Notes under the pieces: model-generated
Seen by the model: only the letters and a program-made list of their open reading frames with translations
What the model was told of the DNA's origin: nothing
Databases searched by the model: none
Translations under genes and position numbers: made by a program
In this document: in pieces, positions 1 to 64,000 of the stretch
How the letters are laid out: every line of letters begins with the position of its first letter
Position numbering within the stretch: the first letter of the stretch is position 1
From: Candidatus Delongbacteria bacterium
Lineage (GTDB): Bacteria; CAIWAD01
NCBI GenBank assembly: GCA_041675285.1
Contig: JBAYTZ010000014.1
Span: 22,891 to 86,890, forward strand
Length of the DNA stretch: 64,000 nucleotides
Reading direction: 5' to 3'

Positions 1-4
1 GTCC

Positions 5-391
5 GTGGGCGAACTGCTGGACAAGATGTCCATCCTGCGCATCAAGCTGGTGGAGATCCAGGATCCGGCCAAGCGCCAGAATGTCCGCCGCGAGCTGGAC
101 GAGCTGGAGGCCGTGGCCCGGACGCATGGCCTTGCCCATCCGGAGCTGGAGCAGGGGCTGGACGAGGTGAACGCGGAACTCTGGCGCATCGAGGACGAGC
201 TGCGGGTGCTGGAGCGCGAGCAACGCTTCGACGCGCGCTTCATCGAGCTGGCCCGCGCCGTGTATTACACCAACGACCGGCGCGCCCGGCTGAAGCGTGA
301 ACTCAACGCGCACTTCGGCTCCGCGCTGGTGGAGGAGAAGCAGTACGTGGAGTACGGCGGGCCGGTCCCGCCGGGGTCCTCCGGTCCATGA
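5..391 (+). CDS. conserved hypothetical protein, possibly 5'-truncated by the window edge; coiled-coil and charged, first gene of the LPS-core operon
   Basis: ORF-track protein with real-protein composition (MSILRIKLVEIQD...). Overlaps the downstream heptosyltransferase start by 4 nt (ATGA), indicating translational coupling. No recognisable catalytic motif. Confidence 0.5.
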   Translation: MGELLDKMSILRIKLVEIQDPAKRQNVRRELDELEAVARTHGLAHPELEQGLDEVNAELWRIEDELRVLEREQRFDARFIELARAVYYTNDRRARLKRELNAHFGSALVEEKQYVEYGGPVPPGSSGP

Positions 392-1482
392 TTCGCATCC
401 TGGTCATCCAACTGCGGCGCCTTGGCGACGTGCTCATGACCACGCCGCTGCTGCGCAGCCTGCGCGGCAACTTCCCCGACGCGCGGCTGGACTTCCTCTG
501 CGAACCCGGCAGCCGTCAGGTGCTGGAGCACAATTCCCTGGTGGATGAGATCCGGCTGCTGAGCGAGCGGCCCACGGGCGTGGACCTGCTGGACCTGGCC
601 ATGGAATTGCGACGGGCCCGTTACGATTGGGTGATCGACTGCCAGGGCCTGGCCAAGACGGGCCTGCTGGCGCGGCTGAGCGGCGCGCCCGTGCGGCTGG
701 GATACGGCGGCCGCTGGTGGAGGCCGCTGGTCTACAGCACGCGCTACGTGAGACACAACGCCGATTACAGCGCCCTGGACAAGCTGCGGCTGCTGGGGCG
801 GCTGCTGGACGAGGCCCACGCCCCCGATCCCCGCGACCTGGAGCTGGAGTTTCCCGTGGCGCCCCAGGCCCGCCAGGAGGCGGAGCTGTTCTGCCGCGCC
901 ACTTTCCAGGGCACGGCCAGCCTGCCCCCCGCCCGCCCGGGCGGACCCGCGCGCTGGCCCGTGGCGGCCCTGTTCGGCGTCAGTCGGCAACCCTACAAGG
1001 TCTGGCCGGCGGAGGCGCTGGCGGAGGTGGGCCGGCGGCTGGCTGCGGCGGGGCTGCGGCCCTTCCTGGTGCACGGGCCGGGCGAGGAGGAGGCGGCCCG
1101 GCGGGTGGCGGAGCGCATCGGCCCCGCGGCCCTGGTGGACTACCCCCTGCCCTCCTTTCCCGTGCTGAAGGAGATCCTGGCCCGCTGCGCGCTCTTCGTG
1201 GGCAACGACGGCGGACCCAAGCACCTGGCGGCCCTCTCCGGCATTCCCAGCGTGGCCGTCTTCGGCCGCGTGCACCCCGAGAGCTGGACGCGCCCGGGGG
1301 ACGCCACCCAGCGCTGGGTGGCCACGGCCTCGGAGACGCGCCGCCTGCCCACCCGCGGGCCCTGCGAGACGGCCCGCAGCCTGGAGGAGATTCCGGCGGA
1401 GAGCGTCTGGCGCGAAGTGGAGTCCCTGCTGCGCGGCCAGCCCCGCCTGTTCCAGTCCCAACGGGGAGCGCGGCGGCCATGA
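388..1482 (+). CDS. ADP-heptose:LPS heptosyltransferase (glycosyltransferase family 9)
   Basis: N-terminus MIRILVIQLRRLGDVLMTTPLLRSL is the hallmark GT9 (WaaC/WaaF-like) motif. C-terminal GNDGGPKHLAAL...VAVFG block. 364 aa. Stop overlaps the next start (ATGA). Confidence 0.85.
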   Translation: MIRILVIQLRRLGDVLMTTPLLRSLRGNFPDARLDFLCEPGSRQVLEHNSLVDEIRLLSERPTGVDLLDLAMELRRARYDWVIDCQGLAKTGLLARLSGAPVRLGYGGRWWRPLVYSTRYVRHNADYSALDKLRLLGRLLDEAHAPDPRDLELEFPVAPQARQEAELFCRATFQGTASLPPARPGGPARWPVAALFGVSRQPYKVWPAEALAEVGRRLAAAGLRPFLVHGPGEEEAARRVAERIGPAALVDYPLPSFPVLKEILARCALFVGNDGGPKHLAALSGIPSVAVFGRVHPESWTRPGDATQRWVATASETRRLPTRGPCETARSLEEIPAESVWREVESLLRGQPRLFQSQRGARRP

Positions 1483-2546
1483 GGATCCTCTACGTCAACA
1501 GCACGCGTCGCTGGGGCGGCGTCAAGAGCTGGTGCCTGCGGAGTGCCCGCAGCCTGCAGCAGCGCGGTCACGAACTGTGGGTGGCCGGCCGGACGGGCGA
1601 CCCCTTCCTGGACGCCTGCCGGGACGCGGACCTGAGCATCCTGCCGCTGGCCTTCGGCATGAGCTGGTCGCCCCTGCTGATCCTGCGCCTGCACGGCCTG
1701 ATCCGCCGCCTGGGCATTGAGGTAACGGTCTGCAACACGGGCCGCGACTTGTCCACCGCGGGAGTGGCCAGCCGGCTGGCCGGCGTGCCCGTGGTGCACC
1801 GGGTGGGCTCGGGCAGCGACTTCCCCGACAGCTGGGTCCGGCGCCGCACGCACCACCTGCTGGGAACGCGCCTGCTGGCCCCCGCCCAGGTGGTCAGGGA
1901 CGAACTGCTAACGAACTACAGCTGGCTGCGTCCCGAGGACGTGGCGGTGTCCTGGAACGGCGCGCTGGCCCCGGCGCGGCCCGCCCTGCCCGGACCGGCG
2001 GACCGGCTGGTCTGCCTGTCGCGGCTGGCGGCGGGCAAGGGCCTGGAGCCGCTGCTGCAAGCCGTGGACCAACTCCAGCGCGCGGGCCGGGTCCTGCAAC
2101 TGGATCTGGTGGGCGAGGGCCCGCTGGAGGCCGAGTTGAAGTCCCGCAGCCGGGAGCTGGGTCTGGACGAGAGCGTGCGCTTCCCCGGCTTCGTCCGCCC
2201 CGCGGCCGGCGTGCTGTCGCTGGCGGGAATCGGCGTGCTGCCTTCCCTGCGCGAGGGTTTTCCCAACACCCTGCTTGAATACTGGGCCGCCGGGCTGGCC
2301 GTGGTGGCCAGCGACCTGCCCGGCGTGCGCGAGGCCCTGGATGGGAGCGGCGCGGCCCTGCTGGTGCCGCCCGGCGACCCGGGCGCGCTGGCTCAGGCCC
2401 TGGGCCGCCTGCTGGACGACGACGGCTTGCGGCGGGAAACGGCCGCGGCCGGGCAGGCCCGGCTGGCCGAGCGCTTCACCAGCGTGCGCGAGGCCGAGCG
2501 CCTGGAGGCCTTCTACCAGGGCCTGATCGCCGAGCGTCACCCATGA
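1479..2546 (+). CDS. glycosyltransferase family 4 (GT-B fold)
   Basis: True start MRILYVNSTRRWGGV at 1479, in frame inside the longer track ORF 627..2546. C-terminal EGFPNTLLEYWAAGLAVVASDLPGVRE is the GT4 E-x7-E region. Confidence 0.8.
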   Translation: MRILYVNSTRRWGGVKSWCLRSARSLQQRGHELWVAGRTGDPFLDACRDADLSILPLAFGMSWSPLLILRLHGLIRRLGIEVTVCNTGRDLSTAGVASRLAGVPVVHRVGSGSDFPDSWVRRRTHHLLGTRLLAPAQVVRDELLTNYSWLRPEDVAVSWNGALAPARPALPGPADRLVCLSRLAAGKGLEPLLQAVDQLQRAGRVLQLDLVGEGPLEAELKSRSRELGLDESVRFPGFVRPAAGVLSLAGIGVLPSLREGFPNTLLEYWAAGLAVVASDLPGVREALDGSGAALLVPPGDPGALAQALGRLLDDDGLRRETAAAGQARLAERFTSVREAERLEAFYQGLIAERHP

Positions 2547-3778
2547 CGGATCCGGTGGCGCCGCGGCAGCTGGTCATCCTCTGCTACGTCCGCCTGGACC
2601 GCCCCGGCGGCGCCGCCTGGTCCCGCCTGTTGAATTACGCCCGGGCCTTCGTGGCGGCCACCGGCGGCCACGTCCACATTTTTTCCTCGCGCTGCCTGGA
2701 CCTGGGCGCGCCGCCCCTCGAGACGGGGGTGGCGGGCTGCCTGGCCCAGGGCCGAACCCTGCCTCCGCTCGCCTGGTGGGAACAGGGGTGGCCGCGCCGG
2801 CGCCTCCGCCGGTGGCTGCGGGAGGTGCTGGAGCGGATCCGCGCGCTGGGGGGCGAGTGCTCCGTGCTGGTGGTGCCCAACAACCACGAGCTGTGGGAGA
2901 ACCGGCTGACCCGGCGCACGCTGCAGGAGGCCGGGCTGGCCGTCTATCTGGAGAAGAACGAACTCGAGCTGGGCCTGGCCCTGCACCTGCGGGGCTTCCA
3001 GTGGAACCGGCTGGGCGACTGCCTGCGCGACTGGCTGCTCTTTCCCTATCAATTGCTCAAGGCCGCGCTGCTGGACCGGCAGATCTCCCGCTACCAGGGC
3101 GTGGTGGTGATTTCCCGCCGCCTGGAGGCCTGGGTCGCGCCGCGCAATCCCAACCTGGTGCGCGTGCCCGTGCTGATGGACGAGCCGGCGCCGCACGCTG
3201 CCGACCCGCCGCCCCCCGGCTTCCAGATCGGCTTCACGGGCAGCGTGAGCCAGCGCAAGGAAGGCTTGGGCCGCTTCATCCGGGTCCTGGGCGAATTGCG
3301 CGGACAACTGCCCGACGCCGAGCTGCAGATCTACGGCAAGTGGCAGACGCCGGAGGGGCGCCGGCTGCGTGCTTTGGTCCGCCGGCTGGACCTGGAGGCG
3401 CGCGTGCATTTCCACGGCGAGCGCTCCCTCTGCGAAATCCAGCGCGTGCTGGGAGCCCACCACCTGCTGATCCTGCCGCGGCCCCGCACGCTGCAGAACG
3501 AGTACGGCTTCTCCACCAAGCTGGCCGGCTACCTGGGCTCCGGCGTAGCCACCCTGGCCACGGCGGTCAGCGACAATGCCGACTACCTCCAGGACGGCGT
3601 GAACGGCTTTCTGCTGCCGTCGGACCGGCCGGAGCGCCTGCGCGCCAAGCTGCTGGAGATCTACGGGCGGCGTGGCGAGCTGGCGGCCATCGGCGAGCGG
3701 GGTCGGCAAACAGCGTTGCAGCACTTCCATTTTTCCCGCCACGGCGAACGCCTGGCGGGCCTGTTGCGGGGTCGTTGA
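2543..3778 (+). CDS. glycosyltransferase (GT4-like)
   Basis: 411 aa. C-terminal half FQIGFTGSVSQRKEGL...FSTKLAGYLGSGVATLATAVSDNADYLQDGVNGFLLP resembles the GT4/GT1 donor-binding domain. Start overlaps the previous stop. Confidence 0.7.
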   Translation: MTDPVAPRQLVILCYVRLDRPGGAAWSRLLNYARAFVAATGGHVHIFSSRCLDLGAPPLETGVAGCLAQGRTLPPLAWWEQGWPRRRLRRWLREVLERIRALGGECSVLVVPNNHELWENRLTRRTLQEAGLAVYLEKNELELGLALHLRGFQWNRLGDCLRDWLLFPYQLLKAALLDRQISRYQGVVVISRRLEAWVAPRNPNLVRVPVLMDEPAPHAADPPPPGFQIGFTGSVSQRKEGLGRFIRVLGELRGQLPDAELQIYGKWQTPEGRRLRALVRRLDLEARVHFHGERSLCEIQRVLGAHHLLILPRPRTLQNEYGFSTKLAGYLGSGVATLATAVSDNADYLQDGVNGFLLPSDRPERLRAKLLEIYGRRGELAAIGERGRQTALQHFHFSRHGERLAGLLRGR

Positions 3779-3819
3779 GCGGGCGGACCGCCGCTGACAG
3801 CCCGCCCGCTGGAGACCCG

Positions 3820-4710
3820 CTACTCGTCCTGCGGCCAGAAGTGCTGGATCACGTCCACCAGCGCCCCGGCCAGCGAGGCAACCGCCACGCCCTGCCAGTT
3901 CTGCGTCCGCTGCAGGGCGGTCAGATCGGCGAACACGCCCCACGAGCAATCTTCCCCCACATCCTGGCTGAACTCGAACCACCAGGCGACGGAGGCCGCC
4001 ATGCACGAGGCGCTCCAGTATTCGCGCAGATCGCTGTTGGCCTTGGAATCGGCGAAGTCCTGCCACTTCCGCACCTCGGCGGCGGCGATGCCGTTCTCCA
4101 GATCGCGCAGCAGGGCCGGCAGCTCCTTGTCGTGTGCGAAGGCCCCGCGGGTCGGCCGGTCCTGCCAGGTCCGCATGAGGTCGGCGTGGGTGGGCATGTC
4201 CTGCGGCGACAACTCGCCGTCCAGCAAGCGCTTGAACAGGTTGAGACAGACCTCCCGGTCCTGCCGGGAGAACTGGTCGGCCACGCCGCAGGCCGCGGCG
4301 GCCTCCTCCATGGCGCGAAGCAGGCCCTCGGGGTTGCGCTCGGCGTGGCGCCAGGCGCTCAGACTGGCGTTGTGGAAGGCCGCCCAGGCCGGCACGTCCG
4401 CCCGCTTGACGCTGAAGTTCGGCCCGCCCCAGTAGTAGAGGTCTCCCAGGGGATCCTCCGGCAGCTCGGGCTGGCACCAGCGCGGGAACCAGATGCAGAA
4501 CCACTTGGCGGAGAGGTCCTTGGCGAAGTCGGTATCGGAGCCTTGGGAATCCCAGCTCCCGCTGAGGGGCGTGGCGGCCTCTCCTTCGAAGGAGGGCGGA
4601 CAGCCGCCCACGGGCGCGAGATCGCAACTGGTGACGAGCACCAGCACGAGGCAGCTGATGAGCAGGAGGCCGGCGGCCACCAGAGTGGGTGTGCGTCGAT
4701 GGAAGCGCAT
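3820..4710 (-). CDS. hypothetical lipoprotein
   Basis: N-terminal signal peptide with lipobox-like LISC followed by a Cys-rich secreted domain. High-GC native composition. Confidence 0.5.
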   Translation of the reverse strand: MRFHRRTPTLVAAGLLLISCLVLVLVTSCDLAPVGGCPPSFEGEAATPLSGSWDSQGSDTDFAKDLSAKWFCIWFPRWCQPELPEDPLGDLYYWGGPNFSVKRADVPAWAAFHNASLSAWRHAERNPEGLLRAMEEAAAACGVADQFSRQDREVCLNLFKRLLDGELSPQDMPTHADLMRTWQDRPTRGAFAHDKELPALLRDLENGIAAAEVRKWQDFADSKANSDLREYWSASCMAASVAWWFEFSQDVGEDCSWGVFADLTALQRTQNWQGVAVASLAGALVDVIQHFWPQDE

Positions 4711-5001
4711 GATCAGTCCTCCGGAATGGGCAGCCGGAATCCACCCGGAAGGCAGTCCGGCTGCAGTACACGTGTCGCGGATGAGGGCCGCAAAGCGGCC
4801 TCGGAGGTTGGCCGGCCGGGAGTCGAGGGCCCGGGCGCGTCGAAGTCAGGGCCCGTTCAACGGCGGGTCCCACCGGGAGTTCCGGCCGGACTGCGCCGTC
4901 TGCAGCGGGCTGCGCGGAGTGTCGATGGGACGGGACAGTCGCCGGAAGCGCCGGTGTTGGTGGGGGCTGCCGGCGGCGCGCAGGCCGGATGGTAAAAACA
5001 G

Positions 5002-5033
5002 AGGGAGCCCCCAAAAGGGGTCCCTCTGCTTGT
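5002..5033 (-). terminator. stem-loop (CAGAGGGAGCCCC-loop-GGGGTCCCTCTG) with a T-run on the minus strand; sits exactly at the GC-content boundary of the island
   Basis: Near-perfect 12-13 bp inverted repeat seen directly. Minus-strand reading gives stem + TTTTTACC. No such U-run on the plus strand. Confidence 0.5.
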
Positions 5034-5189
5034 CACTGGAACAATTGGCTTTCATCCCTTCGTTGCAGCTAAATGCTTGATAGTCAAAAGGTTGAGTGTT
5101 TCATTCTTGTGACAATTTTGACCCGTCAAACGCCGGTCAAATGGGTCCTATCCCGGTCTGATATTTGAAGGGTAACGAGCGAGGTGAGG

Positions 5190-6353
5190 ATGCTGAGGAT
5201 TCGATTCACGAAAGCGGCCCTGGAGGCCCTGCAGGGGGATGGTGCGAAGCGCACGTGGGTGTTCGACGATCAGGTGCCCGCGCTGGCCTGCATGGTGACC
5301 CCCGCGGGCGGGAAGTCCTTCTACGTGGTGAAGCACCGCAAAGGGCGCACACACCAGGTGCGCCTCGGCAGCGTGCAAGAATTGGCGGTGGATCGCGCCA
5401 GGCGCATGGCCATCGACATGGTGATGGAGATTCTAGCGGGCAGGGGGCCCGCGCCGGCGCGCCAAGTTGTGGAGGACGTGCCAGCCGAGCTCACGCTGAT
5501 GGAGGCATTTGAGGAATACATGGCGCACGCGGCCACCCGGCGGCGAGACGTGACGCTGGCAGAGTACCGGCGTGCCTGGGACATGCACCTGAGCACGTTG
5601 CAGGGGCGCCCTGTGCGCGAGCTGCGGCGGAAGGACGTGGAGGCCCTGCATCAGCGAATTGGGAAGGACAACGGCCGTATCGCTGCCAACCGCCTGGTGG
5701 CCACGCTGAAGGCTGTCCTGCATCGCGCCATTGCCGTGCACGAACTGGGCATTCCCAACCCCGCTGCGCGCATCGAGTTCTTTGAAGAACAGGAGCGCAC
5801 GCGACGGCTGGAAGCCCACGAGCTGCCGGCGTTCCTGAAGGCAATAGACGAGGATCCCAGCCGCGACCTGCGTGACTTCATCTTGCTCCTGCTCTTCACG
5901 GGAGTGCGCAAGACCAACCTGCTCGCCATGCGTTGGGAGCATGTATCACGCGAGAAGGCGCTCTGGACGATCCCAGGTGGGGAGTCGAAGACCCACCGCG
6001 AACTCCATGTGGTCCTATCCTCTCACGCCATGGCCATCCTGGAGCAGCGCGCGGCTGGGCATGCTGGGCCTTTCGTGTTCCCTGGACGCCAGAAGGGACA
6101 CATGGCATCACCGCAGAACGGCTGGGACCGCATTTGCGTGCGGGCCGGCCTCACCGACCTTCACATGCACGACCTGCGCCGCAGCCTGGCTTCCTTTCAG
6201 ATCGACACAGGCACGCCGCTGGAGGTGATCCAAAAGACGCTGGGTCATGAGTCCAAGGTGACTACGGAGATCTACGCCAGACTGGCGCTCGATCCCGTGC
6301 GGGCGAGTGTGGAGCGGGCGACGGAAGAGATGCTGCGGGCGAAGAAGGACTAA
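5190..6353 (+). CDS. int: tyrosine site-specific integrase, P4-type (N-terminal arm-binding DUF4102-like domain + catalytic domain)
   Basis: N-terminus KAALEALQGDGAKRTWVFDDQVPALACMVTPAGGKSFYVVKHRKGRTHQVRLGS is typical of P4-like integrases. C-terminal catalytic motifs HDLRRSLASF...LGHESKVTTEIYARL (H-x-x-R ... Y). RBS GAGG upstream of ATG 5190 (the track used an upstream GTG at 5184). Confidence 0.9.
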   Translation: MLRIRFTKAALEALQGDGAKRTWVFDDQVPALACMVTPAGGKSFYVVKHRKGRTHQVRLGSVQELAVDRARRMAIDMVMEILAGRGPAPARQVVEDVPAELTLMEAFEEYMAHAATRRRDVTLAEYRRAWDMHLSTLQGRPVRELRRKDVEALHQRIGKDNGRIAANRLVATLKAVLHRAIAVHELGIPNPAARIEFFEEQERTRRLEAHELPAFLKAIDEDPSRDLRDFILLLLFTGVRKTNLLAMRWEHVSREKALWTIPGGESKTHRELHVVLSSHAMAILEQRAAGHAGPFVFPGRQKGHMASPQNGWDRICVRAGLTDLHMHDLRRSLASFQIDTGTPLEVIQKTLGHESKVTTEIYARLALDPVRASVERATEEMLRAKKD

Positions 6354-6376
6354 GGCCACCGCACAACTGGCGGTGC

Positions 6377-6502
6377 AGCCTGGCTCACTTCCAGATTGAC
6401 GCCAGAACGCCGCTTGAGGCGGTTTAGAAGGAGCTGGGGCACGAGTCCAAGACGACCACTGAGATCTATGCCAGGATGGCACCGGAACCCCGTTCGGGCT
6501 AA
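6377..6502 (+). pseudogene. degenerate duplicate of the integrase 3' end (integrase C-terminal fragment with an in-frame stop)
   Basis: Translation SLAHFQIDARTPLEAV*KELGHESKTTTEIYARMAPEP parallels the intact Int C-terminus SLASFQIDTGTPLEVIQKTLGHESKVTTEIYARLALDP. Roughly 75-80% nucleotide identity by eye. Confidence 0.6.
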
Positions 6503-6877
6503 TCATGAGCAAACGATAGAGCATGTTCGAATTCCAAAGGAGTAGTAGCTTCCTTGGTCTGATGCATCATCCGAATTGCCGGACTGCAATCGGGGCAAGA
6601 ATTCCGTTGCGTCCAATGTGTCTCTAATCTGATGCCCCGGTCCGTGCTCGGTTCGTACTTACATCCGAGGCAATGGCGGAATATGACAGAGCAAGTCTTG
6701 ACAAGTCCCCCCTCTCAATCCGTCTCGATAGCGAACCCGCGTAGGTCGCATAAAGCCTATCTCGTTATACTGCGCGCAGCGTGCTTTTTCTCTGACGGGT
6801 CAAGGGGATGCGCCAGTCACATAAGATCCTGCGGGGTTTTATCTAGACTGTCTAATTCTTAGTTATGCCGAAGCAAA

Positions 6878-7822
6878 TTGAAATGTGAGAACTGGAACAT
6901 GTCTGATACGAAGTTTAGGGAACTTAAATTCAGATTACGGCTTTGGACGAACCGAATGCGATTTCAGATTTTGCGTAGTAAGAGAGGAATGCCGCTGAGA
7001 CTATACCTTGATCTTAGGTATAGGAGATTTGTACGGTGGACTATTTGGATGTTGGCAATGACAGGTCTATTGTCATCGTTCATTTCTTTTCAATCAGTAG
7101 TTGTGGCGTTTGTCTTTGGTTTGGTATTGTTTATCCTTGGTAAGGTTTTTGAGTTTTTCGCCTTTGCGCATCCTGCCGCATTTCTCCACGCACTTCCTAC
7201 ATTTGATATTGATCCAGCAAAGTGGACGGGCATGGTGTTTGGATATGCTTGTCCACCTGACAAATCGATTCCTGATGTTCCACTTGTGGGAATGGCTATC
7301 TCCGATCATAGTTATGCGAGGCAGCTGTCAGAACTCTTATTAGTTTGGTCGGACCAAGAAAAAGACGACAAGGATGGTTGCATTGTGGTAAGAGTAATTA
7401 TTCTCAATGAATCTGAGTATATGATCATCTGCAGACCTGGGATAAATAGAAAGAGAGCGAAAGATTTTTTTGACTTGCAGCGCCAGAATCTCAGCAAAGT
7501 GTCATTGATGGATATCGTTGTCGAACACCATGGAATGATTGTGTTTGGAAAGCGATGTGTGATCACAGCAAGCTCGTTCTTCCCCAAGTTTCGCGAAAAG
7601 TATAAAGATGGGACACCGGTTATATTTGGCTTCTTTGACGCGGACCGTCCAGAACTGGGCTTCATTGATGCTCTACCGCAGTTTAGGTTGTCTTCGTTTT
7701 CAATTGTCCGAAAAAATGAGCTGACAAGGCATGACCCGGAATATGATTTGCTGCCGCTTTGGGAAACTGGTGGAGTTTGGCAAGGCCCAGGTGAGCCGCC
7801 TACTCGGAAATCTTCGGCATAA
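6878..7822 (+). CDS. cassette 1: hypothetical membrane protein (2 N-terminal TM helices + cytosolic domain)
   Basis: 314 aa. Hydrophobic stretches LAMTGLLSSFISF and VVVAFVFGLVLFILG. No recognisable catalytic motif. Confidence 0.5.
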   Translation: MKCENWNMSDTKFRELKFRLRLWTNRMRFQILRSKRGMPLRLYLDLRYRRFVRWTIWMLAMTGLLSSFISFQSVVVAFVFGLVLFILGKVFEFFAFAHPAAFLHALPTFDIDPAKWTGMVFGYACPPDKSIPDVPLVGMAISDHSYARQLSELLLVWSDQEKDDKDGCIVVRVIILNESEYMIICRPGINRKRAKDFFDLQRQNLSKVSLMDIVVEHHGMIVFGKRCVITASSFFPKFREKYKDGTPVIFGFFDADRPELGFIDALPQFRLSSFSIVRKNELTRHDPEYDLLPLWETGGVWQGPGEPPTRKSSA

Positions 7823-7944
7823 CATGTGCTTGCAGCCGACTTTGCGCCTGTCACGGCGCTTGCGAGAAGTGAGCGAAGAGGAAGACAAAGAAAGCTAAGG
7901 CAAGCGCCGCGCCAGGCGCGCCGCGGCTGAAGCCAACGTTATGT
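7817..7944 (+). repeat. attC-like site 1 (GCATAAC ... GTTATGT)
   Basis: Inverse core overlaps the TAA stop. Internal inverted repeat GCGCCTGTCACGGCGCTTGC / GCAAGCGCCGCGCCAGGCGC. Shares a conserved family sequence with sites 3 and 5. Confidence 0.6.
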
Positions 7945-7976
7945 GCAGTTGAAGTTGTCATGCAAAGGAACATAAA

Positions 7977-9671
7977 ATGACACCCGCAGAATTTGAGCAA
8001 TCCGTTGATAAAGCTGTTGAGCGACTGCAGATATTCGGTCTTCCCTCAAAGTGCATATTCGGTGCTGTGTTCGGTGTGATTGATAATTTGTTTAACGGTA
8101 AGAGATTTAGTGAAAACATCGAGCCAAGAATCGATGCAGGCTGCGCACTGATTGGTCGACTCTCCTATATGGCACCACTGTTACTTACATGCGATAGTAC
8201 GCAGATAGGTAGTAGCGCACTTGACACACAACAGGCTTACTTCTCCGTCGATTCAGATGGAGAACAGTTAAAGCTATTGCAAGCATATGGCCATTTCTGT
8301 GAGATAATGCCTGAAGTACATCGTGGATACTACAAGGTCATAGAATGCACTACAAACCGGTTGCGACTCGAACATAGCAGCCCTGAATTCAGGCACTCTG
8401 AATCGCTAGATATCATACTATCAGATTTAGCGTTGCCCTACCTTGTTCGTGTTCCTACAAACTACATGAATATGTTTGATAGGCAGGCAGAGCAATTACC
8501 AAAAGGAGACAGTGAGTTTCTAAACAAGACACTGGAAATTCTGTTTAATCATCACGCTACTCACACATTTGAAGTGCCAATATTATCATCCACAGGCTTT
8601 CTTTCGGGAGTTGGTGTATCCTATGAGGAATTTAAGCGTTTCCGTGCTGCATGGTTTGCATTCGCAGACTATTGTTTAGGAATGGCAGCAGCGATATCTC
8701 GATTAGGTGTAAACGACCCTAGCAGACAAGAGCAGTTGTTGCCTGAGCTATTCGAATGGCAGACCATAAACTTTAAAGAATATTTCTGCAAAGATCTAAT
8801 TATAAAAATCTCCAATATCCATCCCGATTCATATGAGAAGATTCTCAGCTTGTACTCATTCTACACTAATAATGAGGAATCTGACATGCGGTTCGGAGAT
8901 GGTTTTTTTCCGCCATTTATTCGGTACAAAGAATCTATCTGCTTCAATCCAAATACTCTTCAAATCATGCTTTCAGAAAGAAACATTCCCTATGTATTGA
9001 ACAAAATTGATCGAAAAAGATTTGATGGTGAGATATCAGAATACATGGAACCCCAGTTGATAAGTATTGCTGTAAAGCTGTTGAAGGCAATTGGCAATTG
9101 GGTGATAGTTGAGAACAAAGCCTGGGCGGGGGGTGAATTCGATATTCTGGTATATGCCCAACATGAAAACGTTGTACTGCATATCCAAGCAAAATCGGCC
9201 ATACCAGCACAAGGCGCAAGAATGATCAAGGCAAATGAAAGCCGCATCAAAGAAGGATTAAGGCAACTAAGAGTTTTCAGAGAAAAGCCTCAATCTTTTC
9301 AGGACTCGATCCTATCTAAGGCATTGGGCTTGAAAGTCTGCAACGCTTTAGTTTTAGATTCAGTACTTAGTCGTTCCAGTTTTGGAACTCATAACCTATG
9401 GTCAGAACTTGATAACACAATTCCATTGTCACCGACAATACTGTTGCACCTAGTGAGGAAGTACAAAGACTCAACACAACAAATTTTATTAACGGATATT
9501 AAGAATGAGATTGAGAGTTTCTTCGAGTTTATTTTGGATGATATGTGTCCGATATGGTCGGAAGCAATACTTGAAATTTCCGATAAGCAAGTTCTCTTTC
9601 CGCTGCTTGAGTTTGATGCAAACAATCTATCAAAACTGCGCGAAAGACTATGGAACTACTACGCAGTTTAA
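7977..9671 (+). CDS. cassette 2: hypothetical protein with a possible C-terminal PD-(D/E)xK nuclease-like motif
   Basis: 564 aa. Segment WAGGEFDILVYAQHENVVLHIQAKS fits D ... (E/Q)xK. Otherwise no similarity I can assign. Confidence 0.5.
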   Translation: MTPAEFEQSVDKAVERLQIFGLPSKCIFGAVFGVIDNLFNGKRFSENIEPRIDAGCALIGRLSYMAPLLLTCDSTQIGSSALDTQQAYFSVDSDGEQLKLLQAYGHFCEIMPEVHRGYYKVIECTTNRLRLEHSSPEFRHSESLDIILSDLALPYLVRVPTNYMNMFDRQAEQLPKGDSEFLNKTLEILFNHHATHTFEVPILSSTGFLSGVGVSYEEFKRFRAAWFAFADYCLGMAAAISRLGVNDPSRQEQLLPELFEWQTINFKEYFCKDLIIKISNIHPDSYEKILSLYSFYTNNEESDMRFGDGFFPPFIRYKESICFNPNTLQIMLSERNIPYVLNKIDRKRFDGEISEYMEPQLISIAVKLLKAIGNWVIVENKAWAGGEFDILVYAQHENVVLHIQAKSAIPAQGARMIKANESRIKEGLRQLRVFREKPQSFQDSILSKALGLKVCNALVLDSVLSRSSFGTHNLWSELDNTIPLSPTILLHLVRKYKDSTQQILLTDIKNEIESFFEFILDDMCPIWSEAILEISDKQVLFPLLEFDANNLSKLRERLWNYYAV

Positions 9672-9691
9672 TGGGAATCTAAATTGTAATA

Positions 9692-9822
9692 GCACATAAC
9701 AACTGCATGAAGCTGATGCCTCGCCTTGTCGCGGCCTTTGCCCTGGCAGATGACGCCTGCGCGTCAGGCTTGACGAGCAAAGCCCGCGCCAAGCCGGTCA
9801 CAGCTTATGCAGAACGTTATGC
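9692..9822 (+). repeat. attC-like site 2 (GCACATAAC ... GTTATGC)
   Basis: Inverted repeats GGCCTTTGC/GCAAAGCCC and CTGCATGAAGCTGATGCC/GGTCACAGCTTATGCAG. Ends 15 bp before the cassette 3 start (RBS AAGGAG + TTG). Confidence 0.55.
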
Positions 9823-9836
9823 ACAAGGAGCAGTAG

Positions 9837-10517
9837 TTGTCTAATCAAGAGATTGAAGAAACGACAGGCGATAGGCTGTCTCAGGCTAAGATCTACTTCG
9901 CATTTGTCAACGATCATGCCTCTTCACTTGATGACAAGGCGCGTACTCTTTTAACGATCGTATCATTACTAATCGGAACAGGGGTTCTGACTTTTTTCAA
10001 AGCGACTTTTGACAGTCAAGCAACCCTTAGCATTCGTCTAGCTTTTGTGGTGCTTGAATTGTCTCTATTGGCAACCTCAGCTGTTGCATTCTTCAAAATT
10101 CTGAACGTTTTGCGACTTCACGGATATAAGGGACCGCCTGATGCAAAAGGATTCCTGGAAAAGTTCAGAACAGAAGATGCCAAGACGACGAGGGAATCAC
10201 TGGCGCATTATTATGCTGCTGCGGCGGCAGAAAATTCAGAGCAAGTAAACACGATGGCCTCATGTTTGAAGGAGGCTTTCATTTGGACAAAAGTCGCATT
10301 CGGGGTGTTTCTGTTGTCAATCGTTACGTTAACACTCGCAATGTCATTTGGTGGAGAGCCAAAAATGTCAAACCAGAATGAAGCTCCAAAAAATCCCGCA
10401 AGCGGGACAACATCAGGTCAAGGATCGCAACCAACTCAACCGGCATCATCAGCACCGCCTGAACCTAAGCCAGTTCCGGGAACTCGAATTGAAAAGAGCG
10501 ATACACCTGGCAAGTAG
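9837..10517 (+). CDS. cassette 3: small 3-TM membrane protein with a low-complexity S/P/T-rich C-terminal tail
   Basis: 226 aa. TM segments LLTIVSLLIGTGVLTFF, LAFVVLELSLLATSAVAFF and VAFGVFLLSIVTLTLAMSF. Resembles small membrane effector/sensor proteins of defence systems (SLATT-like topology), but this is only topology-level similarity. Confidence 0.5.
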   Translation: MSNQEIEETTGDRLSQAKIYFAFVNDHASSLDDKARTLLTIVSLLIGTGVLTFFKATFDSQATLSIRLAFVVLELSLLATSAVAFFKILNVLRLHGYKGPPDAKGFLEKFRTEDAKTTRESLAHYYAAAAAENSEQVNTMASCLKEAFIWTKVAFGVFLLSIVTLTLAMSFGGEPKMSNQNEAPKNPASGTTSGQGSQPTQPASSAPPEPKPVPGTRIEKSDTPGK

Positions 10518-10527
10518 AAGTACGTAT

Positions 10528-10653
10528 GCATAACATGCCGTGCAGCCGACTATGCGCTTGTCACAGTGCTTACAGAACTTGACACAAAGAAACGTCGGTA
10601 AGACGAGGCAAGCGCCGCGCCAAGCGCGACGCGGCTGACGCCAGCCGTTAGGC
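10528..10653 (+). repeat. attC-like site 3 (GCATAAC ... GTTAGGC)
   Basis: Same sequence family as site 1 (TGCAGCCGACT.TGCGC.TGTCAC ... GCAAGCGCCGCGCCA.GCGCG.CGCGGCTGA.GCC). Confidence 0.6.
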
Positions 10654-10666
10654 ATTTGGGGGAAAG

Positions 10667-11674
10667 ATGATCAGAACAGCAGCGCAAGAAATCGAAAAAG
10701 TGGAAATGGGTAGACCGCACTTAGTCATTCTTGGCGCAGGGGCAAGTTACGCATCTACACCAACTGGCGATCGATTCGGAAAGCATCTCCCGCTGATGTC
10801 GAATTTGATTGAAATCCTTGAACTTGATGACATCGTTTCGAAATCTGGAATTGACTGTAGCAAGGGCAATTTTGAAACATTCTATTCGGAGCTTTACTTG
10901 CGAAAGGATATGGAATCGCAACGGAGAGAGCTCGAAGAGCGCATTCATCGCTACTTTAGCAGTTTGGAGTTACCGGAAGAACCCACTATCTACGACCATC
11001 TTGTTCTCAGTCTGCGCGAGAAAGACTATGTAGCGACATTCAATTGGGATCCTTTCCTGGTTCAGGCAATAAAGCGAAATGGCCGACGCTTCCCAATGCC
11101 CCGTCCACTTTTTCTCCATGGAAATGTAGCTGTCGGCTATTGTCGTCATGGGCATTCAATGGGTGACATTGGAAGTTGTTGCTCTAAATGTGGCGAGAGC
11201 TTTGTTCCGACAAGGATTCTGTACCCTGTTGCAGAGAAGAACTATCAAAACACTGAATTCATAGATCGGCAGTGGAGGGCAATCCAGGCAATTCTAAATG
11301 ATACATTTATGGTCACAGTTTTTGGCTATGGTGCCCCAGCCACAGATGCGAGTGCGGTTGAATTGCTGAAAACTGCCTGGGGTGGCGGCGACACTCGGGT
11401 TATGGAAGAGATTGAGATCATCGATATTCGCGATGATAATGAGTTAGAAGATCTTTGGTCACCGTTCATACATTCACATCATTACCGAGTGCACAGCTCC
11501 TTCTACGATTCGTGGATCTCAAAACATCCCCGCAGAACGGGCGAGGCCTATATCGATCAGTTCATCGATGCGATGTTCATCGAAGACAATCCTATTCCAC
11601 GTGGTTTGAGTTTTACCGGACTCTGGGATTGGTTTCAACCTTTGTCAGATGTAGAATTTGAGGCAAATGTCTGA
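10667..11674 (+). CDS. cassette 4: SIR2-like (SIR2_2 family) NAD-binding/NADase-type protein with an internal Cys/His Zn-ribbon-like insert
   Basis: Four SIR2_2 motifs in the same order as in ThsA-type SIR2 domains: LVILGAGAS (GAGxS), ATFNWDPF (TTNYD-like), LFLHGNV (catalytic HG), VFGYGAPATD (FVGFSFxD-like). Insert CRHGHSMGDIGSCCSKCGE resembles the sirtuin Zn module. Confidence 0.7.
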   Translation: MIRTAAQEIEKVEMGRPHLVILGAGASYASTPTGDRFGKHLPLMSNLIEILELDDIVSKSGIDCSKGNFETFYSELYLRKDMESQRRELEERIHRYFSSLELPEEPTIYDHLVLSLREKDYVATFNWDPFLVQAIKRNGRRFPMPRPLFLHGNVAVGYCRHGHSMGDIGSCCSKCGESFVPTRILYPVAEKNYQNTEFIDRQWRAIQAILNDTFMVTVFGYGAPATDASAVELLKTAWGGGDTRVMEEIEIIDIRDDNELEDLWSPFIHSHHYRVHSSFYDSWISKHPRRTGEAYIDQFIDAMFIEDNPIPRGLSFTGLWDWFQPLSDVEFEANV

Positions 11675-11795
11675 CAAGAACTTGCAATTGCCCCGCCCAG
11701 CGTCACGCCGCTTGCGTTGGACGCGACGCTAATCTTGGACGGAAATGTTCGCAAGCGGCGCGCCTCTGGGTGGGCAATTGAAGTCAACGTTAGGT
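11674..11795 (+). repeat. attC-like site 4 (... GTTAGGT)
   Basis: Inverted repeats GCAATTGCCCCGCCCAGCGTCACGCCGCTTGCG / CGCAAGCGGCGCGCCTCTGGGTGGGCAATTG. 3' core GTTAGGT lies 25 bp before the cassette 5 ATG. The 5' inverse core is poorly matched (CAAGAAC). Confidence 0.5.
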
Positions 11796-11819
11796 TCACA
11801 AGGAACTGAAGTGACGTAA

Positions 11820-12704
11820 ATGAAGATATTCCCTGATCCACCGCGCTTTGCTGATGAAGTCATCAGGTCATGTAAGCGAACGAATGATTATAGACCTATA
11901 ATATTCGAGTGGTATCAACACGTAATGATGCTTGCTAATGAGGTTTCCCTAATAAGCTTTGAATCACCTTCGGTTAGACAATTGAATAGATTGCAACATA
12001 TTGTTCTAGCTGGACTTCTATTTAGATGCAGTAGACTCATGAACTCGGTAGCATTAATTTCACGGAATGGCGAGTTTGGTGAAACTACAGCTATTCTGGA
12101 TCGATGTATATTTGAATCTTCAATAAAAGTTGTTTGGTTATGTCGAAGCGGGACTTATGACAAGTTTGTGCGATTCATGGCCAATGGTCTGAAAGCCGAT
12201 GTTTGTTTGAAGAATGAAATCGAAAAGGAGATCAAATCGCGAGGAGGAGCAGTACTGGAGATCGAAAATCGAATGCTGAAGTCAATTGAGAATTTCTTAG
12301 AGATTTCAAATCTTAGTGAAGAGGATGTAAGAGATTGTAAATGTCTTCCTCGTTTTGATATCATGATGCGTGAAATTGGGGAAAGTGATCTTGGTTATAT
12401 AGTAGGACAGAAGATTAACTCACACTTTGTTCACGGAACATGGTCTGGAATGCTACATCATTGTCTGAAGGTTGGTGATGATGGACTGTTGCATGTGGGA
12501 AGAAGTAGATGTCAAACGCACTTCAGTCAGTATTTAGGTACGGCGCTACAGGTTGTCGTTGCGGTATATGCTTATTGTGAATGGATGTTTGATCAGTCAA
12601 CTGCAAAAGTTTTCAAGGATGCTCTTCAGTTTGTTTATGATGAAGTGCTCAAGGTGGAACAGTCTGCAATGGGACGAGATTTTGACGAGGTGAATGGAAC
12701 CTAA
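11820..12704 (+). CDS. cassette 5: hypothetical protein
   Basis: 294 aa, low-GC ORF with plausible protein composition. No assignable motif. Confidence 0.5.
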   Translation: MKIFPDPPRFADEVIRSCKRTNDYRPIIFEWYQHVMMLANEVSLISFESPSVRQLNRLQHIVLAGLLFRCSRLMNSVALISRNGEFGETTAILDRCIFESSIKVVWLCRSGTYDKFVRFMANGLKADVCLKNEIEKEIKSRGGAVLEIENRMLKSIENFLEISNLSEEDVRDCKCLPRFDIMMREIGESDLGYIVGQKINSHFVHGTWSGMLHHCLKVGDDGLLHVGRSRCQTHFSQYLGTALQVVVAVYAYCEWMFDQSTAKVFKDALQFVYDEVLKVEQSAMGRDFDEVNGT

Positions 12705-12830
12705 CAACAGCTTGCAGCCGACTTTGCGCCTGTCACGGCGCTTGCAGGCTGGATTTGAAGAAACGTCGGTAGGAAAAAGCAAGCGACGCGCCAGACGCGT
12801 CGCGGCTGAAGCCGCGGAGCCAAAGTCCTC
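12700..12830 (+). repeat. attC-like site 5 (ACCTAAC ...; conserved family body but no canonical GTTRRRY 3' core)
   Basis: Same family body as sites 1 and 3 up to GCGGCTGAAGCC, then diverges (GCGGAGCCAAAG). A lone GCCTAAC occurs about 60 bp downstream (12888-12894). Confidence 0.45.
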
Positions 12831-13425
12831 GCCAAATTCTTCTTCAGTGCTGACGAATGGAATCGCGGCGTTCGACTCAGCACGGTCGCCTAACCACTTG
12901 ATCCCATTGAAAATTGACGTCGCTAAGGCGGCAAACCCACTGCTGGAGCGGGCTGAAGGCCAAACAGAGAACAGTTTGCCGAAGACTTGCCTCGGATCCC
13001 CAAGCCCCGCAATGGGGCACTCAACCCATGTACCAGACCCGCTTATCTTGGCTCCCGTGTCTCACGTTGCACGGTTACCTCGGAGTGGATCATGTCCCGG
13101 CTTACATACATCGCGGCCCTCACCATCGCCCGTCCCATTCACCACTGCGCCCTCTCCCGTTCCATTCTGCTGACCCTCAAGTAGCCCGGAGCGACAGTCC
13201 AGGCCTGGTTGATCACCAGGTCTAACGCGGACCGTTCGGCCCGGGCATTCCTGTGCTCATCCCATTTCCGTGTGACACACGGATCGGGTGATCTCTGCCT
13301 ACAGGTCGCCAGGGCGAACTCTGCCCAGTTCATCACCTGTCGGCTCCGGCGCGCACCCAGCGCCCGGGCCTTGATCCCGCTCTCCGGCGAAGCCGCGCCG
13401 GCGCTGACGCAGCGCTGGAGCGGCC

Positions 13426-14124
13426 ATGCTACCCACCAAACGCACCGATGCCCTCACCCCCCAGTCCGTCGCGGACTACTTGACCCTGGCCGCGGAAAAT
13501 GCCGCGCTGCCGGCGACGCTGGAGGCGTTCCTGGCCCTCCTCGGCCCGGAGGGAAAGGACAAGAATGAAGAACGCAAGGCGGCCCTGGCGACGGTCCTCC
13601 AGAAGTTGCAGACAGGGCATCCGGCGCGTGCCAGCATCCAGCTCTGGCTGCTGGTCGCCTATGCCCCCCTGCTCCGAGGGCTTGCCGGCCGCTATTCGCG
13701 AAATGGCAACGAGCAGGCGGATGTCGAGAGCACTGTCGTGGTCGCATTCCTGGAGACCATCCAAGGCACCCCTGAAGCGCGGCTGAAGGATGCCTTTCTG
13801 CAGAAGCGGGTCTTGGACGACACCAAGGACCGGGTCCGAGTTCACCTGGGTCTGCGAGACTACCAGCAAGACAACCGCATCGAGCTCGTGGCGGACGACG
13901 CAGTGCAGGAGGACCGCGCACCGGACGAGCGGGTGGATGGATACGAGTCGCTGCTGGCCCAGATCAATGAGCTGCCCATCGCCGCCAGCGACCGCGACCT
14001 CTTGGTGGGGATCTATGTCTACGGCTACAGCATGGCCGAGCTGGCCGAGAGGTGGCACATCCCCCACGACACCGTCAAGAAGCGCTACCAGCGGCTGCTG
14101 CGGCGCCTGAAGGAAAAACTCTGA
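13426..14124 (+). CDS. sigma-70 family (ECF-like) RNA polymerase sigma factor
   Basis: Region-2-like LWLLVAYAPLLRGLAGRYSR and region-4 HTH YSMAELAERWHIPHDTVKKRYQRLLRRLKE. 232 aa. Confidence 0.65.
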   Translation: MLPTKRTDALTPQSVADYLTLAAENAALPATLEAFLALLGPEGKDKNEERKAALATVLQKLQTGHPARASIQLWLLVAYAPLLRGLAGRYSRNGNEQADVESTVVVAFLETIQGTPEARLKDAFLQKRVLDDTKDRVRVHLGLRDYQQDNRIELVADDAVQEDRAPDERVDGYESLLAQINELPIAASDRDLLVGIYVYGYSMAELAERWHIPHDTVKKRYQRLLRRLKEKL

Positions 14125-14179
14125 CCCCTGTCCCCTTTGGCCTGATTTCCCGCCCTCTTCTAAGGAAACGACCAAGGAG
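14124..14179 (+). promoter_or_regulatory. 56-bp conserved promoter/leader element, copy 1 (ACCCCTGTCCCCTTTGGCCTGATTTCCCGCCCTCTTCTAAGGAAACGACCAAGGAG)
   Basis: Near-identical second copy at 24748-24804. Both end in RBS AAGGAG 6-8 nt before an ATG. Lies immediately downstream of the sigma-factor gene. Confidence 0.55.
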
Positions 14180-14185
14180 ACCCGG

Positions 14186-14473
14186 ATGACCCAGACCGCC
14201 ACCCTGCCCACCACCGCAGACGCCGAAGAGGTCGCCAGCCGCGTCAAGGGAGCTTTCCTCATCCTGACGCTGGAGTTCGGCGGCATCGCTGCGGAGCACA
14301 ACCTCGACACCATCGTGACGGAGCGCGTGTCCGCCTCCATCGAGACGGCCCTCCGTGCCTGTCTGGAGCCCCTGGAAAGCCTGCGCACCAAGCCCGTGCT
14401 CGGGGCAACCCTCAACCTCAGACCCTACCCAGCCATAGCCCGCCTTCTGGGCGTCATCCGTGACACGCAGTAA
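14186..14473 (+). CDS. hypothetical protein
   Basis: 95 aa. ATG preceded by AAGGAG within the conserved leader. Confidence 0.45.
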   Translation: MTQTATLPTTADAEEVASRVKGAFLILTLEFGGIAAEHNLDTIVTERVSASIETALRACLEPLESLRTKPVLGATLNLRPYPAIARLLGVIRDTQ

Positions 14474-14498
14474 TCCACATCAATCTGGAGGTCCCACC

Positions 14499-15269
14499 AT
14501 GGGCCGATTCGACGACATGAACAAGCGCCACGAGCAGCACACCCTGGAGAGTGGCCGCTTCCTCAAATTCGACGACGGAGACAAGCACCTGCTGGTCTTC
14601 CTGGGCTTCCCCCACATCCGCGAGGTGTACTGGGACGGCACCAACTACCACGACTGGAAAGACGGCTGCGGCAAGGAGAAAAGCCTGAAGACCTCGATGA
14701 ACGTGGCCATCATCGAGCTGGTTGGCGGCAGATACATCTTCAAGGCCCTCAAGGTCCTGGAGAACTCCAAGACGTTCTTCAAGCAGGTCAACAAGATGGA
14801 TGTCAAGTACGGCGTCGACAACGAGATCTTCGAAGTTGAGCGCACGGGCCAGAAGGCCAAGGACACCACCTACACGATCCTTCCTGAGGCCCCCATCAGT
14901 CCCGAGCTGCGCGCCCAGCTGGACGCTCTGGAACTCAACGACCTCACCAAGGATCGCGACGACGACGACCAGAAGGGCGGCAGTGGCGGCAGCACCACCA
15001 AGCAGCCCGATCCCCCGGCCATCATCACCCAGGACGAGGGAAACGCCATCATCGAGCGGCTCAAGGCCCTCAAGGCCGCGCTGGGCGACGCCCAGGGCGC
15101 GCAGATGATGGCCGATTTCCTGGCCAAGTTCGGCATCAAGCAGATCCGCCAGCTCCCAGCGGCCAGGCTCAAGGAAGCCCAGCAGTGGATCGCGGGAGAG
15201 GAGGAGAACCTGCGTCACGCCAAGAATGATGGCGGCGTGGGTGCGGCCGAGGCCGACCCCTTCTCCTGA
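14499..15269 (+). CDS. hypothetical protein, possibly an SSB-like ssDNA-binding protein (Gly-rich linker + acidic C-terminal tip ...EADPFS)
   Basis: Start MGRFDD with GGAGG RBS. GGSGGSTT linker. Terminal DPFS resembles SSB C-terminal tips (DIPF). Weak. Confidence 0.4.
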   Translation: MGRFDDMNKRHEQHTLESGRFLKFDDGDKHLLVFLGFPHIREVYWDGTNYHDWKDGCGKEKSLKTSMNVAIIELVGGRYIFKALKVLENSKTFFKQVNKMDVKYGVDNEIFEVERTGQKAKDTTYTILPEAPISPELRAQLDALELNDLTKDRDDDDQKGGSGGSTTKQPDPPAIITQDEGNAIIERLKALKAALGDAQGAQMMADFLAKFGIKQIRQLPAARLKEAQQWIAGEEENLRHAKNDGGVGAAEADPFS

Positions 15270-15348
15270 TCCCGTTCCCCAGGGCCCGGTCGACTTCCTC
15301 ACGTGCTTGTCGACCGGGCCTCACTTCCACCCCAGCAGAGAGCCAATC

Positions 15349-17367
15349 ATGCACCTTTCGGATTCCACTCCCTGGCCGGTGCTGCCAGAGGACCTGCTCA
15401 CCCTGCCCGGCGACCCGGAGATGCAGGAGCCCATTGTCACGGCTGAAGAGGTCTTCGGCCCTGGTGGCCTTCTGTCTCAGCGGCTGCCCGACTACCAACC
15501 CAGGGCCAGTCAACTCATCATGGCCCAGGAAGTGGAGCAGGCCCTAACGGATGGCCGGAGTCTGATGGTTGAAGCGCCGACAGGCACGGGAAAGAGCCTC
15601 GCCTATTCCGTGCCGGCCATCCAGCACGCCCTAATCACTGGGCAGCGGGTGCTCATCGCTACGGCCAACATCGCCCTGCAGGAGCAGCTCACCCAGAAAG
15701 ACCTGCCCTTCCTGCAGCGAGTGCTGCCCGGCCCCTTTCGATTCGCGCTCCTCAAGGGCCGAGGGAACTTTTTATGCAGCAGCCTCCTCCTGGAACAGCG
15801 GAGCATGCTCTTCGCTGGAGTCTCCGGCGAAGACCAGGACGAGTTCGACCGCGTTCTCGACTGGACGAATCGGACCAGCACGGGCGATGCAGGCGAGCTT
15901 CCCTTCAGAGTTAAGCCCCGGGTATGGCGCCACTTCGCCGTCGGTGATACAAGCGAGTGTGCCGGCTGCACGCTGAAGTGCTACCACAAGGCCGCCATGG
16001 TCGAGGCCGAGGATGCCCAGGTGGTGGTCTGCAACTACCACCTGCTCTTTGCCCACCTGAAGGTCCAGGCGGCCACGTGCGGCATGGCCGGCGTGCTGCC
16101 GACCTTTGACGCCCTCATCTGCGACGAGGCCCACGAGGTCCCGGACATCGGCAGCGACTTTGCCGGTGAAGAGATCGGCCGCTGGAGCTTCCGTGGTTTC
16201 AAACGCCACCTCTCACGCGGTGGGTTCGAGGCACTAGACCGCGCCGCCGATGGCCTGTCCAAGGCCATCAAACTGATGGCGTTCCGGCACGCTGCGGCTG
16301 GATCGAACCGCATCAAGCTCCCCGGTCTCATCGACGAGGAACCCATTCTGGAGGCCCTACGCCACGCCTGGCTGGAGCTGCGCGCCCTGCAGGCCCAGTA
16401 CGAGGCGGAAACCAAAGAGCACGCCCAACTGGAACGCCAGAAGGAGCAGTGTCGCCAGCTGGCCCAGCTGGTCCATCGCCTGATCTGGCAGGAGTTCTCG
16501 GATTGGGTCTACTGGGTGGAGCGCCAGGAATCTCACATTGGCGAGAGCTGGAAGCTCAAGGGCAAGCCGGTTTCCATCGCACCCTTCCTGCAACAGGCTC
16601 TCTTGCCCTGGGTTCCGTTGATCGCCACCAGCGCGACGCTGACCACCACCCATGAGGACTTCACCTTCATCCGCGAGCGCATCGGCCTGGACGCTGCAAC
16701 GCGTCAGGTCGTCTTGCCCAGCCCCTTTGACTTCAGCAGCGCGGCCCTCCTGGTGGTGCCTGAAGGGCTTCCTGAGCCCAACGATCCTGCCCACCGCGAC
16801 CGCGTGCAGGGTGAGCTCCACGAAGCCGTGCAGCAGAGCGGTGGCCGGGCCCTCCTGCTCTTCACGTCCAGCCAAGCGCTGAAGGCTGCTCACAGCCTGC
16901 TGGCCCCGGAGTTCGAACGCATGAACTACGCCTGCCACTGCCAAGGCGATGCCCCCTCCACTAAGCTCATCACCCGCTTCAAGGAGGACGTGTCCAGTGT
17001 CCTCTTTGCCACGCGGACTTTCTTCCAGGGCGTGGACGTACCCGGGGAGAGCCTGTCCCTCGTGGCCCTGGACCGCTTGCCCTTCCCCTCGCCAGCGGAC
17101 CCGGTGATGGACTACATCGCCGAGCACGACCCCAAGGGCTGGTTCTTCAAGCACAGCCTGCCCATCGCCCTGATCACCTGGAAGCAAATCTTCGGTCGCC
17201 TGATCCGCCGGCACGACGACCGCGGCGTGGTGCTGCTGCTGGATGGCCGGGTGGGCACGAAGAAGTACGGCAAACAGTTCTTGAAAGCCATCCCGGGCGG
17301 CATGTTGAGCCGCGAGGTGGCGGCCATTGGGTCCTTCCTGGCCGACCCGGAGGACCCTTTCGCATGA
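15349..17367 (+). CDS. DinG/XPD-family (Rad3-like) ATP-dependent DNA helicase with an Fe-S cysteine cluster
   Basis: Walker A MVEAPTGTGKSLAY, DEAH box LICDEAHE, Cys cluster SECAGCTLKCY between the motifs. Ends ...PEDPFA. Confidence 0.8.
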   Translation: MHLSDSTPWPVLPEDLLTLPGDPEMQEPIVTAEEVFGPGGLLSQRLPDYQPRASQLIMAQEVEQALTDGRSLMVEAPTGTGKSLAYSVPAIQHALITGQRVLIATANIALQEQLTQKDLPFLQRVLPGPFRFALLKGRGNFLCSSLLLEQRSMLFAGVSGEDQDEFDRVLDWTNRTSTGDAGELPFRVKPRVWRHFAVGDTSECAGCTLKCYHKAAMVEAEDAQVVVCNYHLLFAHLKVQAATCGMAGVLPTFDALICDEAHEVPDIGSDFAGEEIGRWSFRGFKRHLSRGGFEALDRAADGLSKAIKLMAFRHAAAGSNRIKLPGLIDEEPILEALRHAWLELRALQAQYEAETKEHAQLERQKEQCRQLAQLVHRLIWQEFSDWVYWVERQESHIGESWKLKGKPVSIAPFLQQALLPWVPLIATSATLTTTHEDFTFIRERIGLDAATRQVVLPSPFDFSSAALLVVPEGLPEPNDPAHRDRVQGELHEAVQQSGGRALLLFTSSQALKAAHSLLAPEFERMNYACHCQGDAPSTKLITRFKEDVSSVLFATRTFFQGVDVPGESLSLVALDRLPFPSPADPVMDYIAEHDPKGWFFKHSLPIALITWKQIFGRLIRRHDDRGVVLLLDGRVGTKKYGKQFLKAIPGGMLSREVAAIGSFLADPEDPFA

Positions 17368-19418
17368 GCGCGCCCATCCTGGTGGACAGCCTGATTCGGA
17401 TCCCACTGCGAGACCTTTCCCCACGCGAGCGGGAGATCCTGGAGAGGGCCCTGTCCTACCCCAACCCCGCCTACCAACAGGCCAAGGCCCGGGGAGTGCA
17501 AACCCCGCGCGAGAAGGTGGACGGCGTCTGGCGCGAGATCCCCAAGCGCCTGGACGGCTTCCTGCTGGACGGGCAGGGCCGCTGGTGCATGCCCCGTGGT
17601 GCAGTAGCACTCCTGCGCAAGCACCTTCCAGCCTGGCCGGGCACAGAGGATCGGCGCAGCCGAGCACCCTTGGCGCCCAGCACACTGCCCGCCATGCGTA
17701 TCGAACTACGCCCCTACCAGCTGGCCGCCAAGGAAGCCATGGTCACCCGAACCCAGGGCGTGGTGGTGATCCCCGCCGGCGGCGGAAAGACCGTCACGGC
17801 CCTGGCCGCCTTGGTGGAGATCGGGCAGCGCACGCTGGTTCTGGTCCACACACTAGACCTGAAGGAGCAGTGGGAAGAGGAGCTGGAGGAGCACCTGGGC
17901 GTGGCGCCCGGGAAGATCGCGCCGGTGCAAGTGGCCACGGTGCAGACCCTGGCCAAGATGCATGCGGACGCTCTGACCCGGTACCTGACCGGTTTCGGCT
18001 GCCTGATTCTTGACGAAGGCCACCACGCCCCGGCCAGCACATTCGACCGCGTGGTGGCGTCCTGCCCGGCTACCTGGCGCCTGGCACTGACGGCCACTCC
18101 CGACCGGGAAGACGGCCTGACACCCAAGCTCCTGCACACCTTCGGCCCCATCCTGCACGAGACCCGCCAAGAGGACCTGCTGGCCGCCGGCTACCTGGTG
18201 CCAGCCGTCATCCACGAGGTCCACACGAGCTTCACCTTCCCCTACCAGGGCGCCGAGGACTACCAGGCCTTGGCCGAAGCATTGGCCCGGGACGAGGAGC
18301 GCAGGCGGCTGGTGCTGGACACGCTGGAGGCCCTCTACCAGGACGAGGAGCGCGTGATTCTGGTGCTATCCACCCGCGTGGAGGACCACCTGGTCCCGCT
18401 CTTCGAAGCGGCCAAGGCCCGAGGCATCCAGGGCGAGCTCCTGGCCGGGAAGGTGAAGAAGGACGCCCGGCGGCTCATCCGGCGTGCTGTGCGTGAAGGC
18501 CATGTGCGCGTGCTCTTCGCCTCGACTGTCGCAGACGAGGGCCTCAACATTCCCGAGCTGAACACCCTGCTCCTGACCTTCCCCGCCAAGGCCGAAGGCC
18601 GAGTTGAGCAGCGCGTGGGCCGGGTGATGCGCGCGTCGCCAGGCAAGACCAAGGGCGATGTCTACGACTTCATCGACAGCGCCGTGACCCATGTGGCCAC
18701 GGACGCCAAGCCCTTCCTGCGCCAGTATGCCAAGCGTCGGGCCGCCTACAAGAAGCTCCGGGCCAGCATCGTGAGGGCCGCTCCTGCGGCCCAGGCCGCC
18801 AACAGCGCCCTTGATGCCGGGCTGCTGCATCCCGTGCTCGCCCCGGCGATCCTGAAGCCCCACGCGGGCCGACGGCTGGTGGTGGGCATGGATCCTTCCT
18901 TCACCCACTTCGCTCTGGTAGCCGTGGACGTCGACCTCTGGTGGCCCGTGGCCATGACCACGCTCACCACCGCGCCCAGCGACAAGAAGCTGGGCATCCG
19001 CAAGGCCGACGATGACGGGCGTCGGTTGGAGATCCTGGCACTGGGCATCCGCGACTTCCTGGCCCGATTCCGCCCGGACCTACTCTGCTGCGAAACCCCG
19101 TCCTCCGGCGCCCAAAGCGCCGCGGCCTTGAAGGGCCTGGCCTATGCCAAGGCCCTCCTGGTGACGGCCAAGGTCTACCACGAAACGCCCACCATCTGGC
19201 TCCTGCCCGGGGACATCAAAGAGCGGGTGGGCGGCGGCCTCATTGCCACCAAGCAGCGAGTGGCCCAGTCCGCCCAGGCCTGCCGCGCCAGGGACGGCAG
19301 GCCGTGGTCGGAGGCCGGCTGGGACGCCACCAAGGACAAGAGCGAGCACCAGTTCGACGCCGCGGCGGCCATCCTGGCCAGCGTGAACGAGGACCTGTTC
19401 CAGGCCGTGATTCGATAG
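17364..19418 (+). CDS. SF2 helicase (DEAD/DEAH, type III res-subunit-like) fused to a C-terminal RuvC-like Holliday-junction resolvase domain
   Basis: VVVIPAGGGKTVTALAA (motif I), LILDEGHHAP (motif II), VLFASTVADEGLNIPELN and RVGRVMR (motifs V/VI). C-terminal 170 aa align to RuvC: VVGMDPSF (D), LLCCETPSS (E), DAAAAILAS (DAxDA). Confidence 0.7.
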   Translation: MSAPILVDSLIRIPLRDLSPREREILERALSYPNPAYQQAKARGVQTPREKVDGVWREIPKRLDGFLLDGQGRWCMPRGAVALLRKHLPAWPGTEDRRSRAPLAPSTLPAMRIELRPYQLAAKEAMVTRTQGVVVIPAGGGKTVTALAALVEIGQRTLVLVHTLDLKEQWEEELEEHLGVAPGKIAPVQVATVQTLAKMHADALTRYLTGFGCLILDEGHHAPASTFDRVVASCPATWRLALTATPDREDGLTPKLLHTFGPILHETRQEDLLAAGYLVPAVIHEVHTSFTFPYQGAEDYQALAEALARDEERRRLVLDTLEALYQDEERVILVLSTRVEDHLVPLFEAAKARGIQGELLAGKVKKDARRLIRRAVREGHVRVLFASTVADEGLNIPELNTLLLTFPAKAEGRVEQRVGRVMRASPGKTKGDVYDFIDSAVTHVATDAKPFLRQYAKRRAAYKKLRASIVRAAPAAQAANSALDAGLLHPVLAPAILKPHAGRRLVVGMDPSFTHFALVAVDVDLWWPVAMTTLTTAPSDKKLGIRKADDDGRRLEILALGIRDFLARFRPDLLCCETPSSGAQSAAALKGLAYAKALLVTAKVYHETPTIWLLPGDIKERVGGGLIATKQRVAQSAQACRARDGRPWSEAGWDATKDKSEHQFDAAAAILASVNEDLFQAVIR

Positions 19419-19429
19419 GGAGACTGTCC

Positions 19430-22312
19430 GTGGGGTATCTGGATCTGGTGGAGCGCATCAAGCGCGAGTTGACGATGGACGAGCTGGTCCCGCACCACAC
19501 GGGACGGAAGCCCATCCGCTGCCCGCTCCCCGGCCACGAGGACAAGGACGGGTCCTTCCTGGTCTACCAGGAGACCAACTCCTGGTGGTGTCCCAGCCAT
19601 CCCCACACACGCTGCGGTGGCAGCCCCATCGACTACATCATGCTGGAGCAGCACCTCGACTTCAAGGGTGCCGTTAGGCATGCCGCCGCCCTCAAAGGCT
19701 GGGACCTTGCGCCGCCGTCCGAAGAGGATCGCATCGCAGAAGAGGCCCGCCACAAGCGTGAGGAGACACTCAGCGCCCTGGTGCGCTATGCCCATGGACA
19801 GCTCCTCGCCGACACGGATGTGGCCAAGGAGGCGCGCGAGTATCTGGCAGCCCGAGGCTTCCACGAGAAGCTGCTGGAATACCACCAGGTGGGTCTGCTG
19901 AGCTTGGAGAAGCTCTACCAGGTGCGTGGCACCCACCCCCTCCTGGCGGACTTCAACCAGGCGGATTTCGAAGAGGCCGGTTTGCGAGGGGCGACGGGCA
20001 GCCTCCTCTTCCGGGACACGCGCATCGCCTTCCCCTTGCTGATCCGCCAGCGCGCTGTGGGCATGACCTTTCGCGCCATTCCGGGCTCCAGCGACAAGCG
20101 GAAGTTCGTCCACCTGGCCGGCCAGCCGGCCGGCTTGTGGAACCAGGACGCGCTGTTCAACAAGGACCGAGAGGTGACCGTCGGCGAGGGCGTCCCGGAT
20201 GCCGCCACGCTGGCCGGGTGGGAGATCCCAGCGGTGGGCAACCTGGGCCTGGAGGTGGCCAAGAACGCCCACCTCTTTGCCCACCTACGCGTGGTCACTC
20301 TCGTCTGGGACAACGACAAGGCCGGGCGCAGCCGGGTGGTGAACGCGGGCCGGGCCATCCAGGCCGCCCTGCGCGACGGGGAGGTGCGGATCCTCCACAT
20401 GCCTGGCGAGAAGGACATCAACGACTGGGCGCGAGCCGGGGGAACCAAGGAGGAGTTCCTGACCCTTCTGTGTGGGGCCCCGGATCTCTTGACCTACCAG
20501 GTGCAGCTGCTGCCAGACGTGAAGGCCGGCGAGCGCATGACGCGCGATGCACAGGCCGCGCTGCATGAGCTCCTGGCCGACGTCAAGGGGCTAGACGAGA
20601 ACTTACAGGACGTCTACCTGAAGAGGATTGCAGCCCGGGTCGATTCCAAGCCGCTGACCCTGAAAGGCATGATCCGGGCACAGGGAAAGAAGACAGCCGG
20701 GTCTGGAGCCGACGTGGGTGACTCGACAACACCCACGCTGGTGGCCTCTCAGGCCCCTGCCCTGGGGGCCGTATTCAAGGACGAAATCCCCTACCGGGCA
20801 GCCCTTGGGTTCCAGTTCAACGAGGCCCCCACCGCCAACATCGGCGTCTGGCTCAGGCCGAAGGATGACGAGCCTCTCGCCCCTTTCCTCATCGAGTCAG
20901 TGATCCAGGACGGGAAACCGTCCATCTCCTTGGTCCCCTATGCGGCACGCAGCAGGAAGGCCAAGGGCAAGATCAGCTTCCCCAATGAAGACCTACCCCG
21001 CTGGACAAAGGGCGATGCGCCCTACAGCATGGAGAGCTTGCTGACCGCCCCCGAGGCCAACACGCCGAATGCCGCCCACGTCTTCACGAGGATGCGTAGC
21101 CTGATCAAGCGATTCATCTGGTACCCCGCCGACCACGAATACGACGTCGTGACCATCTGGATCATGATGACCTACTTCTTCCCCGTCTTTGGTCGCGTGG
21201 GCTATCTGCACTTCAACGGCGGGTCGGGATCAGGCAAGAGCCTCAGCCTTCGCTTCATCGAGGCCCTGGCCTTCAACGCACTCAAGACCGCCAACATCAG
21301 CGACGCAGCCCTCTACCGCATTGTCGACGGATCCCGCTCCACCCTCCTGATGGACGAGGCCGAGCGTCTGAGCTTTCCCAAGGCCGGCACGCTGGAGGCC
21401 ATCATCCGCTCCCTCTTTCTGGACTCCTATGCCGAGGGGGCGGTGGTCTATCGGATGAACATGGAGACCGAGCGCCCCGAGCCTTTTGATGCTTTCGGCC
21501 CCAAATGCATGGGCAGCATCAACAAGATCGACCCTGTGTTGAACAACCGTTGCATCACCATCCACTGCCTGCGAAAGGAAAAGGGCGTCCACCTCGCCCA
21601 CCATGCCCAGATGGCTGAGGAGTTTTCACGTCTAGCTTCGCAGCTCCGGGACATGATGCACTGCATGGTGCTGACCCGGTTCCACGATGTCAGGCGAATC
21701 TTCACGGTTGACTTGATGGGGGCCTACACCGAGATCGAGAACCGCGAGTACGAGATCTGGATTTCCCTGATCGCCATGGCCCGCCTGGTGGACCAGGACG
21801 CGGAGTGGGATGAGACGCAGTCCCTGACGGACATCATCCTGAAAGCCCAGCACAGCAAAGAAGTCGAGCGGGAGGAGGAGGCCCGCAGAGAAAGCGTCGA
21901 CATCCTCATCCTGCAGACGCTGCTGAACATCATCACCGGCGATGACCAGGACACGTACGAGGTGCGCGGCGACGCCTGGAAGTACGTAAGCCACAAGCTC
22001 GCCGAGGGCATTCATTCCGAGCTCAACCAGGATGGCACGTGGCCCTTTGAGAAGCCGCTCACAAGCAACCGCCTGACCAACCTGCTGAAAACCCAGCACG
22101 TCATCGAGGAGGCCGATGTCAGCCGGCCCTTCATAGGCGGCAAGCGCGTGCGAGCCCTCAAGATCCGCCACGATAACCTTCGCAAGGCGCTGCAGCGCAT
22201 GCACGGCCTGAGCGCTGAAGACGAGGCTGCGCTTCCTACCGCCACCGAAGACCAAGCAACCCCGCCCCACCCCATGCCAACCCAAACCAAGCAGGACGAC
22301 CTGCCCTTTTGA
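19430..22312 (+). CDS. DNA primase (CHC2 zinc finger + TOPRIM) with a C-terminal P-loop (primase-helicase/D5-like) domain
   Basis: CPLPGHEDKDGSFLVY...WWCPSH zinc finger. TOPRIM EVTVGEGVPDA ... VWDNDKAGRS. Walker A HFNGGSGSGKS. Start GTG 19430 with GGGAGA RBS directly after the upstream stop. Confidence 0.8.
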   Translation: MGYLDLVERIKRELTMDELVPHHTGRKPIRCPLPGHEDKDGSFLVYQETNSWWCPSHPHTRCGGSPIDYIMLEQHLDFKGAVRHAAALKGWDLAPPSEEDRIAEEARHKREETLSALVRYAHGQLLADTDVAKEAREYLAARGFHEKLLEYHQVGLLSLEKLYQVRGTHPLLADFNQADFEEAGLRGATGSLLFRDTRIAFPLLIRQRAVGMTFRAIPGSSDKRKFVHLAGQPAGLWNQDALFNKDREVTVGEGVPDAATLAGWEIPAVGNLGLEVAKNAHLFAHLRVVTLVWDNDKAGRSRVVNAGRAIQAALRDGEVRILHMPGEKDINDWARAGGTKEEFLTLLCGAPDLLTYQVQLLPDVKAGERMTRDAQAALHELLADVKGLDENLQDVYLKRIAARVDSKPLTLKGMIRAQGKKTAGSGADVGDSTTPTLVASQAPALGAVFKDEIPYRAALGFQFNEAPTANIGVWLRPKDDEPLAPFLIESVIQDGKPSISLVPYAARSRKAKGKISFPNEDLPRWTKGDAPYSMESLLTAPEANTPNAAHVFTRMRSLIKRFIWYPADHEYDVVTIWIMMTYFFPVFGRVGYLHFNGGSGSGKSLSLRFIEALAFNALKTANISDAALYRIVDGSRSTLLMDEAERLSFPKAGTLEAIIRSLFLDSYAEGAVVYRMNMETERPEPFDAFGPKCMGSINKIDPVLNNRCITIHCLRKEKGVHLAHHAQMAEEFSRLASQLRDMMHCMVLTRFHDVRRIFTVDLMGAYTEIENREYEIWISLIAMARLVDQDAEWDETQSLTDIILKAQHSKEVEREEEARRESVDILILQTLLNIITGDDQDTYEVRGDAWKYVSHKLAEGIHSELNQDGTWPFEKPLTSNRLTNLLKTQHVIEEADVSRPFIGGKRVRALKIRHDNLRKALQRMHGLSAEDEAALPTATEDQATPPHPMPTQTKQDDLPF

Positions 22313-22323
22313 GAGGATCCATC

Positions 22324-23688
22324 ATGGCTGAGAAGAAACCCCACCAGCTCGCCGACAGCTACCGGCTCATCGGGCTGTCAGCCGAGAACTTCCTGCGGCT
22401 GAAGGCTGTGCGCATCGCCTTCGACCCGAAGGCCAACGCGGCCGAGCTCTCCGGCGAGAACGGCCAGGGCAAGTCCAGTGTCATCAAAGCCATCTGGACG
22501 GCGCTGGGTGGCGCCAAGGTGCTGGAGGACGAGCGCGTGCCGGTCCATGAGGATGCGGACAAGGCCAGCATCACCCTGGACCTGGCGCCGGCCGATGATG
22601 CCCGTGCCGGCAGCCCGCGGCGGATCCGCATTACGCGGACTATCAGCGCCGACGGTGGCTGGGGCCTCAAGATCTGGACCCCGGACAAGGGCAGCTTTCC
22701 CAGCCCCCAAGCCATCCTGGACACCTTCTTCCACACCCTGTGCTTCGACCCCAGCGAGTTCGTGCGCATGGACCAGAAGAAGCGCAACAAGGTCATGATC
22801 GACCTGGCCGGCGTGGGCGACCGCATCACCCCGCTGAAGGTGAAGCGGCAGGGCATCTACGACGAGCGCACGGGGATCAACCGCGACCTGAAGAACGCCC
22901 AGGCGCGCCTGGACGAGATGGAGCCACCGGATCTGGACGTCCCCGCCGAGGTCAGCCTGACCGAGCTGAATCGCCAGATCGATGAAGCCCGTCGGAAGGA
23001 GGAAGCCAATGAGCATGTGCGACGCGAGCTGCAGGGCCTCTACGACGCGCACGCCGAGGCCAAGCAGCTGGTGGCCGACCTGGAGGCCCGGCTTACCACA
23101 GCGCGCGACCGGGTGGAGGAGTTGGTGGCGCTGGGCCAGGAGAAGAAGAAGTCCGTGCTGGCGCTGGTGGACCCAGGCCTGCAGGCCCTGCGCGACAAAC
23201 TGCAGACGGCCGAGACCGACAACGAGCAGGCCCGCACCGCACGCAAGTACGCCGAGGAGACGACCGAAGTCGAGCGCCTGCAGGGCAGGAGCGAAGAGCT
23301 CACGAGCCGGATCGACGCCGTGAATGACGAGATCGCCCAGGTGCTGCTTTCGGCCACGTTCCCCATCCCCGACCTGGCCATCACCGAAGAGGGCGACGTG
23401 GTGTACCGCGGGAAGCTATTTGAGCAGGCGTCCGACGCCGAGCGCCTGGAGGTGTCCCTGGCCATGGGCGCGGCCATGAACCCGCGTCTGCGCTTCCTGG
23501 CCCTGCGCGAGGCATCTATGATGACCGAACGGACGCGGGACCGCGTGAAGGCCTGGGCGGCCGAGCACGACGTCCTGGTCCTCTTTGAGCTGGCCACCAG
23601 CCAGCACATCGGGATCCACATCGAGGATGGCGAGGTGGCGGGCCAGGCTGCAGAAGGCGAGCAGCAGGAGGAAAGCCATGCGGCCTGA
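22324..23688 (+). CDS. RecF/RecN/SbcC-like (SMC-head) AAA ATPase
   Basis: Walker A GENGQGKSSVIKAI, long coiled-coil middle, C-terminal LRFLALREASMMTERTRDRVKAWAAEHDVLVLFE (signature / Walker B-like). Confidence 0.6.
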   Translation: MAEKKPHQLADSYRLIGLSAENFLRLKAVRIAFDPKANAAELSGENGQGKSSVIKAIWTALGGAKVLEDERVPVHEDADKASITLDLAPADDARAGSPRRIRITRTISADGGWGLKIWTPDKGSFPSPQAILDTFFHTLCFDPSEFVRMDQKKRNKVMIDLAGVGDRITPLKVKRQGIYDERTGINRDLKNAQARLDEMEPPDLDVPAEVSLTELNRQIDEARRKEEANEHVRRELQGLYDAHAEAKQLVADLEARLTTARDRVEELVALGQEKKKSVLALVDPGLQALRDKLQTAETDNEQARTARKYAEETTEVERLQGRSEELTSRIDAVNDEIAQVLLSATFPIPDLAITEEGDVVYRGKLFEQASDAERLEVSLAMGAAMNPRLRFLALREASMMTERTRDRVKAWAAEHDVLVLFELATSQHIGIHIEDGEVAGQAAEGEQQEESHAA

Positions 23689-24304
23689 TGGCCTTCGAAG
23701 CCAGCCGGTCACCGGCGGCACCCTCTACCACGAAACCCCTGCGGCCTGGGAGATCCTGGCCATCCTGGGCCGGAAGCTGCTGCCCATGGAAAAGCTGCTG
23801 GAGCTGCTGGCAGGCTTCCATTCGAGCGATCTGCACGCGGCCTATTGGCTGACACGCCGACGCGCCGAACTGGTGCGCCGGGACCTTTTAGTGGACGGTG
23901 AGGACGCCGGTCGGGGCGCCCGCATCCGGGCCCGAAACATCCTGGCCAGGGCGAGCCGCCAGAGCATGTTGGTCGAGCAGACCATGCTGCTTGAAGAGGA
24001 TCTGCGCGCCGTGCGAGAGGAGATTCGGGGCAGCCCGCCGGCAAATATCGGGACCCACCTTCGGTCCAGCCTCCAGGTCTTGGTCCTGGCAGGATCCGCG
24101 CAGCCGCTGTCCGTGCGGCTGCGCCGGCTCTTAGCCATGCACCCGGATCGGCTTGAGGCCGCACGCCTTCGCATGCTGACCCTGCCGGACAATGCATGGC
24201 TTCGAAAGGGCTGGCCCAGCAGGCTGGAGCGCCCCCACATGCGCAGGGTGCTGGAGCTGGCCTCGCAACTCCAGCGTGAGCTGTTTGCCAACCGGGAGAC
24301 GTGA
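23678..24304 (+). CDS. hypothetical protein
   Basis: ATG with GGAGGAAAG RBS, in frame within the longer track ORF 23585..24304. Confidence 0.4.
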   Translation: MRPDGLRSQPVTGGTLYHETPAAWEILAILGRKLLPMEKLLELLAGFHSSDLHAAYWLTRRRAELVRRDLLVDGEDAGRGARIRARNILARASRQSMLVEQTMLLEEDLRAVREEIRGSPPANIGTHLRSSLQVLVLAGSAQPLSVRLRRLLAMHPDRLEAARLRMLTLPDNAWLRKGWPSRLERPHMRRVLELASQLQRELFANRET

Positions 24305-24721
24305 GTGGCGTCGGCCAAGAAGAAACGTGGACCCGGAACACCCCCCCGGGAAGAGCGGAACCTGGACCCCCACTGGACGAACTGGGAGGTACTGGCCGCC
24401 TTTGGCGAGGATGAGCGTGGTGACACCTACCTCGACGCCGTCAAGCGTTTCTGCTGTCTGCCCAGCGAGGAGGACGTCTGGCTGGACGAATTGGTGCGTG
24501 CTGCCCATCGAGCCCACGACCGTGCCGGCTCCTGCCAGACGGGCCGCATGGCGGCGTGGCGCGTTTTCCGCCGGGCCGGCATGATCCTGCTGCATGACTT
24601 CATGGAAGACCTGCAGGTTGAGACCGGGAGGCTTAAGCCCCGGGCCGCGTTTTACTGGCCAGCCAAAGCCATGACCGTGGTTATCACCACGAACTGGCGG
24701 GTGGACACCGATGTGAAGTAG
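24305..24721 (+). CDS. hypothetical protein
   Basis: 138 aa. GTG start immediately after the upstream stop. Confidence 0.4.
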   Translation: MASAKKKRGPGTPPREERNLDPHWTNWEVLAAFGEDERGDTYLDAVKRFCCLPSEEDVWLDELVRAAHRAHDRAGSCQTGRMAAWRVFRRAGMILLHDFMEDLQVETGRLKPRAAFYWPAKAMTVVITTNWRVDTDVK

Positions 24722-24747
24722 CCCCCAGGTTCCTGCCTTTTTCTTCC

Positions 24748-24804
24748 ACCCCTGTCCCCTTTGGCCTGATTTCCCGCCCCCTTCTAAGGAAACGACCAAG
24801 GAGG
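24748..24804 (+). promoter_or_regulatory. 56-bp conserved promoter/leader element, copy 2
   Basis: Identical to copy 1 except 1-2 nt. Followed by AAGGAG and ATG 24813. Confidence 0.55.
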
Positions 24805-24812
24805 CGGCAGCC

Positions 24813-24947
24813 ATGCCCAATCATTCCAAACGCCACCCGCGCTTCTACCTCGCCCACCTCCTCCGGGCCACCACCCTGGGCATCGTAGAACTCAGCAACC
24901 AGGCCGCATTCCAGAAGGCCCCTTGCGTCGAGGACGCAATCGCATGA
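24813..24947 (+). CDS. small ORF (44 aa) driven by the conserved leader
   Basis: AAGGAG-N8-ATG. Not in the ORF track (short). Stop overlaps the next start (ATGA). Confidence 0.35.
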   Translation: MPNHSKRHPRFYLAHLLRATTLGIVELSNQAAFQKAPCVEDAIA

Positions 24948-25216
24948 GCCGCGCATTGACGCCCGTACAGCCGCAATCGGTGGACGAGATAGTGGTTGAA
25001 ATCCACAGACAGCTCGGCTACTCGGTCAGGCCACCCGCGCTCTTGACAGCCAGCGAAGTGGGCAGCGTCCTGCGCATCAAGGAGGCGACCCTACGCAACT
25101 GGCGATCTGCCCAGCGACCAGGTCTGCCGTTCACACGCATTGGGAACTCGCCCATGTATCGCCCCCGCGACGTCGCTGCCTTCATCCTGTCCTGCACCGA
25201 AGGAGCCTCCCAATGA
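24944..25216 (+). CDS. AlpA/excisionase-family helix-turn-helix DNA-binding protein
   Basis: LLTASEVGSVLRIKEATLRNWRS...LPFTRIGNSPMYRPRDVAAFI matches the AlpA/Xis-type HTH pattern. Confidence 0.5.
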   Translation: MSRALTPVQPQSVDEIVVEIHRQLGYSVRPPALLTASEVGSVLRIKEATLRNWRSAQRPGLPFTRIGNSPMYRPRDVAAFILSCTEGASQ

Positions 25217-25677
25217 ACACCGCCCTGTTTGCCGTGACTGCTGCTTGCGCCGCAGTTGCCTGGTACGGGCACCGCACCCGCATCGCCCGTGCCCTGTGCG
25301 AGGACCGCACACTATGGCGCGCCAACCTGACCCGCGGGCTGGCGGAGGCATCTCAGGCCATCGCCCAGACATCGGAGGCCGCGGCCGCCGCTCTCAAGCT
25401 GGTGGCCGAGGCAATTCAAGGCACCGGGGAGATGGGCGTCCTGGAGTCCAGCGTCCTGGCCGAGCGCGTGGCCGAAGGGGCCAGCCTGGACACGCGGGCG
25501 GCCCAGGCCCCCAGTGTCGCGCGGGCCTTGGTGATGCTGCAGGAGATCGCCGCAGCGCGCGAGCTCATCCGCATGATGGAGCCCACCGGCGCCCGGGACA
25601 CCACCCTGCAGGACGACGCCATCCAGCACCTGGACGCCGCCACGGCGGCCTTCCTGTGCACGCCCAGGACCAACTGA
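25213..25677 (+). CDS. hypothetical protein
   Basis: 154 aa, Ala-rich; translationally coupled. Confidence 0.4.
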   Translation: MNTALFAVTAACAAVAWYGHRTRIARALCEDRTLWRANLTRGLAEASQAIAQTSEAAAAALKLVAEAIQGTGEMGVLESSVLAERVAEGASLDTRAAQAPSVARALVMLQEIAAARELIRMMEPTGARDTTLQDDAIQHLDAATAAFLCTPRTN

Positions 25678-25705
25678 CCACATCCCAATTCCAATCGGAG
25701 GATCC

Positions 25706-26326
25706 ATGCGCCGAGGCAAGAATGACATCGAGGGCCAGGTGGTTCCACTGAATCAGGTGACCACCCCTACCACGGGCAAGGACCGCAAGGGCGGTCCCAC
25801 CGACATCGATTGCAGGGCCTATGACCGGCTGATCCACGAGGTGCAGCATCTGGAGGAGCTCACAGGCTGCGCCGGCTGGGGCCGCTTCTTCGGTGGGCTC
25901 TTGCGCGAGGCCGACGAGGCTCGCACCCAGCTGGAGTTCGCCGAGAAGCCCCGCGACGTAATCAAGCTGCAGGCCACCATCGCCCTGGTGAAAAGCCAGC
26001 TCAAGAAGCTGCACCAGCCGGTGGAGGACTTAAGCGCCATGCGCACCAAGTGGCCACTGTTCACGGGCGAGATGCCCTGGCGCGCGGACTTCGATGAGCC
26101 CACCGGTCGCGTGACGCTGAACTGGGCTGGGCAGGGCCCCGCGCCAGAGAGTTATCACCCCATCACAGATCCCGAGGACGGTGAGGACGCGCCCGCAGGG
26201 GACCAGCCCGCGGAGCCGGCCGCCCTACCCAGTCGGCCCTGCCTCGACGAGGACGACCCGGACGAGGAAGAGGACCTGGACACCACCGGCCCCGGTCCCG
26301 AGCCAGACGACCCCTTCGGGAACTGA
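25706..26326 (+). CDS. hypothetical protein (acidic C-terminal tail ending DDPFGN)
   Basis: 206 aa. Confidence 0.4.
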   Translation: MRRGKNDIEGQVVPLNQVTTPTTGKDRKGGPTDIDCRAYDRLIHEVQHLEELTGCAGWGRFFGGLLREADEARTQLEFAEKPRDVIKLQATIALVKSQLKKLHQPVEDLSAMRTKWPLFTGEMPWRADFDEPTGRVTLNWAGQGPAPESYHPITDPEDGEDAPAGDQPAEPAALPSRPCLDEDDPDEEEDLDTTGPGPEPDDPFGN

Positions 26327-26329
26327 CCC

Positions 26330-26677
26330 ATGACCACCCAGGACATCGTCACCCAGCTGCGCACCCTCCATGGCTACACCGACCTCGACGCCAAGCGCGC
26401 CGTGCGTGACACGCTGGACGTGCTGCGCCACATGCTGGACGAGCTGGACGCGGGCGAGGGCTTGACGCTTCCCGGGATTGGCCGCTGGCTGTGCCGGGTG
26501 AAGGCCAGGCCCCATGGCGCGCATGGACTGGAGATCGTCTGGAACAACAGCCGGCAGATCAGCGAGGGGATGGCAGCGCGCACCCTGCCCGCGGATGACC
26601 CCAGGGTGGTCAAGGCGCTGAAGAAGAAGAATGGGCCCTGGCGCCCGTGGGGCCAGGACTGGAGCCCGGGAGAATGA
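26330..26677 (+). CDS. possible HU/IHF-like DNA-binding protein
   Basis: GEGLTLPGIGRWLCRVKARPHG parallels the HU arm (G.V.L.GFG.F.VR.R.AR). Weak. Confidence 0.35.
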   Translation: MTTQDIVTQLRTLHGYTDLDAKRAVRDTLDVLRHMLDELDAGEGLTLPGIGRWLCRVKARPHGAHGLEIVWNNSRQISEGMAARTLPADDPRVVKALKKKNGPWRPWGQDWSPGE

Positions 26678-27108
26678 GCATGCACCGGCACCCAGCGCCC
26701 CTCAGCCCCACCGCCGCCGAGCACCTGGCCCTGATCGCCGACGCCCTGCACGTCCCACGCGACACGCCTGGGCATGAATTGGTCCAGCTGGTTTCCGTGC
26801 GCTGCAGGCCCATGGACAGGCAGCACCTGGACCGGCTGGTCACGGGAAGCCTCAAGAGCGCCATTCACGCCCATGGCCCAATCACCCACGAAGGCATCTG
26901 CAGCACGGCCAGACGCATGTCCGGCCAGATCCACGCAGTCCTTTGCGCCCAACACATGGGCCTGGACGACCCCGGGCAGGAGCTGCCAAGCGGGCCCGCA
27001 GCCATGCCGAACCCCCCAGAGGATGCGCCGCCCTACAGCCCGACTTGGTTGTCGGCAACGGCCAGCTCCATCAACACGCCACCCCACAACGAGAGGACCA
27101 CACCATGA
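26674..27108 (+). CDS. hypothetical protein
   Basis: ATGA-coupled to neighbours. Confidence 0.3.
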   Translation: MSMHRHPAPLSPTAAEHLALIADALHVPRDTPGHELVQLVSVRCRPMDRQHLDRLVTGSLKSAIHAHGPITHEGICSTARRMSGQIHAVLCAQHMGLDDPGQELPSGPAAMPNPPEDAPPYSPTWLSATASSINTPPHNERTTP

Positions 27109-28526
27109 GTGTTGAGCCCGTTTCCCAGGAGATGGCCACCCAGGCCGCCGGCGCCTGGCTGGCGCGCTTGCCCGAATCTCAAGCCGCCGGTCGGGCAGGC
27201 GTCACCGTCTTGGAGACGATGGATCTGGACGACGACCACCCAGGCTTCCACGTCGTTTCCAGCGGCATCACCACCGTCCTTGTCGCTGGCGACCTGCAGG
27301 CCCAACCGATCCTGGGCTGGGCGGATCATGGCGACCTGCAGGGCCTGGGCGAAGACATCCCGGAAGGCCTGCGCGAGCTTCTCGCCGCCTGGGGCCAGCA
27401 GATCCTCATCACCCGGCAGGCACCGCCGGAGCGCGCTGGCGGAGACAACCCCAACCGCGCCAAATGGGAGCACCTCCTGGACACAAGTGGGCGCGCCCAG
27501 GAGGAAGAGCAAGTCAAGGTGATCCCGCCGCTCCTGACCGCGCGCTGGGGCCAGGGCGCAGGCTGGAACGCCCACTGTCCCATCGATGCGGCCGGCCCCG
27601 CGGGGCGCGCCTATGCGGGCTGCGTGGCCACGGCCATGGGCCAGGTGCTGCATCACCATCACCACCCTTGGCGGGGACGAAACATCCAGTCCTACGAGCA
27701 CGACAAGTACGGCGAAATCAGCTTGGATTTTCTTGAGGAGACGCCGGCCTGGAAGGCGCTGGCCGACCAGGGTGCCACAGACGCTGCAGCGCGCCTGCTC
27801 TTCATGGCCGGCGTTGCCGCGCGCATGAACTACGGCTACCGGAGTTCCACGGCCAGCTCCAGCAACATCCCCGTCGCCTTGCGCGGCTTCCTGCGCTTCG
27901 CCGACACCACCCGTCTGGTGTGGCGGGCGAGCACGCCGCCGGAGATTTGGGAGGAGCTGATTCGGGAAGAGCTTGATGCCGGTCGCCCCATCATCCACCG
28001 CGGCCAAGGGGCCCAGGGTGGGCACGCCTTCAACCTGGACGGCTGGCGGTCGGACGGGTTCAAGCACGTGAACTTCGGCTGGAACGGGTCCTACAACGGC
28101 TGGTACACCTTGGATGACATCACCCCGGGCAACTGGAGCTTCACCAGCACGCAGGGCATGGTGGTGGGCATCCAGCCGCGCGAGGAGGAGCTGCTTGCCC
28201 CACCCGATGGTGAGCATGGCGTGCCGTCCGGCGGCATCACGCTGCGCTGGCGCCCGCAGCCAGGCATGGCGCGCGTGGAGTTGGATGTCTCCACCAACGC
28301 CCAGTTCACACCTGTCATCCGCCGGGCCGTACTCCCGGGCGGCATCACCAAACACTTTCTGACCGGCCTTGCGCCAAGCGCGCGCCACTTCTGGCGTCTC
28401 ACCTGGGTAGACAAGGTGGGCAACCGCCGCACCACGCAGGCGTGCAGTTTCGTCACCGGATCCCAGCCTACCACCGGCAGACCCGGTCAGCACTCCACAA
28501 CCATCAAGCCGGAGATCCTGCCATGA
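27105..28526 (+). CDS. peptidase C10 (streptopain/SpeB-like cysteine protease) with a propeptide and a C-terminal beta-rich (Ig/FN3-like) domain
   Basis: Catalytic Cys block YAGCVATAMGQVLHHH (SpeB GCVATATAQIMKYH). His block GGHAFNLDGWRSDGFKHVNFGWNG (SpeB [24 protein letters not shown]). RBS GAGAGGA before ATG 27105. Confidence 0.85.
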   Translation: MSVEPVSQEMATQAAGAWLARLPESQAAGRAGVTVLETMDLDDDHPGFHVVSSGITTVLVAGDLQAQPILGWADHGDLQGLGEDIPEGLRELLAAWGQQILITRQAPPERAGGDNPNRAKWEHLLDTSGRAQEEEQVKVIPPLLTARWGQGAGWNAHCPIDAAGPAGRAYAGCVATAMGQVLHHHHHPWRGRNIQSYEHDKYGEISLDFLEETPAWKALADQGATDAAARLLFMAGVAARMNYGYRSSTASSSNIPVALRGFLRFADTTRLVWRASTPPEIWEELIREELDAGRPIIHRGQGAQGGHAFNLDGWRSDGFKHVNFGWNGSYNGWYTLDDITPGNWSFTSTQGMVVGIQPREEELLAPPDGEHGVPSGGITLRWRPQPGMARVELDVSTNAQFTPVIRRAVLPGGITKHFLTGLAPSARHFWRLTWVDKVGNRRTTQACSFVTGSQPTTGRPGQHSTTIKPEILP

Positions 28527-28912
28527 AGCACGCCATCCGCACCGCTCTGCTCCTCTTGGTCCTGGTCGGAACCAGCGCCGCCTGGGACGCGCCCGAGCTC
28601 ATCACGCCCATGCTGGGCCAGCGCCACGTCCCCACTCAGGGCACGCTCTTCGCATGGGTGCCCAAGGCCGGTTACCACACCTGGATCTTGCAGGTGGCCG
28701 ACAACCAGGGCCTGCTCCACCCCTTTGTGGATGTGGAGACCCATGCCACCAACATGCACTGCCCGACGCCCTTGCCCGCTGCCGCCCACCTTTACTGGCG
28801 GGTCCTCTACGTCAACGACGAGGGTCAGGTCTACTGGTCCGGCACGGGGCACTTCTGGACCACGCCGGTCATGCCTCGACACATCCCGGCCACCAGCCTG
28901 AGCATGGACTGA
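28523..28912 (+). CDS. secreted hypothetical protein (signal peptide); possible partner or inhibitor of the C10 protease
   Basis: MKHAIRTALLLLVLVGTSAAWDAPE signal peptide. ATGA overlap with the protease stop. Confidence 0.45.
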   Translation: MKHAIRTALLLLVLVGTSAAWDAPELITPMLGQRHVPTQGTLFAWVPKAGYHTWILQVADNQGLLHPFVDVETHATNMHCPTPLPAAAHLYWRVLYVNDEGQVYWSGTGHFWTTPVMPRHIPATSLSMD

Positions 28913-28996
28913 CCGCCGCGCCGTGAATCGGCTCATCTGGGGCAGCCGGCCCTGTCCCAACCACCCCTCATCCTGACCCAGCACGAAAGGACCCCA

Positions 28997-29590
28997 ATGC
29001 TCCACCATTTCATGATCGACATCGAGACCTGGGACACGGCGCCCACGGCCGTCATCCGCGCCATCGCCATCGTGGGTTTCAACCTGAACGGCACACTCAA
29101 TGAGATGACACTCGTCGACTGCCGGCGAACCGTGGATGAGCAGATCCAGGCCGGTCGGACCACCAGCGCCGAAACCGTGGACTGGTGGGCCAAGCAGTCG
29201 TTCGGGCTGGGCGACCTGCTGGTGGACACGCGCCATCACGCCACTGACACGGGGATCTACCAGACGGAGATCGTCGAGCCGCGCTGCTTGGCTGACGTGG
29301 TGAGAAACGTCGAGGACGGCCTGATGGCCGAGGACGGCGAAATCCGCGTCTGGAGCCGTGGCCACTTCGACATCACCATCCTGGAGAACCTGCTGCAGGC
29401 CCAAGGCGATCCGGTCCCCTGGCGCTACAGCCAGGTGCGCGATGTGCGCACCCTTGACGAGATCATCCCACCCGACATGGCCCAGTGGGAGCATCACCCG
29501 CTCTCCGATTGTCTGGCGCAAATCCGGCAAGTGTGCATGGCAATGCGCATGGCCAAGGCCGCCGCCAGCGAAGCGTTCAACACCCATTGA
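28997..29590 (+). CDS. DEDDh-type 3'-5' exonuclease
   Basis: MIDIETWDT (D-x-E) and H-x4-D (HHPLSD) motifs. Confidence 0.55.
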   Translation: MLHHFMIDIETWDTAPTAVIRAIAIVGFNLNGTLNEMTLVDCRRTVDEQIQAGRTTSAETVDWWAKQSFGLGDLLVDTRHHATDTGIYQTEIVEPRCLADVVRNVEDGLMAEDGEIRVWSRGHFDITILENLLQAQGDPVPWRYSQVRDVRTLDEIIPPDMAQWEHHPLSDCLAQIRQVCMAMRMAKAAASEAFNTH

Positions 29591-29604
29591 AAACCGGAGC
29601 GACC

Positions 29605-30036
29605 ATGAGCACCACCCAACCCATCAAAGACATCTGCGCGGCCCACAGCGCGGGGCGCGAACAAGGCCTCGTCATCGAGGAGGCGGACACCCTGGCAGCC
29701 AAGGAAATGGCAAGCCTCATATACGTCAACGACGAACTCCGGCGAGCCTATGTCCTGGGGATCGAATGGGGCCAGGCTGTCCGCCAGCGGGCCATGGCAC
29801 GCGACGCGGCCAATCCCCTCAAGGCGCTGGTGGACGCGCGGAAGGCGCTGGCCGATGCAGACATCTCCATCCTCTGCCCGGGCGAAGGTGATGTCGAGCT
29901 CGCCAGCGTGGCCGATTCCATCACCCGGATGGCCACGGCACTCCGCAAGGCCCACCAAGAGATTGCAGCAGCCCACCAGGTCCTGGATGCCGCCGGCGTG
30001 CCGCATGTCATGCCCTGCCAGGCCAGCCAGAACTGA
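29605..30036 (+). CDS. hypothetical protein
   Basis: ATG in frame within track ORF 29485..30036. Confidence 0.4.
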   Translation: MSTTQPIKDICAAHSAGREQGLVIEEADTLAAKEMASLIYVNDELRRAYVLGIEWGQAVRQRAMARDAANPLKALVDARKALADADISILCPGEGDVELASVADSITRMATALRKAHQEIAAAHQVLDAAGVPHVMPCQASQN

Positions 30037-30050
30037 AAGGGCGGACAAGT

Positions 30051-30272
30051 ATGCGATTCGACATCCCCTACTGGTTGAACGACGAACAGCGTGACACGCT
30101 GCTGGAGAATTGGGATCGCTACCAGGCCATCGTGGTCGCACTCTTAAGCCCGGCCACATCAAGATCAACCCCCATCGATGATGCCGTGCGCTTGACGCTC
30201 TCCGAGGCGGCATGGAAGAAGGATCTGCTGCAGCGGCAGGCTGCGCGCACCACTTCAGGCGGGACTTCATGA
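30051..30272 (+). CDS. hypothetical protein
   Basis: 73 aa. Confidence 0.3.
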   Translation: MRFDIPYWLNDEQRDTLLENWDRYQAIVVALLSPATSRSTPIDDAVRLTLSEAAWKKDLLQRQAARTTSGGTS

Positions 30273-30739
30273 GCGACACCAAGGCCCAGATGGCCAGGCT
30301 CAACGAGCGCATGGACAAGGCTGCCGAGTTCATGCGCGAGTTCAAGATTGAAGTCCTGGAACGCATTGAGCGCCTGGAACAGCGCGTCACAACGATCGAA
30401 CAGGCCCTGGGCGACCACCTTCGCGAGCACCAAGCCCGGGACGCGGCCAGCCCGCCGCCCAGGCCGCGGGCGCCGCGCGTCGTGCGCACGCCTGGCGGGA
30501 AGATCCGGGATCCCCTACTGGCAGCACTCAGCGCGCGGAAGGCGGACATCGGGCTCAACACCAGGCAGTTGGCCGGGCTGCTGGGCTACCCCCGGAACAC
30601 AGTTTCGAATTGGCTGAATCGAGTCAATGCGCCGACTCACCCGGGTGACCGCGCGCGCATCCACGAGTGGGTCAGCCTGGCAGAAAACGCGCCGGCGCGT
30701 TTGATCCGCGAGTGGCGAGAGGAGACAGACCGTGGATGA
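30269..30739 (+). CDS. hypothetical coiled-coil protein with a C-terminal HTH-like segment
   Basis: RQLAGLLGYPRNTVSNWLNR. ATGA coupling. Confidence 0.4.
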   Translation: MSDTKAQMARLNERMDKAAEFMREFKIEVLERIERLEQRVTTIEQALGDHLREHQARDAASPPPRPRAPRVVRTPGGKIRDPLLAALSARKADIGLNTRQLAGLLGYPRNTVSNWLNRVNAPTHPGDRARIHEWVSLAENAPARLIREWREETDRG

Positions 30740-31276
30740 ACCATGGACCCGAATTCTGGACGTGCCCGATCGCAAACCCGGGCAGTCGGGCAGAAATGGA
30801 GATTCCGTGATACAAACTGACAGGAGTATTTTGCCCGACTGCCCGAGTTTGCCTTCGGGCAGTTCGAATACAGGCAACCAACGTGTAGCTTTGAAAAAGC
30901 CCGAAGTCCTGCCCAAAGTACATCCCATGGGGGTGTCACCCCCCCCTGAGAAATCAAAAAACCTACCCGCGGGACTCCGCCCGCACGAACTCAGTTTTTT
31001 TCTCCTTTTAAGAAGTAAATGCCAGTGCGGGCAGAGTCCCGCGGGAAGTCGCTTTTTCGTCTTACAGACCCAAGGTGACACCCCTGGGAAAACAGGTTTG
31101 GGCGGTCTTTGGTCTAACACCTCAGGGTGGGAGATTCGTCACTCCCAAGGCGAACGCCGCAATTCCGCCCTAACCGCCGGTCTTCCTCCTGTCCCCCCAT
31201 GCCGCCGCCGCGCGGCCGCAGGCGCGCCCCACCACGCCGCGAACGCCATCAGCCGAACCCACGGAAGGATCCTCCC
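30740..31276. promoter_or_regulatory. 0.5-kb structured non-coding region: several hairpins including a 21-bp-stem hairpin (30966-30986 / 31025-31045, 38-nt loop with T7 run) flanked by inverted GGGGTGTCACCCC / GGTGACACCCC motifs
   Basis: Inverted repeats read directly from the sequence. No credible ORF. Lies between the regulatory/replication genes and the nuclease gene. Confidence 0.5.
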
Positions 31277-32665
31277 ATGACGACGCCACACGCGGCGCCT
31301 CTGACGCCCTGCTGCCCTAACCTGCCCCTCCTGGACCCCAAGCTCCCCGATGGCTTCCAGGTCCACAACGAGCACTGGTCCTTCTCCCGGCTGGACACCT
31401 ACGCCAGGTGCCCCCTCGCCTACAAGGCCAGGTACCTCGACCCCCAGATCTACGGCGCCGACTACGTCAAGCCCTTGCCAGACCCCAGTAGCCCGGCCGT
31501 CCTCGGCACCCTCTGCCACCGGACGCTGGAACTCGCCGGACTGACTCTCAAGCAAGCACGCCACATGGGCAGGCTCTTCCGCCAACAGAAGCTCATCCTC
31601 GACTGCCTCCACCAGGCCTTCCAAGAGAAGCCCGAAAAAGGCGACGTCATCCACACCGGCCAGGTCCTGGCCGATGCCCAGGCCATCCTTGTTGAGTACC
31701 TGAAGAACGGCGACTTCTACGCCGACCAGATCCTCGGCCTGGAGTGGCCCTTTGACTTCGTCATCGAAGACCCCCTGGGAGACATCCGCATCATCGGCTT
31801 CATCGACCGCCTGGAAATGACGCCCGAAGGCGTAGTGCGCCTCAAGGATTACAAGACCAACCGCATGCTCTACACCAAGGACGAGCTCAGGCAGTCCCTC
31901 CAGGCCTCCATCTACGAGCTGGCCGTCCGCGACAGCGAAGCCCTGGCCGTCACACCCGACACGCCCGTCGACTTCGAGTTCGTCCTCTTGCGCCATGGCC
32001 TGTCCCAGCGAACCACGCGCTCGGAGAGCGACCTGCAGCTGGCCGTCCACCAGATCACCTGCCTCGTCCACCGCTGCGAAGGGTCGCGCACCTTTCCCGC
32101 TCAGCTGAACAAATACTGCGCCTACTGCGACCACAAGGTCCAGTGCCCCTTTTGGCGGGAAGTGGTCGCACGCGGCCTGCCCCAGGCCCACGTCGGCGCC
32201 AGCGATCTGTCCGCCATCGCCGTCGAATACGAACGCATGACCGACGCCGCCAAGGTCCTCTACGCCCGGAAGGAGGAGATGGCCGACCTCATGAAGATCC
32301 ACCTCATCGGAAGCGAGCAGATCGAGACGCCCACACACCTCTTCCGCACCAGCGCCAACAATGAGACCACCTTCAGCGATCCCTTCCGCGTCGCCAAGCT
32401 CCTCGCCCAGGTCTACCACCGGCCCGTCAGTCAGGTCCTGCGACGCATCGGCCGCATCTCCAAGACTGAGTTCGACGCCGTCATGAAAGACGCCGAGCAG
32501 CGCGTGACCGCCACGGCCCTTGCCGAACTGAAGACGGAGCTGGAACCGCTCATCGAGACCATGCCCAACCCCAAACTCCAGGCCTACAAGCGCCCCGTGG
32601 AGGCGGAAGGGCAGCCGGCCAAACGGGTGAAGCGGCCCCAGGTGAAGCGCAGGCTGAAGGTTTGA
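31277..32665 (+). CDS. PD-(D/E)xK nuclease, Cas4/RecB-family, with C-terminal Fe-S cysteine cluster
   Basis: HWSFSRLDTYARCPLAYKARYLD (N-terminal Cys), IIGFIDRLE...VRLKDYKT (D...ExK), CAYCDHKVQCPF (three C-terminal Cys). RBS GGAAGGA. Confidence 0.7.
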   Translation: MTTPHAAPLTPCCPNLPLLDPKLPDGFQVHNEHWSFSRLDTYARCPLAYKARYLDPQIYGADYVKPLPDPSSPAVLGTLCHRTLELAGLTLKQARHMGRLFRQQKLILDCLHQAFQEKPEKGDVIHTGQVLADAQAILVEYLKNGDFYADQILGLEWPFDFVIEDPLGDIRIIGFIDRLEMTPEGVVRLKDYKTNRMLYTKDELRQSLQASIYELAVRDSEALAVTPDTPVDFEFVLLRHGLSQRTTRSESDLQLAVHQITCLVHRCEGSRTFPAQLNKYCAYCDHKVQCPFWREVVARGLPQAHVGASDLSAIAVEYERMTDAAKVLYARKEEMADLMKIHLIGSEQIETPTHLFRTSANNETTFSDPFRVAKLLAQVYHRPVSQVLRRIGRISKTEFDAVMKDAEQRVTATALAELKTELEPLIETMPNPKLQAYKRPVEAEGQPAKRVKRPQVKRRLKV

Positions 32666-32848
32666 ACGCGGTCTGAGGGTACTGACAATTGAACCTGACA
32701 AGACCTCAAGTTGATGTCAGATCAAGAAAATTGAGCGGAAAATGAAGCTAGAAACGGTTGGGGATACGCAGCGTGAGCCCGCCGGCCCTGGATGCCCCGG
32801 CCGGCCTGTCTGGAGCTGGGGCAGCTTGACTTCAACGCGGAGGCCAGC

Positions 32849-33562
32849 ATGAAGCCGGAACCGGGGAAAGTGGACACGGGAACCCGCGGGGGATTCGGCC
32901 GGTCCCCGCGCTGCAACCGGGAGCTGGAGGACGGCCGGCTTTGCCGCCAGCCGGTCCCGATGGCGGGCATGCGCTGCTACCTGCACCAAGCCAAGCCGGA
33001 GGACCTGGTCCCGGCGCCGGACTTGCCCGCGGGCGTGGTTGTCCCGTCCCTCTTCCAGGACCCGGCTTGGCAGTTGTCCCTGGTCGGGTTCGTGGCTGAC
33101 ATTTACCGCGACTACGCCGGGCTCAATAAAGGCGCGGACCTGCGCCAGATCCTGGCGGCCGGCGCGGCCCACGTGCGGCTGACCTACGGCATGGAGGCTC
33201 TGGAGCCGAAGGACATTGAGCTGCTGTCCAGGGTGGTGGACAGGCACCTGCGCAACCTGCGGGCGACGCCCAAGGAACAGGAGGCCGGCCGGGCCGGGAA
33301 GGACGGCAAGGGTGCCCTGGGTGCCTTGGCTGCCGGCGTCCAGGTGGGCGCCTTGCTGGAACGCGTCCGTGGGGCGCTGTCGCCGGCCCAGCGACGCGCG
33401 CTGGCCGCGGGCCGGCCCATCGCCGGCGCGGAGGTCCTGCAGGCAAACGCGCCGGCTGTGGCCCCGGACGAGGCTGAGGTCTTGGACGACGAGGACGACC
33501 TTGGCGTGCCCAGACCCATCGGCCTGGCGGGCGAGGACCTTCCGCCGGACCCGTTTGCCTGA
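32849..33562 (+). CDS. hypothetical protein with an N-terminal C/H-rich segment (ends ...PPDPFA)
   Basis: Plausible composition, whereas the overlapping minus-strand ORF is R/G/Q-rich. Start uncertain (32792 or 32849). Confidence 0.4.
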   Translation: MKPEPGKVDTGTRGGFGRSPRCNRELEDGRLCRQPVPMAGMRCYLHQAKPEDLVPAPDLPAGVVVPSLFQDPAWQLSLVGFVADIYRDYAGLNKGADLRQILAAGAAHVRLTYGMEALEPKDIELLSRVVDRHLRNLRATPKEQEAGRAGKDGKGALGALAAGVQVGALLERVRGALSPAQRRALAAGRPIAGAEVLQANAPAVAPDEAEVLDDEDDLGVPRPIGLAGEDLPPDPFA

Positions 33563-33883
33563 AAACCGCGAAAAAACGTCCAGGATCATGCCGCCCCGCC
33601 TTGGGGCGGCATTTGTGTGTCAAAGGGATCGCCCACCAGGTGCGTGCGAAAATGTCCGAGAATGGCTGTTCCCGGACGTTGGCGCGGGCATAGAGTGCGT
33701 ACATCACCTGCCGGCAGCCTGGCAAACGGGTGGGCCGGGGGGTGGTCTGGCGCAAAGCGGCAGGCCCCGCCGGGGCATCTTGGCTGTAAGGGGTGCTTTT
33801 GCGCACGCGTAGCTGGCCTATATGCAGAAGCTCCAGTGCTATACTCTTCCACCAATCTTGTTGCCTATTCAAGCAGGAAAGCT

Positions 33884-36800
33884 ATGAGCGACTCCACATC
33901 AGGGCGAAGCCTTTTCATTGTTGACAACAGCGTCTCCAACTGGACTGGAATCCGATATCTAGATGAATGGGCCGGCATCGCCAAATCCTTCGACGTGGCG
34001 ACCGGCTACTTCGAGATCGGCGCCCTTTTGGCCCTGGATGGCAAGTGGCAAGGATTGGACAAGCTGCGCATCCTCATGGGGGCGGAAACCACTCAACGCA
34101 CGCGCCAGGCGCTGCGCGAGGCGGTCACTTCGCGAGCGACGAATCGGCTGGACAACAGCCTGGAGGAGGAGAAGGATGCCAACCCTTTCCTCCGCGGCGT
34201 GCCGGCGATTCTCGATGCCCTGCGGCGCGGCCAGATTGATGTCCGGGTCTACGACAAGGACAAGTTCCACGCCAAGGCCTACATCACACACGCCAAACTG
34301 GAAGTCGTCGGTTCCCAGGCCCTGGTTGGCTCCAGCAACTTCACTCGACCAGGCCTGACCAAGAACATCGAGTTGAACATCCAGGTCCAGAGCGCGCGGG
34401 AAGTGGCGCAGCTCCAGGAGTGGTTTGAAATCCACTGGAATGACGCCCGTGAGGTGACAGACGCGGTCATTCGCATCATCGAGCGCCAAACGCAGGAGTA
34501 TGCCCCATTCGAGATCTATGCCAAGGCCCTTCAGGAGTATTTCCGCGGACATGAGCTGACGGACACTGAGTGGGAAGATGGGCAGTCGCGCATGTTTCCC
34601 GTGTTGGATCGTTACCAGAAAGAGGCCTATTGGAAGCTGCAAAAGATTGCCCATGCCCATGGTGGGGCCTTCCTCTGCGACGGGGTGGGTTTGGGTAAGA
34701 CTTTCGTGGGACTGATGCTCATTGAGCGCTTGATCCTGCACGAGGGCAAGCGGGTGGTGCTCTTCGCGCCCAAGACCGCCAAGGAAGGGGTCTGGGAGCG
34801 GGACCTGAAGCGCTATCTGCCTCACATCGGCGGCATTAGCGGCGGCGCGGATTTCAGCAATCTGGCCGTCTTCAGTCACTCGGACTTGGGACGCAAAGGA
34901 GATTTCCCCGAGCGCTTCCGGCGAATGACGGAGTTGGCCGATGTGGTGATCGTGGATGAGGCGCATCACTTTCGCAACCCCGGCACCCCAGGGGACGCGG
35001 ATGCAGAAGTGGAGCCCTCCCGCTACTTCCAGCTCTTCAACCTCCTCGACAACACGCAACGATCCAAGACGCTCTACATGCTGACGGCCACGCCCATCAA
35101 CAACAGCTTGCATGATTTCCGGCACATGGTGGAGCTGTTCTCGCGTCGCCAGGAGGATTGGTTCAAGTCCCTGGGCATCCACAACCTGCGTGCCCACGTC
35201 AACAAGCTGGAGCGGGACCTGCGCCAGCGCATGGCGAGTGCAGCTGTGGCAAAAACCCAGTCGACGGAAGTCGCCCTGGGCGAACTGACGACGGAGCTGC
35301 AGGAAGTCCTCGCCGCGGATCCGCTGATCGGTGAGTTGGTGGTCCAGCGCAGTCGCTCCTATGTGCGGGAGAGCCAGTTGCGTGAGCATGGCAAGGCGGC
35401 GGTCTTCCCCGTGCGCAGGCCCCCCCAGGTGGCGGACTACAGCATCCGCAAGAGTTACGGACGCTTGCTGGAGATCTTTGAGCTGGCCTTCCGCAAGGAA
35501 CACCCGCTGTTTTCGCTGCCCATGTACTACCCCTTGGCCTTTCCTCGGGTTGAGGATGGCAGCGTGGATCCTTTCGAGGAGAGCCGACAGAAGGAGGTGG
35601 TGGGGCTCATCCGCACCCAGTTCCTGAAGCGCTTCGAAAGCTCGGTGGCGTCCTTTGAGATTTCCTGCGACCGGCTGTTGAAGAAGCTGCTCGCTTTCCT
35701 GGAGATCCATTGCGAGACGGAGCGGGAGCGCAGGTTGCTGGAGCGCTGCCTCCTGCAGCACAAAGACGTGCTGGGCTTTGTCCATTCCCGGCAGAGCGAG
35801 ATCTGGGAGAGCGAGGCCGGTGAAGAGGGCGAGAGCGACTTGATACCACCCGAGTTCCTGGCCCGGGTGACCAAGCTGGATCGCGCCGAGTACCGCGTGG
35901 AAGACATGATCCAGGAGACCCTGCAAGATGTGAACCAGATCGCGGCCTTCTTGGAGGAAGCCAGGCATTTCCAGCCCAAGCATGACGACAAGCTGCGTCG
36001 GCTGGTGCGCCTGCTGAAGTCCAAGGAACTGGCGGGACAGAAGGTGCTGGTGTTCACCGAGTACGCCGACACGGCCCGCTACCTGAAGCGCCAATTGCGT
36101 GCGGAGGGCATTGAAGGCGTCGGTGAGGTGGACGGCGGCACGCCGGGCAGCCGCGCCCAGGTGATTGCCCGGTTCGCGCCCTATTACAACGGACACAGCT
36201 CTGCTGAGATGGAGGCGGAAGGAGGCGAGATCAGGGTGTTGATTTCCACCGACGTCCTGTCGGAAGGCCTCAACCTCCAGGACGCGTCACGGATGATCAA
36301 CTACGACATCCACTGGAACCCCGTGCGCTTGATGCAGCGCATCGGCCGTGTGGACCGCCGCTTGAATCCGGAAGTGGAGGCGCGCCTTCTGGCGGACCAT
36401 CCCGAGCTGAAGGGCTCGCGCGGCATCGTCCACTACTGGAATTTCCTCCCGCCCGATGAGCTGAACCAGTTGCTTAGTCTCTACACCATCGTCACGCGCA
36501 AGACTCTGCTGATCTCGCGGACTCTGGGCATTGAAGGCGGCAAGCTGCTTCGGCCGGAGGACATGTACGACGACCTCAAGGTCCTCAATGCCCATGACGC
36601 GGCCTACGAGGGCTCGCGCACCGTGGTCGAGGACTTGCACTTGGAATACCAGGCCTTGCTGGCTGCGATGCCGGAGCTGGAGGCGAAGTTGAAAGCGCTA
36701 CCGGGGGCTGTGTTCAGTGGCCGGGAGGCAGTGACAGCAGGTCTACGCGGCGTGTTTTTCTGCTACGCCCTGCCTGCTCTGGACCTGGAGACCGGCGAGT

Positions 36801-37054
36801 TCAGCCTGACGGCCGGCCCCACCCGCTGGTACTTGGCCGACCTGGAGCAAAACCGCATCCTGGAAGAGCCGGGCGAGATCGTCGAGCATGTGCGCAGCAC
36901 GCCGGAGACGGCGCGGCGCTGCCAAATGGATGAGGTCCTGCTAAAGGACTGGCGCGGGCGCGTCGAGAAGCACATCAAGAACACCTACCTCAAGCGCGTG
37001 GACGCTCCCATCGGCGTCAAGCCGGCTCTGCGTTGCTGGATGGAGGTCAATTGA
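33884..37054 (+). CDS. PLD-nuclease (HKD) domain fused to an SNF2-family helicase (SNF2_N + Helicase_C)
   Basis: HKD motif FHAKAYITHAKLEVVGSQALVGSSNF. Helicase motifs LCDGVGLGKTF (I), VIVDEAHHFRN (II), LISTDVLSEGLNLQD (V), QRIGRVDRR (VI). AGGAAAG RBS. Confidence 0.85.
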   Translation: MSDSTSGRSLFIVDNSVSNWTGIRYLDEWAGIAKSFDVATGYFEIGALLALDGKWQGLDKLRILMGAETTQRTRQALREAVTSRATNRLDNSLEEEKDANPFLRGVPAILDALRRGQIDVRVYDKDKFHAKAYITHAKLEVVGSQALVGSSNFTRPGLTKNIELNIQVQSAREVAQLQEWFEIHWNDAREVTDAVIRIIERQTQEYAPFEIYAKALQEYFRGHELTDTEWEDGQSRMFPVLDRYQKEAYWKLQKIAHAHGGAFLCDGVGLGKTFVGLMLIERLILHEGKRVVLFAPKTAKEGVWERDLKRYLPHIGGISGGADFSNLAVFSHSDLGRKGDFPERFRRMTELADVVIVDEAHHFRNPGTPGDADAEVEPSRYFQLFNLLDNTQRSKTLYMLTATPINNSLHDFRHMVELFSRRQEDWFKSLGIHNLRAHVNKLERDLRQRMASAAVAKTQSTEVALGELTTELQEVLAADPLIGELVVQRSRSYVRESQLREHGKAAVFPVRRPPQVADYSIRKSYGRLLEIFELAFRKEHPLFSLPMYYPLAFPRVEDGSVDPFEESRQKEVVGLIRTQFLKRFESSVASFEISCDRLLKKLLAFLEIHCETERERRLLERCLLQHKDVLGFVHSRQSEIWESEAGEEGESDLIPPEFLARVTKLDRAEYRVEDMIQETLQDVNQIAAFLEEARHFQPKHDDKLRRLVRLLKSKELAGQKVLVFTEYADTARYLKRQLRAEGIEGVGEVDGGTPGSRAQVIARFAPYYNGHSSAEMEAEGGEIRVLISTDVLSEGLNLQDASRMINYDIHWNPVRLMQRIGRVDRRLNPEVEARLLADHPELKGSRGIVHYWNFLPPDELNQLLSLYTIVTRKTLLISRTLGIEGGKLLRPEDMYDDLKVLNAHDAAYEGSRTVVEDLHLEYQALLAAMPELEAKLKALPGAVFSGREAVTAGLRGVFFCYALPALDLETGEFSLTAGPTRWYLADLEQNRILEEPGEIVEHVRSTPETARRCQMDEVLLKDWRGRVEKHIKNTYLKRVDAPIGVKPALRCWMEVN

Positions 37055-37923
37055 TGCCCCGCAAGAAGCAGGATGCCGATCCGCCGACCCTGGGTCGCGG
37101 AGGAGAGATCGTCCTGTTCCAGGAAGGTGGCGTGGGGCGTCTGGAAGTCAGGCTGCAGGGGGAGACCCTCTGGCTGAGCCTGCAGCAGCTGGCCGATCTC
37201 TATCAGCGCGACAAGTCGGTCATTTCCCGCCATCTGCGAAGCATCCTCGCCACGGGGGAGTTGGAGCGTGAGGTAGTTGTTGCAAAAAACGCAACAACTG
37301 CCGCCGACGGCAAGACCTATCAGGTGGACTTCTACAACCTGGACATGATCATCTCCGTCGGTTACCGCGTTCACTCCTTGCGCGGCACCCAATTCCGCAT
37401 CTGGGCCACCCGCACCCTGAAGGACACTTTGGTGCGCGGCTACACGTTGAACGAGAGTCGCCTGCAAGCCCAGGTGGAACGCCTGGAGGGCCTGCTGGCC
37501 GCCGTCCAATTGGTGGGGCGCGTCGCCACGGAGCGCTCCCTGAGCAGCGGCGAGGCCAAGGGCCTGCTCAAGGTCGTGGGCGACTTCTCGCTGGCGCTGG
37601 ACCTGCTGGACCAGTATGACCACGGCCGCCTCTCTCTACGAAGCACGACGGCCAGCGCGGGCCGCGTCCTGGAAGAAACCCGCAGACGCAGGCCCGCGCC
37701 CCGCTGCGCCCTGGTGCTGGGCCGGGTGGACGCCAAGCGGACGCCGGACCGCGCCGCGCCGGTTCTTGCTGGCCGGGGCCTTTGGGCTGCCCGTCCTAAC
37801 CGTCCGCCAAGACGCCCAGCTGGCCACGGCTTTGGGGGTTGGATATGTCCCGTCCGCATCCAGCCGGGGGGCGCGGAAGACCTGGAAGCCGTGGCAAAGT
37901 GGATTGATGGAGGAAAACCGTGA
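37054..37923 (+). CDS. RhuM-family (virulence protein RhuM-like) protein; C-terminal ~90 aa atypical and possibly degenerate
   Basis: LFQEGGVGRLEVRLQGETLWLSLQQLADLYQRDKSVISRHLRSI...DFYNLDMIISVGYRVHSLRGTQFRIWATRTLKD is the RhuM signature. Distal part is R/P/G-rich. Start overlaps the upstream stop. Confidence 0.65.
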   Translation: MPRKKQDADPPTLGRGGEIVLFQEGGVGRLEVRLQGETLWLSLQQLADLYQRDKSVISRHLRSILATGELEREVVVAKNATTAADGKTYQVDFYNLDMIISVGYRVHSLRGTQFRIWATRTLKDTLVRGYTLNESRLQAQVERLEGLLAAVQLVGRVATERSLSSGEAKGLLKVVGDFSLALDLLDQYDHGRLSLRSTTASAGRVLEETRRRRPAPRCALVLGRVDAKRTPDRAAPVLAGRGLWAARPNRPPRRPAGHGFGGWICPVRIQPGGAEDLEAVAKWIDGGKP

Positions 37924-39203
37924 TGGTCGACAAGGGCTTTCCAGCCGGTTACGAGCCGCAGGGGAGCACTGAGGCTGCCGAGTGGTACCGCCTAGCCGCT
38001 GAGCAAGGGAATACAATGGCCCAGCGCAATCTGGGGGTCATGTACTACAACGGCGAGGGCGTGCTGCAAGACTACACAGAGGCTGTCAAGTGGTTTCGAC
38101 TAGCGGCTGAGCAGGGGTACGCGCCGGCTCAGTATAACCTGGGGGTTGCGTGCGCCAAGGGCCTGGGCGTGCCGCAGGACTACGTTGAGGCCGTCAAGTG
38201 GTACCGCCTGGCTGCTGAACATGGGAACGCAGGAGCCCAGTTAAATCTGGGATTCTTGTACCACAGCGGCGAGGGCGTGCCGCAGAACGGCGCTGAAGCC
38301 GTCAAGTGGTACCGCCTTGCGGCGGAGCAAGGCAATGTAAGTGCCCAGAACAACCTGGGAGTCATGTACAAGAGCGGCCAGGGTGTGCCGCAGGACTACA
38401 TTGAGGCCGTTAAGTGGTACCGCCTTGCGGCGGAGCAAGGACATGTAAGTGCCCAGAACAACCTGGGGGACATGTACAGTGGCGGCCAAGGCGTGCCGCA
38501 GGACTACGCAGAGGCCGCCAAGTGGTCCCGCCTTGCCGCGGAGCAGGGGTGCGCGCCGGCACAGTACAATCTAGGGGTTGCATGCGCCAAAGGCAGGGGC
38601 GTGCCGCATAACGACGCAGAGGCAGTCATGTGGTACCGCCTAGCCGCTGCGCAGGGGTACGCACCGGCTCAGTACAACATGGGAGTCATGTACGACGACG
38701 GCCGAGGCGTGCCGCAGGACTACGTTGAGGCTGCCAAATGGTACCGCCTAGCCGCTGAGCAGGGCCATGTAAGTGCCCAGAACAACTTGGGGGGCATATA
38801 CGGCGGCGGACAAGGCGTGCCGCAGGATGACGCAGAGGCTGCCAAGTGGTTCCGCCTAGCAGCGGAGCAAGGCCATGTAGGTTCCCAGTACAACCTGGGG
38901 GTTGCGTGCCACCTCGGCCAAGGCGTGCCTCAGAACTACGCGGAAGCAGCCAAGTGGTACCGCCTAGCCGCTGAGCATGGGTACGCACCGGCTCAGTACA
39001 ACCTGGGTGTCATGTACAACGACGGCCGAGGCGTGCCGCAGGACTATATCATGGCTCACCTGTGGTGGAACCTTGCTGCCACCAGCGGGGATGAGGACGC
39101 GGTGAGGGGTAGAGGCACTGTGGCTGGCAAGATGACCCCTGCCCAAATCGCAGAGGCGCAACGTCTCGCCCGCGAGTGGAAGCCCACACCGGAGAAGCCA
39201 TGA
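37923..39203 (+). CDS. Sel1-repeat (SLR/TPR-like) protein, ~11 tandem 36-aa repeats
   Basis: Repeating AEAVKWYRLAAEQG.A.AQ.NLG.MY..G.GVPQDY units. GGAGG RBS. Stop overlaps the methyltransferase start. Confidence 0.85.
   Translation: MVDKGFPAGYEPQGSTEAAEWYRLAAEQGNTMAQRNLGVMYYNGEGVLQDYTEAVKWFRLAAEQGYAPAQYNLGVACAKGLGVPQDYVEAVKWYRLAAEHGNAGAQLNLGFLYHSGEGVPQNGAEAVKWYRLAAEQGNVSAQNNLGVMYKSGQGVPQDYIEAVKWYRLAAEQGHVSAQNNLGDMYSGGQGVPQDYAEAAKWSRLAAEQGCAPAQYNLGVACAKGRGVPHNDAEAVMWYRLAAAQGYAPAQYNMGVMYDDGRGVPQDYVEAAKWYRLAAEQGHVSAQNNLGGIYGGGQGVPQDDAEAAKWFRLAAEQGHVGSQYNLGVACHLGQGVPQNYAEAAKWYRLAAEHGYAPAQYNLGVMYNDGRGVPQDYIMAHLWWNLAATSGDEDAVRGRGTVAGKMTPAQIAEAQRLAREWKPTPEKP
37960..39110 (+). repeat. DNA-level tandem repeat (period 108 bp) encoding the Sel1 repeats
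   Basis: Recurring ...gtggtaccgcct.gc.gc.gagca.gg... units visible in the sequence. Confidence 0.6.
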
Positions 39204-42200
39204 GCAAGACCCAAGACCGGAACTGGGAGCGCCTGCGCTCCATCAAGACGATCGAGGAGCTGCTAGCCTATTTGAGGGAGGAGCTTGACTGGCCGCTCGA
39301 AGGCGCGGACGTCGAGGACGTCGCCTTCGAATACACACCCGAGGAGCTGGGCCTGGAGCCCGCCCTGGCGGTTAAGATCGATTCCATTCACCGTCTGCGT
39401 CCGCTGAGCACGCACCAACCCTGGGGCATTTTCTTCGTCGACTTCGAGCCCAAGAATCTGCCCGTCACGGCCCTGCGCCGCATCCTGGGCCGCGTGGTCT
39501 TGAAGAAGCGCGCCAAGGGCAGCGCGCAGGCCTGGCACGCAGACGACCTGCTCTTCATCTCCACCTACGGGCAAGGGCCCAGCCGCCAGATCTGCCTGGC
39601 GCACTTCTCCGCCAGCGAGGGAGCGCGCGACCTACCCACCCTCAAGGTGCTGGGCTGGGACGAGCAGGACACGGCACTGCACCTTGCCCACGCCGCCAAC
39701 ACCCTGGTCAAGCACCTCACGTGGCCGGAAAACGAGAACGACCTGGAGATCTGGCGCAAGACTTGGAGCGCAGCCTTCACGCTGGGGCATCGGGAAGTCA
39801 TCTCCACGGCCAAGGATCTCTCCATTCGGCTGGCGGCGCTGGCGAGGGCGATTCGCCTGCGCATCACCACGGCGCTGGCGATCGAGAGCGAGAGCGGCCC
39901 GCTCACGCGTCTGATGCATGCCTTCCGCGAGGCCCTGGTCCACGACCTGACGGTGGAGAGCTTCGCCGACATGTACGCCCAGACCATCGCCTACGGCCTG
40001 CTCTCGGCGCGCATCACTGATCCACACAAGAAGACTGCTGACGATTTCGCAGGTCACTTGCGCACCAACCCCTTCCTGCGGGAGCTGATGGAGACCTTCC
40101 TGAAGGTGGGTGGACGGCAAGGGAAAGCGGGCGGGTCAGGCATCGACTTCGATGAGCTGGGCGTCTTCGATGTGGTGGAGCTGCTGGACGACGCCAACAT
40201 GGAGGCCGTCGTCCGCGACTTCGGCGACAGGAACCCACAGGAAGACCCAGTCATCCATTTCTATGAGGAGTTTCTTCGGCATTACGATCCAGGTGAGAAG
40301 AAAAAGCGTGGCGTCTTCTACACGCCGCGCCCGGTGGTAAGCTACATCGTGCGCTCGGTGGACGAGCTGCTGCGAACGGAGTTCGGCCTGGAGGACGGGC
40401 TGGCCGACACCACCACGTGGGGCGAGATGCTACAGCGACAGCCCGGCCTGCAGCTGCCCAACCTCTCAGAGGACTCCGACCACCCGCGCCTGCTGGACCC
40501 GCAGCATCCCTTCGTGCAGATCCTCGACCCGGCCACGGGCACGGGCACCTTCCTCGTTGAGGTCATCGAGATCATCCACCGCACGATGACCACCAAGTGG
40601 ACGGCCCACGGTCACAGCGAGAAGCAGATCGAGGCGCTCTGGAACGCCTATGTGCCGCGCCACCTGCTGCCGCGCCTGCACGGCTACGAGCTGCTCATGG
40701 CGCCCTACGCCATCGCCCATCTCAAGATCGGCCTCAAGCTCCATGAGACGGGCTACCACTTCGACAGCGAGGAGCGGGCACGCATCTACCTGACCAACGC
40801 CCTGGAGCCGGCCAACGACAAGCAGATCACGACGGCCATGCTGCCGGCGCTGGCGCACGAAGCTCAAGCGGTCAGCATGATTAAACGTCACCAAAGGTTC
40901 TCCGTCATCATTGGTAATCCTCCATATGCAAGAGATTCCGCAAACCGCAGTGATTATGCGGAGAATCTCGTAGCAATCTACAAGGAGGACGTGAGGAATG
41001 AACGAAACATCCAACCTCTGTCTGATGACTATGTGAAATTCATCGGGATGGCTCAAGCCGTAATGTCATCATGCGGTACAGGAATTGTTGGATTCATCAC
41101 AAATCACAGCTTTATTAAGGGAGTAATTCATCGAGGGCTAAGAAGACGTGTTTGTCAGTTCTTCCAGAGGGCATACTTTTTGGACCTTCACGGCAACTCG
41201 AACATCAACGAGCAGCCGCCAAAGGACATTGAGGACGAAAACGTCTTTGACATTCGACAAGGTGTTGCAGTCTCATTGCTGACCAGAGTTTCCGCTGTTG
41301 TTGGTTATAAAGACCAAACTAAAGTTTCTGAACTCTGGGGAAAGCGGACAGAGAAATATGAATATTTACTGAAGCAAAGACATGGTGATAATGATTGGAT
41401 TCTCGTTGAACCAAAACCGCCGGAATACGAACTCATTGTAGCCGGTGATGGATCTACTCAAGTTGAATTTGATTCGTTATTCCACCTGCATGATTGGTTT
41501 CCAACTTCAGCGACTGGATTTATCACGCACCGTGACGAATTGGTGATCGATTATGATCAGTCAAACCTTATGCGAAGGATTCACGATTTAGTGGATAAAA
41601 ATATTTCTGATGAAGAGGTTATCAAGAAATATTCCTTAGAGAGCAATTCGGACTGGAATCCAATTGATGCTAGAAAACAACTTCGGGCAGTAAAGGAGTT
41701 ACAAGAAAGAGTTGTTCGTTGCACTTATCGCCCGTTTGATAGTAGATGGTGCTGGTGGGGACGAGAACTAATGGATCGCCCGCGTCAGGAGTTATTTGAG
41801 TTTTTCGTAAAACCTAACTTGACGCTGTTATGTAAACGACAGAACAAAAGGACTCCTTTCTCTTACGCATTTGTTGCCTCTGAAATAACAGAAAGTTGCA
41901 CATTTGAGAGTGCACATGCGAATAATGTTGCGTTTCCAATCTTCGTCCACACAAATGACCTGTTGTTTGGGAAGAACATCATTCATCCAAACATTGGTGA
42001 TGAAATTGTAAGTAGAGTTCGAAGACGGCTTAATTTGAATTTAGTTTCGCTTGCTATGGGTGATTTGAAGGTGACCTGCGGGCCGCGCGATTTATTGCAC
42101 TACGTATATGCAACCATTCATGCACCTAGCTACCGGACGAGATATGAGGCGTGCCTGATTAAAAGCTTCCCGCGCATTCCGTTGACATATAATCTGGACC

Positions 42201-42715
42201 TGTTCCGCGACCTCACACTTTTTGGCGGCAGGCTCGTCGCTTTGCATCTGCTGGAGTCGCCCACCCTCGACCACTTCATCACCACCTACGCCGGCCCGCC
42301 CCAACCAGAAGTCGGGCGCGTGGGCTGGTCGGATGGCACAGTCTGGTTGGATGCCGCGGCCACCAAGAAAGGGCAGCCCGCCACGCCCGGCAGAATGGGC
42401 TTCAAGGGCGTGCCCGAGGAAGTCTGGAACTTCCACATCGGCGGCTACCAGGTCTGCGAGAAGTGGCTGAAGGACCGCAAGGGGCGGCGGCTGTCGGACG
42501 AGGACATCGCCCATTACCAGAAGATTGTCGTGGCGCTGAAGGAGACGATCCGCCTGATGGGCGAGATCGACGAGGTCATTGAGAAGCATGGCGGGTGGCC
42601 GGGGGCGTTTGCCGCAGGACCGGCGGCGGGTGCGGCGGACTATCCGACCTGCGAGACGGGGCAACGCAAGGCGGCGGAAACGGGCGACCTGTTTGGGCAA
42701 AATGCGGAGTCTTGA
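39200..42715 (+). CDS. type IIG restriction-modification / PglX-like gamma-class N6-adenine DNA methyltransferase (1171 aa), GC-mosaic
   Basis: Motif X/I GVFYTPRPVVSYIV and LDPATGTGTFLVEV, motif IV VIIGNPPYARDS, long C-terminal TRD-like region. GC drops from ~65% to ~40% between ~40860 and ~42200 within the ORF. Confidence 0.85.
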   Translation: MSKTQDRNWERLRSIKTIEELLAYLREELDWPLEGADVEDVAFEYTPEELGLEPALAVKIDSIHRLRPLSTHQPWGIFFVDFEPKNLPVTALRRILGRVVLKKRAKGSAQAWHADDLLFISTYGQGPSRQICLAHFSASEGARDLPTLKVLGWDEQDTALHLAHAANTLVKHLTWPENENDLEIWRKTWSAAFTLGHREVISTAKDLSIRLAALARAIRLRITTALAIESESGPLTRLMHAFREALVHDLTVESFADMYAQTIAYGLLSARITDPHKKTADDFAGHLRTNPFLRELMETFLKVGGRQGKAGGSGIDFDELGVFDVVELLDDANMEAVVRDFGDRNPQEDPVIHFYEEFLRHYDPGEKKKRGVFYTPRPVVSYIVRSVDELLRTEFGLEDGLADTTTWGEMLQRQPGLQLPNLSEDSDHPRLLDPQHPFVQILDPATGTGTFLVEVIEIIHRTMTTKWTAHGHSEKQIEALWNAYVPRHLLPRLHGYELLMAPYAIAHLKIGLKLHETGYHFDSEERARIYLTNALEPANDKQITTAMLPALAHEAQAVSMIKRHQRFSVIIGNPPYARDSANRSDYAENLVAIYKEDVRNERNIQPLSDDYVKFIGMAQAVMSSCGTGIVGFITNHSFIKGVIHRGLRRRVCQFFQRAYFLDLHGNSNINEQPPKDIEDENVFDIRQGVAVSLLTRVSAVVGYKDQTKVSELWGKRTEKYEYLLKQRHGDNDWILVEPKPPEYELIVAGDGSTQVEFDSLFHLHDWFPTSATGFITHRDELVIDYDQSNLMRRIHDLVDKNISDEEVIKKYSLESNSDWNPIDARKQLRAVKELQERVVRCTYRPFDSRWCWWGRELMDRPRQELFEFFVKPNLTLLCKRQNKRTPFSYAFVASEITESCTFESAHANNVAFPIFVHTNDLLFGKNIIHPNIGDEIVSRVRRRLNLNLVSLAMGDLKVTCGPRDLLHYVYATIHAPSYRTRYEACLIKSFPRIPLTYNLDLFRDLTLFGGRLVALHLLESPTLDHFITTYAGPPQPEVGRVGWSDGTVWLDAAATKKGQPATPGRMGFKGVPEEVWNFHIGGYQVCEKWLKDRKGRRLSDEDIAHYQKIVVALKETIRLMGEIDEVIEKHGGWPGAFAAGPAAGAADYPTCETGQRKAAETGDLFGQNAES

Positions 42716-42750
42716 TCGCAGCTAGGTGGGCGCCAGGCCGAGAGGTGAAC

Positions 42751-43455
42751 ATGGAACCAGGTCCGATCCGTTACCGGGACTTGCCGGATGATTTCCTGCT
42801 GCGGGCGGAATTGGTTTTTCACGCCATTGAAGATGCCGGCCTGATGGAGCGAACGGATTTCCTCGTCAACTTCCAGCGCGAGATTCATCCCATGCGGGAA
42901 TTGATGCTGTGGGAGCGGCTTGCCGTGGCCTATCGGAGCCGGTGGCGCAACCGAGCGGGCTCGGTCGCGGAGCGCAAGTCGTGGTTGACCTTGCTTCTTC
43001 TGGCATCCAGTGGCGCGACGGCACATGAAGGGGATCTGACTGGGGCACTGGAGCTGGAAGAAGCGCGCTTGGCCTTTCAGGAGGCCGCCACGGCGGGTAG
43101 AAACTGCTTGTCGAGCGCCGTTGATGCGCGTGCGGTGAAACAAAGCACCCTGGCGTTGGCGGCGATTCTGAGTCGGGACATTGGTCGTGCCATTCAATTC
43201 CACTGGAACCAGATCGACCGGCTGTTGGAATCGGAAGCATGGGAACCGGATGAGGTGGAAGCTCGGCTGCGAGAACTGCATGCCACGGTGGACGAACTGG
43301 CTGATGAACGCGAAAACCTGTCAATAGAACTCAATGACCGGTCTGATGAGCTGGAAGCCATGATCCAGGGGAAGCGCGAGATACTTGAAAGGGAGCGTCG
43401 CGAGGAGCTGCTGCGGCAATCCAGTCTGGGCAATCTATTCGGCGAGGAGAACTGA
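42751..43455 (+). CDS. hypothetical coiled-coil protein (first gene of a 3-gene operon)
   Basis: GAGGTGA RBS. 234 aa. C-terminal coiled coil (ELHATVDELADERENLSIELNDRSDELEAMIQGKREILERERREE). Confidence 0.45.
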   Translation: MEPGPIRYRDLPDDFLLRAELVFHAIEDAGLMERTDFLVNFQREIHPMRELMLWERLAVAYRSRWRNRAGSVAERKSWLTLLLLASSGATAHEGDLTGALELEEARLAFQEAATAGRNCLSSAVDARAVKQSTLALAAILSRDIGRAIQFHWNQIDRLLESEAWEPDEVEARLRELHATVDELADERENLSIELNDRSDELEAMIQGKREILERERREELLRQSSLGNLFGEEN

Positions 43456-43456
43456 G

Positions 43457-44620
43457 ATGGACGTGCTGGAACTCCAACACATCGGGCAAATCCAAAAAGC
43501 CCGAATCGAGTTTGGGGATCTCACCGTTTTGGTGGGTCCTCAAGCCACTGGCAAGAGCATAACACTACAGCTACTCAAGTTGTTGGTTGACATGCGCCAC
43601 GTTCAGGAAGACCTTCGTCGTCACGGCTTGGACTGGGGCGGCAAGCTGCCTGAGTTCCTTGACCTCATGCTTGGCGAAGGCATGCACTCCATCTGGTCTG
43701 AGAAGAGCACGATTCGCTGGCAGAACCGCGATGTGGACATGGTAGCGCGCGCCAAGCGTCGCATCAAGGCGCCTGAGCTTGGGCAAGGAGAGCAGATGTT
43801 CTTCATCCCAGCGCAACGAGTATTGACTCTGCGCGACGGCTGGCCGCGCCCCTTCACTGATTACTCCGCCGGTGATCCCTTCGCAGTGCGGGAGTTCAGC
43901 GAAAAGTTGCGCCTGCTGATGGAGCAGGAATTCGTTCAGGGTGATCAGCTCTTTCCACGCGCTAATCGGTTGAAACAAATCTATCGAGACGAGTTACGTG
44001 CTCACGTGTTCGCCGGGTTTGATTTGAAGGTGGACCGTTCCCGACCACAGAAGCGTATGGTTCTAGGTAATGCACATGGCGAACTCCCGTTTATGGTTTG
44101 GTCGGCGGGGCAACGAGAATTCATGCCGCTATTGCTCGGCCTCTATTGGTTGATGCCACCCGGGAGAATGGCAAAGCGGAAGTCCGTGGATTGGGTTGTT
44201 GTAGAAGAGCTTGAAATGGGGCTCCATCCGCGAGCTATCAGCCTGATGTTACTGCTGGTGCTGGAGTTGCTCTCACGCGGCTATAGAGTCTGTTTGTCGA
44301 CACACTCACCACAAGTCTTAGAAATGGTTTGGGCCTTGAATCACTTACGTGAGCAGAATTCCAGTGAGTCAAAGTTAGGCAGATTGTTTGACGTGCAAGC
44401 TGGCACTCAATTAAAGGCTGTTTTTCATGATACAATGAAGCGAGTGTTTAAGGTCTACTATTTCGAGCGTGATGGTGCAGTACGAAACATTTCTGGGCTT
44501 GATCCAGGTTCAACAGAGTCCTTTGTTGCAGGTTGGGGAGGCCTAACGGACTTCAGTGCAAGAGCCAATGAAGTTGTGGCATCTGCCGTGGCTGATGGGC
44601 TGCGGAGGCGCAAAGCATGA
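43457..44620 (+). CDS. ABC-type (AAA_15/AAA_21-like) ATPase of the OLD/abortive-infection type
   Basis: Walker A LVGPQATGKS. Distal D-loop/Walker B block DWVVVEELEMGLHP typical of the AAA_21 family. Start 2 nt after the upstream stop. Confidence 0.7.
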   Translation: MDVLELQHIGQIQKARIEFGDLTVLVGPQATGKSITLQLLKLLVDMRHVQEDLRRHGLDWGGKLPEFLDLMLGEGMHSIWSEKSTIRWQNRDVDMVARAKRRIKAPELGQGEQMFFIPAQRVLTLRDGWPRPFTDYSAGDPFAVREFSEKLRLLMEQEFVQGDQLFPRANRLKQIYRDELRAHVFAGFDLKVDRSRPQKRMVLGNAHGELPFMVWSAGQREFMPLLLGLYWLMPPGRMAKRKSVDWVVVEELEMGLHPRAISLMLLLVLELLSRGYRVCLSTHSPQVLEMVWALNHLREQNSSESKLGRLFDVQAGTQLKAVFHDTMKRVFKVYYFERDGAVRNISGLDPGSTESFVAGWGGLTDFSARANEVVASAVADGLRRRKA

Positions 44621-45072
44621 CTTTCACACAAGCAGTTGCAGCCTCACCTGACATTGCAAGCGCATATCAGCGAGGTTTAGGAGCATTGAAGGCTGTAGAT
44701 CGTGCTCATATTACGGTCAATAAGTCCACAAAACTCAAGGGAAGTGTTGATATTGATTCAACGTTGCAATCTAAGTGCCCAACTGAACACCGTTGGGATT
44801 ATGGGATTGGTAAGTCACAGGGTGGGAAGAAGGGTGATAAAGTCATCTGGGTTGAAATCCATCCAGCAAAAGACGGTGAAATCAATACGATGATGGACAA
44901 ATTGGCCTGGTTGAAGTCTTGGCTTCAGACATCCGCTACTGACTTGGATGCATTGTCGCGTGAATTCATATGGATATCAAGCGGAAAAACTACCATCACG
45001 CAAGGTAGCCCCGCAGCGAGAAAAATGGCCTTGGCTGGGTTGAGATTAGCGGGACATCATCTTCATCTTTGA
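44617..45072 (+). CDS. hypothetical small protein (151 aa) translationally coupled to the ATPase
   Basis: 4-nt ATGA overlap with the ATPase gene. No recognisable motif. Confidence 0.45.
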   Translation: MTFTQAVAASPDIASAYQRGLGALKAVDRAHITVNKSTKLKGSVDIDSTLQSKCPTEHRWDYGIGKSQGGKKGDKVIWVEIHPAKDGEINTMMDKLAWLKSWLQTSATDLDALSREFIWISSGKTTITQGSPAARKMALAGLRLAGHHLHL

Positions 45073-45281
45073 TGAATAGTGAGTAGCAAAGCGGATCAAA
45101 CCTGACCCGCTTCGCATAAGACGCCAGCTGACCATCAGGCCTGGGATTCCAGTGGAACCAATGTTTCCAGCCGTTCTGCCACCTACTCCACACTCTCCTA
45201 TAAGGCCTGCATCCGCCCCATCACTGTGGCCATCTGCGCTTGCAGCTCTGCGTCCTGTGTAGTTGTCGTGGGGTTGTTCTT

Positions 45282-45494
45282 TCAGCGGGTTAGGTTGGAA
45301 ATGAACTCGCCGTTCTCGTCGTAGACCTTGATGATGCAACGGCCAGAGCCGATGGGGTCGGGGACAACTGTGTAGGTCCAGCCTTCGGCCTCGCCCTTGC
45401 CCAGGTCGGTCGCGGCCTTCTCGGCTTCAGCTTCGGTGAGGAATACCCAGGTCGGGGCGTTGGTGAGGAGCAGCATGTTCATGGTCCCTTTCAT
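45282..45494 (-). CDS. hypothetical small protein
   Basis: ORF track. Part of the leftward small-gene module. Confidence 0.35.
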   Translation of the reverse strand: MKGTMNMLLLTNAPTWVFLTEAEAEKAATDLGKGEAEGWTYTVVPDPIGSGRCIIKVYDENGEFISNLTR

Positions 45495-45540
45495 AGGGCC
45501 AGAGCGGGTGTTCGAGCCGGCCCTGGCGCGCCGCTTGTTG

Positions 45541-45786
45541 TCAGGCAGCCGTCTCGTTACTGACCATCTCGGCGTTTGCAGCGGCGTCCTCGATGGCCTC
45601 TGCCAGTGCGGTGACTTGGGTGGTGATGTTGGCCAAGTCGTGCCGGAAGCGCTTGTCGGCGCCTAGCTGTGCCTCGGCCTGCGCCAGCGTTGCTCGCAGC
45701 GATTCAACCTGGGCGCTGGCGGTCCCAAGCAGGAAGAGGCCGTTCTCAAGGGGCTGGGCGGTTGTTGTCATCGTCTTGCGTGCCAT
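45541..45786 (-). CDS. hypothetical small protein (Ala-rich)
   Basis: ORF track. Confidence 0.35.
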   Translation of the reverse strand: MARKTMTTTAQPLENGLFLLGTASAQVESLRATLAQAEAQLGADKRFRHDLANITTQVTALAEAIEDAAANAEMVSNETAA

Positions 45787-45817
45787 GGTTGTCCCTCTAT
45801 GCGTTGTTGTCGGGAGT

Positions 45818-46036
45818 CTATTCAGCGGTTGGCAGAAAGAAGCTGCGGGGGCTTCTGATGGTGCGGCAGTGAATCCAGCGGGTGAAAGCCGCTACGTTCC
45901 GACGTTTCAGCTCAGTCGAGATGCTGATTGCCAGCTCGGTGTTTGATGGGTCGTTCATGGTGTATTCCCAGGTATCGATCAGCCAAGTCAGGCTCTGCGT
46001 CTTAAGGTTGTTTCCGGTGTTTGTCTCGTTCGTCAT
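45818..46036 (-). CDS. hypothetical small protein
   Basis: ORF track. Preceded on the minus strand by conserved promoter repeat copy 1. Confidence 0.4.
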   Translation of the reverse strand: MTNETNTGNNLKTQSLTWLIDTWEYTMNDPSNTELAISISTELKRRNVAAFTRWIHCRTIRSPRSFFLPTAE

Positions 46037-46048
46037 TGGTCTAACTCC

Positions 46049-46094
46049 CGTTTTGATGGGTATAATTACGCAGAGACACTTTTCATAAGCAAGT
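46049..46094 (-). promoter_or_regulatory. conserved ~45-bp promoter/operator repeat, copy 1 (plus-strand CGTTTTGATGGGTATAATTACGCAGAGACACTTTTCATAAGCAAGT)
   Basis: Three near-identical copies (46049, 47097, 48011), each immediately 5' of a minus-strand ORF. Minus-strand reading gives TTGACT/TTGCTT -N17-18- TAGTTA/TAATTA. Confidence 0.5.
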
Positions 46095-46345
46095 TAAAGG
46101 TGAGAAATATTTTGACTTATTTAAATAGCTGAGACAGTCAAGAGCTGACGGGATGCTGGTAAAGCAGAAGCGCTCCATCCGGGGCGCTTTCAGCAATTGG
46201 TTCTGTCACAGCTTTAGGGCGATGCGCCATGGGCTGCTTAGAACGACCGTTTTTATAGCGGCGATAGCTTGGCATGGGTCGATGCCTGCCGACACTTTTT
46301 AGCGACGGCGGCTTCCACGTTGTTCATGGGGTGGTACTTGGGAGT

Positions 46346-46684
46346 TTAGCTTTGGCTGCCGGTCATGTAGACGAGGCCGTACTTGTGCCGGAGACCCAGG
46401 CCTTGGGGCTTCAGGTGGCGCGCATCGAGCAGCATGCCGTCGTCGGTTGGCTTGGCTTCCGGCGTCCTGGTGACGGTCCAGTCGTTTTCCAGGTTCACTC
46501 CGCAGGCGATGTTGCCGGGTTGGTTCAGCCAGCGGCAGGCCTGCTCGACCATGTCGCACTCATGGGAGCTTGGGAAGCTGTGCAGGCCTCGGCCCAGGTG
46601 GATGGCGAAGTTGCTGGGGAAAACGTGGGCGGTGAAGTTGTGGGCGCCGGTGGCGGTGTAGGTGACCGTGTAGTTGGTAGTCAT
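46346..46684 (-). CDS. hypothetical protein
   Basis: ORF track. Confidence 0.35.
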   Translation of the reverse strand: MTTNYTVTYTATGAHNFTAHVFPSNFAIHLGRGLHSFPSSHECDMVEQACRWLNQPGNIACGVNLENDWTVTRTPEAKPTDDGMLLDARHLKPQGLGLRHKYGLVYMTGSQS

Positions 46685-46744
46685 GGGTTCGTTCCCTTGT
46701 TGGCCAGGGCTGGGCGCCTGGGCGACCCAGCCCCAGGTGGTTGC

Positions 46745-47059
46745 CTAGAAGCGGTCGCAGACGGCCCAGGCGGCCTTGCTGCCGTAACCGAGCTGGTTAC
46801 CTTCGATTAGGTAGATGATCTCGGGGTCGGTGCTGGGCTCCCTGCGCGGGCCGACCTCGTCGTCTTCCAGCTCGATGTCCAGCCCCATCAGGCGCTCGGC
46901 CTCTTGCTGGTCCTCGTCGTCGGTGATGGCGCTCTTGGTGGTGAGGCCAAGCAGGGAGTTTTCAAATGGCCAGCTCTGCTGGGTCATCAGGCGGACCTCA
47001 GCGTCCGGGTGTTCCTGGGCCAGTTCTTCCAGTCGGGCGATCAGGTCGGTGAGTAGCAT
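46745..47059 (-). CDS. hypothetical acidic protein
   Basis: ORF track. Preceded by promoter repeat copy 2. Confidence 0.4.
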   Translation of the reverse strand: MLLTDLIARLEELAQEHPDAEVRLMTQQSWPFENSLLGLTTKSAITDDEDQQEAERLMGLDIELEDDEVGPRREPSTDPEIIYLIEGNQLGYGSKAAWAVCDRF

Positions 47060-47096
47060 GTCCGTGTCTCCTGTTTTCCCGGCGGGTGTCTTGTCC

Positions 47097-47142
47097 GCCT
47101 TTTGTTGGGCATAACTACGCAGAGTGATACTCGTTAGTCAAG
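47097..47142 (-). promoter_or_regulatory. conserved ~45-bp promoter/operator repeat, copy 2
   Basis: CTTTTTGTTGGGCATAACTACGCAGAGTGATACTCGTTAGTCAAGT. Confidence 0.5.
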
Positions 47143-47289
47143 TAAAGATCGAGTAATAGTGGACTAAATAGTTGAGATAGTTTTATAGAAGTGAATTAAG
47201 AATAGATAAAGCATAAGGCGCTTTGAAGCGCCTTATGCAGCAATGAGTGTGACCTCCCAATCCGACTCCCTGTCCAGGGTCGTCGTTGG

Positions 47290-47562
47290 TCATGCCTCCT
47301 GACTGGGCGGGGCAGGCGGCAGTTTGGCTTCCAGGTTACTGGCCACCAGCTCCAGACTGCCCTTCAGCTCCTCCAGGCGGCCCATCACTGCGCCCATCTG
47401 TTGCTGCAACTCGGCGTCCTGCCCAAGCTGCAGGAATGCCTGCTGAAGGGCGACCTCCAGGCGAGTCACCCGCTTGCGCGCGCCGTCCAGATTTGTCTTG
47501 CCTTCCGCCAACTGCCCGGCCACAAAGGCCTTCACGTCCCAGTTCTGCTTTGCCATGATCAA
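47290..47562 (-). CDS. hypothetical coiled-coil protein
   Basis: ORF track. Confidence 0.35.
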   Translation of the reverse strand: MIMAKQNWDVKAFVAGQLAEGKTNLDGARKRVTRLEVALQQAFLQLGQDAELQQQMGAVMGRLEELKGSLELVASNLEAKLPPAPPSQEA

Positions 47563-47592
47563 ATCTCCCTGTTGATTGTGTGGTGATTCCGG

Positions 47593-48024
47593 TTACTTGC
47601 TGGCGCGGCCCAGCTCAAAGGCGGCGCGCAGGGCGTCCTTAAGCTGTAGGACGCTAACCTCTTGGAAATCGAGGGCGTCCATCCGGCGCTCCTTCAGCGT
47701 TTTGATCCCGAGGTGGACCTGGGCCAGGACCTCCATGCCGGCGTCAATCGTCGCGTCGTCGGCGCCAGGCTGGGCGGCGGCGGCCGGCGCCTGCCAGAGC
47801 TTTTGGGCGGCGGGGAAGCCGATCCACTCGCCGTTCGCTCCCAGGCCGCGGTTGGCCATCTCGTCGCGGGCAAGCTGGACCGTGTCCAGGGTGTCAGTTG
47901 CCATGAGCTGGATCAGGTTGGTTTTAAAGAGCTGCATGAAAGCGGCTTCGTCTTCGCCCAGCATGTTGATCAGGCCTTTGCGCGTCATCTTCGTCATGGG
48001 TCCATCTCCTCGTTTGGTGGGCAT
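47593..48024 (-). CDS. hypothetical protein
   Basis: ORF track. Preceded by promoter repeat copy 3. Confidence 0.4.
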   Translation of the reverse strand: MPTKRGDGPMTKMTRKGLINMLGEDEAAFMQLFKTNLIQLMATDTLDTVQLARDEMANRGLGANGEWIGFPAAQKLWQAPAAAAQPGADDATIDAGMEVLAQVHLGIKTLKERRMDALDFQEVSVLQLKDALRAAFELGRASK

Positions 48025-48055
48025 AACTACGCAGAGACACTTTTCTTAGTCAAGT
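48011..48055 (-). promoter_or_regulatory. conserved ~45-bp promoter/operator repeat, copy 3
   Basis: CGTTTGGTGGGCATAACTACGCAGAGACACTTTTCTTAGTCAAGT. Confidence 0.5.
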
Positions 48056-48175
48056 TGGTTTTGATAAATAGTCAGTAATTAAATTCTTCAAAAAGGTCTT
48101 TACGTGAGCACGACTTGAATCAAGAGAGGAAACGCCCCTTTCGGGGCGCTTTGGTCATGCTGATCAATTCCAAGG

Positions 48176-48625
48176 TCAAGTTCCGGGTGCCTGATCCCGC
48201 AGTTGCTCCAACTTTGTTTCCACCCATTCCGCCGGGTAGAGCAAGAGCAGCCACTCGCCAATCTGATTCAGGCACTGCAGGTAGGCACCACGGGCTCCGT
48301 ACTTGGACACGCTGCGCGTGATGACGTGGTTGTGGCCATTCACCTGCACGCGGCCTTCCCAGGCGTGGCGGACCCACACCTTCCCGGATCCCCGCACTTC
48401 CGTGCGCAGCGTGGGGTAGAGGTAGCGGCTGGTTTCGATACGAAGCTGCTCGGGGCTCTGCTGCAAGCCCAGTCGGACTTCCCGGCGCTGAGTGCGAAGC
48501 CGGCGCATGGCCAGGGCGGCAGGAGTTTGGCTATAGGGTTCTGCGCCCATGAGTTGCGATTCTGTGGACATCGTCATCTTTCTGTTTGATAGGGTTAAAG
48601 TCGTAAAAACACAAGGAATGATCAA
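48176..48625 (-). CDS. hypothetical protein
   Basis: ORF track. Immediately upstream (5') of the XerC-like recombinase gene's 3' end region. Start uncertain. Confidence 0.35.
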   Translation of the reverse strand: MIIPCVFTTLTLSNRKMTMSTESQLMGAEPYSQTPAALAMRRLRTQRREVRLGLQQSPEQLRIETSRYLYPTLRTEVRGSGKVWVRHAWEGRVQVNGHNHVITRSVSKYGARGAYLQCLNQIGEWLLLLYPAEWVETKLEQLRDQAPGT

Positions 48626-48750
48626 TAAGACCGAGTTGAACAGACATTGATCACTTCGTAAACCAACAAACCGCTCCTGTCAGGACTTCGAGTATACATC
48701 CTGTGAATGCCCCTCCAAACCTGCCACGGCTCCCGTTTGCCTCCCCATGA

Positions 48751-49599
48751 TCAGTTCCGCCTGCCCTCGATGGCGGCCCTAAGCTCCTCGTCGGCCACGT
48801 GGGCGTAGATGGCCGTGGTCTTGGGGCTTTCGTGGTCCAGGGCCAGTTGCACGAGGCGCAGGTTGCCCGTCTTCTTCAGCAGGCTGGTGGCAAAAGTGTG
48901 CCTCAGAACGTGTGGGTGGATTCCGCGAGAAATCCCGGCCAGGGCCACCCAGAAGTCCAGGAGCCGGCGGATGTGCCGGGTGCCGATGCCCTTCCCGGTC
49001 GTGCTGCGGAAAAGCGGAGCCTGCGCCGGCTGGCGCGCAACCAGCAGCTTCAGGATGTCCCGGGTTTCCACCGGCAGGAACCGGGTTCGCTGCTTGCCCC
49101 CCTTGGTGCTCACCCGAATCATCTTCTCGCTTAGTTCCACGTCGCCCACGGTCAGGGCGGCGGCCTCGGCCACACGCAGGCCTGTGTCCAAGAGCAGGCA
49201 GAAGAGAGCACGGTCCCTGGGCTGGCTGGTCACGTCTGAGCGTGTGCGTAGGGTTTTACGCAGCGCCTTCTCCTCGGCTTCGCTGAGGTAGTCGGGGGCG
49301 GCGGTATGAATGCGCGGCATGCGCATGGCGCCGACCTCAGCCGCCAGGGGGTGCTTGGCCCAGGTCAGGAACTGGTTGAGGACGGTCAACGCCCGTCGCT
49401 GAGTCAGGCTTGACCGCCCCTCTCGGACGAAGTACCGTGTGATCCGATCCATGGTCAGGGTTTTCAAGTCGGAGGACTGGCCATCCTCTTCCAGGGCTGT
49501 GGCCAGCCGGCGCAGTTCGGCCAAGTAGGGGACTCGCGTGCTGTAGGCCAGCTGCCTGGACTGGAGGTGCTCGTCGAAGCGCTGGAAGTGGGCGCGCAT
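48751..49599 (-). CDS. tyrosine recombinase/integrase (XerC/XerD-like, phage integrase family)
   Basis: C-terminal HVLRHTFATSLLKKTGNLRLVQLALDHESPKTTAIYAHV (H-x-x-R ... Y). N-terminal SAM-like core-binding domain. Start taken at MRAHFQRF (rc ATG 49597-49599). Confidence 0.8.
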   Translation of the reverse strand: MRAHFQRFDEHLQSRQLAYSTRVPYLAELRRLATALEEDGQSSDLKTLTMDRITRYFVREGRSSLTQRRALTVLNQFLTWAKHPLAAEVGAMRMPRIHTAAPDYLSEAEEKALRKTLRTRSDVTSQPRDRALFCLLLDTGLRVAEAAALTVGDVELSEKMIRVSTKGGKQRTRFLPVETRDILKLLVARQPAQAPLFRSTTGKGIGTRHIRRLLDFWVALAGISRGIHPHVLRHTFATSLLKKTGNLRLVQLALDHESPKTTAIYAHVADEELRAAIEGRRN

Positions 49600-49723
49600 G
49601 GGGTCTCCGTGGTTGGGTGGCGGCAAGGCGGGATCGCAAGGTCCCGCCCGCGCATGTCTCTGGACATGAGTCTGCACTAGTCGGGTCCGAAAGTCAAGTC
49701 TCAACCCATTGAGAGTAAACGAG

Positions 49724-51310
49724 ATGGGCATCAAGCCTCCGCGGCCAGCCAAGCTCTCCTCCGACGAGATGGCCTTTGCCCAGATCCTCTTGGATCCGGT
49801 CGCGTTCGCCGCGGCCTTTCTGACTCAGCTGGATGGAGAGACCGCCGGGCAGCCGATGGCGCTGTGGCCCCACCAGCAGGAGGACCTGCGTGAGCCAGAC
49901 CTGCAGGTGGTCCACCAGGACGGCCGGGCGGTGGGCAAGACCGTGGACATCGTGGTTCAGGTCCTTCACTACGGCGTGACCGCCCAGAACGGGCGCATGC
50001 TGGTGACGGCGCCCAACGACGGCCACGTGAACAAGGTCATCGAGGAGGTGGAGGCCCACCTTCAAAACAGCGAGTTCCTGCTGGAGATGGTGGCCATCGA
50101 CCAGAATGGCCGGCACCGGATCACGCGCAAGCCCTATTACCAGATGACCTGGAAGAACGGCACGATCATCTACTTCCGCCCCGCCGGCCCCACGGGCAAG
50201 AGCGTGCGCGGCCTCCACTGCGATCGCGTGCTGGTGGACGAGGCCGCCTGGTACCCAGAGCCTGCCTGGCGGGCCCTGCGCCGGGTCTTGAACCGCGGCG
50301 GCCAGATGCGCTGCTACTCGAACCCCAATGGCCTGCGCAACACGACGTATTACCGGATTACCCAGAAGGGCAGCGGCTGGCGGGTATTCCACTGGCCCAG
50401 TTGGATCGTGCCTGGCTGGACGGAGGACGACACCGAGCGGGAAGCCCGGTTCTACGGCGGCCGCGACACGGCAGGTTTCCAGCACGAGGTGGTGGGCGAC
50501 CACGGCGCGCCGAGCTATGCGGCCTTCAACATCCGCCAATTCCAGGCCTGCCAGCGCAAGCTGGAAAAGGCATATAAGGTGATCCGCCTGGACGGCGAGG
50601 AGTTCGAAGCTCTGCAGAGCGTGGACGAGGCCATCGACCGCATGTACGGCCTGCTCGACCAGCTCGAAGAGAATCGCGGCACCTACTGGCTGGGCGGCGA
50701 CCTCGGCTACACGAACGACCCCAGCGAGCTCACCGTCTGGCTGGACGACGAGCGCGGCCGCCTGGTGCCCGTTCTGCGCGTCCACAACGAGCGGCTGCCC
50801 TACACCTACCAGGCGGCGCTGATCGCCATCCTCGACGACCACTTCGACTTCGCCGGCCTTGGCCTTGACGCTGGCTCCAACGGCCTGGCCGTGGAGCACA
50901 TCCTCACCACCGAGGACCGCTACTCGGGCCACCAGTTCGCCTACCGCGTGGAGACCTACGACTTCGGCGGCACGCTGACCACGGGCTACGATCCCCAGGG
51001 GCGGCCCAAGAACCAGCGCACCAAGGAGTACATGACCAGCCTGATCAATGGGCGGCTGGCGGCGCGCACCATCCTTTTCCCCGCCGGCGACGCGGACCCG
51101 GACTGGGAGGACCAGTTCTGCACGCAGACCTACTCGCAGAACCAAGCGGGTCGACTGATCTATTCCAAGGGCAACGACCACATCATCGACAGCGCGCGCT
51201 GCGCAGCCCTGAGAAAGGAGCGCGAGCTCCTGAAGCAATTGGTGGACGACAACTCCTCCAGCGAGGCTGAATTCGTCATGCCGCTGGTCACCGACAACGT
51301 CTTCGTCTAG
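49724..51310 (+). CDS. terL: phage terminase large subunit
   Basis: P-loop GRAVGKT near the N-terminus. ~530 aa with an ATPase N-terminal half and a nuclease-like C-terminal half (acidic residues DGEEF...DLGYTNDPSE). Position directly upstream of the portal. Confidence 0.7.
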   Translation: MGIKPPRPAKLSSDEMAFAQILLDPVAFAAAFLTQLDGETAGQPMALWPHQQEDLREPDLQVVHQDGRAVGKTVDIVVQVLHYGVTAQNGRMLVTAPNDGHVNKVIEEVEAHLQNSEFLLEMVAIDQNGRHRITRKPYYQMTWKNGTIIYFRPAGPTGKSVRGLHCDRVLVDEAAWYPEPAWRALRRVLNRGGQMRCYSNPNGLRNTTYYRITQKGSGWRVFHWPSWIVPGWTEDDTEREARFYGGRDTAGFQHEVVGDHGAPSYAAFNIRQFQACQRKLEKAYKVIRLDGEEFEALQSVDEAIDRMYGLLDQLEENRGTYWLGGDLGYTNDPSELTVWLDDERGRLVPVLRVHNERLPYTYQAALIAILDDHFDFAGLGLDAGSNGLAVEHILTTEDRYSGHQFAYRVETYDFGGTLTTGYDPQGRPKNQRTKEYMTSLINGRLAARTILFPAGDADPDWEDQFCTQTYSQNQAGRLIYSKGNDHIIDSARCAALRKERELLKQLVDDNSSSEAEFVMPLVTDNVFV

Positions 51311-51319
51311 GAGGGCTCG

Positions 51320-52846
51320 ATGGGCTTGTTTGGCATCGGAACGCGTGCCCAGCTTGCGGCCGAAAGCGTCCACCACGTGGGAGGCGAGCTAGAGGCCCAG
51401 GCAGCCACGGTGGATCCGTTCGGCAGCGAGATGGCGGAGACGGGCATTCCCGCTGAGTGGCTGGATCGCGGCACGAAGGCATGGGAGTACTACCAGCAGG
51501 AGCCCATCGTCAACAACTGCATCAACGCCTGGCGCACGCTGGCCCTGGGCGAGGACTTCACGCTGATCGCCTCCAGCACCGAGCTGCAGAAGGACGTGGA
51601 CGCACTGAAGGAGCGGCTGGGCCTCAAGCGCTGGTTGAAGGACCAGCTCCTGCAACTGTTGACGAAGGGCGAGGCCGCGGCCTTCAAAGAGTACGGTGGC
51701 GAGAAGAAGGGCGAGACCGAGGACGGCCAGCCGCAGTACAAGGACTTCTCCCAGGTGAAGGCCCTGAACCCGCTCCTCCTGGACGTGGTCGTGGAGGACG
51801 GCAAGACGACCAAGGTGACGTCCTTCAAGCTGGATGCATCCAAGCAGCGCGTGGAGGTGGGTCCGGTCGCGATTGATCAGTTCCGGCGCTGGATGTGGGA
51901 CGCGCCTGGCTTCGCCGAGCACGGCACCAGCATGGTGCTACCAGCATTCGAGTCCATCGAGCTTCTGCGGGACTACCGGCGCGCCGAGCGCGCCATCGCC
52001 AAACGCTGGGCCATGCCCATCCGCCTAATCAAGGTGGGCGGGCAGTTCGGCAAGACTGTGGTGATGCCCAAGGCCTCAATGCTGAAGGACATCAAGAAGG
52101 TCTTTGACTCCATGAGCGCCCAACAGGGGGCGGTGGTGCCGTTCTACGTGACCATCGACACCTACGGCGCTGAGGGTGAGGCGTTGAAGGTCGAAGAGAA
52201 GGCCAAGGAGACCAAGGGCGACATCATCGTCGCCATGGGCTTCACACGGGCGTTGGTCAGTGGCGACGGGGCCAATTTCTCCACCGCCAGCCTGGGCTTC
52301 GCCAAGGTCCAGCTGATGCTCTCGGACATCCGCGACATGGCGCGCGAGATGCTGCGCTGGGTGCTGGACGACTACCTGGCCATGCGCGGGCAGGAGGGCG
52401 AGAGCGTCCACATCGCCTTCCAGGAGATCGACCTCTCCGCCGGCGCCGACCAGCGCAAGGTGCTGGTGGATCTCTACGACCGCGGGCTGATCAGCGTGCG
52501 CAGCCTGCAGGCGCTGATGGGCCTTTCGCCGGACATCGAGCACGCCCAGATCGGGCGCGAGACCAAGCAGGTGATCGCCCCGCTCTCACCGGGCGACATC
52601 GTGGGCCTGGCCCAGCAGGAGATGCTCAGCCTCGACCAGGTCTTCTACCTGCTCAACCTGGCGGAGCGGCTGAAGGGGGCGCCGGAGGCTGCGCCAGCGC
52701 CAGCGCCGCCTGAGAACGGCGCACCGCAGACCGGCGACGTGGCCGGCCTCTACCAGCAGGTGGACCAGCTCATCCGCGCCCGGGCCGTGCTGGTGGCCCG
52801 CGAACGCGTACGAGAGCTGGCCGCGGATTCCACGCCAACCGCCTGA
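51320..52846 (+). CDS. phage portal protein
   Basis: 508 aa. Located between terminase and MuF-like gene. Composition consistent with portal. Stop overlaps the next start. Confidence 0.55.
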   Translation: MGLFGIGTRAQLAAESVHHVGGELEAQAATVDPFGSEMAETGIPAEWLDRGTKAWEYYQQEPIVNNCINAWRTLALGEDFTLIASSTELQKDVDALKERLGLKRWLKDQLLQLLTKGEAAAFKEYGGEKKGETEDGQPQYKDFSQVKALNPLLLDVVVEDGKTTKVTSFKLDASKQRVEVGPVAIDQFRRWMWDAPGFAEHGTSMVLPAFESIELLRDYRRAERAIAKRWAMPIRLIKVGGQFGKTVVMPKASMLKDIKKVFDSMSAQQGAVVPFYVTIDTYGAEGEALKVEEKAKETKGDIIVAMGFTRALVSGDGANFSTASLGFAKVQLMLSDIRDMAREMLRWVLDDYLAMRGQEGESVHIAFQEIDLSAGADQRKVLVDLYDRGLISVRSLQALMGLSPDIEHAQIGRETKQVIAPLSPGDIVGLAQQEMLSLDQVFYLLNLAERLKGAPEAAPAPAPPENGAPQTGDVAGLYQQVDQLIRARAVLVARERVRELAADSTPTA

Positions 52847-55800
52847 TGCCACGCGCAGCCTGCAGCTGCGGCAGCTGGCACGCGCCCCTGCCCCGAGGAG
52901 AGCTCCACCTGGAGGTGGAGGCGCTCCTCCTGCCCCTGGGCAGCCGGGCTATCAGCTCCCACGCACTCACCCAGCGCCAGGCCATCGAGCAGGCCACGGC
53001 CCAGAGCCTGGCTCAGGCCGGGGCCTACTCGGACGAGGTGCTGGCCGGCAGCCTGAAGGCCCTGGACCGCGCGGCCAAGGACGTGAAGGCTCATGTGTTG
53101 GCGCTGGGTGACCTGTCACAGTTCGGTCCCGACGCCCAGCCGGGCAAGGCCGTGCAGCTGACTCGGCTGAAGGCCCTGGACAAGCACCTGGCCCAGACTG
53201 CCGCCCAGCTCAAGAAGGACCTGTCGCTGGTCCATCAGGACCTGACGGCCACGGCGACCAAGGCCGGCATCGAGGGCAAGCTGGCCCAGCTGGGCGCCAT
53301 GAAGGTGGGCGGCTACCAGGCCCTGGATCAGGCGGGCCGGGAGGCCTTGGCTGAGGCGGCCTTCTCCCTCGTTCCCACCGACGCCCTGGACTTCCTCTCG
53401 AACTATCAGCTGCAGCTTCTGGGCAAGCTTTCAGACGACCTGGTGGCCGGCATCAAGGGCGCCGTGCAGGTGGGCATTGCCCAGGGCGAAGGTCCGGCCA
53501 AAATCGCCCGGCGTATTGGCGGCATCGTCAAGGACCCGGACGAGTTCCGCCAGGTGGGAAAGACGGTCTTCAAGACCGTGCAGCAGCGCGCCGAACTCAT
53601 CGCGCGTAGCGAGGTGATGCGCGCCTACAACCAGGGCGCGCTGAAGTTCGAAGCGCAAGTGGGGATCAAGCGCGTGCGCTGGCTGACGGCCGGCGACGAG
53701 CGCACCTGCCCCGACTGCGGACCGCTGGACGGCAAGGAAACCAGCCTGGTAGACCTGCCGAGCCAGCCGCTACACCCCGCTTGCCGTTGCACGCATGTGC
53801 CGGCGGACATCTCCCAACTCATGACCAAGGATGTCTTGGAGTCTCAGTTGGCGGGGATGACTCTGGAGGACGCCGCTGTCAAGGAGGCGCTGAAGGACGG
53901 GGATTACAGCAAGCTCACCCAAGTCCAGCTGCGCGAGGTGGCCAAGGAGAAGGGCGTGTCCATCGCCCGCACCAAGGCCGACCGCATCGCCCTCTTGTCG
54001 AAGGCCGCGGGCCAGAGCGAGGAGTGGCTGGCTGGGCACACGCCCGCCGAGCTGGAGGCTTGGTTCAAGCAGTACAAGGTCGGTGCGCTCAAGAGCAAGG
54101 ACGAGCTGGTGGCGGCCCTGCACAAGGCCGACCACGCCACGGACGCGGCCAAGGCAGCAGCCCTCAAACAAGCCGAGGAAGCGGCCAAGCAGGCCAAGCA
54201 GGCGGCCGAGGACGCCGCTGCGAAACTGGCCAAGACGAACCAGGCCGTGGCGGACTTCCATAGCGAGCTGGGCAAGCTGAAGGCCCTGGAGACGGATCCG
54301 GGCACGTTCGGCGAGTACCACGCCCAGATCGATGTAATGGTCCAGCACCTCTTCAAGACGAAGGAGCTGCTGGGCCCCCAGCAACTGGCCGAGCTGGAAC
54401 AGTACGTGCTTACGTCGCACCACGCCTTCGCCAGCGCGGTGGAGGCCTTGCCCCAGGCCGTCCGGCGGGATATCCTCAAGGCGGCGAAGGTCAAGAACTT
54501 CCAGTGGTTCACGAAGGACGAGTCGGTCGCTTATCTGACGGACGTGACGGCCCAGACCAAGCTGGCTGAGCAGGTCGCGGCCAAGGTGGCGGCCGCCAAG
54601 GACGCGGCAAAGCTCAAGAAGGCTACGCCGCCGTCCAAGCCCACACCACCCGTGCCACAGCCCACGGCCGCGCCCGCCAGCCCCGCGGTCCAGGCCCGCA
54701 CGGCCGATGATGCCTGGCAGGAGCTCAAGGCCCGGAACCCCTTCCGCTTCCACAGCGACGCCAGCGAGCTGGGCGGCGTCCACACGAAGTACTTCTACCT
54801 GGATGAGGCCGGCGACAAATGGCTGTTCAAGCCCATCGCCGAGGACTTCCGCGCCTGGGGCGACGAGGTGGCCTACCTCATCCAGCGCGAGATCGACCCG
54901 GAAGCCATCGAGGTGCGCTGCATCGAGCTGAAGGACCTGCACGGGAAGCGGCGCCTGGGCTCGATCCAAAAGATGAAGAAGGGGCTCAGGGATCCCGCGA
55001 ACTTCGAGAAGATGGATGTGGCGGCCATTGACTCTGCGGAGCTGGTGCAGATCCAGCACGAGCAGGTGGTGGACTGGCTCATCTCCAACCACGATGGCCA
55101 CGCGGGCCAGTTCCTGCGCGCCCAGGACGGCCGGGTTTACGGTATCGACAAGGGGCAGCTCTACAAGTACTTCGGCCGCGACACGCTGTCCGTGGACTAC
55201 GCACCCAACGCCGGCGGGCGTTTCGACGAGCCGCTCTACAACAAGCTCCTGCGCACCCACCGGGATGGGAAGATCAAGCTGGACCTCCAAGCCACGGAGG
55301 AACGCATCCGCCGGGTGGAGGCGATCTCCGACGCGGCCTTCCGCGAGATGCTCATGCCCTATGCCGGCCGCCGCTTCGCCGGCCAGCCCGGCGCGCTGGA
55401 GGATTTCCTACGCGCCGCGGTGGATCGCAAGAACGCCATCCGGGCGGACTTCGAGCGCCTCTACAGCCAGATCGAATCAGCGCGCACAGGCAAGCAGGTG
55501 ACCTTCCGCTTCGGTGCCGCTGTGGCGGAACCGGCTCTTGCGAAGACTGTGGACGACGGGCTGGCCTGGGCGCGGGGCAGCCGCATCGACCTGCCAGAAG
55601 AAGTGAAGACCATCCGGGAATCCGGCTGGCAAGGGCGCTCCCTGGCGGTGGACAGGGGCGACATCGAGGACCAGAACGTGCTGGTGCGGGAGGTGGCGGG
55701 CCTGAGCGGCGAGCGGCAGACCGTGCTGCAGCTGCGGCTGCGGCCCGAGGCGGACAAGCGTGTGGTGAAGGTCTTCAAGGCCAATGTGGTGGGCGAGATT

Positions 55801-57285
55801 CCCAAGGAACTGGTGCACGAGGATGAGTTCTGGGATACGATCCTGGCTGCGGCCAAGACGGTCAACACGCACAAGGGCGATTTGGGTTACAACACGGGCA
55901 AGCTCAGCGCGGCCGAGGAGCTTCGTCCCCGGCTGCAGCGCTTGGCCAAGGGCGGCAACCCGCTGGAGCAGGCGATGGCGCGCCAGTACCTGGACGTGCT
56001 GGACGCGATTGCTCAGGCCGTGGATGCCACGCGGCAGGGCATGTCCACGGGCATGCCTCTGATCAAGCCCTACGCGCCCAGCGCGGCGGACCTGAAGGCG
56101 CTGCGGCAGGGGATGAAGGCCGCGCCCAAGACAAGCGGCCTGCGCGTGTCCACCAGCCCGGTGTGGACCGAGGACCGCCTGGCCACGCGCGGCCACGGCC
56201 TGGCCGTGGAGGCGGAGAACGTGCCCCTGTCGCGTTGGCATTCTGGTATCCACGACAAGCTGGTAGAGTACCACGCAGACCTGGGCGATGGGGTCGAGGT
56301 CGTCTACAAGCCCTGGCAGGGCACGGGCCGAGCGGAGGGCAAGAGCTACGCCCTGCAGGGCCGCATGTCGGTGCGCGTGCGCGAGGGGACCAGCGAGGCC
56401 ACTGTGGCACGGGCGATGGACAAGCTGAAAGTCCTGGGTCTGGACGCCGCGCCTGCCTCGGCCGTGGACGAGGAGCTCATGTACCTGCAGAAGGTGGCCT
56501 ATGTCGCCAAGGTGGACCAGACCCCGGCCTTTCTGGCGGCGGCGGAGGAAGCGCGCAAGGCAGGCTCGGGCGAGGCGGCCGTACGCGTCTGGCGCGAGGC
56601 CTGGAGCCGGCACCTGGGCGTCAAGGACGTGACCAAGCTCCCCGACTACAATCCCGCCGGCATCCACCAGGCCAGCACCACGGGCGCCAAGGCCGGCGCC
56701 GGCATGCGCGTGCAGTACCGCTTTGATATCCCGCGCGAAGAGCTGGCCAGGGAGCTGGAGGGTTACACGCTCATGCACCACCTGACCAAGGGCACGGTGG
56801 AGGACTTTCTGGATGCTGTGCTGCCCACCAACCGTGCCTTCGTGCCCACGGCCGACCGATTCGGCGTGGGCGTGCCGCTGGGCGGCATGAGCCCAACCCA
56901 GGACCTGAACACAGGTGGTGCCAGCTATTTCTTCACGCGGATCATCAAGGGCGCCAGCCCCTATCCCAACAGCATCCGCTTCAAGGTGGACATGCTACGG
57001 CGCGCGGACGCCATCAGCTACAGCAGCGACAAGTACGGCAAGGTGGTGGGCGATTTCGTGCGCGAAAACCGAATCTCGGACATTCCAACCTGGAAGCGAA
57101 TGCCAAACTACGGGGGCAACGAGACGATCTTCAAGGGCGCGGTCCCACTGCTGGAGCACTTGGACGCCATCGTGGTGGACAGTCAGGCCAGGCGGACGCG
57201 AGTGCTGGCCTTGTTCAAGAAGCACGGGATCACGGCGCTGCCCGACGGGCGGGGCATCGATGACGCGGTGAGGGTGAACGGATGA
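52846..57285 (+). CDS. phage head-morphogenesis (Mu F / SPP1 gp7-like) domain fused to a ~1100-aa extension (Ala/Lys coiled coil + divergent kinase-like domain + C-terminal domain)
   Basis: MuF signature ARSEVMRAYNQGALKFEAQVGIKRVRWLTAGDERTCPDCGPLDGKE (aa ~250-300). Coiled coil AAKAAALKQAEEAAKQAKQAAEDAAAKLAK. Segment WLISNHDGHAGQF...YGIDKGQ resembles a kinase catalytic loop plus DFG-like motif. Confidence 0.7.
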   Translation: MPRAACSCGSWHAPLPRGELHLEVEALLLPLGSRAISSHALTQRQAIEQATAQSLAQAGAYSDEVLAGSLKALDRAAKDVKAHVLALGDLSQFGPDAQPGKAVQLTRLKALDKHLAQTAAQLKKDLSLVHQDLTATATKAGIEGKLAQLGAMKVGGYQALDQAGREALAEAAFSLVPTDALDFLSNYQLQLLGKLSDDLVAGIKGAVQVGIAQGEGPAKIARRIGGIVKDPDEFRQVGKTVFKTVQQRAELIARSEVMRAYNQGALKFEAQVGIKRVRWLTAGDERTCPDCGPLDGKETSLVDLPSQPLHPACRCTHVPADISQLMTKDVLESQLAGMTLEDAAVKEALKDGDYSKLTQVQLREVAKEKGVSIARTKADRIALLSKAAGQSEEWLAGHTPAELEAWFKQYKVGALKSKDELVAALHKADHATDAAKAAALKQAEEAAKQAKQAAEDAAAKLAKTNQAVADFHSELGKLKALETDPGTFGEYHAQIDVMVQHLFKTKELLGPQQLAELEQYVLTSHHAFASAVEALPQAVRRDILKAAKVKNFQWFTKDESVAYLTDVTAQTKLAEQVAAKVAAAKDAAKLKKATPPSKPTPPVPQPTAAPASPAVQARTADDAWQELKARNPFRFHSDASELGGVHTKYFYLDEAGDKWLFKPIAEDFRAWGDEVAYLIQREIDPEAIEVRCIELKDLHGKRRLGSIQKMKKGLRDPANFEKMDVAAIDSAELVQIQHEQVVDWLISNHDGHAGQFLRAQDGRVYGIDKGQLYKYFGRDTLSVDYAPNAGGRFDEPLYNKLLRTHRDGKIKLDLQATEERIRRVEAISDAAFREMLMPYAGRRFAGQPGALEDFLRAAVDRKNAIRADFERLYSQIESARTGKQVTFRFGAAVAEPALAKTVDDGLAWARGSRIDLPEEVKTIRESGWQGRSLAVDRGDIEDQNVLVREVAGLSGERQTVLQLRLRPEADKRVVKVFKANVVGEIPKELVHEDEFWDTILAAAKTVNTHKGDLGYNTGKLSAAEELRPRLQRLAKGGNPLEQAMARQYLDVLDAIAQAVDATRQGMSTGMPLIKPYAPSAADLKALRQGMKAAPKTSGLRVSTSPVWTEDRLATRGHGLAVEAENVPLSRWHSGIHDKLVEYHADLGDGVEVVYKPWQGTGRAEGKSYALQGRMSVRVREGTSEATVARAMDKLKVLGLDAAPASAVDEELMYLQKVAYVAKVDQTPAFLAAAEEARKAGSGEAAVRVWREAWSRHLGVKDVTKLPDYNPAGIHQASTTGAKAGAGMRVQYRFDIPREELARELEGYTLMHHLTKGTVEDFLDAVLPTNRAFVPTADRFGVGVPLGGMSPTQDLNTGGASYFFTRIIKGASPYPNSIRFKVDMLRRADAISYSSDKYGKVVGDFVRENRISDIPTWKRMPNYGGNETIFKGAVPLLEHLDAIVVDSQARRTRVLALFKKHGITALPDGRGIDDAVRVNG

Positions 57286-57791
57286 GCGAGGACATGCGCG
57301 AGCAGCAGCGGCGAGTGTTCCAGGTCTATCTGGACCGTCTGCACGAGGACCCGGGCTGCGAGGTGGGCGTCACCTGGGTGGCGGACCGGGACACGCTGGT
57401 GTCCTTCTCAGCCGGCATGCGCGTCCTGTCTGCGACGCCACTATTCAACAGGGCGACAGGCGAGATCGAGCGCTGGCGCCACTGGCTGCTCTTCGCCGAG
57501 ATGGGCATCTTGGACACCTTCGGCGGCGGCCACCCCGTGCACTGCTTCGAATGTGAATTGCTGGAGCAGGATGCCCTGCACGTCAGGCTGCGGGAGGTAG
57601 GCGGCACCTACGAGTTCCTCATCTGCCACAACGACCCGCACGACGACGACGAGCGCCAGGCCGCGGTGTATCACGATTGGGCGCAGGCCGTGAAGGAGCT
57701 AGGCGGCGAGCCAGCGCTGCAGGCGCTGCTTGACCGCCAGGCGGAGCAGTGGACGCAGACGCTGCGGACTACGGGGGAGATGAAGCCATGA
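57282..57791 (+). CDS. hypothetical protein; candidate immunity protein for the toxin-like C-terminus of the MuF fusion
   Basis: ATGA-coupled directly downstream of the MuF-fusion gene. 169 aa, acidic. Confidence 0.4.
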   Translation: MSEDMREQQRRVFQVYLDRLHEDPGCEVGVTWVADRDTLVSFSAGMRVLSATPLFNRATGEIERWRHWLLFAEMGILDTFGGGHPVHCFECELLEQDALHVRLREVGGTYEFLICHNDPHDDDERQAAVYHDWAQAVKELGGEPALQALLDRQAEQWTQTLRTTGEMKP

Positions 57792-58204
57792 GGGTGCACT
57801 GGTTCTACGTCTTCGACCTGGAGGCTGAAGGACGCAAGAAACCCATCGGCGCGTGGATTCTCCAGGACGGTGTGCTCGATTACGTCTTCGACCCCGCCTA
57901 CCCGGACGACGAGGCGATCCCATCAGACCTCATCAATCGCATGCTAGAGGTTGGCGAAAAGGTGCTTGGCCTGGAAGGTTTGAGATACTGGCGAGAGCAC
58001 GTGGGCTATACCCATAGCGCTAGCCAGATCAAGGAAGAAGACGTGACGGATTACACCATGTGGTTCTGGGAAAGGCAGGCCGCTGTGACCGAGGGCTGTA
58101 GTTTGAGACGCGGAGGGGGGCTCGGGGCAGGCGCTGGCCAACTTCCGACGAAGAGCGCAATTGCCCAGACTGAGACCCGTTGGACGGCAATGAGTTCGAC
58201 TTAG
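57788..58204 (+). CDS. hypothetical protein
   Basis: ATGA-coupled. 138 aa. Confidence 0.35.
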   Translation: MRVHWFYVFDLEAEGRKKPIGAWILQDGVLDYVFDPAYPDDEAIPSDLINRMLEVGEKVLGLEGLRYWREHVGYTHSASQIKEEDVTDYTMWFWERQAAVTEGCSLRRGGGLGAGAGQLPTKSAIAQTETRWTAMSST

Positions 58205-58406
58205 CCGACCTGCCTTGTTTGCCTCCGCATCCACGAGCCCGTCGTCCTCAAGGTTACCCTCTTTAGGGACATACTGGAAGATCACCATGCACGCCAGGCA
58301 TTGGAGAACTTGGAGATCCAGAAAGCGCTAGAGCATCGATGACGAGTTGCAGATTCTTCTTCAGTGTAAAGAGTATTAAGTCAGAGTCTGCGCTAAATGG
58401 GTTAAA

Positions 58407-58437
58407 GTGTCAATATGATGTCAATTAGTAGTGTCAA
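58407..58437. repeat. three (G/A)TGTCAA direct repeats spaced ~one helical turn (TTGACA x3 on the minus strand) at the GC-content boundary of the low-GC island
   Basis: GTGTCAAtatgATGTCAAttagtaGTGTCAA seen directly. Confidence 0.4.
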
Positions 58438-58545
58438 CTAATTTAGTATCGGAGTTTAGTTGTCTGATATTATCACGCTTATATTTCAAGAATACACAAA
58501 TCTAGATGACTGTATGTGCAAATACGGCTGAACTTAATATTATGC

Positions 58546-59169
58546 TCACTTCTTGTCAGTGATGGCCGAGATGCCTTTGATCTGAAACCAGCTCTTTGAA
58601 GGTAGAAGCGGGGAATAGAATCTATTACCGCCAACCCTTGTAGCTGTCTGAATCAAGGCATCCATTGCGGCACCTAGTCCATCCTCCTTGTAGGCTGTTG
58701 ATCGGCTTCCATTTGTAAGGCAAGGTATACTAGGATGTTTTATGTCTGAAAGGTATGCATCGAAGGTATCACGTGCCACAGCCATGCCAAAAATGCGCCA
58801 AGCATACTTCCTTCCCAGATAGTGACCATCAGGTGCGCTATATTGAATTCGATCATCTGATTTTTGCGTTTCGAGAGCTCTACATTCCTCCCCGAGCAAG
58901 CGTGCGACGTAGTGACTCTTGTGCGGATCTACTTCGTCTGCCTTTGCAGTAGCCGATACATCAACCCAGTTCAAGCCGTTTTTAACAGTAAATCCTATAT
59001 TGTATCTCTGTCCTTCCATGAGAATTGGTTCATGATTCGCAATGAATTGGTACACCGTGGTTGTGTTTTTCGGAGAAAAGCTGTGTAAAAACTTGCCATT
59101 CGGATAGGGAATAATATTGTAGTTTGTGACAATCAAGACTGGCGTAGTATGTAACTTTCGAGACTTCAT
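58546..59169 (-). CDS. hypothetical protein (low GC) downstream of hamB
   Basis: Start MKSRKL with GAGGAG RBS (rc ATG 59167-59169). The track ORF extends further upstream in frame to 59325. No motif assigned. Confidence 0.45.
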   Translation of the reverse strand: MKSRKLHTTPVLIVTNYNIIPYPNGKFLHSFSPKNTTTVYQFIANHEPILMEGQRYNIGFTVKNGLNWVDVSATAKADEVDPHKSHYVARLLGEECRALETQKSDDRIQYSAPDGHYLGRKYAWRIFGMAVARDTFDAYLSDIKHPSIPCLTNGSRSTAYKEDGLGAAMDALIQTATRVGGNRFYSPLLPSKSWFQIKGISAITDKK

Positions 59170-59360
59170 CGGTCTGGTCTCCTCAAAGTGATTAGTAGGC
59201 TTGAGATCCTTTGGGTTGGCTCGAAGCTCTTGCGGGGCCACTCCCGGACGTGAAAGCCGTCGCCATTTCCTCCCAAAGAGAGTTTTGGAGCGAGTAATCA
59301 ACAATCCTTGACTATACTCAATCATATACCATGCCGAAACATACTTGGCGGGGTTTTTAG

Positions 59361-61664
59361 CTATTCAGGCAAATACCACTCGATTATTTCTCGTACATGA
59401 TCCGGAGCTTCACTTATGGCGTTTCGGAAGACGATATTCTCCACTGTGATCGAATCCACATATTCTGCTATCTCTTCAATGCGGTCTGGTGCGAATCCAT
59501 ATCGCATGAGCAGGATATGTTTGGCGTTGTTTGTTCCATATTTGAGAAGTTCAATCATACGATCTGCGCGATCATCAATAGTCCGCTCACTGTAGATCTT
59601 GAAGGCCGCTACGAAGGTATCTGAGAGACAGAAGGAAATAACTTGATCGAGATAGTCATAAGTGTCAAACAACACCGCATCATAGCTAACTACATTGGCC
59701 GGCGTGCCCTCAACGAATAGAGGGAATCGTCGCACTAGTGTCTTGTTTGGCAGTTGGCTAGCTGCTTGAGAGAACTCCGCCTGCCCTTGTCTTCCGAGAT
59801 TTCTTCTTGAAATGTGACTGTACCGAATTCCAACTATTTCTTTGAATGCTCGTCCTTGTATGGTGTGCAAAAATATCTGAATGGCTTGGCTAAACACCGC
59901 AACTTCGCCTTCGACGAGACACCGCCCTAGGGCGGCTTCGTAGATTTTTCTATAACAATCGCAAACATTGTGTCTGATTTCGGCCTTGTCCTCCCCCCCA
60001 ATGCTTGCTCTTATACCACGGGCATCTGCAAAAACGCTGTCGAGAATTTGACTGGCACTTTCTAGGACGATTGCGGTTGATAGTCGCTCAACTCGCGACA
60101 TCGGCAAGTTCTTATCCTCATCAAAGGTGTTTTCGCGAATAGAATTCAAGTATTCACCAGTGTCACTGTCTTCTGAGTAGTCGCCAGTCTCAATTATTGA
60201 TGCCTCATCTAGTCTCAAGGGGAAGTTCATCCGGTCAATGAAGAGCTTTGGATTTGTAGTGTACACATAACCGAAATCAAACTCGCTGCCACTCGTGAGT
60301 CTGCCAGCCCGACCAATTAGATTCTTGAAGGCCAGTGCTCGCTCCTTCTCTCTACCTGGCAGCCATGGATTCTTGAGCCATACTACGTCAAATGGCATGT
60401 TCACACCTTGGGCAAGAGTGCTTGTTGCGAAGCACATGACCGCATGGCCTCCACGAATGAAATCCTCTATGAGAAAACGAACCTCGAGTGGAACAGATCC
60501 ATGGTGAATGACGACTCCCTTTCTCAGTAGGGTTATCATGTCTGAACGATGCTCATTCTCGTTTGCACCGATGATGTCGACTATCCTACTTACAATTCTA
60601 AGAGCATCTGGCTCCTCAATTGGAGGCAGATCTGTAATGTGATCAGAGAAGTCTGTTAGATAGCTTCCATCATAGATTGATGCTTTAGATACGTAGACCA
60701 ATATGGAATGCTGCGGGGAAAGACAGAATGTCGGGAAGTCACATTCGAACTGCACGCAGTTTTTCAGATGATGCCCGTTGGTCAAGTAAGGTGAGAAGCA
60801 GTAATCTCGGCCGTTCGAGTGTCTGAAGACGCAAATCCTACCGACAGATCCGTGATCATATGAATGAGCGTATCCCCTTTCGAAATCGATTTCATGTTTG
60901 CTGAATTGAGCCTCAGGGTTGATGACAAAGGGGTGGGCAAAAACCAACTTTGCACGCGGGAAGTGCTTGATGATCCTTCGAACCGTGACATCAAACAGTA
61001 CACCCCGCGTATCATCTTCCGAGATTTGTGCTTCATCGAGAAAGAAGGTACCCACCGACTGCAACTCGCGAGATAGTCTGAACAGATCTTTCGTGCGTTC
61101 AGGGGTTAGGACGAAAATTCTGCGGGGTGCCCGAACTGTGAAAATTTGTTCAACAAAAGGACAAATCATCACATTTTTGTCGCTGCGAAAGCGATCTCTG
61201 AAAGCCCCCATGTACTCGGCGATCAGCGCTCGTGATGGCACAATGACAACGGCATCTTGCAGGTCCCGAGCTATATACTCGCGGACTGCGTAGGACTTCC
61301 CAGAACTTGTTGGCGCAGAGATTGATACATACTGCATCGAATCGATGGACCGGCTGACACTTGCCTGAATAGGTGTTAGACGCTTGCCATATTCTTGTTC
61401 ATGGGTTCTTCCGAAACCAGACATAAGAAATGAATAGAGATTGTTGTCTTCTTGTACTTTGTGAAATAGTCCTAACGCCGCCAGAATTTGACCCTCGACT
61501 CTTGTGAAGGCAAGGGAGTGGTACCGTTTATAGTAGGCGAGCGCTTCAAGGTCAGTTAGTGAGGTTGGTCCTTCACGATGCAGTCTGTCCAACAAGACCG
61601 CCAACTCCGTCGTTACATTCACGCTTGCGAGTATAGATCTAAGCGCCATGGCTGACACCGACAA
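59361..61664 (-). CDS. hamB: Hachiman HamB-like SF2 (DExH-type) helicase
   Basis: ISAPTSSGKSYAV (motif I), FFLDEAQI (motif II), ATSTLAQGVNMP (V), NLIGRAGRL (VI). 767 aa. Overlaps and follows a DUF1837-like PD-(D/E)xK gene. Low GC (~42%). Confidence 0.7.
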   Translation of the reverse strand: MSVSAMALRSILASVNVTTELAVLLDRLHREGPTSLTDLEALAYYKRYHSLAFTRVEGQILAALGLFHKVQEDNNLYSFLMSGFGRTHEQEYGKRLTPIQASVSRSIDSMQYVSISAPTSSGKSYAVREYIARDLQDAVVIVPSRALIAEYMGAFRDRFRSDKNVMICPFVEQIFTVRAPRRIFVLTPERTKDLFRLSRELQSVGTFFLDEAQISEDDTRGVLFDVTVRRIIKHFPRAKLVFAHPFVINPEAQFSKHEIDFERGYAHSYDHGSVGRICVFRHSNGRDYCFSPYLTNGHHLKNCVQFECDFPTFCLSPQHSILVYVSKASIYDGSYLTDFSDHITDLPPIEEPDALRIVSRIVDIIGANENEHRSDMITLLRKGVVIHHGSVPLEVRFLIEDFIRGGHAVMCFATSTLAQGVNMPFDVVWLKNPWLPGREKERALAFKNLIGRAGRLTSGSEFDFGYVYTTNPKLFIDRMNFPLRLDEASIIETGDYSEDSDTGEYLNSIRENTFDEDKNLPMSRVERLSTAIVLESASQILDSVFADARGIRASIGGEDKAEIRHNVCDCYRKIYEAALGRCLVEGEVAVFSQAIQIFLHTIQGRAFKEIVGIRYSHISRRNLGRQGQAEFSQAASQLPNKTLVRRFPLFVEGTPANVVSYDAVLFDTYDYLDQVISFCLSDTFVAAFKIYSERTIDDRADRMIELLKYGTNNAKHILLMRYGFAPDRIEEIAEYVDSITVENIVFRNAISEAPDHVREIIEWYLPE

Positions 61665-62376
61665 CTATGATCGCATGAGAGTTGTTGACCCGGGCAACCT
61701 GACGTGCTTGCTCAACTGCATGTCGAAGTACATTGAGAGGTCGATGCGCGTCCAGCGAGAATGCAATAACGACCCCCCATGTGTCCCTATCAAGTTCATC
61801 CATTCCTTCTGGGGCAAGGAGTTGAAGATGAGGAGTGTCTCGAAGATGCTTCTCTTCTTCAATGAAGCGATCGATCTGTTCGATTGCGTCACTGTATGGA
61901 TTGCTGTTTGAGGAGTACTTAGCTTCTCCGAAGTGGATGACGTGAGCTGGGCATATGGTGTGAAAGTCAAACCCTTCGTTCCCGCTGATCTGTGCCTTCC
62001 AAAGCTCCGCAATTGGGAGTGCCGTGTGGGAGAACACGAGTTCAATGGCCTTCGATGCGCCCATTGAAACCATCAACTCGCCGAACGCGCTGTTCACTTT
62101 ATTCGTGTCTGCTGTCTGGCGAAACAGGTCAGCGAGGCGCGTTGCGGTTTCAGCCACTGTGTGCCGATATGCACGCTGCGATCTCGGATCCAAGTCCATG
62201 ATCCAGGATGTGTCAAGGATGTCTCTAGTTAAGTACGTCGCCATTCTCTCGACGTCCGACACTTTGACATGGCAGATGAGAATGTGGGGCTGCCCGTGGT
62301 CTCCTTCGACAGCGGCCATCTCACAACCCATTTCCACTACAGGATTTATCGCCAGATACTGGTATCCGTCAGTCAC
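61639..62376 (-). CDS. hamA: Hachiman HamA-like protein (DUF1837-like PD-(D/E)xK nuclease fold)
   Basis: 245 aa. GFDFHTICPAHVIHFGEAKY fits D...ExK. 26-nt overlap with the helicase gene in the classic hamA-then-hamB order. Confidence 0.6.
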   Translation of the reverse strand: MTDGYQYLAINPVVEMGCEMAAVEGDHGQPHILICHVKVSDVERMATYLTRDILDTSWIMDLDPRSQRAYRHTVAETATRLADLFRQTADTNKVNSAFGELMVSMGASKAIELVFSHTALPIAELWKAQISGNEGFDFHTICPAHVIHFGEAKYSSNSNPYSDAIEQIDRFIEEEKHLRDTPHLQLLAPEGMDELDRDTWGVVIAFSLDAHRPLNVLRHAVEQARQVARVNNSHAIIVVGVSHGA

Positions 62377-62948
62377 GATCTCACCCGTTACGATTCTGGG
62401 TTAATCCTCTACCGAGCCACATTCAGTTTCACTCAATTCTGCGCCGCTTGATAATCATTGTCGGCCCATCGTGAGCTTCAACTGCGTTGTGCTTGCCATT
62501 GTGCCTAAACTCAAATGGCCATTGAATGCAAGTTCCGTGACAGACGTAGAGTCGGCTGCATACTGGCTTCGCTTCGGGTCCGATCTGTGTACAAAGTGTG
62601 CTTCACCCGCTCATGCGAACCCAACCGCCTTATTGCTCCAGTCCTCGACAGCAGCCTCAAGTATACACTTCGATTGTACATCTTCGAAATCTGAGTAGCT
62701 GGGCATCGTATCTCAGTTCCATTGCCTGTCGCTATGCGATGTCCATTGCCTTTTCATTGGAAAGATATTCAGAGGATAGCAAGTCGAAGGCTTGATTACC
62801 ACTCAGAAATACTAAAGAATGCAGAATTGCTTTTTCAAGCACCATCGGCCTATGCACTATCACCAACAAGTCTTGACATGCCCTCTCGGACAGGAGATCG
62901 TATCCGCGAATCCATGAACTCGCGGGGACGAGCATGCCTTTTCTAACC

Positions 62949-64000
62949 GTCGAAGCTGCCCTCTTCCCTGAGCTGACCGCCCAAGGTGCCGGCGCGCCCC
63001 AGAGCGTCGTCCAGTACATCGGGAACAAGCGCAAGCTACTAGACTGGATCCGCGAGCAGATCCCCGAGGGCGTGAAGACCGTGGTCGATGCCTTCGCTGG
63101 CGGCGGAAGCGTGAGCTACATGCTCAAGCGCGAGGGCTTCGCCGTCCATTCCAACGACAGCCTGCACTGGCCCCATCACATCGCCCGGGCCGTGGTGGTC
63201 AACCAGAGCGAGATCGTGACGGACGAGGAGATTGAGGCCCTCTGTCAGCCCAACCCCAAGGCCGGCACCTTCGTCCGGGACAACTACGCCGGCAAGTTCT
63301 GGAAGCCCGAGATCCATGGCGTCATCGACGAGGTGCGCGAGAACGTTGACGCCCTGAAGGGCTATAAGCGCGACCTCGCCCTAGCCGCCCTGGGCGCTAC
63401 CATGCTTTCGGCCCGCGGCTGGTTTCCCCAGTTCACCACCAGCAAGGTCAGCGAGGATGGATACTCGCCCGAGCAGTTCTACAAGCGTCTGGGCGAGGTC
63501 ATTCGGCGTCTCAACTCCATGGTCTTGGAGGGGCCCGCCTGCACGGCCCAGCGCTTGGACGTGCGCGAGTTCTTGCCCAAAGTGGATGCAGATCTGGCTT
63601 ACTTCGACCCCCCTTATGTGACTGAATTCAGCGCGGCCAACTACAGCGCCAACTACCACGTCGTCGACGCGGTGATGGTCAAGGGCGAGGGCCGCACTCC
63701 CAACGCCGACAGTGTCACACGGATGGAAAAGACCCAGGGCGACCTGACCAAGGCCAACATCCTGGAGTTCTTCCAAGAGGTCTTCGGGGCGTCCGAGCAC
63801 ATCCCCAACTGGCTCTTGTCCTACCGCGACCACAGCTACCCCAGCGAAGCCGAAATGCAGGAGCTCTTCGTGAAGGCCGGACGCGAGTTCCGGTTGGAGA
63901 CGAAGGACTTCTCCTACGGCAGCCTGGCCGGCAAGCGGCGGAATGAAGAGCCGGCCAAGGCCAAGGAGTACCTGTTCGTGGGCACGGCCAAGACGGCCGA
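62949..64000 (+). CDS. Dam-type (D12 class) N6-adenine DNA methyltransferase, 3'-partial at the window end
   Basis: YIGNKRKLLDWI N-terminal motif, FAGGGSV (motif I), AYFDPPYV (motif IV DPPY). High-GC gene starts exactly where the low-GC island ends. Confidence 0.8.

Follow-up and report, generated by a model that had tools for sequence, protein, structure and literature searches.

Three closely spaced genes, here called A, B and C, lie within the window, i.e., the 64,000 nucleotides of Candidatus Delongbacteria DNA that we analyzed. They raise the question whether they form a three-gene anti-phage system of their own, or whether only part of the trio is a conserved unit. The initial annotation had read them as a candidate uncharacterised three-gene defence module with an ABC ATPase of the OLD/AbiL/PARIS type.

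The three open reading frames are located on the same strand at the ORF coordinates that the initial annotation had given (Table 1). Genes A and C bear the locus tags WC326_12990 and WC326_13000, respectively. It had also correctly recorded the 4-bp overlap (ATGA) that joins genes B and C; the stop of A and the start of B are, however, separated by 1 bp (TGA g ATG) and not by 2. Shine-Dalgarno-like sites were found for gene A (GAGAGG, 42740–42745), for gene B (GAGGAG, 43444–43449, inside gene A) and for gene C (GGAGG, 44604–44608). Gene A could also begin at an in-frame TTG at 42712, in which case its start would overlap with the stop codon of the methyltransferase gene (TTGA). Homologues exist for all three genes, many for B and C and 61 for the N-terminal domain of A; we therefore regard them as true coding sequences and not as chance reading frames. 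The trio closes a cluster of seven co-directional genes (33617 to 45072), which by their ORF coordinates either overlap or leave gaps of at most 35 bp, the 35 bp being found between the end of the methyltransferase and the start of A. Because the whole cluster is tightly spaced, close coupling is not peculiar to A, B and C. A prophage-like region lies downstream of gene C. Around the trio we found no tRNA gene and no meaningful flanking direct repeats or att-like sites, and promoter and terminator consensus matches there were no more frequent than expected by chance.

Table 1. Genes of the cluster in their order along the window.
Gene	Position	Strand	Length (aa)	Assignment
PLD(HKD)-SNF2 helicase	33617..37054	+	1145	Helicase_C, PLDc_2, ResIII, SNF2-rel_dom; first gene of cluster
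RhuM-family gene	37033..37923	+		Virulence_RhuM 1e-22; between helicase and methyltransferase
Sel1-repeat protein	37920..39203	+		Sel1 1e-121, 11 repeats; between helicase and methyltransferase
Type IIG/ISP-like N6-adenine methyltransferase with specificity domain	39176..42715	+	1179	Type_ISP_C 1.9e-75
Gene A	42751..43455	+	234	ORF with ribosome-binding site
Gene B	43457..44620	+	387	ABC-type (AAA_21) ATPase, PDC-M56A member
Gene C	44617..45072	+	151	PDC-M56B member, predicted PD-(D/E)xK-fold nuclease

As judged from its motifs, gene B is a complete and compact ABC-type ATPase, in which every element for nucleotide binding and hydrolysis is intact. Walker A (GPQATGKS, residues 27–34) and the distal block, i.e., the Walker B/D-loop (VVVEELEMGLHP, residues 247–258), had already been recognized in the initial annotation. 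To these we add a Q-loop (IPAQR, residues 117–121), an ABC signature (SAGQ, residues 216–219) and an H-loop (STHS, residues 281–284). The ABC motif residues are invariant among 28 homologues, and Pfam AAA_21 was matched at 5e-16. The single sequence of gene B found nothing significant among PDB entries. A profile of its family, however, matched OLD (6p74, 2e-8), PtuA (8ee4, 8e-5), the ATPases of retrons Ec78/Ec83 and GajA. We place gene B in the OLD/PtuA/GajA/AriA clade of ABC ATPases. In PADLOC, gene B gave a full-length match to PDC-M56A (E 3.5e-150, 498 bits, residues 1–379 against profile positions 1–379 of 382).

Gene C likewise matched a PADLOC family over its length, i.e., PDC-M56B (E 2e-44, residues 2–147 against profile positions 7–146 of 151). 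Searches of gene C in Pfam, NCBIfam and PHROGs gave nothing useful, its profile found nothing significant among PDB sequences, and a phage genome collection held no match to it. The structure model of gene C (pLDDT 92) retrieved matches to the PD-(D/E)xK nuclease fold that are remote yet consistent, and it contains the core alpha-beta-beta-beta-alpha-beta arrangement of this superfamily. From the model, gene C is predicted to be a nuclease of the PD-(D/E)xK (restriction-endonuclease-like) fold, and the earlier view that the partners of the ATPase carry no effector motif has to be given up for this protein. D61, E80, H82 and K95 are invariant in the homologues. In the model, D61 opens strand 2 and E80-x-H82 lies in strand 3, which is the canonical location of the motif. 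We hence propose D61, E80-x-H82 and K95 as candidate active site. The third catalytic position is occupied by the invariant H82 and not by lysine, with the invariant K95 in the following helix, and catalytic competence of gene C is therefore a candidate property only. The lysine of the PD-(D/E)xK motif can be replaced, e.g., in BamHI. GC3 drops to 0.41 in gene C, compared with about 0.75–0.9 in the flanking genes.

Genes B and C were thus not uncharacterised in the sense of being unlisted. By their profile matches they are the PADLOC candidate PDC-M56, and the locus is a new instance of this cassette and not a new three-gene system. PDC-M56 appears as a two-family cassette (FAM_00005>>FAM_02395) in the supplement of the study that defined it, where it was seen inside BREX, DISARM or Type I RM systems and listed as a 'guilt-by-embedding' candidate, the PDCs being described as untested candidates (Payne et al., bioRxiv 10.1101/2024.01.29.577857). 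The name PDC-M56 occurred in no main text of the literature that we searched, and no experiment on it was found there. We compared 88 related loci, which come from many phyla. In each of the 86 that allowed the check, the gene immediately upstream of C is a homologue of B; at the other two, contig ends precluded the check. No third gene recurs beside the pair in more than 11 of the 88 loci. Neither gene A nor any other neighbor is an obligatory third gene, as the two-gene definition of PDC-M56 has it. The full-length matches to both families, the strict pairing and the invariant motifs therefore argue for B and C as the functional unit.

We consider it probable that genes B and C are an ATPase-controlled nuclease defence cassette, to which gene A has been added as one lineage-specific extra. 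The defence module suggested in the initial annotation stays a candidate, with an ABC ATPase that is OLD/PtuA/AriA-like. As the nearest solved relatives of the B profile are defence ATPases, we count them as support for a defence role of the pair. Its recurrent embedding in restriction-like systems, its patchy distribution with a copy on a mobilizable plasmid, and the low GC3 of gene C are counted in favor as well. Against this reading stand the histidine at the third catalytic position, the many homologous pairs among housekeeping genes, the lack of a match in the phage collection, and the failure of other PDC candidates on testing. By analogy with Septu, PARIS, Gabija and HEC-02, an ATPase oligomer of B would bind C and hold it inactive. 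B might sense a cue of infection (e.g., foreign DNA, a protein of the phage or an altered nucleotide state) and would then release or license C to cut nucleic acid. This cutting could halt the phage either directly or via abortive infection. It is from these analogues that we infer complex formation, nuclease activity, trigger and anti-phage function of the pair.

Gene A had been described as a coiled-coil protein, and the model agrees: it is mostly helical with long C-terminal helices (pLDDT 84.6 overall and above 90 for residues 1–90). Residues ~1–100 form a four-helix N-terminal domain of a family without a name, whereas residues ~96–230 are long coiled-coil helices that were seen in no other protein. 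Pfam, PADLOC, NCBIfam and PHROGs gave no match to gene A, the profile of its domain found nothing significant among PDB sequences, and a word-index search of 5.8 billion proteins retrieved only gene A itself. With HMMER, 1.84 billion representatives yielded 62 matches including the query (E ≤ 1e-3), all to residues ~1–120. The domain carries the motif L-x-PGPIRH ... F-x-RD-x-x-PE-x-E-x-x-IWE. In some homologues it is fused C-terminally to TIR domains of the ThsB/PDC-S66 type or to an HNH domain; others are standalone proteins in mobile-element contexts. These standalone homologues adjoin, variously, an excisionase-like HTH protein and a serine recombinase, AbiEii and cas genes, HicAB and an IS1595 transposase, or a large protein of kinase/STAND-like type.

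Could gene A nonetheless be the third component of a system in this genome? It would then act as sensor or adaptor, its N-terminal domain reading a cue and its coiled coil docking on B to modulate the B-C pair. Since translation of A is coupled to that of B across the 1-bp gap, gene A may matter functionally in this genome. The ribosome-binding site of B inside gene A and a GC3 of 0.67 in A, which equals the 0.665 measured for B's first half, point in the same direction, as does the portability of the domain, which on TIR and HNH proteins occupies the C-terminal place where sensor or regulatory domains often stand in single-protein defences. However, a homologue of A was present in none of the 88 related loci (tblastn and domain HMM), standalone homologues of the domain had no adjoining AAA_21 ATPase in the loci examined, the tight spacing is that of the whole seven-gene cluster, and the fold search returned generic helical hairpins only. 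We therefore regard a three-component system as unlikely. It is similarly doubtful that the domain is a new portable sensor/adaptor domain of prokaryotic immunity and the locus a three-component PDC-M56 variant with trigger recognition in a separate subunit. Co-conservation of the trio, by which the initial annotation had wanted its reading judged, fails because A is absent from the related loci. Gene A is a lineage-specific extra outside the conserved cassette, and the family does without it. Its probable source is the gene stock of mobile elements, from which it would have been acquired when the B-C cassette settled at the 3' end of the restriction-like helicase/methyltransferase cluster.

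The B-C pair lies in a defence-rich, horizontally acquired context. In the window, the defence-rich neighborhood noted initially is borne out by the methyltransferase, the helicase, the RhuM-family gene and their PADLOC matches. The PLD-SNF2 helicase matched C3a139 HKD+Snf2 (2e-59) and DrmD (3e-33), and the RhuM-family gene matched PDC-S23 (1e-62) and PDC-S05 (6e-60); for the latter, activity has been reported against T7, T5 and T4. At least nine units of a 108-nt periodic repeat are found in the Sel1-repeat gene. The methyltransferase contains N6_Mtase and Eco57I domains (Pfam) and matched REase_MTase_IIG in PADLOC (1.2e-181); its residues ~600–950 have a GC3 of 0.40, compared with 0.84 and 0.76 on either side. 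A DISARM class 1 cluster, which would comprise the helicase DrmA, DrmB (DUF1998), a PLD nuclease, the SNF2 protein DrmD and the methyltransferase DrmMI, was considered and rejected. An SNF2+PLD protein is there, but the methyltransferase matched DrmMI at only 1.2e-3. A DruE/DrmA-like DEAD+MZB helicase, which is present in related loci (e.g., L001, L016 and L022), is absent from the window, and hence no DISARM- or Druantia-like set is completed there.

From these neighbors one could also assign B and C to the adjacent helicase/methyltransferase system (DISARM-, Druantia- or Type ISP-like) as its restriction or effector arm, in which case the methyltransferase would protect host DNA. No nuclease domain was recognized in the methyltransferase of the window, and a homologous Type ISP-like enzyme is found upstream of the pair on the same strand in locus L031. 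Moreover, a Type IIG methyltransferase (Eco57I-type) lies directly upstream of the pair in nine loci, and a DruE/DrmA-like DEAD+MZB helicase directly downstream in seven. Yet methyltransferase or helicase neighbors within 7 kb were found in only 15 of 89 loci, and many homologous pairs sit among housekeeping genes without defence neighbors (e.g., L004 and L005–L008) or, in one case, on a mobilizable plasmid without methyltransferase. The partner families vary as well, with Type_ISP_C against Eco57I/TaqI_C and SNF2-PLD against DruE-like proteins, and the helicase of the window already possesses a PLD nuclease domain. In L029 and in L031 itself, the pair resembles an inserted cassette with repeats on both sides. 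An effector arm of the neighboring system is hence very unlikely. That B and C are instead a selfish module for addiction or stability, or serve in DNA metabolism (repair, recombination), and travel with mobile DNA without anti-phage benefit would agree with their patchy distribution, with the plasmid copy and the copies inserted among housekeeping genes, with the small two-gene module associated with the pair in L029 and L031, and with other PDC candidates that were negative for defence on testing (e.g., PDC-M63 and PDC-S04), but we find it quite improbable given that the characterised relatives closest to the ATPase all are anti-phage systems, that the pair is recurrently embedded in restriction-like systems, on which its PADLOC listing is based, and that no small antitoxin-like partner is conserved with it.

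For the proposed ATPase-controlled nuclease cassette of B and C, the analysis establishes a strictly conserved and widely scattered two-gene unit; it also predicts an effector fold for PDC-M56 and names residues for mutagenesis. If active, the cassette would add a pairing to the nucleases controlled by ABC ATPases (Septu, PARIS, Gabija, HEC-02), and its 387-aa ATPase with a 151-aa PD-(D/E)xK protein would offer a compact model of effector gating by an ATPase. In practical terms, the locus is correctly annotated as two catalogued genes and one orphan gene.

Among known systems, Septu (PtuA-PtuB), PARIS (AriA-AriB), Gabija and HEC-02 (ABC ATPase and NERD) are those that we name as analogues. The initial annotation had set the locus apart from Septu, PARIS and AbiL, and this was confirmed, the matches being partial and far below family level and an HNH or TOPRIM partner being absent. 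For AbiL, gene B matched AbiLi only weakly (1.4e-5), and neither A nor C matched AbiLii. With PARIS, OLD and Gabija, gene B shares the Walker B/D-loop/H-loop region (AriA 1.3e-15, Old 1.3e-9, OLD 6p74 2e-8, GajA), but these matches are limited to residues ~208–300. PARIS was rejected, with the AriA match confined to residues 208–288 of B and no TOPRIM/DUF4435 in A, B or C; membership in OLD and Gabija was rejected on sub-threshold scores and differing partner domains. Septu and retrons Ec78/Ec83 have an ATPase of the same clade and a two-gene layout of ATPase and nuclease. In contrast to Septu, the predicted fold of C is PD-(D/E)xK-like and not HNH, with no HNH hit in A or C (Pfam, PADLOC), and B is shorter (387 aa). 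Its scores also spoke against Septu, with 30.1 bits for NCBIfam PtuA against a cutoff of 500 and a partial PADLOC PtuA match at 1e-6.

HEC-02, an ABC ATPase with a NERD-type PD-(D/E)xK nuclease, was reported to be active (Payne et al., bioRxiv 10.1101/2024.01.29.577857). It resembles the B-C pair in combining an ABC ATPase with a small partner of the PD-(D/E)xK fold and in being embedded in restriction-like systems. However, B matches HEC-02A weakly and partially (1.8e-8, residues 240–291), and C matches neither HEC-02B nor NERD, which assigns it to another family. PDC-M56, finally, is matched end to end by B and C in both models, in the same order and adjacent to each other. Here the pair terminates a helicase/methyltransferase cluster, and the family as defined lies within BREX, DISARM or Type I RM systems; this copy differs in the additional, unrelated gene A that is coupled upstream.

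Genes A, B and C are encoded on the same strand, each preceded by a Shine-Dalgarno-like site. The ORFs, the B-C overlap and the ATPase motifs reported in the initial annotation were largely borne out: B and C overlap by 4 bp (ATGA), and only the A-B spacing differed, measuring 1 bp (TGA g ATG) instead of 2 bp. From 33617 to 45072 all genes run in one direction, and neither overlaps nor gaps between them exceed 35 bp; tight coupling is therefore not particular to A, B and C. An alternative in-frame TTG start of A at 42712 would overlap the methyltransferase stop codon. GC3 falls along the operon from 0.67 in A and 0.665 in the first half of B to 0.495 in its second half and 0.41 in C, compared with about 0.75–0.9 in the flanking genes. 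Horizontal acquisition and mosaicism would fit this compositional trend.

Genes A, B and C and their neighbours in the window
Feature	Position	Strand	Remarks
PLD(HKD)-SNF2 helicase	33617–37054	+	PADLOC C3a139 2e-59, DrmD 3e-33
RhuM-family gene, between helicase and methyltransferase	37033–37923	+	PADLOC PDC-S23/PDC-S05
Sel1-repeat protein, between helicase and methyltransferase	37920–39203	+	11 repeats
Type IIG/ISP-like methyltransferase	39176–42715	+	Type_ISP_C 2e-75, REase_MTase_IIG 1e-181
A	42751–43455	+	234 aa ORF
B	43457–44620	+	387 aa ORF
C	44617–45072	+	151 aa ORF
Small genes, one with DUF6900	downstream of C, within 45100–57300	-	
Tyrosine integrase	48751–49752	-	
Terminase-like ORF	49709–51310		weak match
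Large ORFs reaching 57285	within 45100–57300	+	

B carries the Walker A motif GPQATGKS (residues 27–34) and the distal block VVVEELEMGLHP (residues 247–258), together with a Q-loop (IPAQR), an ABC signature (SAGQ) and an H-loop (STHS). It matched AAA_21 in Pfam (5e-16) and, end to end, the ATPase model PDC-M56A in PADLOC-DB (E 3.5e-150, positions 1–379 of 382). All other PADLOC defence ATPase models with a match to B, among them AriA, NsnB, HEC-01A, Old, PtuA and AbiLi, matched only around residues 208–300 and scored weaker by orders of magnitude. NCBIfam scores for PtuA and MAD3 were far under the cutoffs. Among solved structures, a profile of 28 family members matched the class 2 OLD nuclease ATPase 6p74 (2e-8), and also PtuA of Septu (8ee4), the retron Ec78 and Ec83 ATPases and GajA. 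The family shows no variation at any ABC catalytic residue (K33, Q120, S216/G218/Q219, E250/E251, H283), which argues for B being a working ATPase.

C likewise matched the partner model PDC-M56B end to end (E 2e-44), and had no match in sequence-level searches of Pfam and the PDB. Its AlphaFold2 model, built on a 22-sequence alignment, was confident (mean pLDDT 92, pTM 0.88). Foldseek matches to this model were weak (best E 4e-3, TM about 0.35), and the top ones were mostly PD-(D/E)xK nucleases, i.e., Card1, the Avs3 nuclease domain, Cdn1, MUS81, BamHI and XisH. Invariant residues include D61, E80, H82 and K95. In the model, D61 is placed where the second core strand begins and E80-x-H82 in the third strand, at the site of the canonical D...(D/E)xK. 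The active site is a variant, because His occupies the canonical Lys position and the invariant Lys sits in the following helix; it may nevertheless be catalytically competent. The partners had been described as free of known effector motifs, and the model instead points to a recognisable PD-(D/E)xK-like effector fold in C.

B and C are not an uncatalogued system, as both match PDC-M56 at full length. PDC denotes 'phage defence candidate'; Payne et al. (bioRxiv 10.1101/2024.01.29.577857) obtained 145 such untested candidates from genes located inside BREX, DISARM and Type I RM systems, and in their supplementary table PDC-M56 is entered as the two-family cassette FAM_00005>>FAM_02395. The term 'PDC-M56' was not found in the main texts of the searched literature, and we therefore regard it as catalogued but still a candidate.

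C has 22 homologues in a large protein collection, and scanning 185,579 species-representative genomes with a pattern yielded 116 relatives. The 80 loci retained come from Planctomycetota, Acidobacteriota, Verrucomicrobiota, Chloroflexota, Armatimonadota, Alpha-, Beta-, Gamma- and Deltaproteobacteria and others. In 86 of 88 related loci C is immediately preceded by a B homologue, the remaining two being cut by contig ends. Gene A, proposed as part of a three-gene system, gave no tblastn match in any of the 88; among all six-frame ORFs, the only match to a profile of its conserved domain was the window copy, and no cluster of neighbouring ORFs occurred in more than 11 of the loci. We therefore conclude that the conserved unit is the B-C pair; a trio that is not co-conserved is the outcome that the initial annotation had named as refuting its proposal. 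It is accordingly unlikely that the locus is a true three-component variant in which A acts as sensor or adaptor, as the 1-bp spacing might suggest.

The sole unusual element of the locus is gene A, together with the unnamed family to which its domain belongs. A word-indexed search of 5.8 billion proteins returned nothing but A, which is annotated as hypothetical in a Candidatus Delongbacteria MAG. When 1.84 billion representatives were searched with HMMER, 62 matches reached E ≤ 1e-3, A itself counted, all confined to residues ~1–120. The domain is helical, about 100 aa long, with the motif L-x-PGPIRH ... RD-x-x-PE ... IWE, and has neither a PADLOC model nor a Pfam entry. It occurs in proteins of about 130 aa or C-terminally in proteins of about 290 aa, which begin with a TIR domain resembling the PDC-S66/ThsB type, except for one that begins with an HNH domain; in the homologues P0032, P0034, P0041, P0054 and P0044 it makes up the C-terminal half of such TIR proteins and a single HNH protein. 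The surroundings of standalone homologues are accessory or mobile; these genes lie between an excisionase-like HTH and a large serine recombinase, adjoining AbiEii and cas genes, adjoining HicAB and an IS1595 transposase, or after a giant kinase/STAND-like protein. A family definition of its own may be warranted for this domain.

In other genomes, the pair directly follows an Eco57I-type methyltransferase (nine loci) or directly precedes a DruE/DrmA-like DEAD+MZB helicase (seven loci), the latter being absent from the window; some have an HKD-SNF2 helicase nearby. Such neighbours would suit an effector arm depending on the methyltransferase/helicase system, a reading we consider improbable, with only 15 of 89 loci having them within 7 kb. 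Other copies lie between housekeeping genes, and one on a mobilizable plasmid of Opitutaceae bacterium TAV5 (CP007054.1), where the unannotated C homologue (L095 7001–7450, 38% identity) is just downstream of OPIT5_00420, a hypothetical ATPase; the incomplete PLSDB gene table lists no gene there. No copy of C was found in phage records. That the pair is a selfish or non-defence module has, in our estimate, little probability. In two related MAG loci (L029 5979–9240, L031 6005–8601) the pair lies within an array of cassettes separated by 3–4 direct copies of a ~95–113-nt element encoding the C-terminal tail of the upstream Type IIG methyltransferase (...EREIDRLVYELYGLTxEEIxxVEE), with a two-gene module (86 and 90 aa) duplicated on either side at 98% identity. 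The arrangement suggests that cassettes were inserted or shuffled through recombination between the tail repeats; none flanks the window trio.

Within the window, the Sel1-repeat gene contains at least nine tandem 108-nt units. In a cold-seep study (10.1101/2024.09.26.614923), the RhuM-domain candidate PDC-S05 reportedly protected E. coli from T7, T5 and T4. Methyltransferase segment 40976–42025 (residues ~600–950) has GC 0.42 and GC3 0.40, against GC3 of 0.84 and 0.76 in the rest of the gene, a contrast pointing to recent replacement of this stretch, which may be the specificity region. A prophage-like region (45100–57300) begins right after C; its small minus-strand genes, tyrosine integrase and weak terminase-like ORF suggest a prophage, and neither a tRNA gene nor an att-like repeat was found there. 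Low-GC islands (0.41–0.50) at 7000–13000 and 58000–62500 are probably further horizontally acquired segments, the rest of the window having 0.60–0.75 GC.

The locus thus is a catalogued two-gene unit with a small partner of recognisable effector fold; the earlier view of a defence candidate stands. Overall, an ATPase-gated nuclease is the best-supported and, we think, probable explanation. B would hold or control C in a putative complex and, upon an infection cue, release or activate it; C might then cleave nucleic acid, and the infection would end either directly or through an abortive response. This proposal draws on the anatomy of the locus and on what is known of Septu, PARIS, Gabija, OLD and HEC-02. 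Membership in Septu, PARIS or AbiL was rejected, in agreement with the initial annotation, as the PtuA, AriA and AbiLi matches to B are partial and far weaker than that to PDC-M56A.

Follow-up and report, generated by a model that had tools for sequence, protein, structure and literature searches.

Introduction

Among the described systems closest to the locus presented here is the type I Hachiman HamAB complex of E. coli ECOR31 (PDB 8VX9/8VXY; Tuck et al., 2024, PMC12278908), from which the mechanistic analogy used below is drawn. AbpAB of E. coli (PDB 8ZUE) is a Hachiman-type system that is triggered by phage SSB or by DNA damage (PMC10732053, PMC11914072), while HamC, the product of the third gene of type II Hachiman, contains DUF3223, is NTF2-like, and, as defined in PADLOC, is encoded on one side or the other of just 3.8% of systems (Payne et al., 2021, PMC8565338). 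PADLOC also holds PDC-M23, a candidate HamAB-like pair. The carriage of defence genes as integron cassettes and as prophage morons is a general phenomenon.

Here we describe a hamA-hamB pair and an orphan gene, p207, in a 64,000-nucleotide stretch of Candidatus Delongbacteria DNA (the window; contig JBAYTZ010000014.1). The HamA of this locus is only ~9% identical to the solved E. coli protein and is missed by Pfam PF08878; its HamB has 762 amino acids, against 1174 in ECOR31. The subtype makes up a discrete clade, and the copy described here resides in a temperate phage. The pair has no detectable sequence similarity to AbpAB, in which AbpA is a 531-residue protein with extra domains. We consider it highly probable that the phage gained a 4.8-kb, GC-poor moron on the opposite strand, put together from two separately mobile defence-type modules: a complete Hachiman of a divergent, compact kind, and p207 as its companion.

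Results

A block acquired by a temperate phage

The tyrosine integrase gene in the window identifies the element as a temperate phage or prophage, which also has genes for terminase, portal and head proteins, a helicase and a primase; positions 627-2546 encode a host-like glycosyltransferase. The methyltransferase at the right end of the window matches phrog_27806 (E 4e-80) and TIGR00571 dam (E 8e-9), and using it as a query we found two sister phages, L058 and L059, in which it is 85-91% identical; searches with the 151-aa phage ORF and with the C-terminus of the head protein found none. Both sister phages are colinear with the window up to 58054 and again from 62940, and have 145 nt where the window has ~4.8 kb (blastn). 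The block is thus an acquired moron in the prophage, as the initial annotation had supposed in placing an insertion between phage genes and a Dam methyltransferase.

Alignment with the two insertion-free phages sets the left junction at ~58055-58100, uncertain by ~40 nt, and the right junction at ~62850-62868, uncertain by ~20 nt, so that the acquired DNA begins ~250 nt to the left of the drop in GC at 58330 and stops ~70 nt short of 62940, the two positions previously proposed as its limits. A Logan contig (L060) is 100% identical to the window over both junctions. The GC content of the block is 0.478 (~47-48%, not the ~42% of the initial annotation) against 0.61-0.63 in the phage backbone, and only 58331-58545 is truly AT-rich (GC 0.35). 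The block has no match among INPHARED phages or PLSDB plasmids (megablast, blastn); Rfam and tRNA scans of it were empty, and a scan for promoters and terminators gave counts no higher than in shuffled sequence. The 492 nt upstream of hamA, presumed to be its promoter or leader, hold no convincing ORF, whether for a small regulator or as the remnant of a frameshifted gene, have no homology to other hamAB loci and no Rfam match, and contain a promoter-like site (62838-62809, minus strand) that is no better than chance.

The insertion had also been described as bounded by (G/A)TGTCAA iterons, with a triple repeat at its left junction. Three RTGTCAA copies do exist, in the most AT-rich stretch and 110-140 nt downstream of the p207 stop codon, but they lie ~300 nt inside the left junction and are only marginally non-random, since 99 of 2000 composition-preserving shuffles give a 6-mer three times within 35 nt (p ~0.05); the triple repeat is not conserved downstream of p207 homologues in other loci. 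The right-hand TTGACAT (62873-62879) falls within TCTTGACAT..CCTCTC..GAGATCGTATCC, a stretch conserved in both insertion-free phages, and is therefore native backbone. Three copies near one end and an inverted copy near the other might be taken to mark the ends of a discrete transposable or integrative element. This is very improbable given the backbone origin of the right copy and the position and marginal significance of the triple repeat, to which are added the lack of a transposase or recombinase among the ORFs of the block and the outcome of a search for target-site duplications and terminal inverted repeats, in which the repeats seen, of 16-25 nt at 70-88% identity, were all at chance level.

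Table 1. Features of the window that bear on the acquired block.
Feature	Coordinates	Strand	Remarks
Tyrosine integrase	5184..6353	+	Pfam Phage_integrase E 5.5e-24, with Arm-DNA-bind_3
151-aa phage ORF	57749..58204	+	3' end remodelled by the insertion; relatives stop ~35 codons earlier (alignment)
Acquired block	58055..62868		Absent in L058/L059; from colinearity, alignments and GC
RTGTCAA in three copies (minus strand reads TTGACAY)	58407..58437	+	Starts 58407, 58418, 58431; spacing 11 and 13 nt
p207, 207-aa orphan gene	58546..59169	-	N-terminal OB fold and conserved C-terminal alpha/beta domain
Spacer between hamB and p207	59170..59360		191 nt; no homology to any other locus
hamB, SF2 Ski2-like helicase, 762 aa	59361..61649	-	ATG at 61649; mechanical ORF 59361-61664 is 767 aa from TTG at 61664
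hamA, 245-aa PD-(D/E)xK nuclease	61639..62376	-	GTG start; divergent compact HamA clade
Stretch upstream of hamA	62377..62868		492 nt inside the block; ORFs <=75 aa only; presumed promoter/leader
Native phage promoter-like region	62869..62933	+	5' of the methyltransferase gene; kept in L058 and L059
Dam-like N6-adenine methyltransferase	62934..64000	+	Phage backbone; runs past the window end

A complete Hachiman pair with a divergent HamA

The identity of HamB is unambiguous. The helicase matches the PADLOC model HamB1 (PDLC00186) at E 5e-51, far better than PDC-M23B (E 5e-20), and more than 20 further HamB models, with scores of up to 172 bits; it also matches HamB of known structure (8vx9_B, E 1e-12), and its motifs are intact (PTSSGKS, DEAQ at 210, TSTL at 414 and GRAGR at 451). 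The order hamA-then-hamB and the overlap that had been noted between the two genes both stand, at 26 nt from the TTG start and, as in relatives, 11 nt from the ATG. The same pair, with hamA directly upstream of hamB and in the same orientation, is present in L002, L003, L004-6, L013, L077, L103, L119 and L143; its settings include a viral contig, a Vibrio island by smpB and the immediate vicinity of a type I restriction-modification locus.

Fold, catalytic motif and conserved synteny identify the 245-aa protein as HamA, and the earlier Hachiman call holds for both genes. The protein has the HamA fold, and the segments GFD137FHT...FGE151AK153 do not vary among 28 close and 48 distant relatives, with E151 and K153 corresponding to E138 and K140 of E. 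coli HamA. The DUF1837 homology by which this assignment was to be checked did not appear at normal thresholds: the protein has no Pfam match at E<0.1, and so none to DUF1837/PF08878, and none in NCBIfam or PHROGs, while PADLOC HamA1 matches it over the right region at E 0.012. Within the family, 2 of the 28 and 4 of the 48 relatives match PF08878 (best E 1e-5), the close relative P0016 has a precomputed match to it, and the only recurrent matches are to HamA models. Profiles of HamA (A1, A3) found no match among PDB sequences, Foldseek returned nothing significant for the protein, and tblastn of HamA against phage sequences was likewise negative. The compact clade comprises ~240 representatives at 50% identity, all of 230-250 aa.

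A housekeeping or phage replication helicase (Lhr/Hel308/Ski2-like) next to an unrelated nuclease, with no role in defence, might be proposed from the generic DEAD domain that is all Pfam assigns to the helicase, from the label 'Holliday junction branch migration helicase' of phrog_6819, which matches it over its full length (E 2e-98), and from weak NCBIfam Hel308 matches (E 1e-11 to 1e-13). The Hel308 scores of 43-48 bits do not come near the curated cut-offs of 887-1216 and are lower than what the HamB models reach; the partner of the helicase has the HamA fold, the pair occurs in defence-island contexts elsewhere, and the block is missing from sister phages that have replication helicases and a primase of their own. 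A housekeeping role is thus extremely improbable, and we treat the pair as Hachiman.

p207 is an orphan OB-fold gene

The additional co-oriented gene that had been seen beside hamB is real and encodes 207 amino acids; a longer ORF of 259 aa extends too far, since MKSR is the start of all of the more than 100 homologues. The protein has a five-stranded OB barrel, single and fused to a strongly conserved domain of ~130 aa, and probably binds nucleic acid through the barrel; the family is conserved at both termini (MKSR and AITDKK). It differs from SSB, PriB and the RecO N-terminal domain in this layout, in its lack of sequence similarity to them and in the position of its gene outside any replication or repair context. 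With ~400 clusters the family is an orphan: p207 has no match in Pfam, NCBIfam, PHROGs or PADLOC, the family members listed have no precomputed Pfam domain, the p207 profile (A2) found no match among PDB sequences, and tblastn against phage sequences found none. Neither p207 nor its L038 homologue matches DUF3223 in Pfam or PADLOC, and an assignment as HamC was rejected on the absence of this domain. Like HamC, p207 is facultative, accompanies a minority of hamAB operons and stands upstream or downstream of them; unlike HamC, it combines an OB fold with another domain instead of an NTF2-like one, accompanies Lamassu as well and occurs alone.

Solitary relatives of p207 are found in integron cassettes, on a 3164-bp Rep plasmid of three genes where it is the main cargo, and in phages without hamAB. 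We took as attC sites imperfect palindromes of the form RYYYAAC...GTTRRRY that bound an ORF in a cassette array. L019 has six repeats of the GTCTAAC...GTTAGAC type, two of which flank the p207 homologue, and in L043 the homologue lies between VCR-like repeats; the cassette status of these two loci rests on this repeat-family evidence and not on a strict regex scan downstream of p207 genes, in which no locus scored as attC-like. Core-site pairs are present at the p207 stop codon in L019, L027 and L034. No attC is recognisable in the window or in most other p207 loci, and in this the window differs from cassette-borne defence genes, although its block is, like a moron, an opposite-strand, GC-deviant insertion between phage modules.

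hamAB and p207 are separate modules

Relatives of p207 adjoin Hachiman and Lamassu operons unusually often. Among 79 non-redundant p207 loci with enough context, 12 adjoin a HamB-type helicase with a HamA-like partner, from four subtypes and in all orientations (convergent, divergent, upstream and downstream), at distances of 40-200 nt, and six adjoin Lamassu (LmuB); the counts over all 79 loci cover these two systems, and the association could be a defence-island effect. Some 77% of the loci with context have neither system nearby. A p207 homologue also lies directly downstream of the PDC-M23 pair in L050 and L104.

The initial annotation implied a single three-gene unit. Nucleotide homology to other loci extends no further than the individual coding sequences; hamAB and p207 are modules that move independently of each other, and the block is a mosaic of the two. 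An obligate three-component Hachiman, with p207 as an integral third subunit analogous in function to HamC, would account for the 12 adjacent loci across four subtypes, which include L077 with the order A-B-p207 of the window and a HamAB only ~50% identical, and the rarity of HamC beside its own systems shows a comparable pattern. Yet the nearest hamAB relatives carry other genes downstream and no p207 (L013, at 73-78%, and L003, L002, L143 and Vibrio L004-6), most p207 loci have no Hachiman, the gene exists as a lone cassette and as plasmid cargo, its orientation to hamAB varies, and a non-homologous spacer parts it from hamB in the window. We judge an obligate third subunit decidedly unlikely; p207 is a facultative companion and not a core or fixed component of Hachiman. 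Two further genes considered as p207 homologues, a 208-aa gene upstream of hamA in L003 and a 259-aa gene downstream of hamB in L013, proved to be unrelated to it.

Discussion

The analogy with the E. coli HamAB complex suggests how the acquired Hachiman may act. HamB would keep HamA inactive while it scans intact DNA; entry of a free ssDNA end or of damaged DNA from a superinfecting phage into the helicase would lead to ATP hydrolysis that frees or activates HamA, which would then degrade DNA, so that the infection aborts and the lysogen population is protected. Beside this pair p207 is a facultative companion, found repeatedly next to Hachiman and Lamassu and also travelling alone.

For p207 itself, the most likely function is that of a single-gene defence factor or of an ssDNA-binding modulator of nuclease-NTPase systems that sense DNA ends. 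Alternatively, p207 could be a safety or anti-defence factor, an ssDNA-binding OB protein that masks the ssDNA and DNA ends of its own carrier such that Hachiman or Lamassu do not fire upon prophage induction, plasmid replication or host repair. The OB fold is consistent with this, as are the adjacency specific to two systems for which ssDNA or DNA ends are the trigger, the presence of p207 as main cargo of the 3.1-kb plasmid and in phages without hamAB, the precedent of neighbouring genes that damp the fitness cost of Hachiman (Pez-Ham, PMC13064477) and the triggering of the Hachiman-like AbpAB by phage SSB (PMC10732053). We nevertheless think it unlikely: it is purely inferential, the strong conservation of the C-terminal domain and of the termini points to a role beyond passive coating of ssDNA, and neither system lies near most members of the family. 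Tentatively, the p207 family may be a previously unrecognised OB-fold companion common to Hachiman (at least four subtypes) and Lamassu, one that binds ssDNA and sets the threshold of the trigger, either as a sensor or adaptor or as a safety catch against self-activation, and that can also work alone, spreading in integron cassettes and on small plasmids.

The compact HamA clade, for all its ~240 representatives, falls under the thresholds of Pfam and PADLOC, and Hachiman, including its phage-borne copies, is therefore probably undercounted by tools that need both HamA and HamB. For the effect of a prophage Hachiman on the lysogen, and for the escape of the phage from its own DNA-clearing system upon induction, the phage that has the block and its sisters that lack it offer a clean natural comparison. 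At ~0.6 kb, extremely conserved, widely transferred and adjoining Hachiman and Lamassu non-randomly, p207 is a candidate that can be tested cheaply, either for a new single-gene defence or for a regulator of DNA-end sensors.

Architecture of the phage and limits of the acquired block

The window is a high-GC temperate phage or prophage (GC 0.61-0.66), whose features are collected in the table below. A prophage end lies within window 1-6353, where a host-like glycosyltransferase is followed by the integrase, and the attachment site should be found near this interval; the window contains no tRNA gene. The prophage early region encodes a DUF5677 protein and a small sigma-70 region 4 protein. The 1479-aa protein, possibly a large protein of the ejected or polyvalent kind, fuses an SPP1 gp7-like minor-head/head-morphogenesis domain (residues ~100-380) to an extension of ~1100 aa. 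A 427-aa protein with ~10 Sel1 repeats (Pfam E 1e-121) lies within the phage with large uncharacterised genes on either side.

Features of the phage backbone and of the acquired block (window positions unless a sister phage, L058 or L059, is named)
Feature	Position	Strand	Remark
Host-like GT4/GT1 glycosyltransferase	627-2546		left end of window
Tyrosine integrase with arm-binding domain	5184-6353		left end of window
DUF5677 protein and small sigma-70 region 4 protein	11820-12704 and 13426-14124
Helicases and primase		plus	between integrase and terminase
Sel1-repeat protein	37920-39203
Large terminase	49709-51310
Portal	51320-52846
Head-morphogenesis fusion protein	52846-57285		1479 aa
p207	58546-59169	minus	207 aa
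hamB	59361-61664	minus	767 aa; 762 aa if the ATG at 61649 is used
hamA	61639-62376	minus	245 aa
Promoter-like element	62869-62933; L058 8925-9000; L059 4280-4354
Dam-like methyltransferase	start 62934

The block carrying hamA, hamB and p207 is acquired. Across 58055-62868 the GC content drops to 0.478 overall, with a minimum of 0.35 at 58331-58545. Two IMG/VR phages, L058 and L059, whose methyltransferases are 91% and 85% identical to that of the window, are colinear with it to 58054 and resume from 62940, with only 145 nt between. The initial annotation had rightly recognized a Hachiman block inserted among phage genes; the limits it gave, 58330 and 62940, are shifted by these alignments to ~58055-58100 on the left and ~62850-62868 on the right. 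The interval 58055-58330 is GC-rich (0.59) yet has no counterpart in either relative, which places the junction elsewhere than the GC step at 58330. On the left, similarity fades within the 3' end of a 151-aa ORF (57749-58204), which is ~35 codons longer in the window than in the relatives; the insertion remodelled this gene, whose ancestral stop codon was lost at the junction and whose extra codons are acquired DNA. An independent Logan assembly (L060), which may nevertheless come from the same sample, is 100% identical over 55659-63137, and this counts against a chimeric join. The search for target-site duplications that had been suggested gave none above chance at the block, and the same holds for terminal inverted repeats.

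The block had also been described as bounded by (G/A)TGTCAA iterons, a reading that did not survive: the right-hand copy is part of the phage's own promoter-like region, and the left triple (58407-58437) lies ~300 nt inside the left junction; when the block is shuffled with its composition preserved, 5% of the shuffles show a triple 6-mer within 35 nt. RTGTCAA occurs 16 times across the whole window, a count within chance (11 +/- 3.6 expected), and was not found downstream of p207 at other loci. The repeats lie in the 200 nt of the block that are richest in AT and, read on the minus strand, match the -35 consensus as TTGACAY; they are possibly the remnant of a donor promoter or operator, an unsupported reading. 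The first observation was largely real, with its boundaries misplaced and its repeat over-read. The phage's own element upstream of the methyltransferase, TCTTGACAT-N-CCTCTC-N-GAGATCGTATCC, is kept in all three phages, each time with a short inverted repeat rich in GC (CGCG...CGCGGG) behind it; the element may serve as a regulated promoter, either late or early.

A divergent, compact Hachiman pair

The 767-aa helicase is HamB. It matches more than 20 PADLOC HamB models (best E 5e-51), phrog_6819 over its full length (E 2e-98) and the solved HamB structure 8vx9_B (E 1e-12), and motif I (PTSSGKS), DEAQ and GRAGR are intact; with Hel308 and housekeeping models the protein reaches 43-48 bits, where the cut-offs are 887-1216. 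The top solved-structure sequence match is PDB 9wh1_B (E 5e-21, whole helicase core), which outscores the HamB-labelled chain and may provide a nearer structural template; its 853 residues are deposited under the name 'DNA polymerase theta (helicase domain only)'.

The 245-aa protein is HamA, barely detectable by sequence. The DUF1837 search proposed for it drew a blank in Pfam (nothing at E<0.1), the PADLOC HamA1 model reached E 0.012 in the matching region, and neither profile searches of PDB sequences nor Foldseek returned a significant match; its identity as HamA was settled by fold, not sequence. The family is discrete, with 337 clusters in a 90%-identity database and just 240 representatives at 50% identity, all ~230-250 aa, and D137, E151 and K153 (GFDFHT...FGEAKYS) are invariant even between members 20-30% identical. 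HamA models were the sole recurring family in member-by-member scans, which matched PF08878 in 2/28 and 4/48 members (best E 1e-5) and at least 8 PADLOC HamA models. The hamA-hamB pair with an identical short overlap recurs in several settings outside the window: at L003, where a type I restriction-modification locus adjoins it; at L004-6, in an island of Vibrio harveyi beside smpB; at L002 and L013; and on one other viral contig (L143). On these grounds it is classed as a divergent compact Hachiman subtype, one that standard models would probably miss; the initial Hachiman call was correct. This part of the block represents a known system in variant form, and its location, a prophage moron, is of a common kind.

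By analogy with the HamAB model (PMC12278908), the window system would most likely work in the same way. On intact dsDNA, HamB would keep HamA in an inactive state; once damaged DNA or a free ssDNA end is loaded, ATP hydrolysis would be triggered and HamA, set free, would degrade all DNA and abort the infection. Borne by a prophage, HamAB would act as a moron protecting the lysogen.

p207, a module separate from hamAB

The gene following hamB encodes 207 aa; a mechanical 259-aa ORF at this position was rejected as an over-extension, since homologues all begin MKSR; the ATG of that start has a Shine-Dalgarno sequence, GAGGAG, ahead of it. No Pfam, PADLOC, NCBIfam, PHROG or PDB-sequence match was found for p207 or a 44%-identical homologue. 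HamC is DUF3223, with an NTF2-like fold (PMC8565338), and p207, lacking any Pfam or PADLOC match, was rejected as HamC. For the family 396 clusters were found; the members listed from them carry no precomputed Pfam domain and are almost all named 'hypothetical protein' in their sources. Identity is 60-83% across Pseudomonas, Aeromonas, Acidovorax, Xanthomonas, Ralstonia, Vibrio, Shewanella and Chitinophagaceae, with conserved motifs MKSRxLxT (N-terminus), GxYxGxKYAWR, HPxxxCxT, SxAY and AITDKK (C-terminus). One source ascribes an identical 207-aa protein (P0121) to a 'Candidatus Delongbacteria' MAG.

p207 is a module separate from hamAB. Nucleotide similarity to other loci is confined to the hamAB (62344-59368) and p207 (59169-58548) coding sequences, the 191-nt spacer and both flanks being without a match in all other loci compared, and the genes downstream of the closest hamAB relatives are unrelated to p207. 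Homologues without hamAB occur in integron cassette arrays, between attC-type repeats (L019, GTCTAAC...GTTAGAC in six copies; L043, VCR-like repeats), on an Acinetobacter 8.1-kb MOBQ plasmid, on five IMG/VR contigs, in a Pseudomonas mobile element, adjoining Abi_alpha, and after a pair formed by an AAA and an S8-peptidase gene. The 3164-bp Edwardsiella piscicida plasmid NZ_CP016445.2 (L061) holds only rep, a 147-aa ORF and a p207-family gene, which thus makes up a large share of a minimal replicon's cargo.

Some of these settings hold further genes. Pseudomonas sp. HT11 (L001, 9233-15769) has a p207 homologue within a Toprim/DUF927 mobile element; there the homologue precedes a 1254-aa protein without Pfam or PADLOC match and, after that, a ParA-like ATPase and SIR2 pair. 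At L017 a similar large orphan (1237 aa + 344 aa) lies ahead of p207, and these orphans may be uncharacterised defence genes. In Ralstonia and soil metagenomes (L009-L012, L069, L078) an AAA ATPase (382 aa) and S8 peptidase (738 aa) sit directly upstream of the p207 homologue on the margin of a prophage-like element, with Terminase_4 nearby and a near-identical layout in several samples.

Recurring adjacency of p207 to Hachiman and Lamassu

Loci from one genome per species, metagenomes and the window were pooled and collapsed at 97% p207 identity into 105 groups, 79 of which extended 3 kb or more beyond p207 on one side. A HamB-type helicase lies within 1.5 kb of p207 in 12 of the 79, each time with a HamA-like partner, and these fall into four subtypes.

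Hachiman subtypes adjoining p207
Subtype	Loci and arrangement
Window type	window, L077 (A-B-p207); L103 (convergent); L119 (divergent)
HamA2/HamB2 (E 1e-124 and 1e-255)	L038 (A-B-p207); L107, L140 (p207-A-B)
PDC-M23-like	L050, L104
~300-aa/~837-aa type	L111, L132, L108

Lamassu LmuB stands beside p207 in six further groups (L023, L029, L046, L072, L112 and, 2.3 kb away, L035), so that ~23% of p207 genes in the 79 groups adjoin Hachiman or Lamassu, a raw, uncontrolled share. Both systems respond to ssDNA or DNA ends. In the species-genome set the recurring immediate neighbours are LmuB, HamA/HamB, GajA and ABC-3C MC5, with AbiV and AbiTii also present and no restriction-modification family among those that recur; the adjacency may reflect a general defence-island effect. 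The orientation varies and both p207 subgroups are involved, which speaks for an association that arose independently more than once and against a single inherited arrangement. It is this orphan OB-fold gene, with its recurring adjacency to Hachiman and Lamassu, that is the part worth following up.
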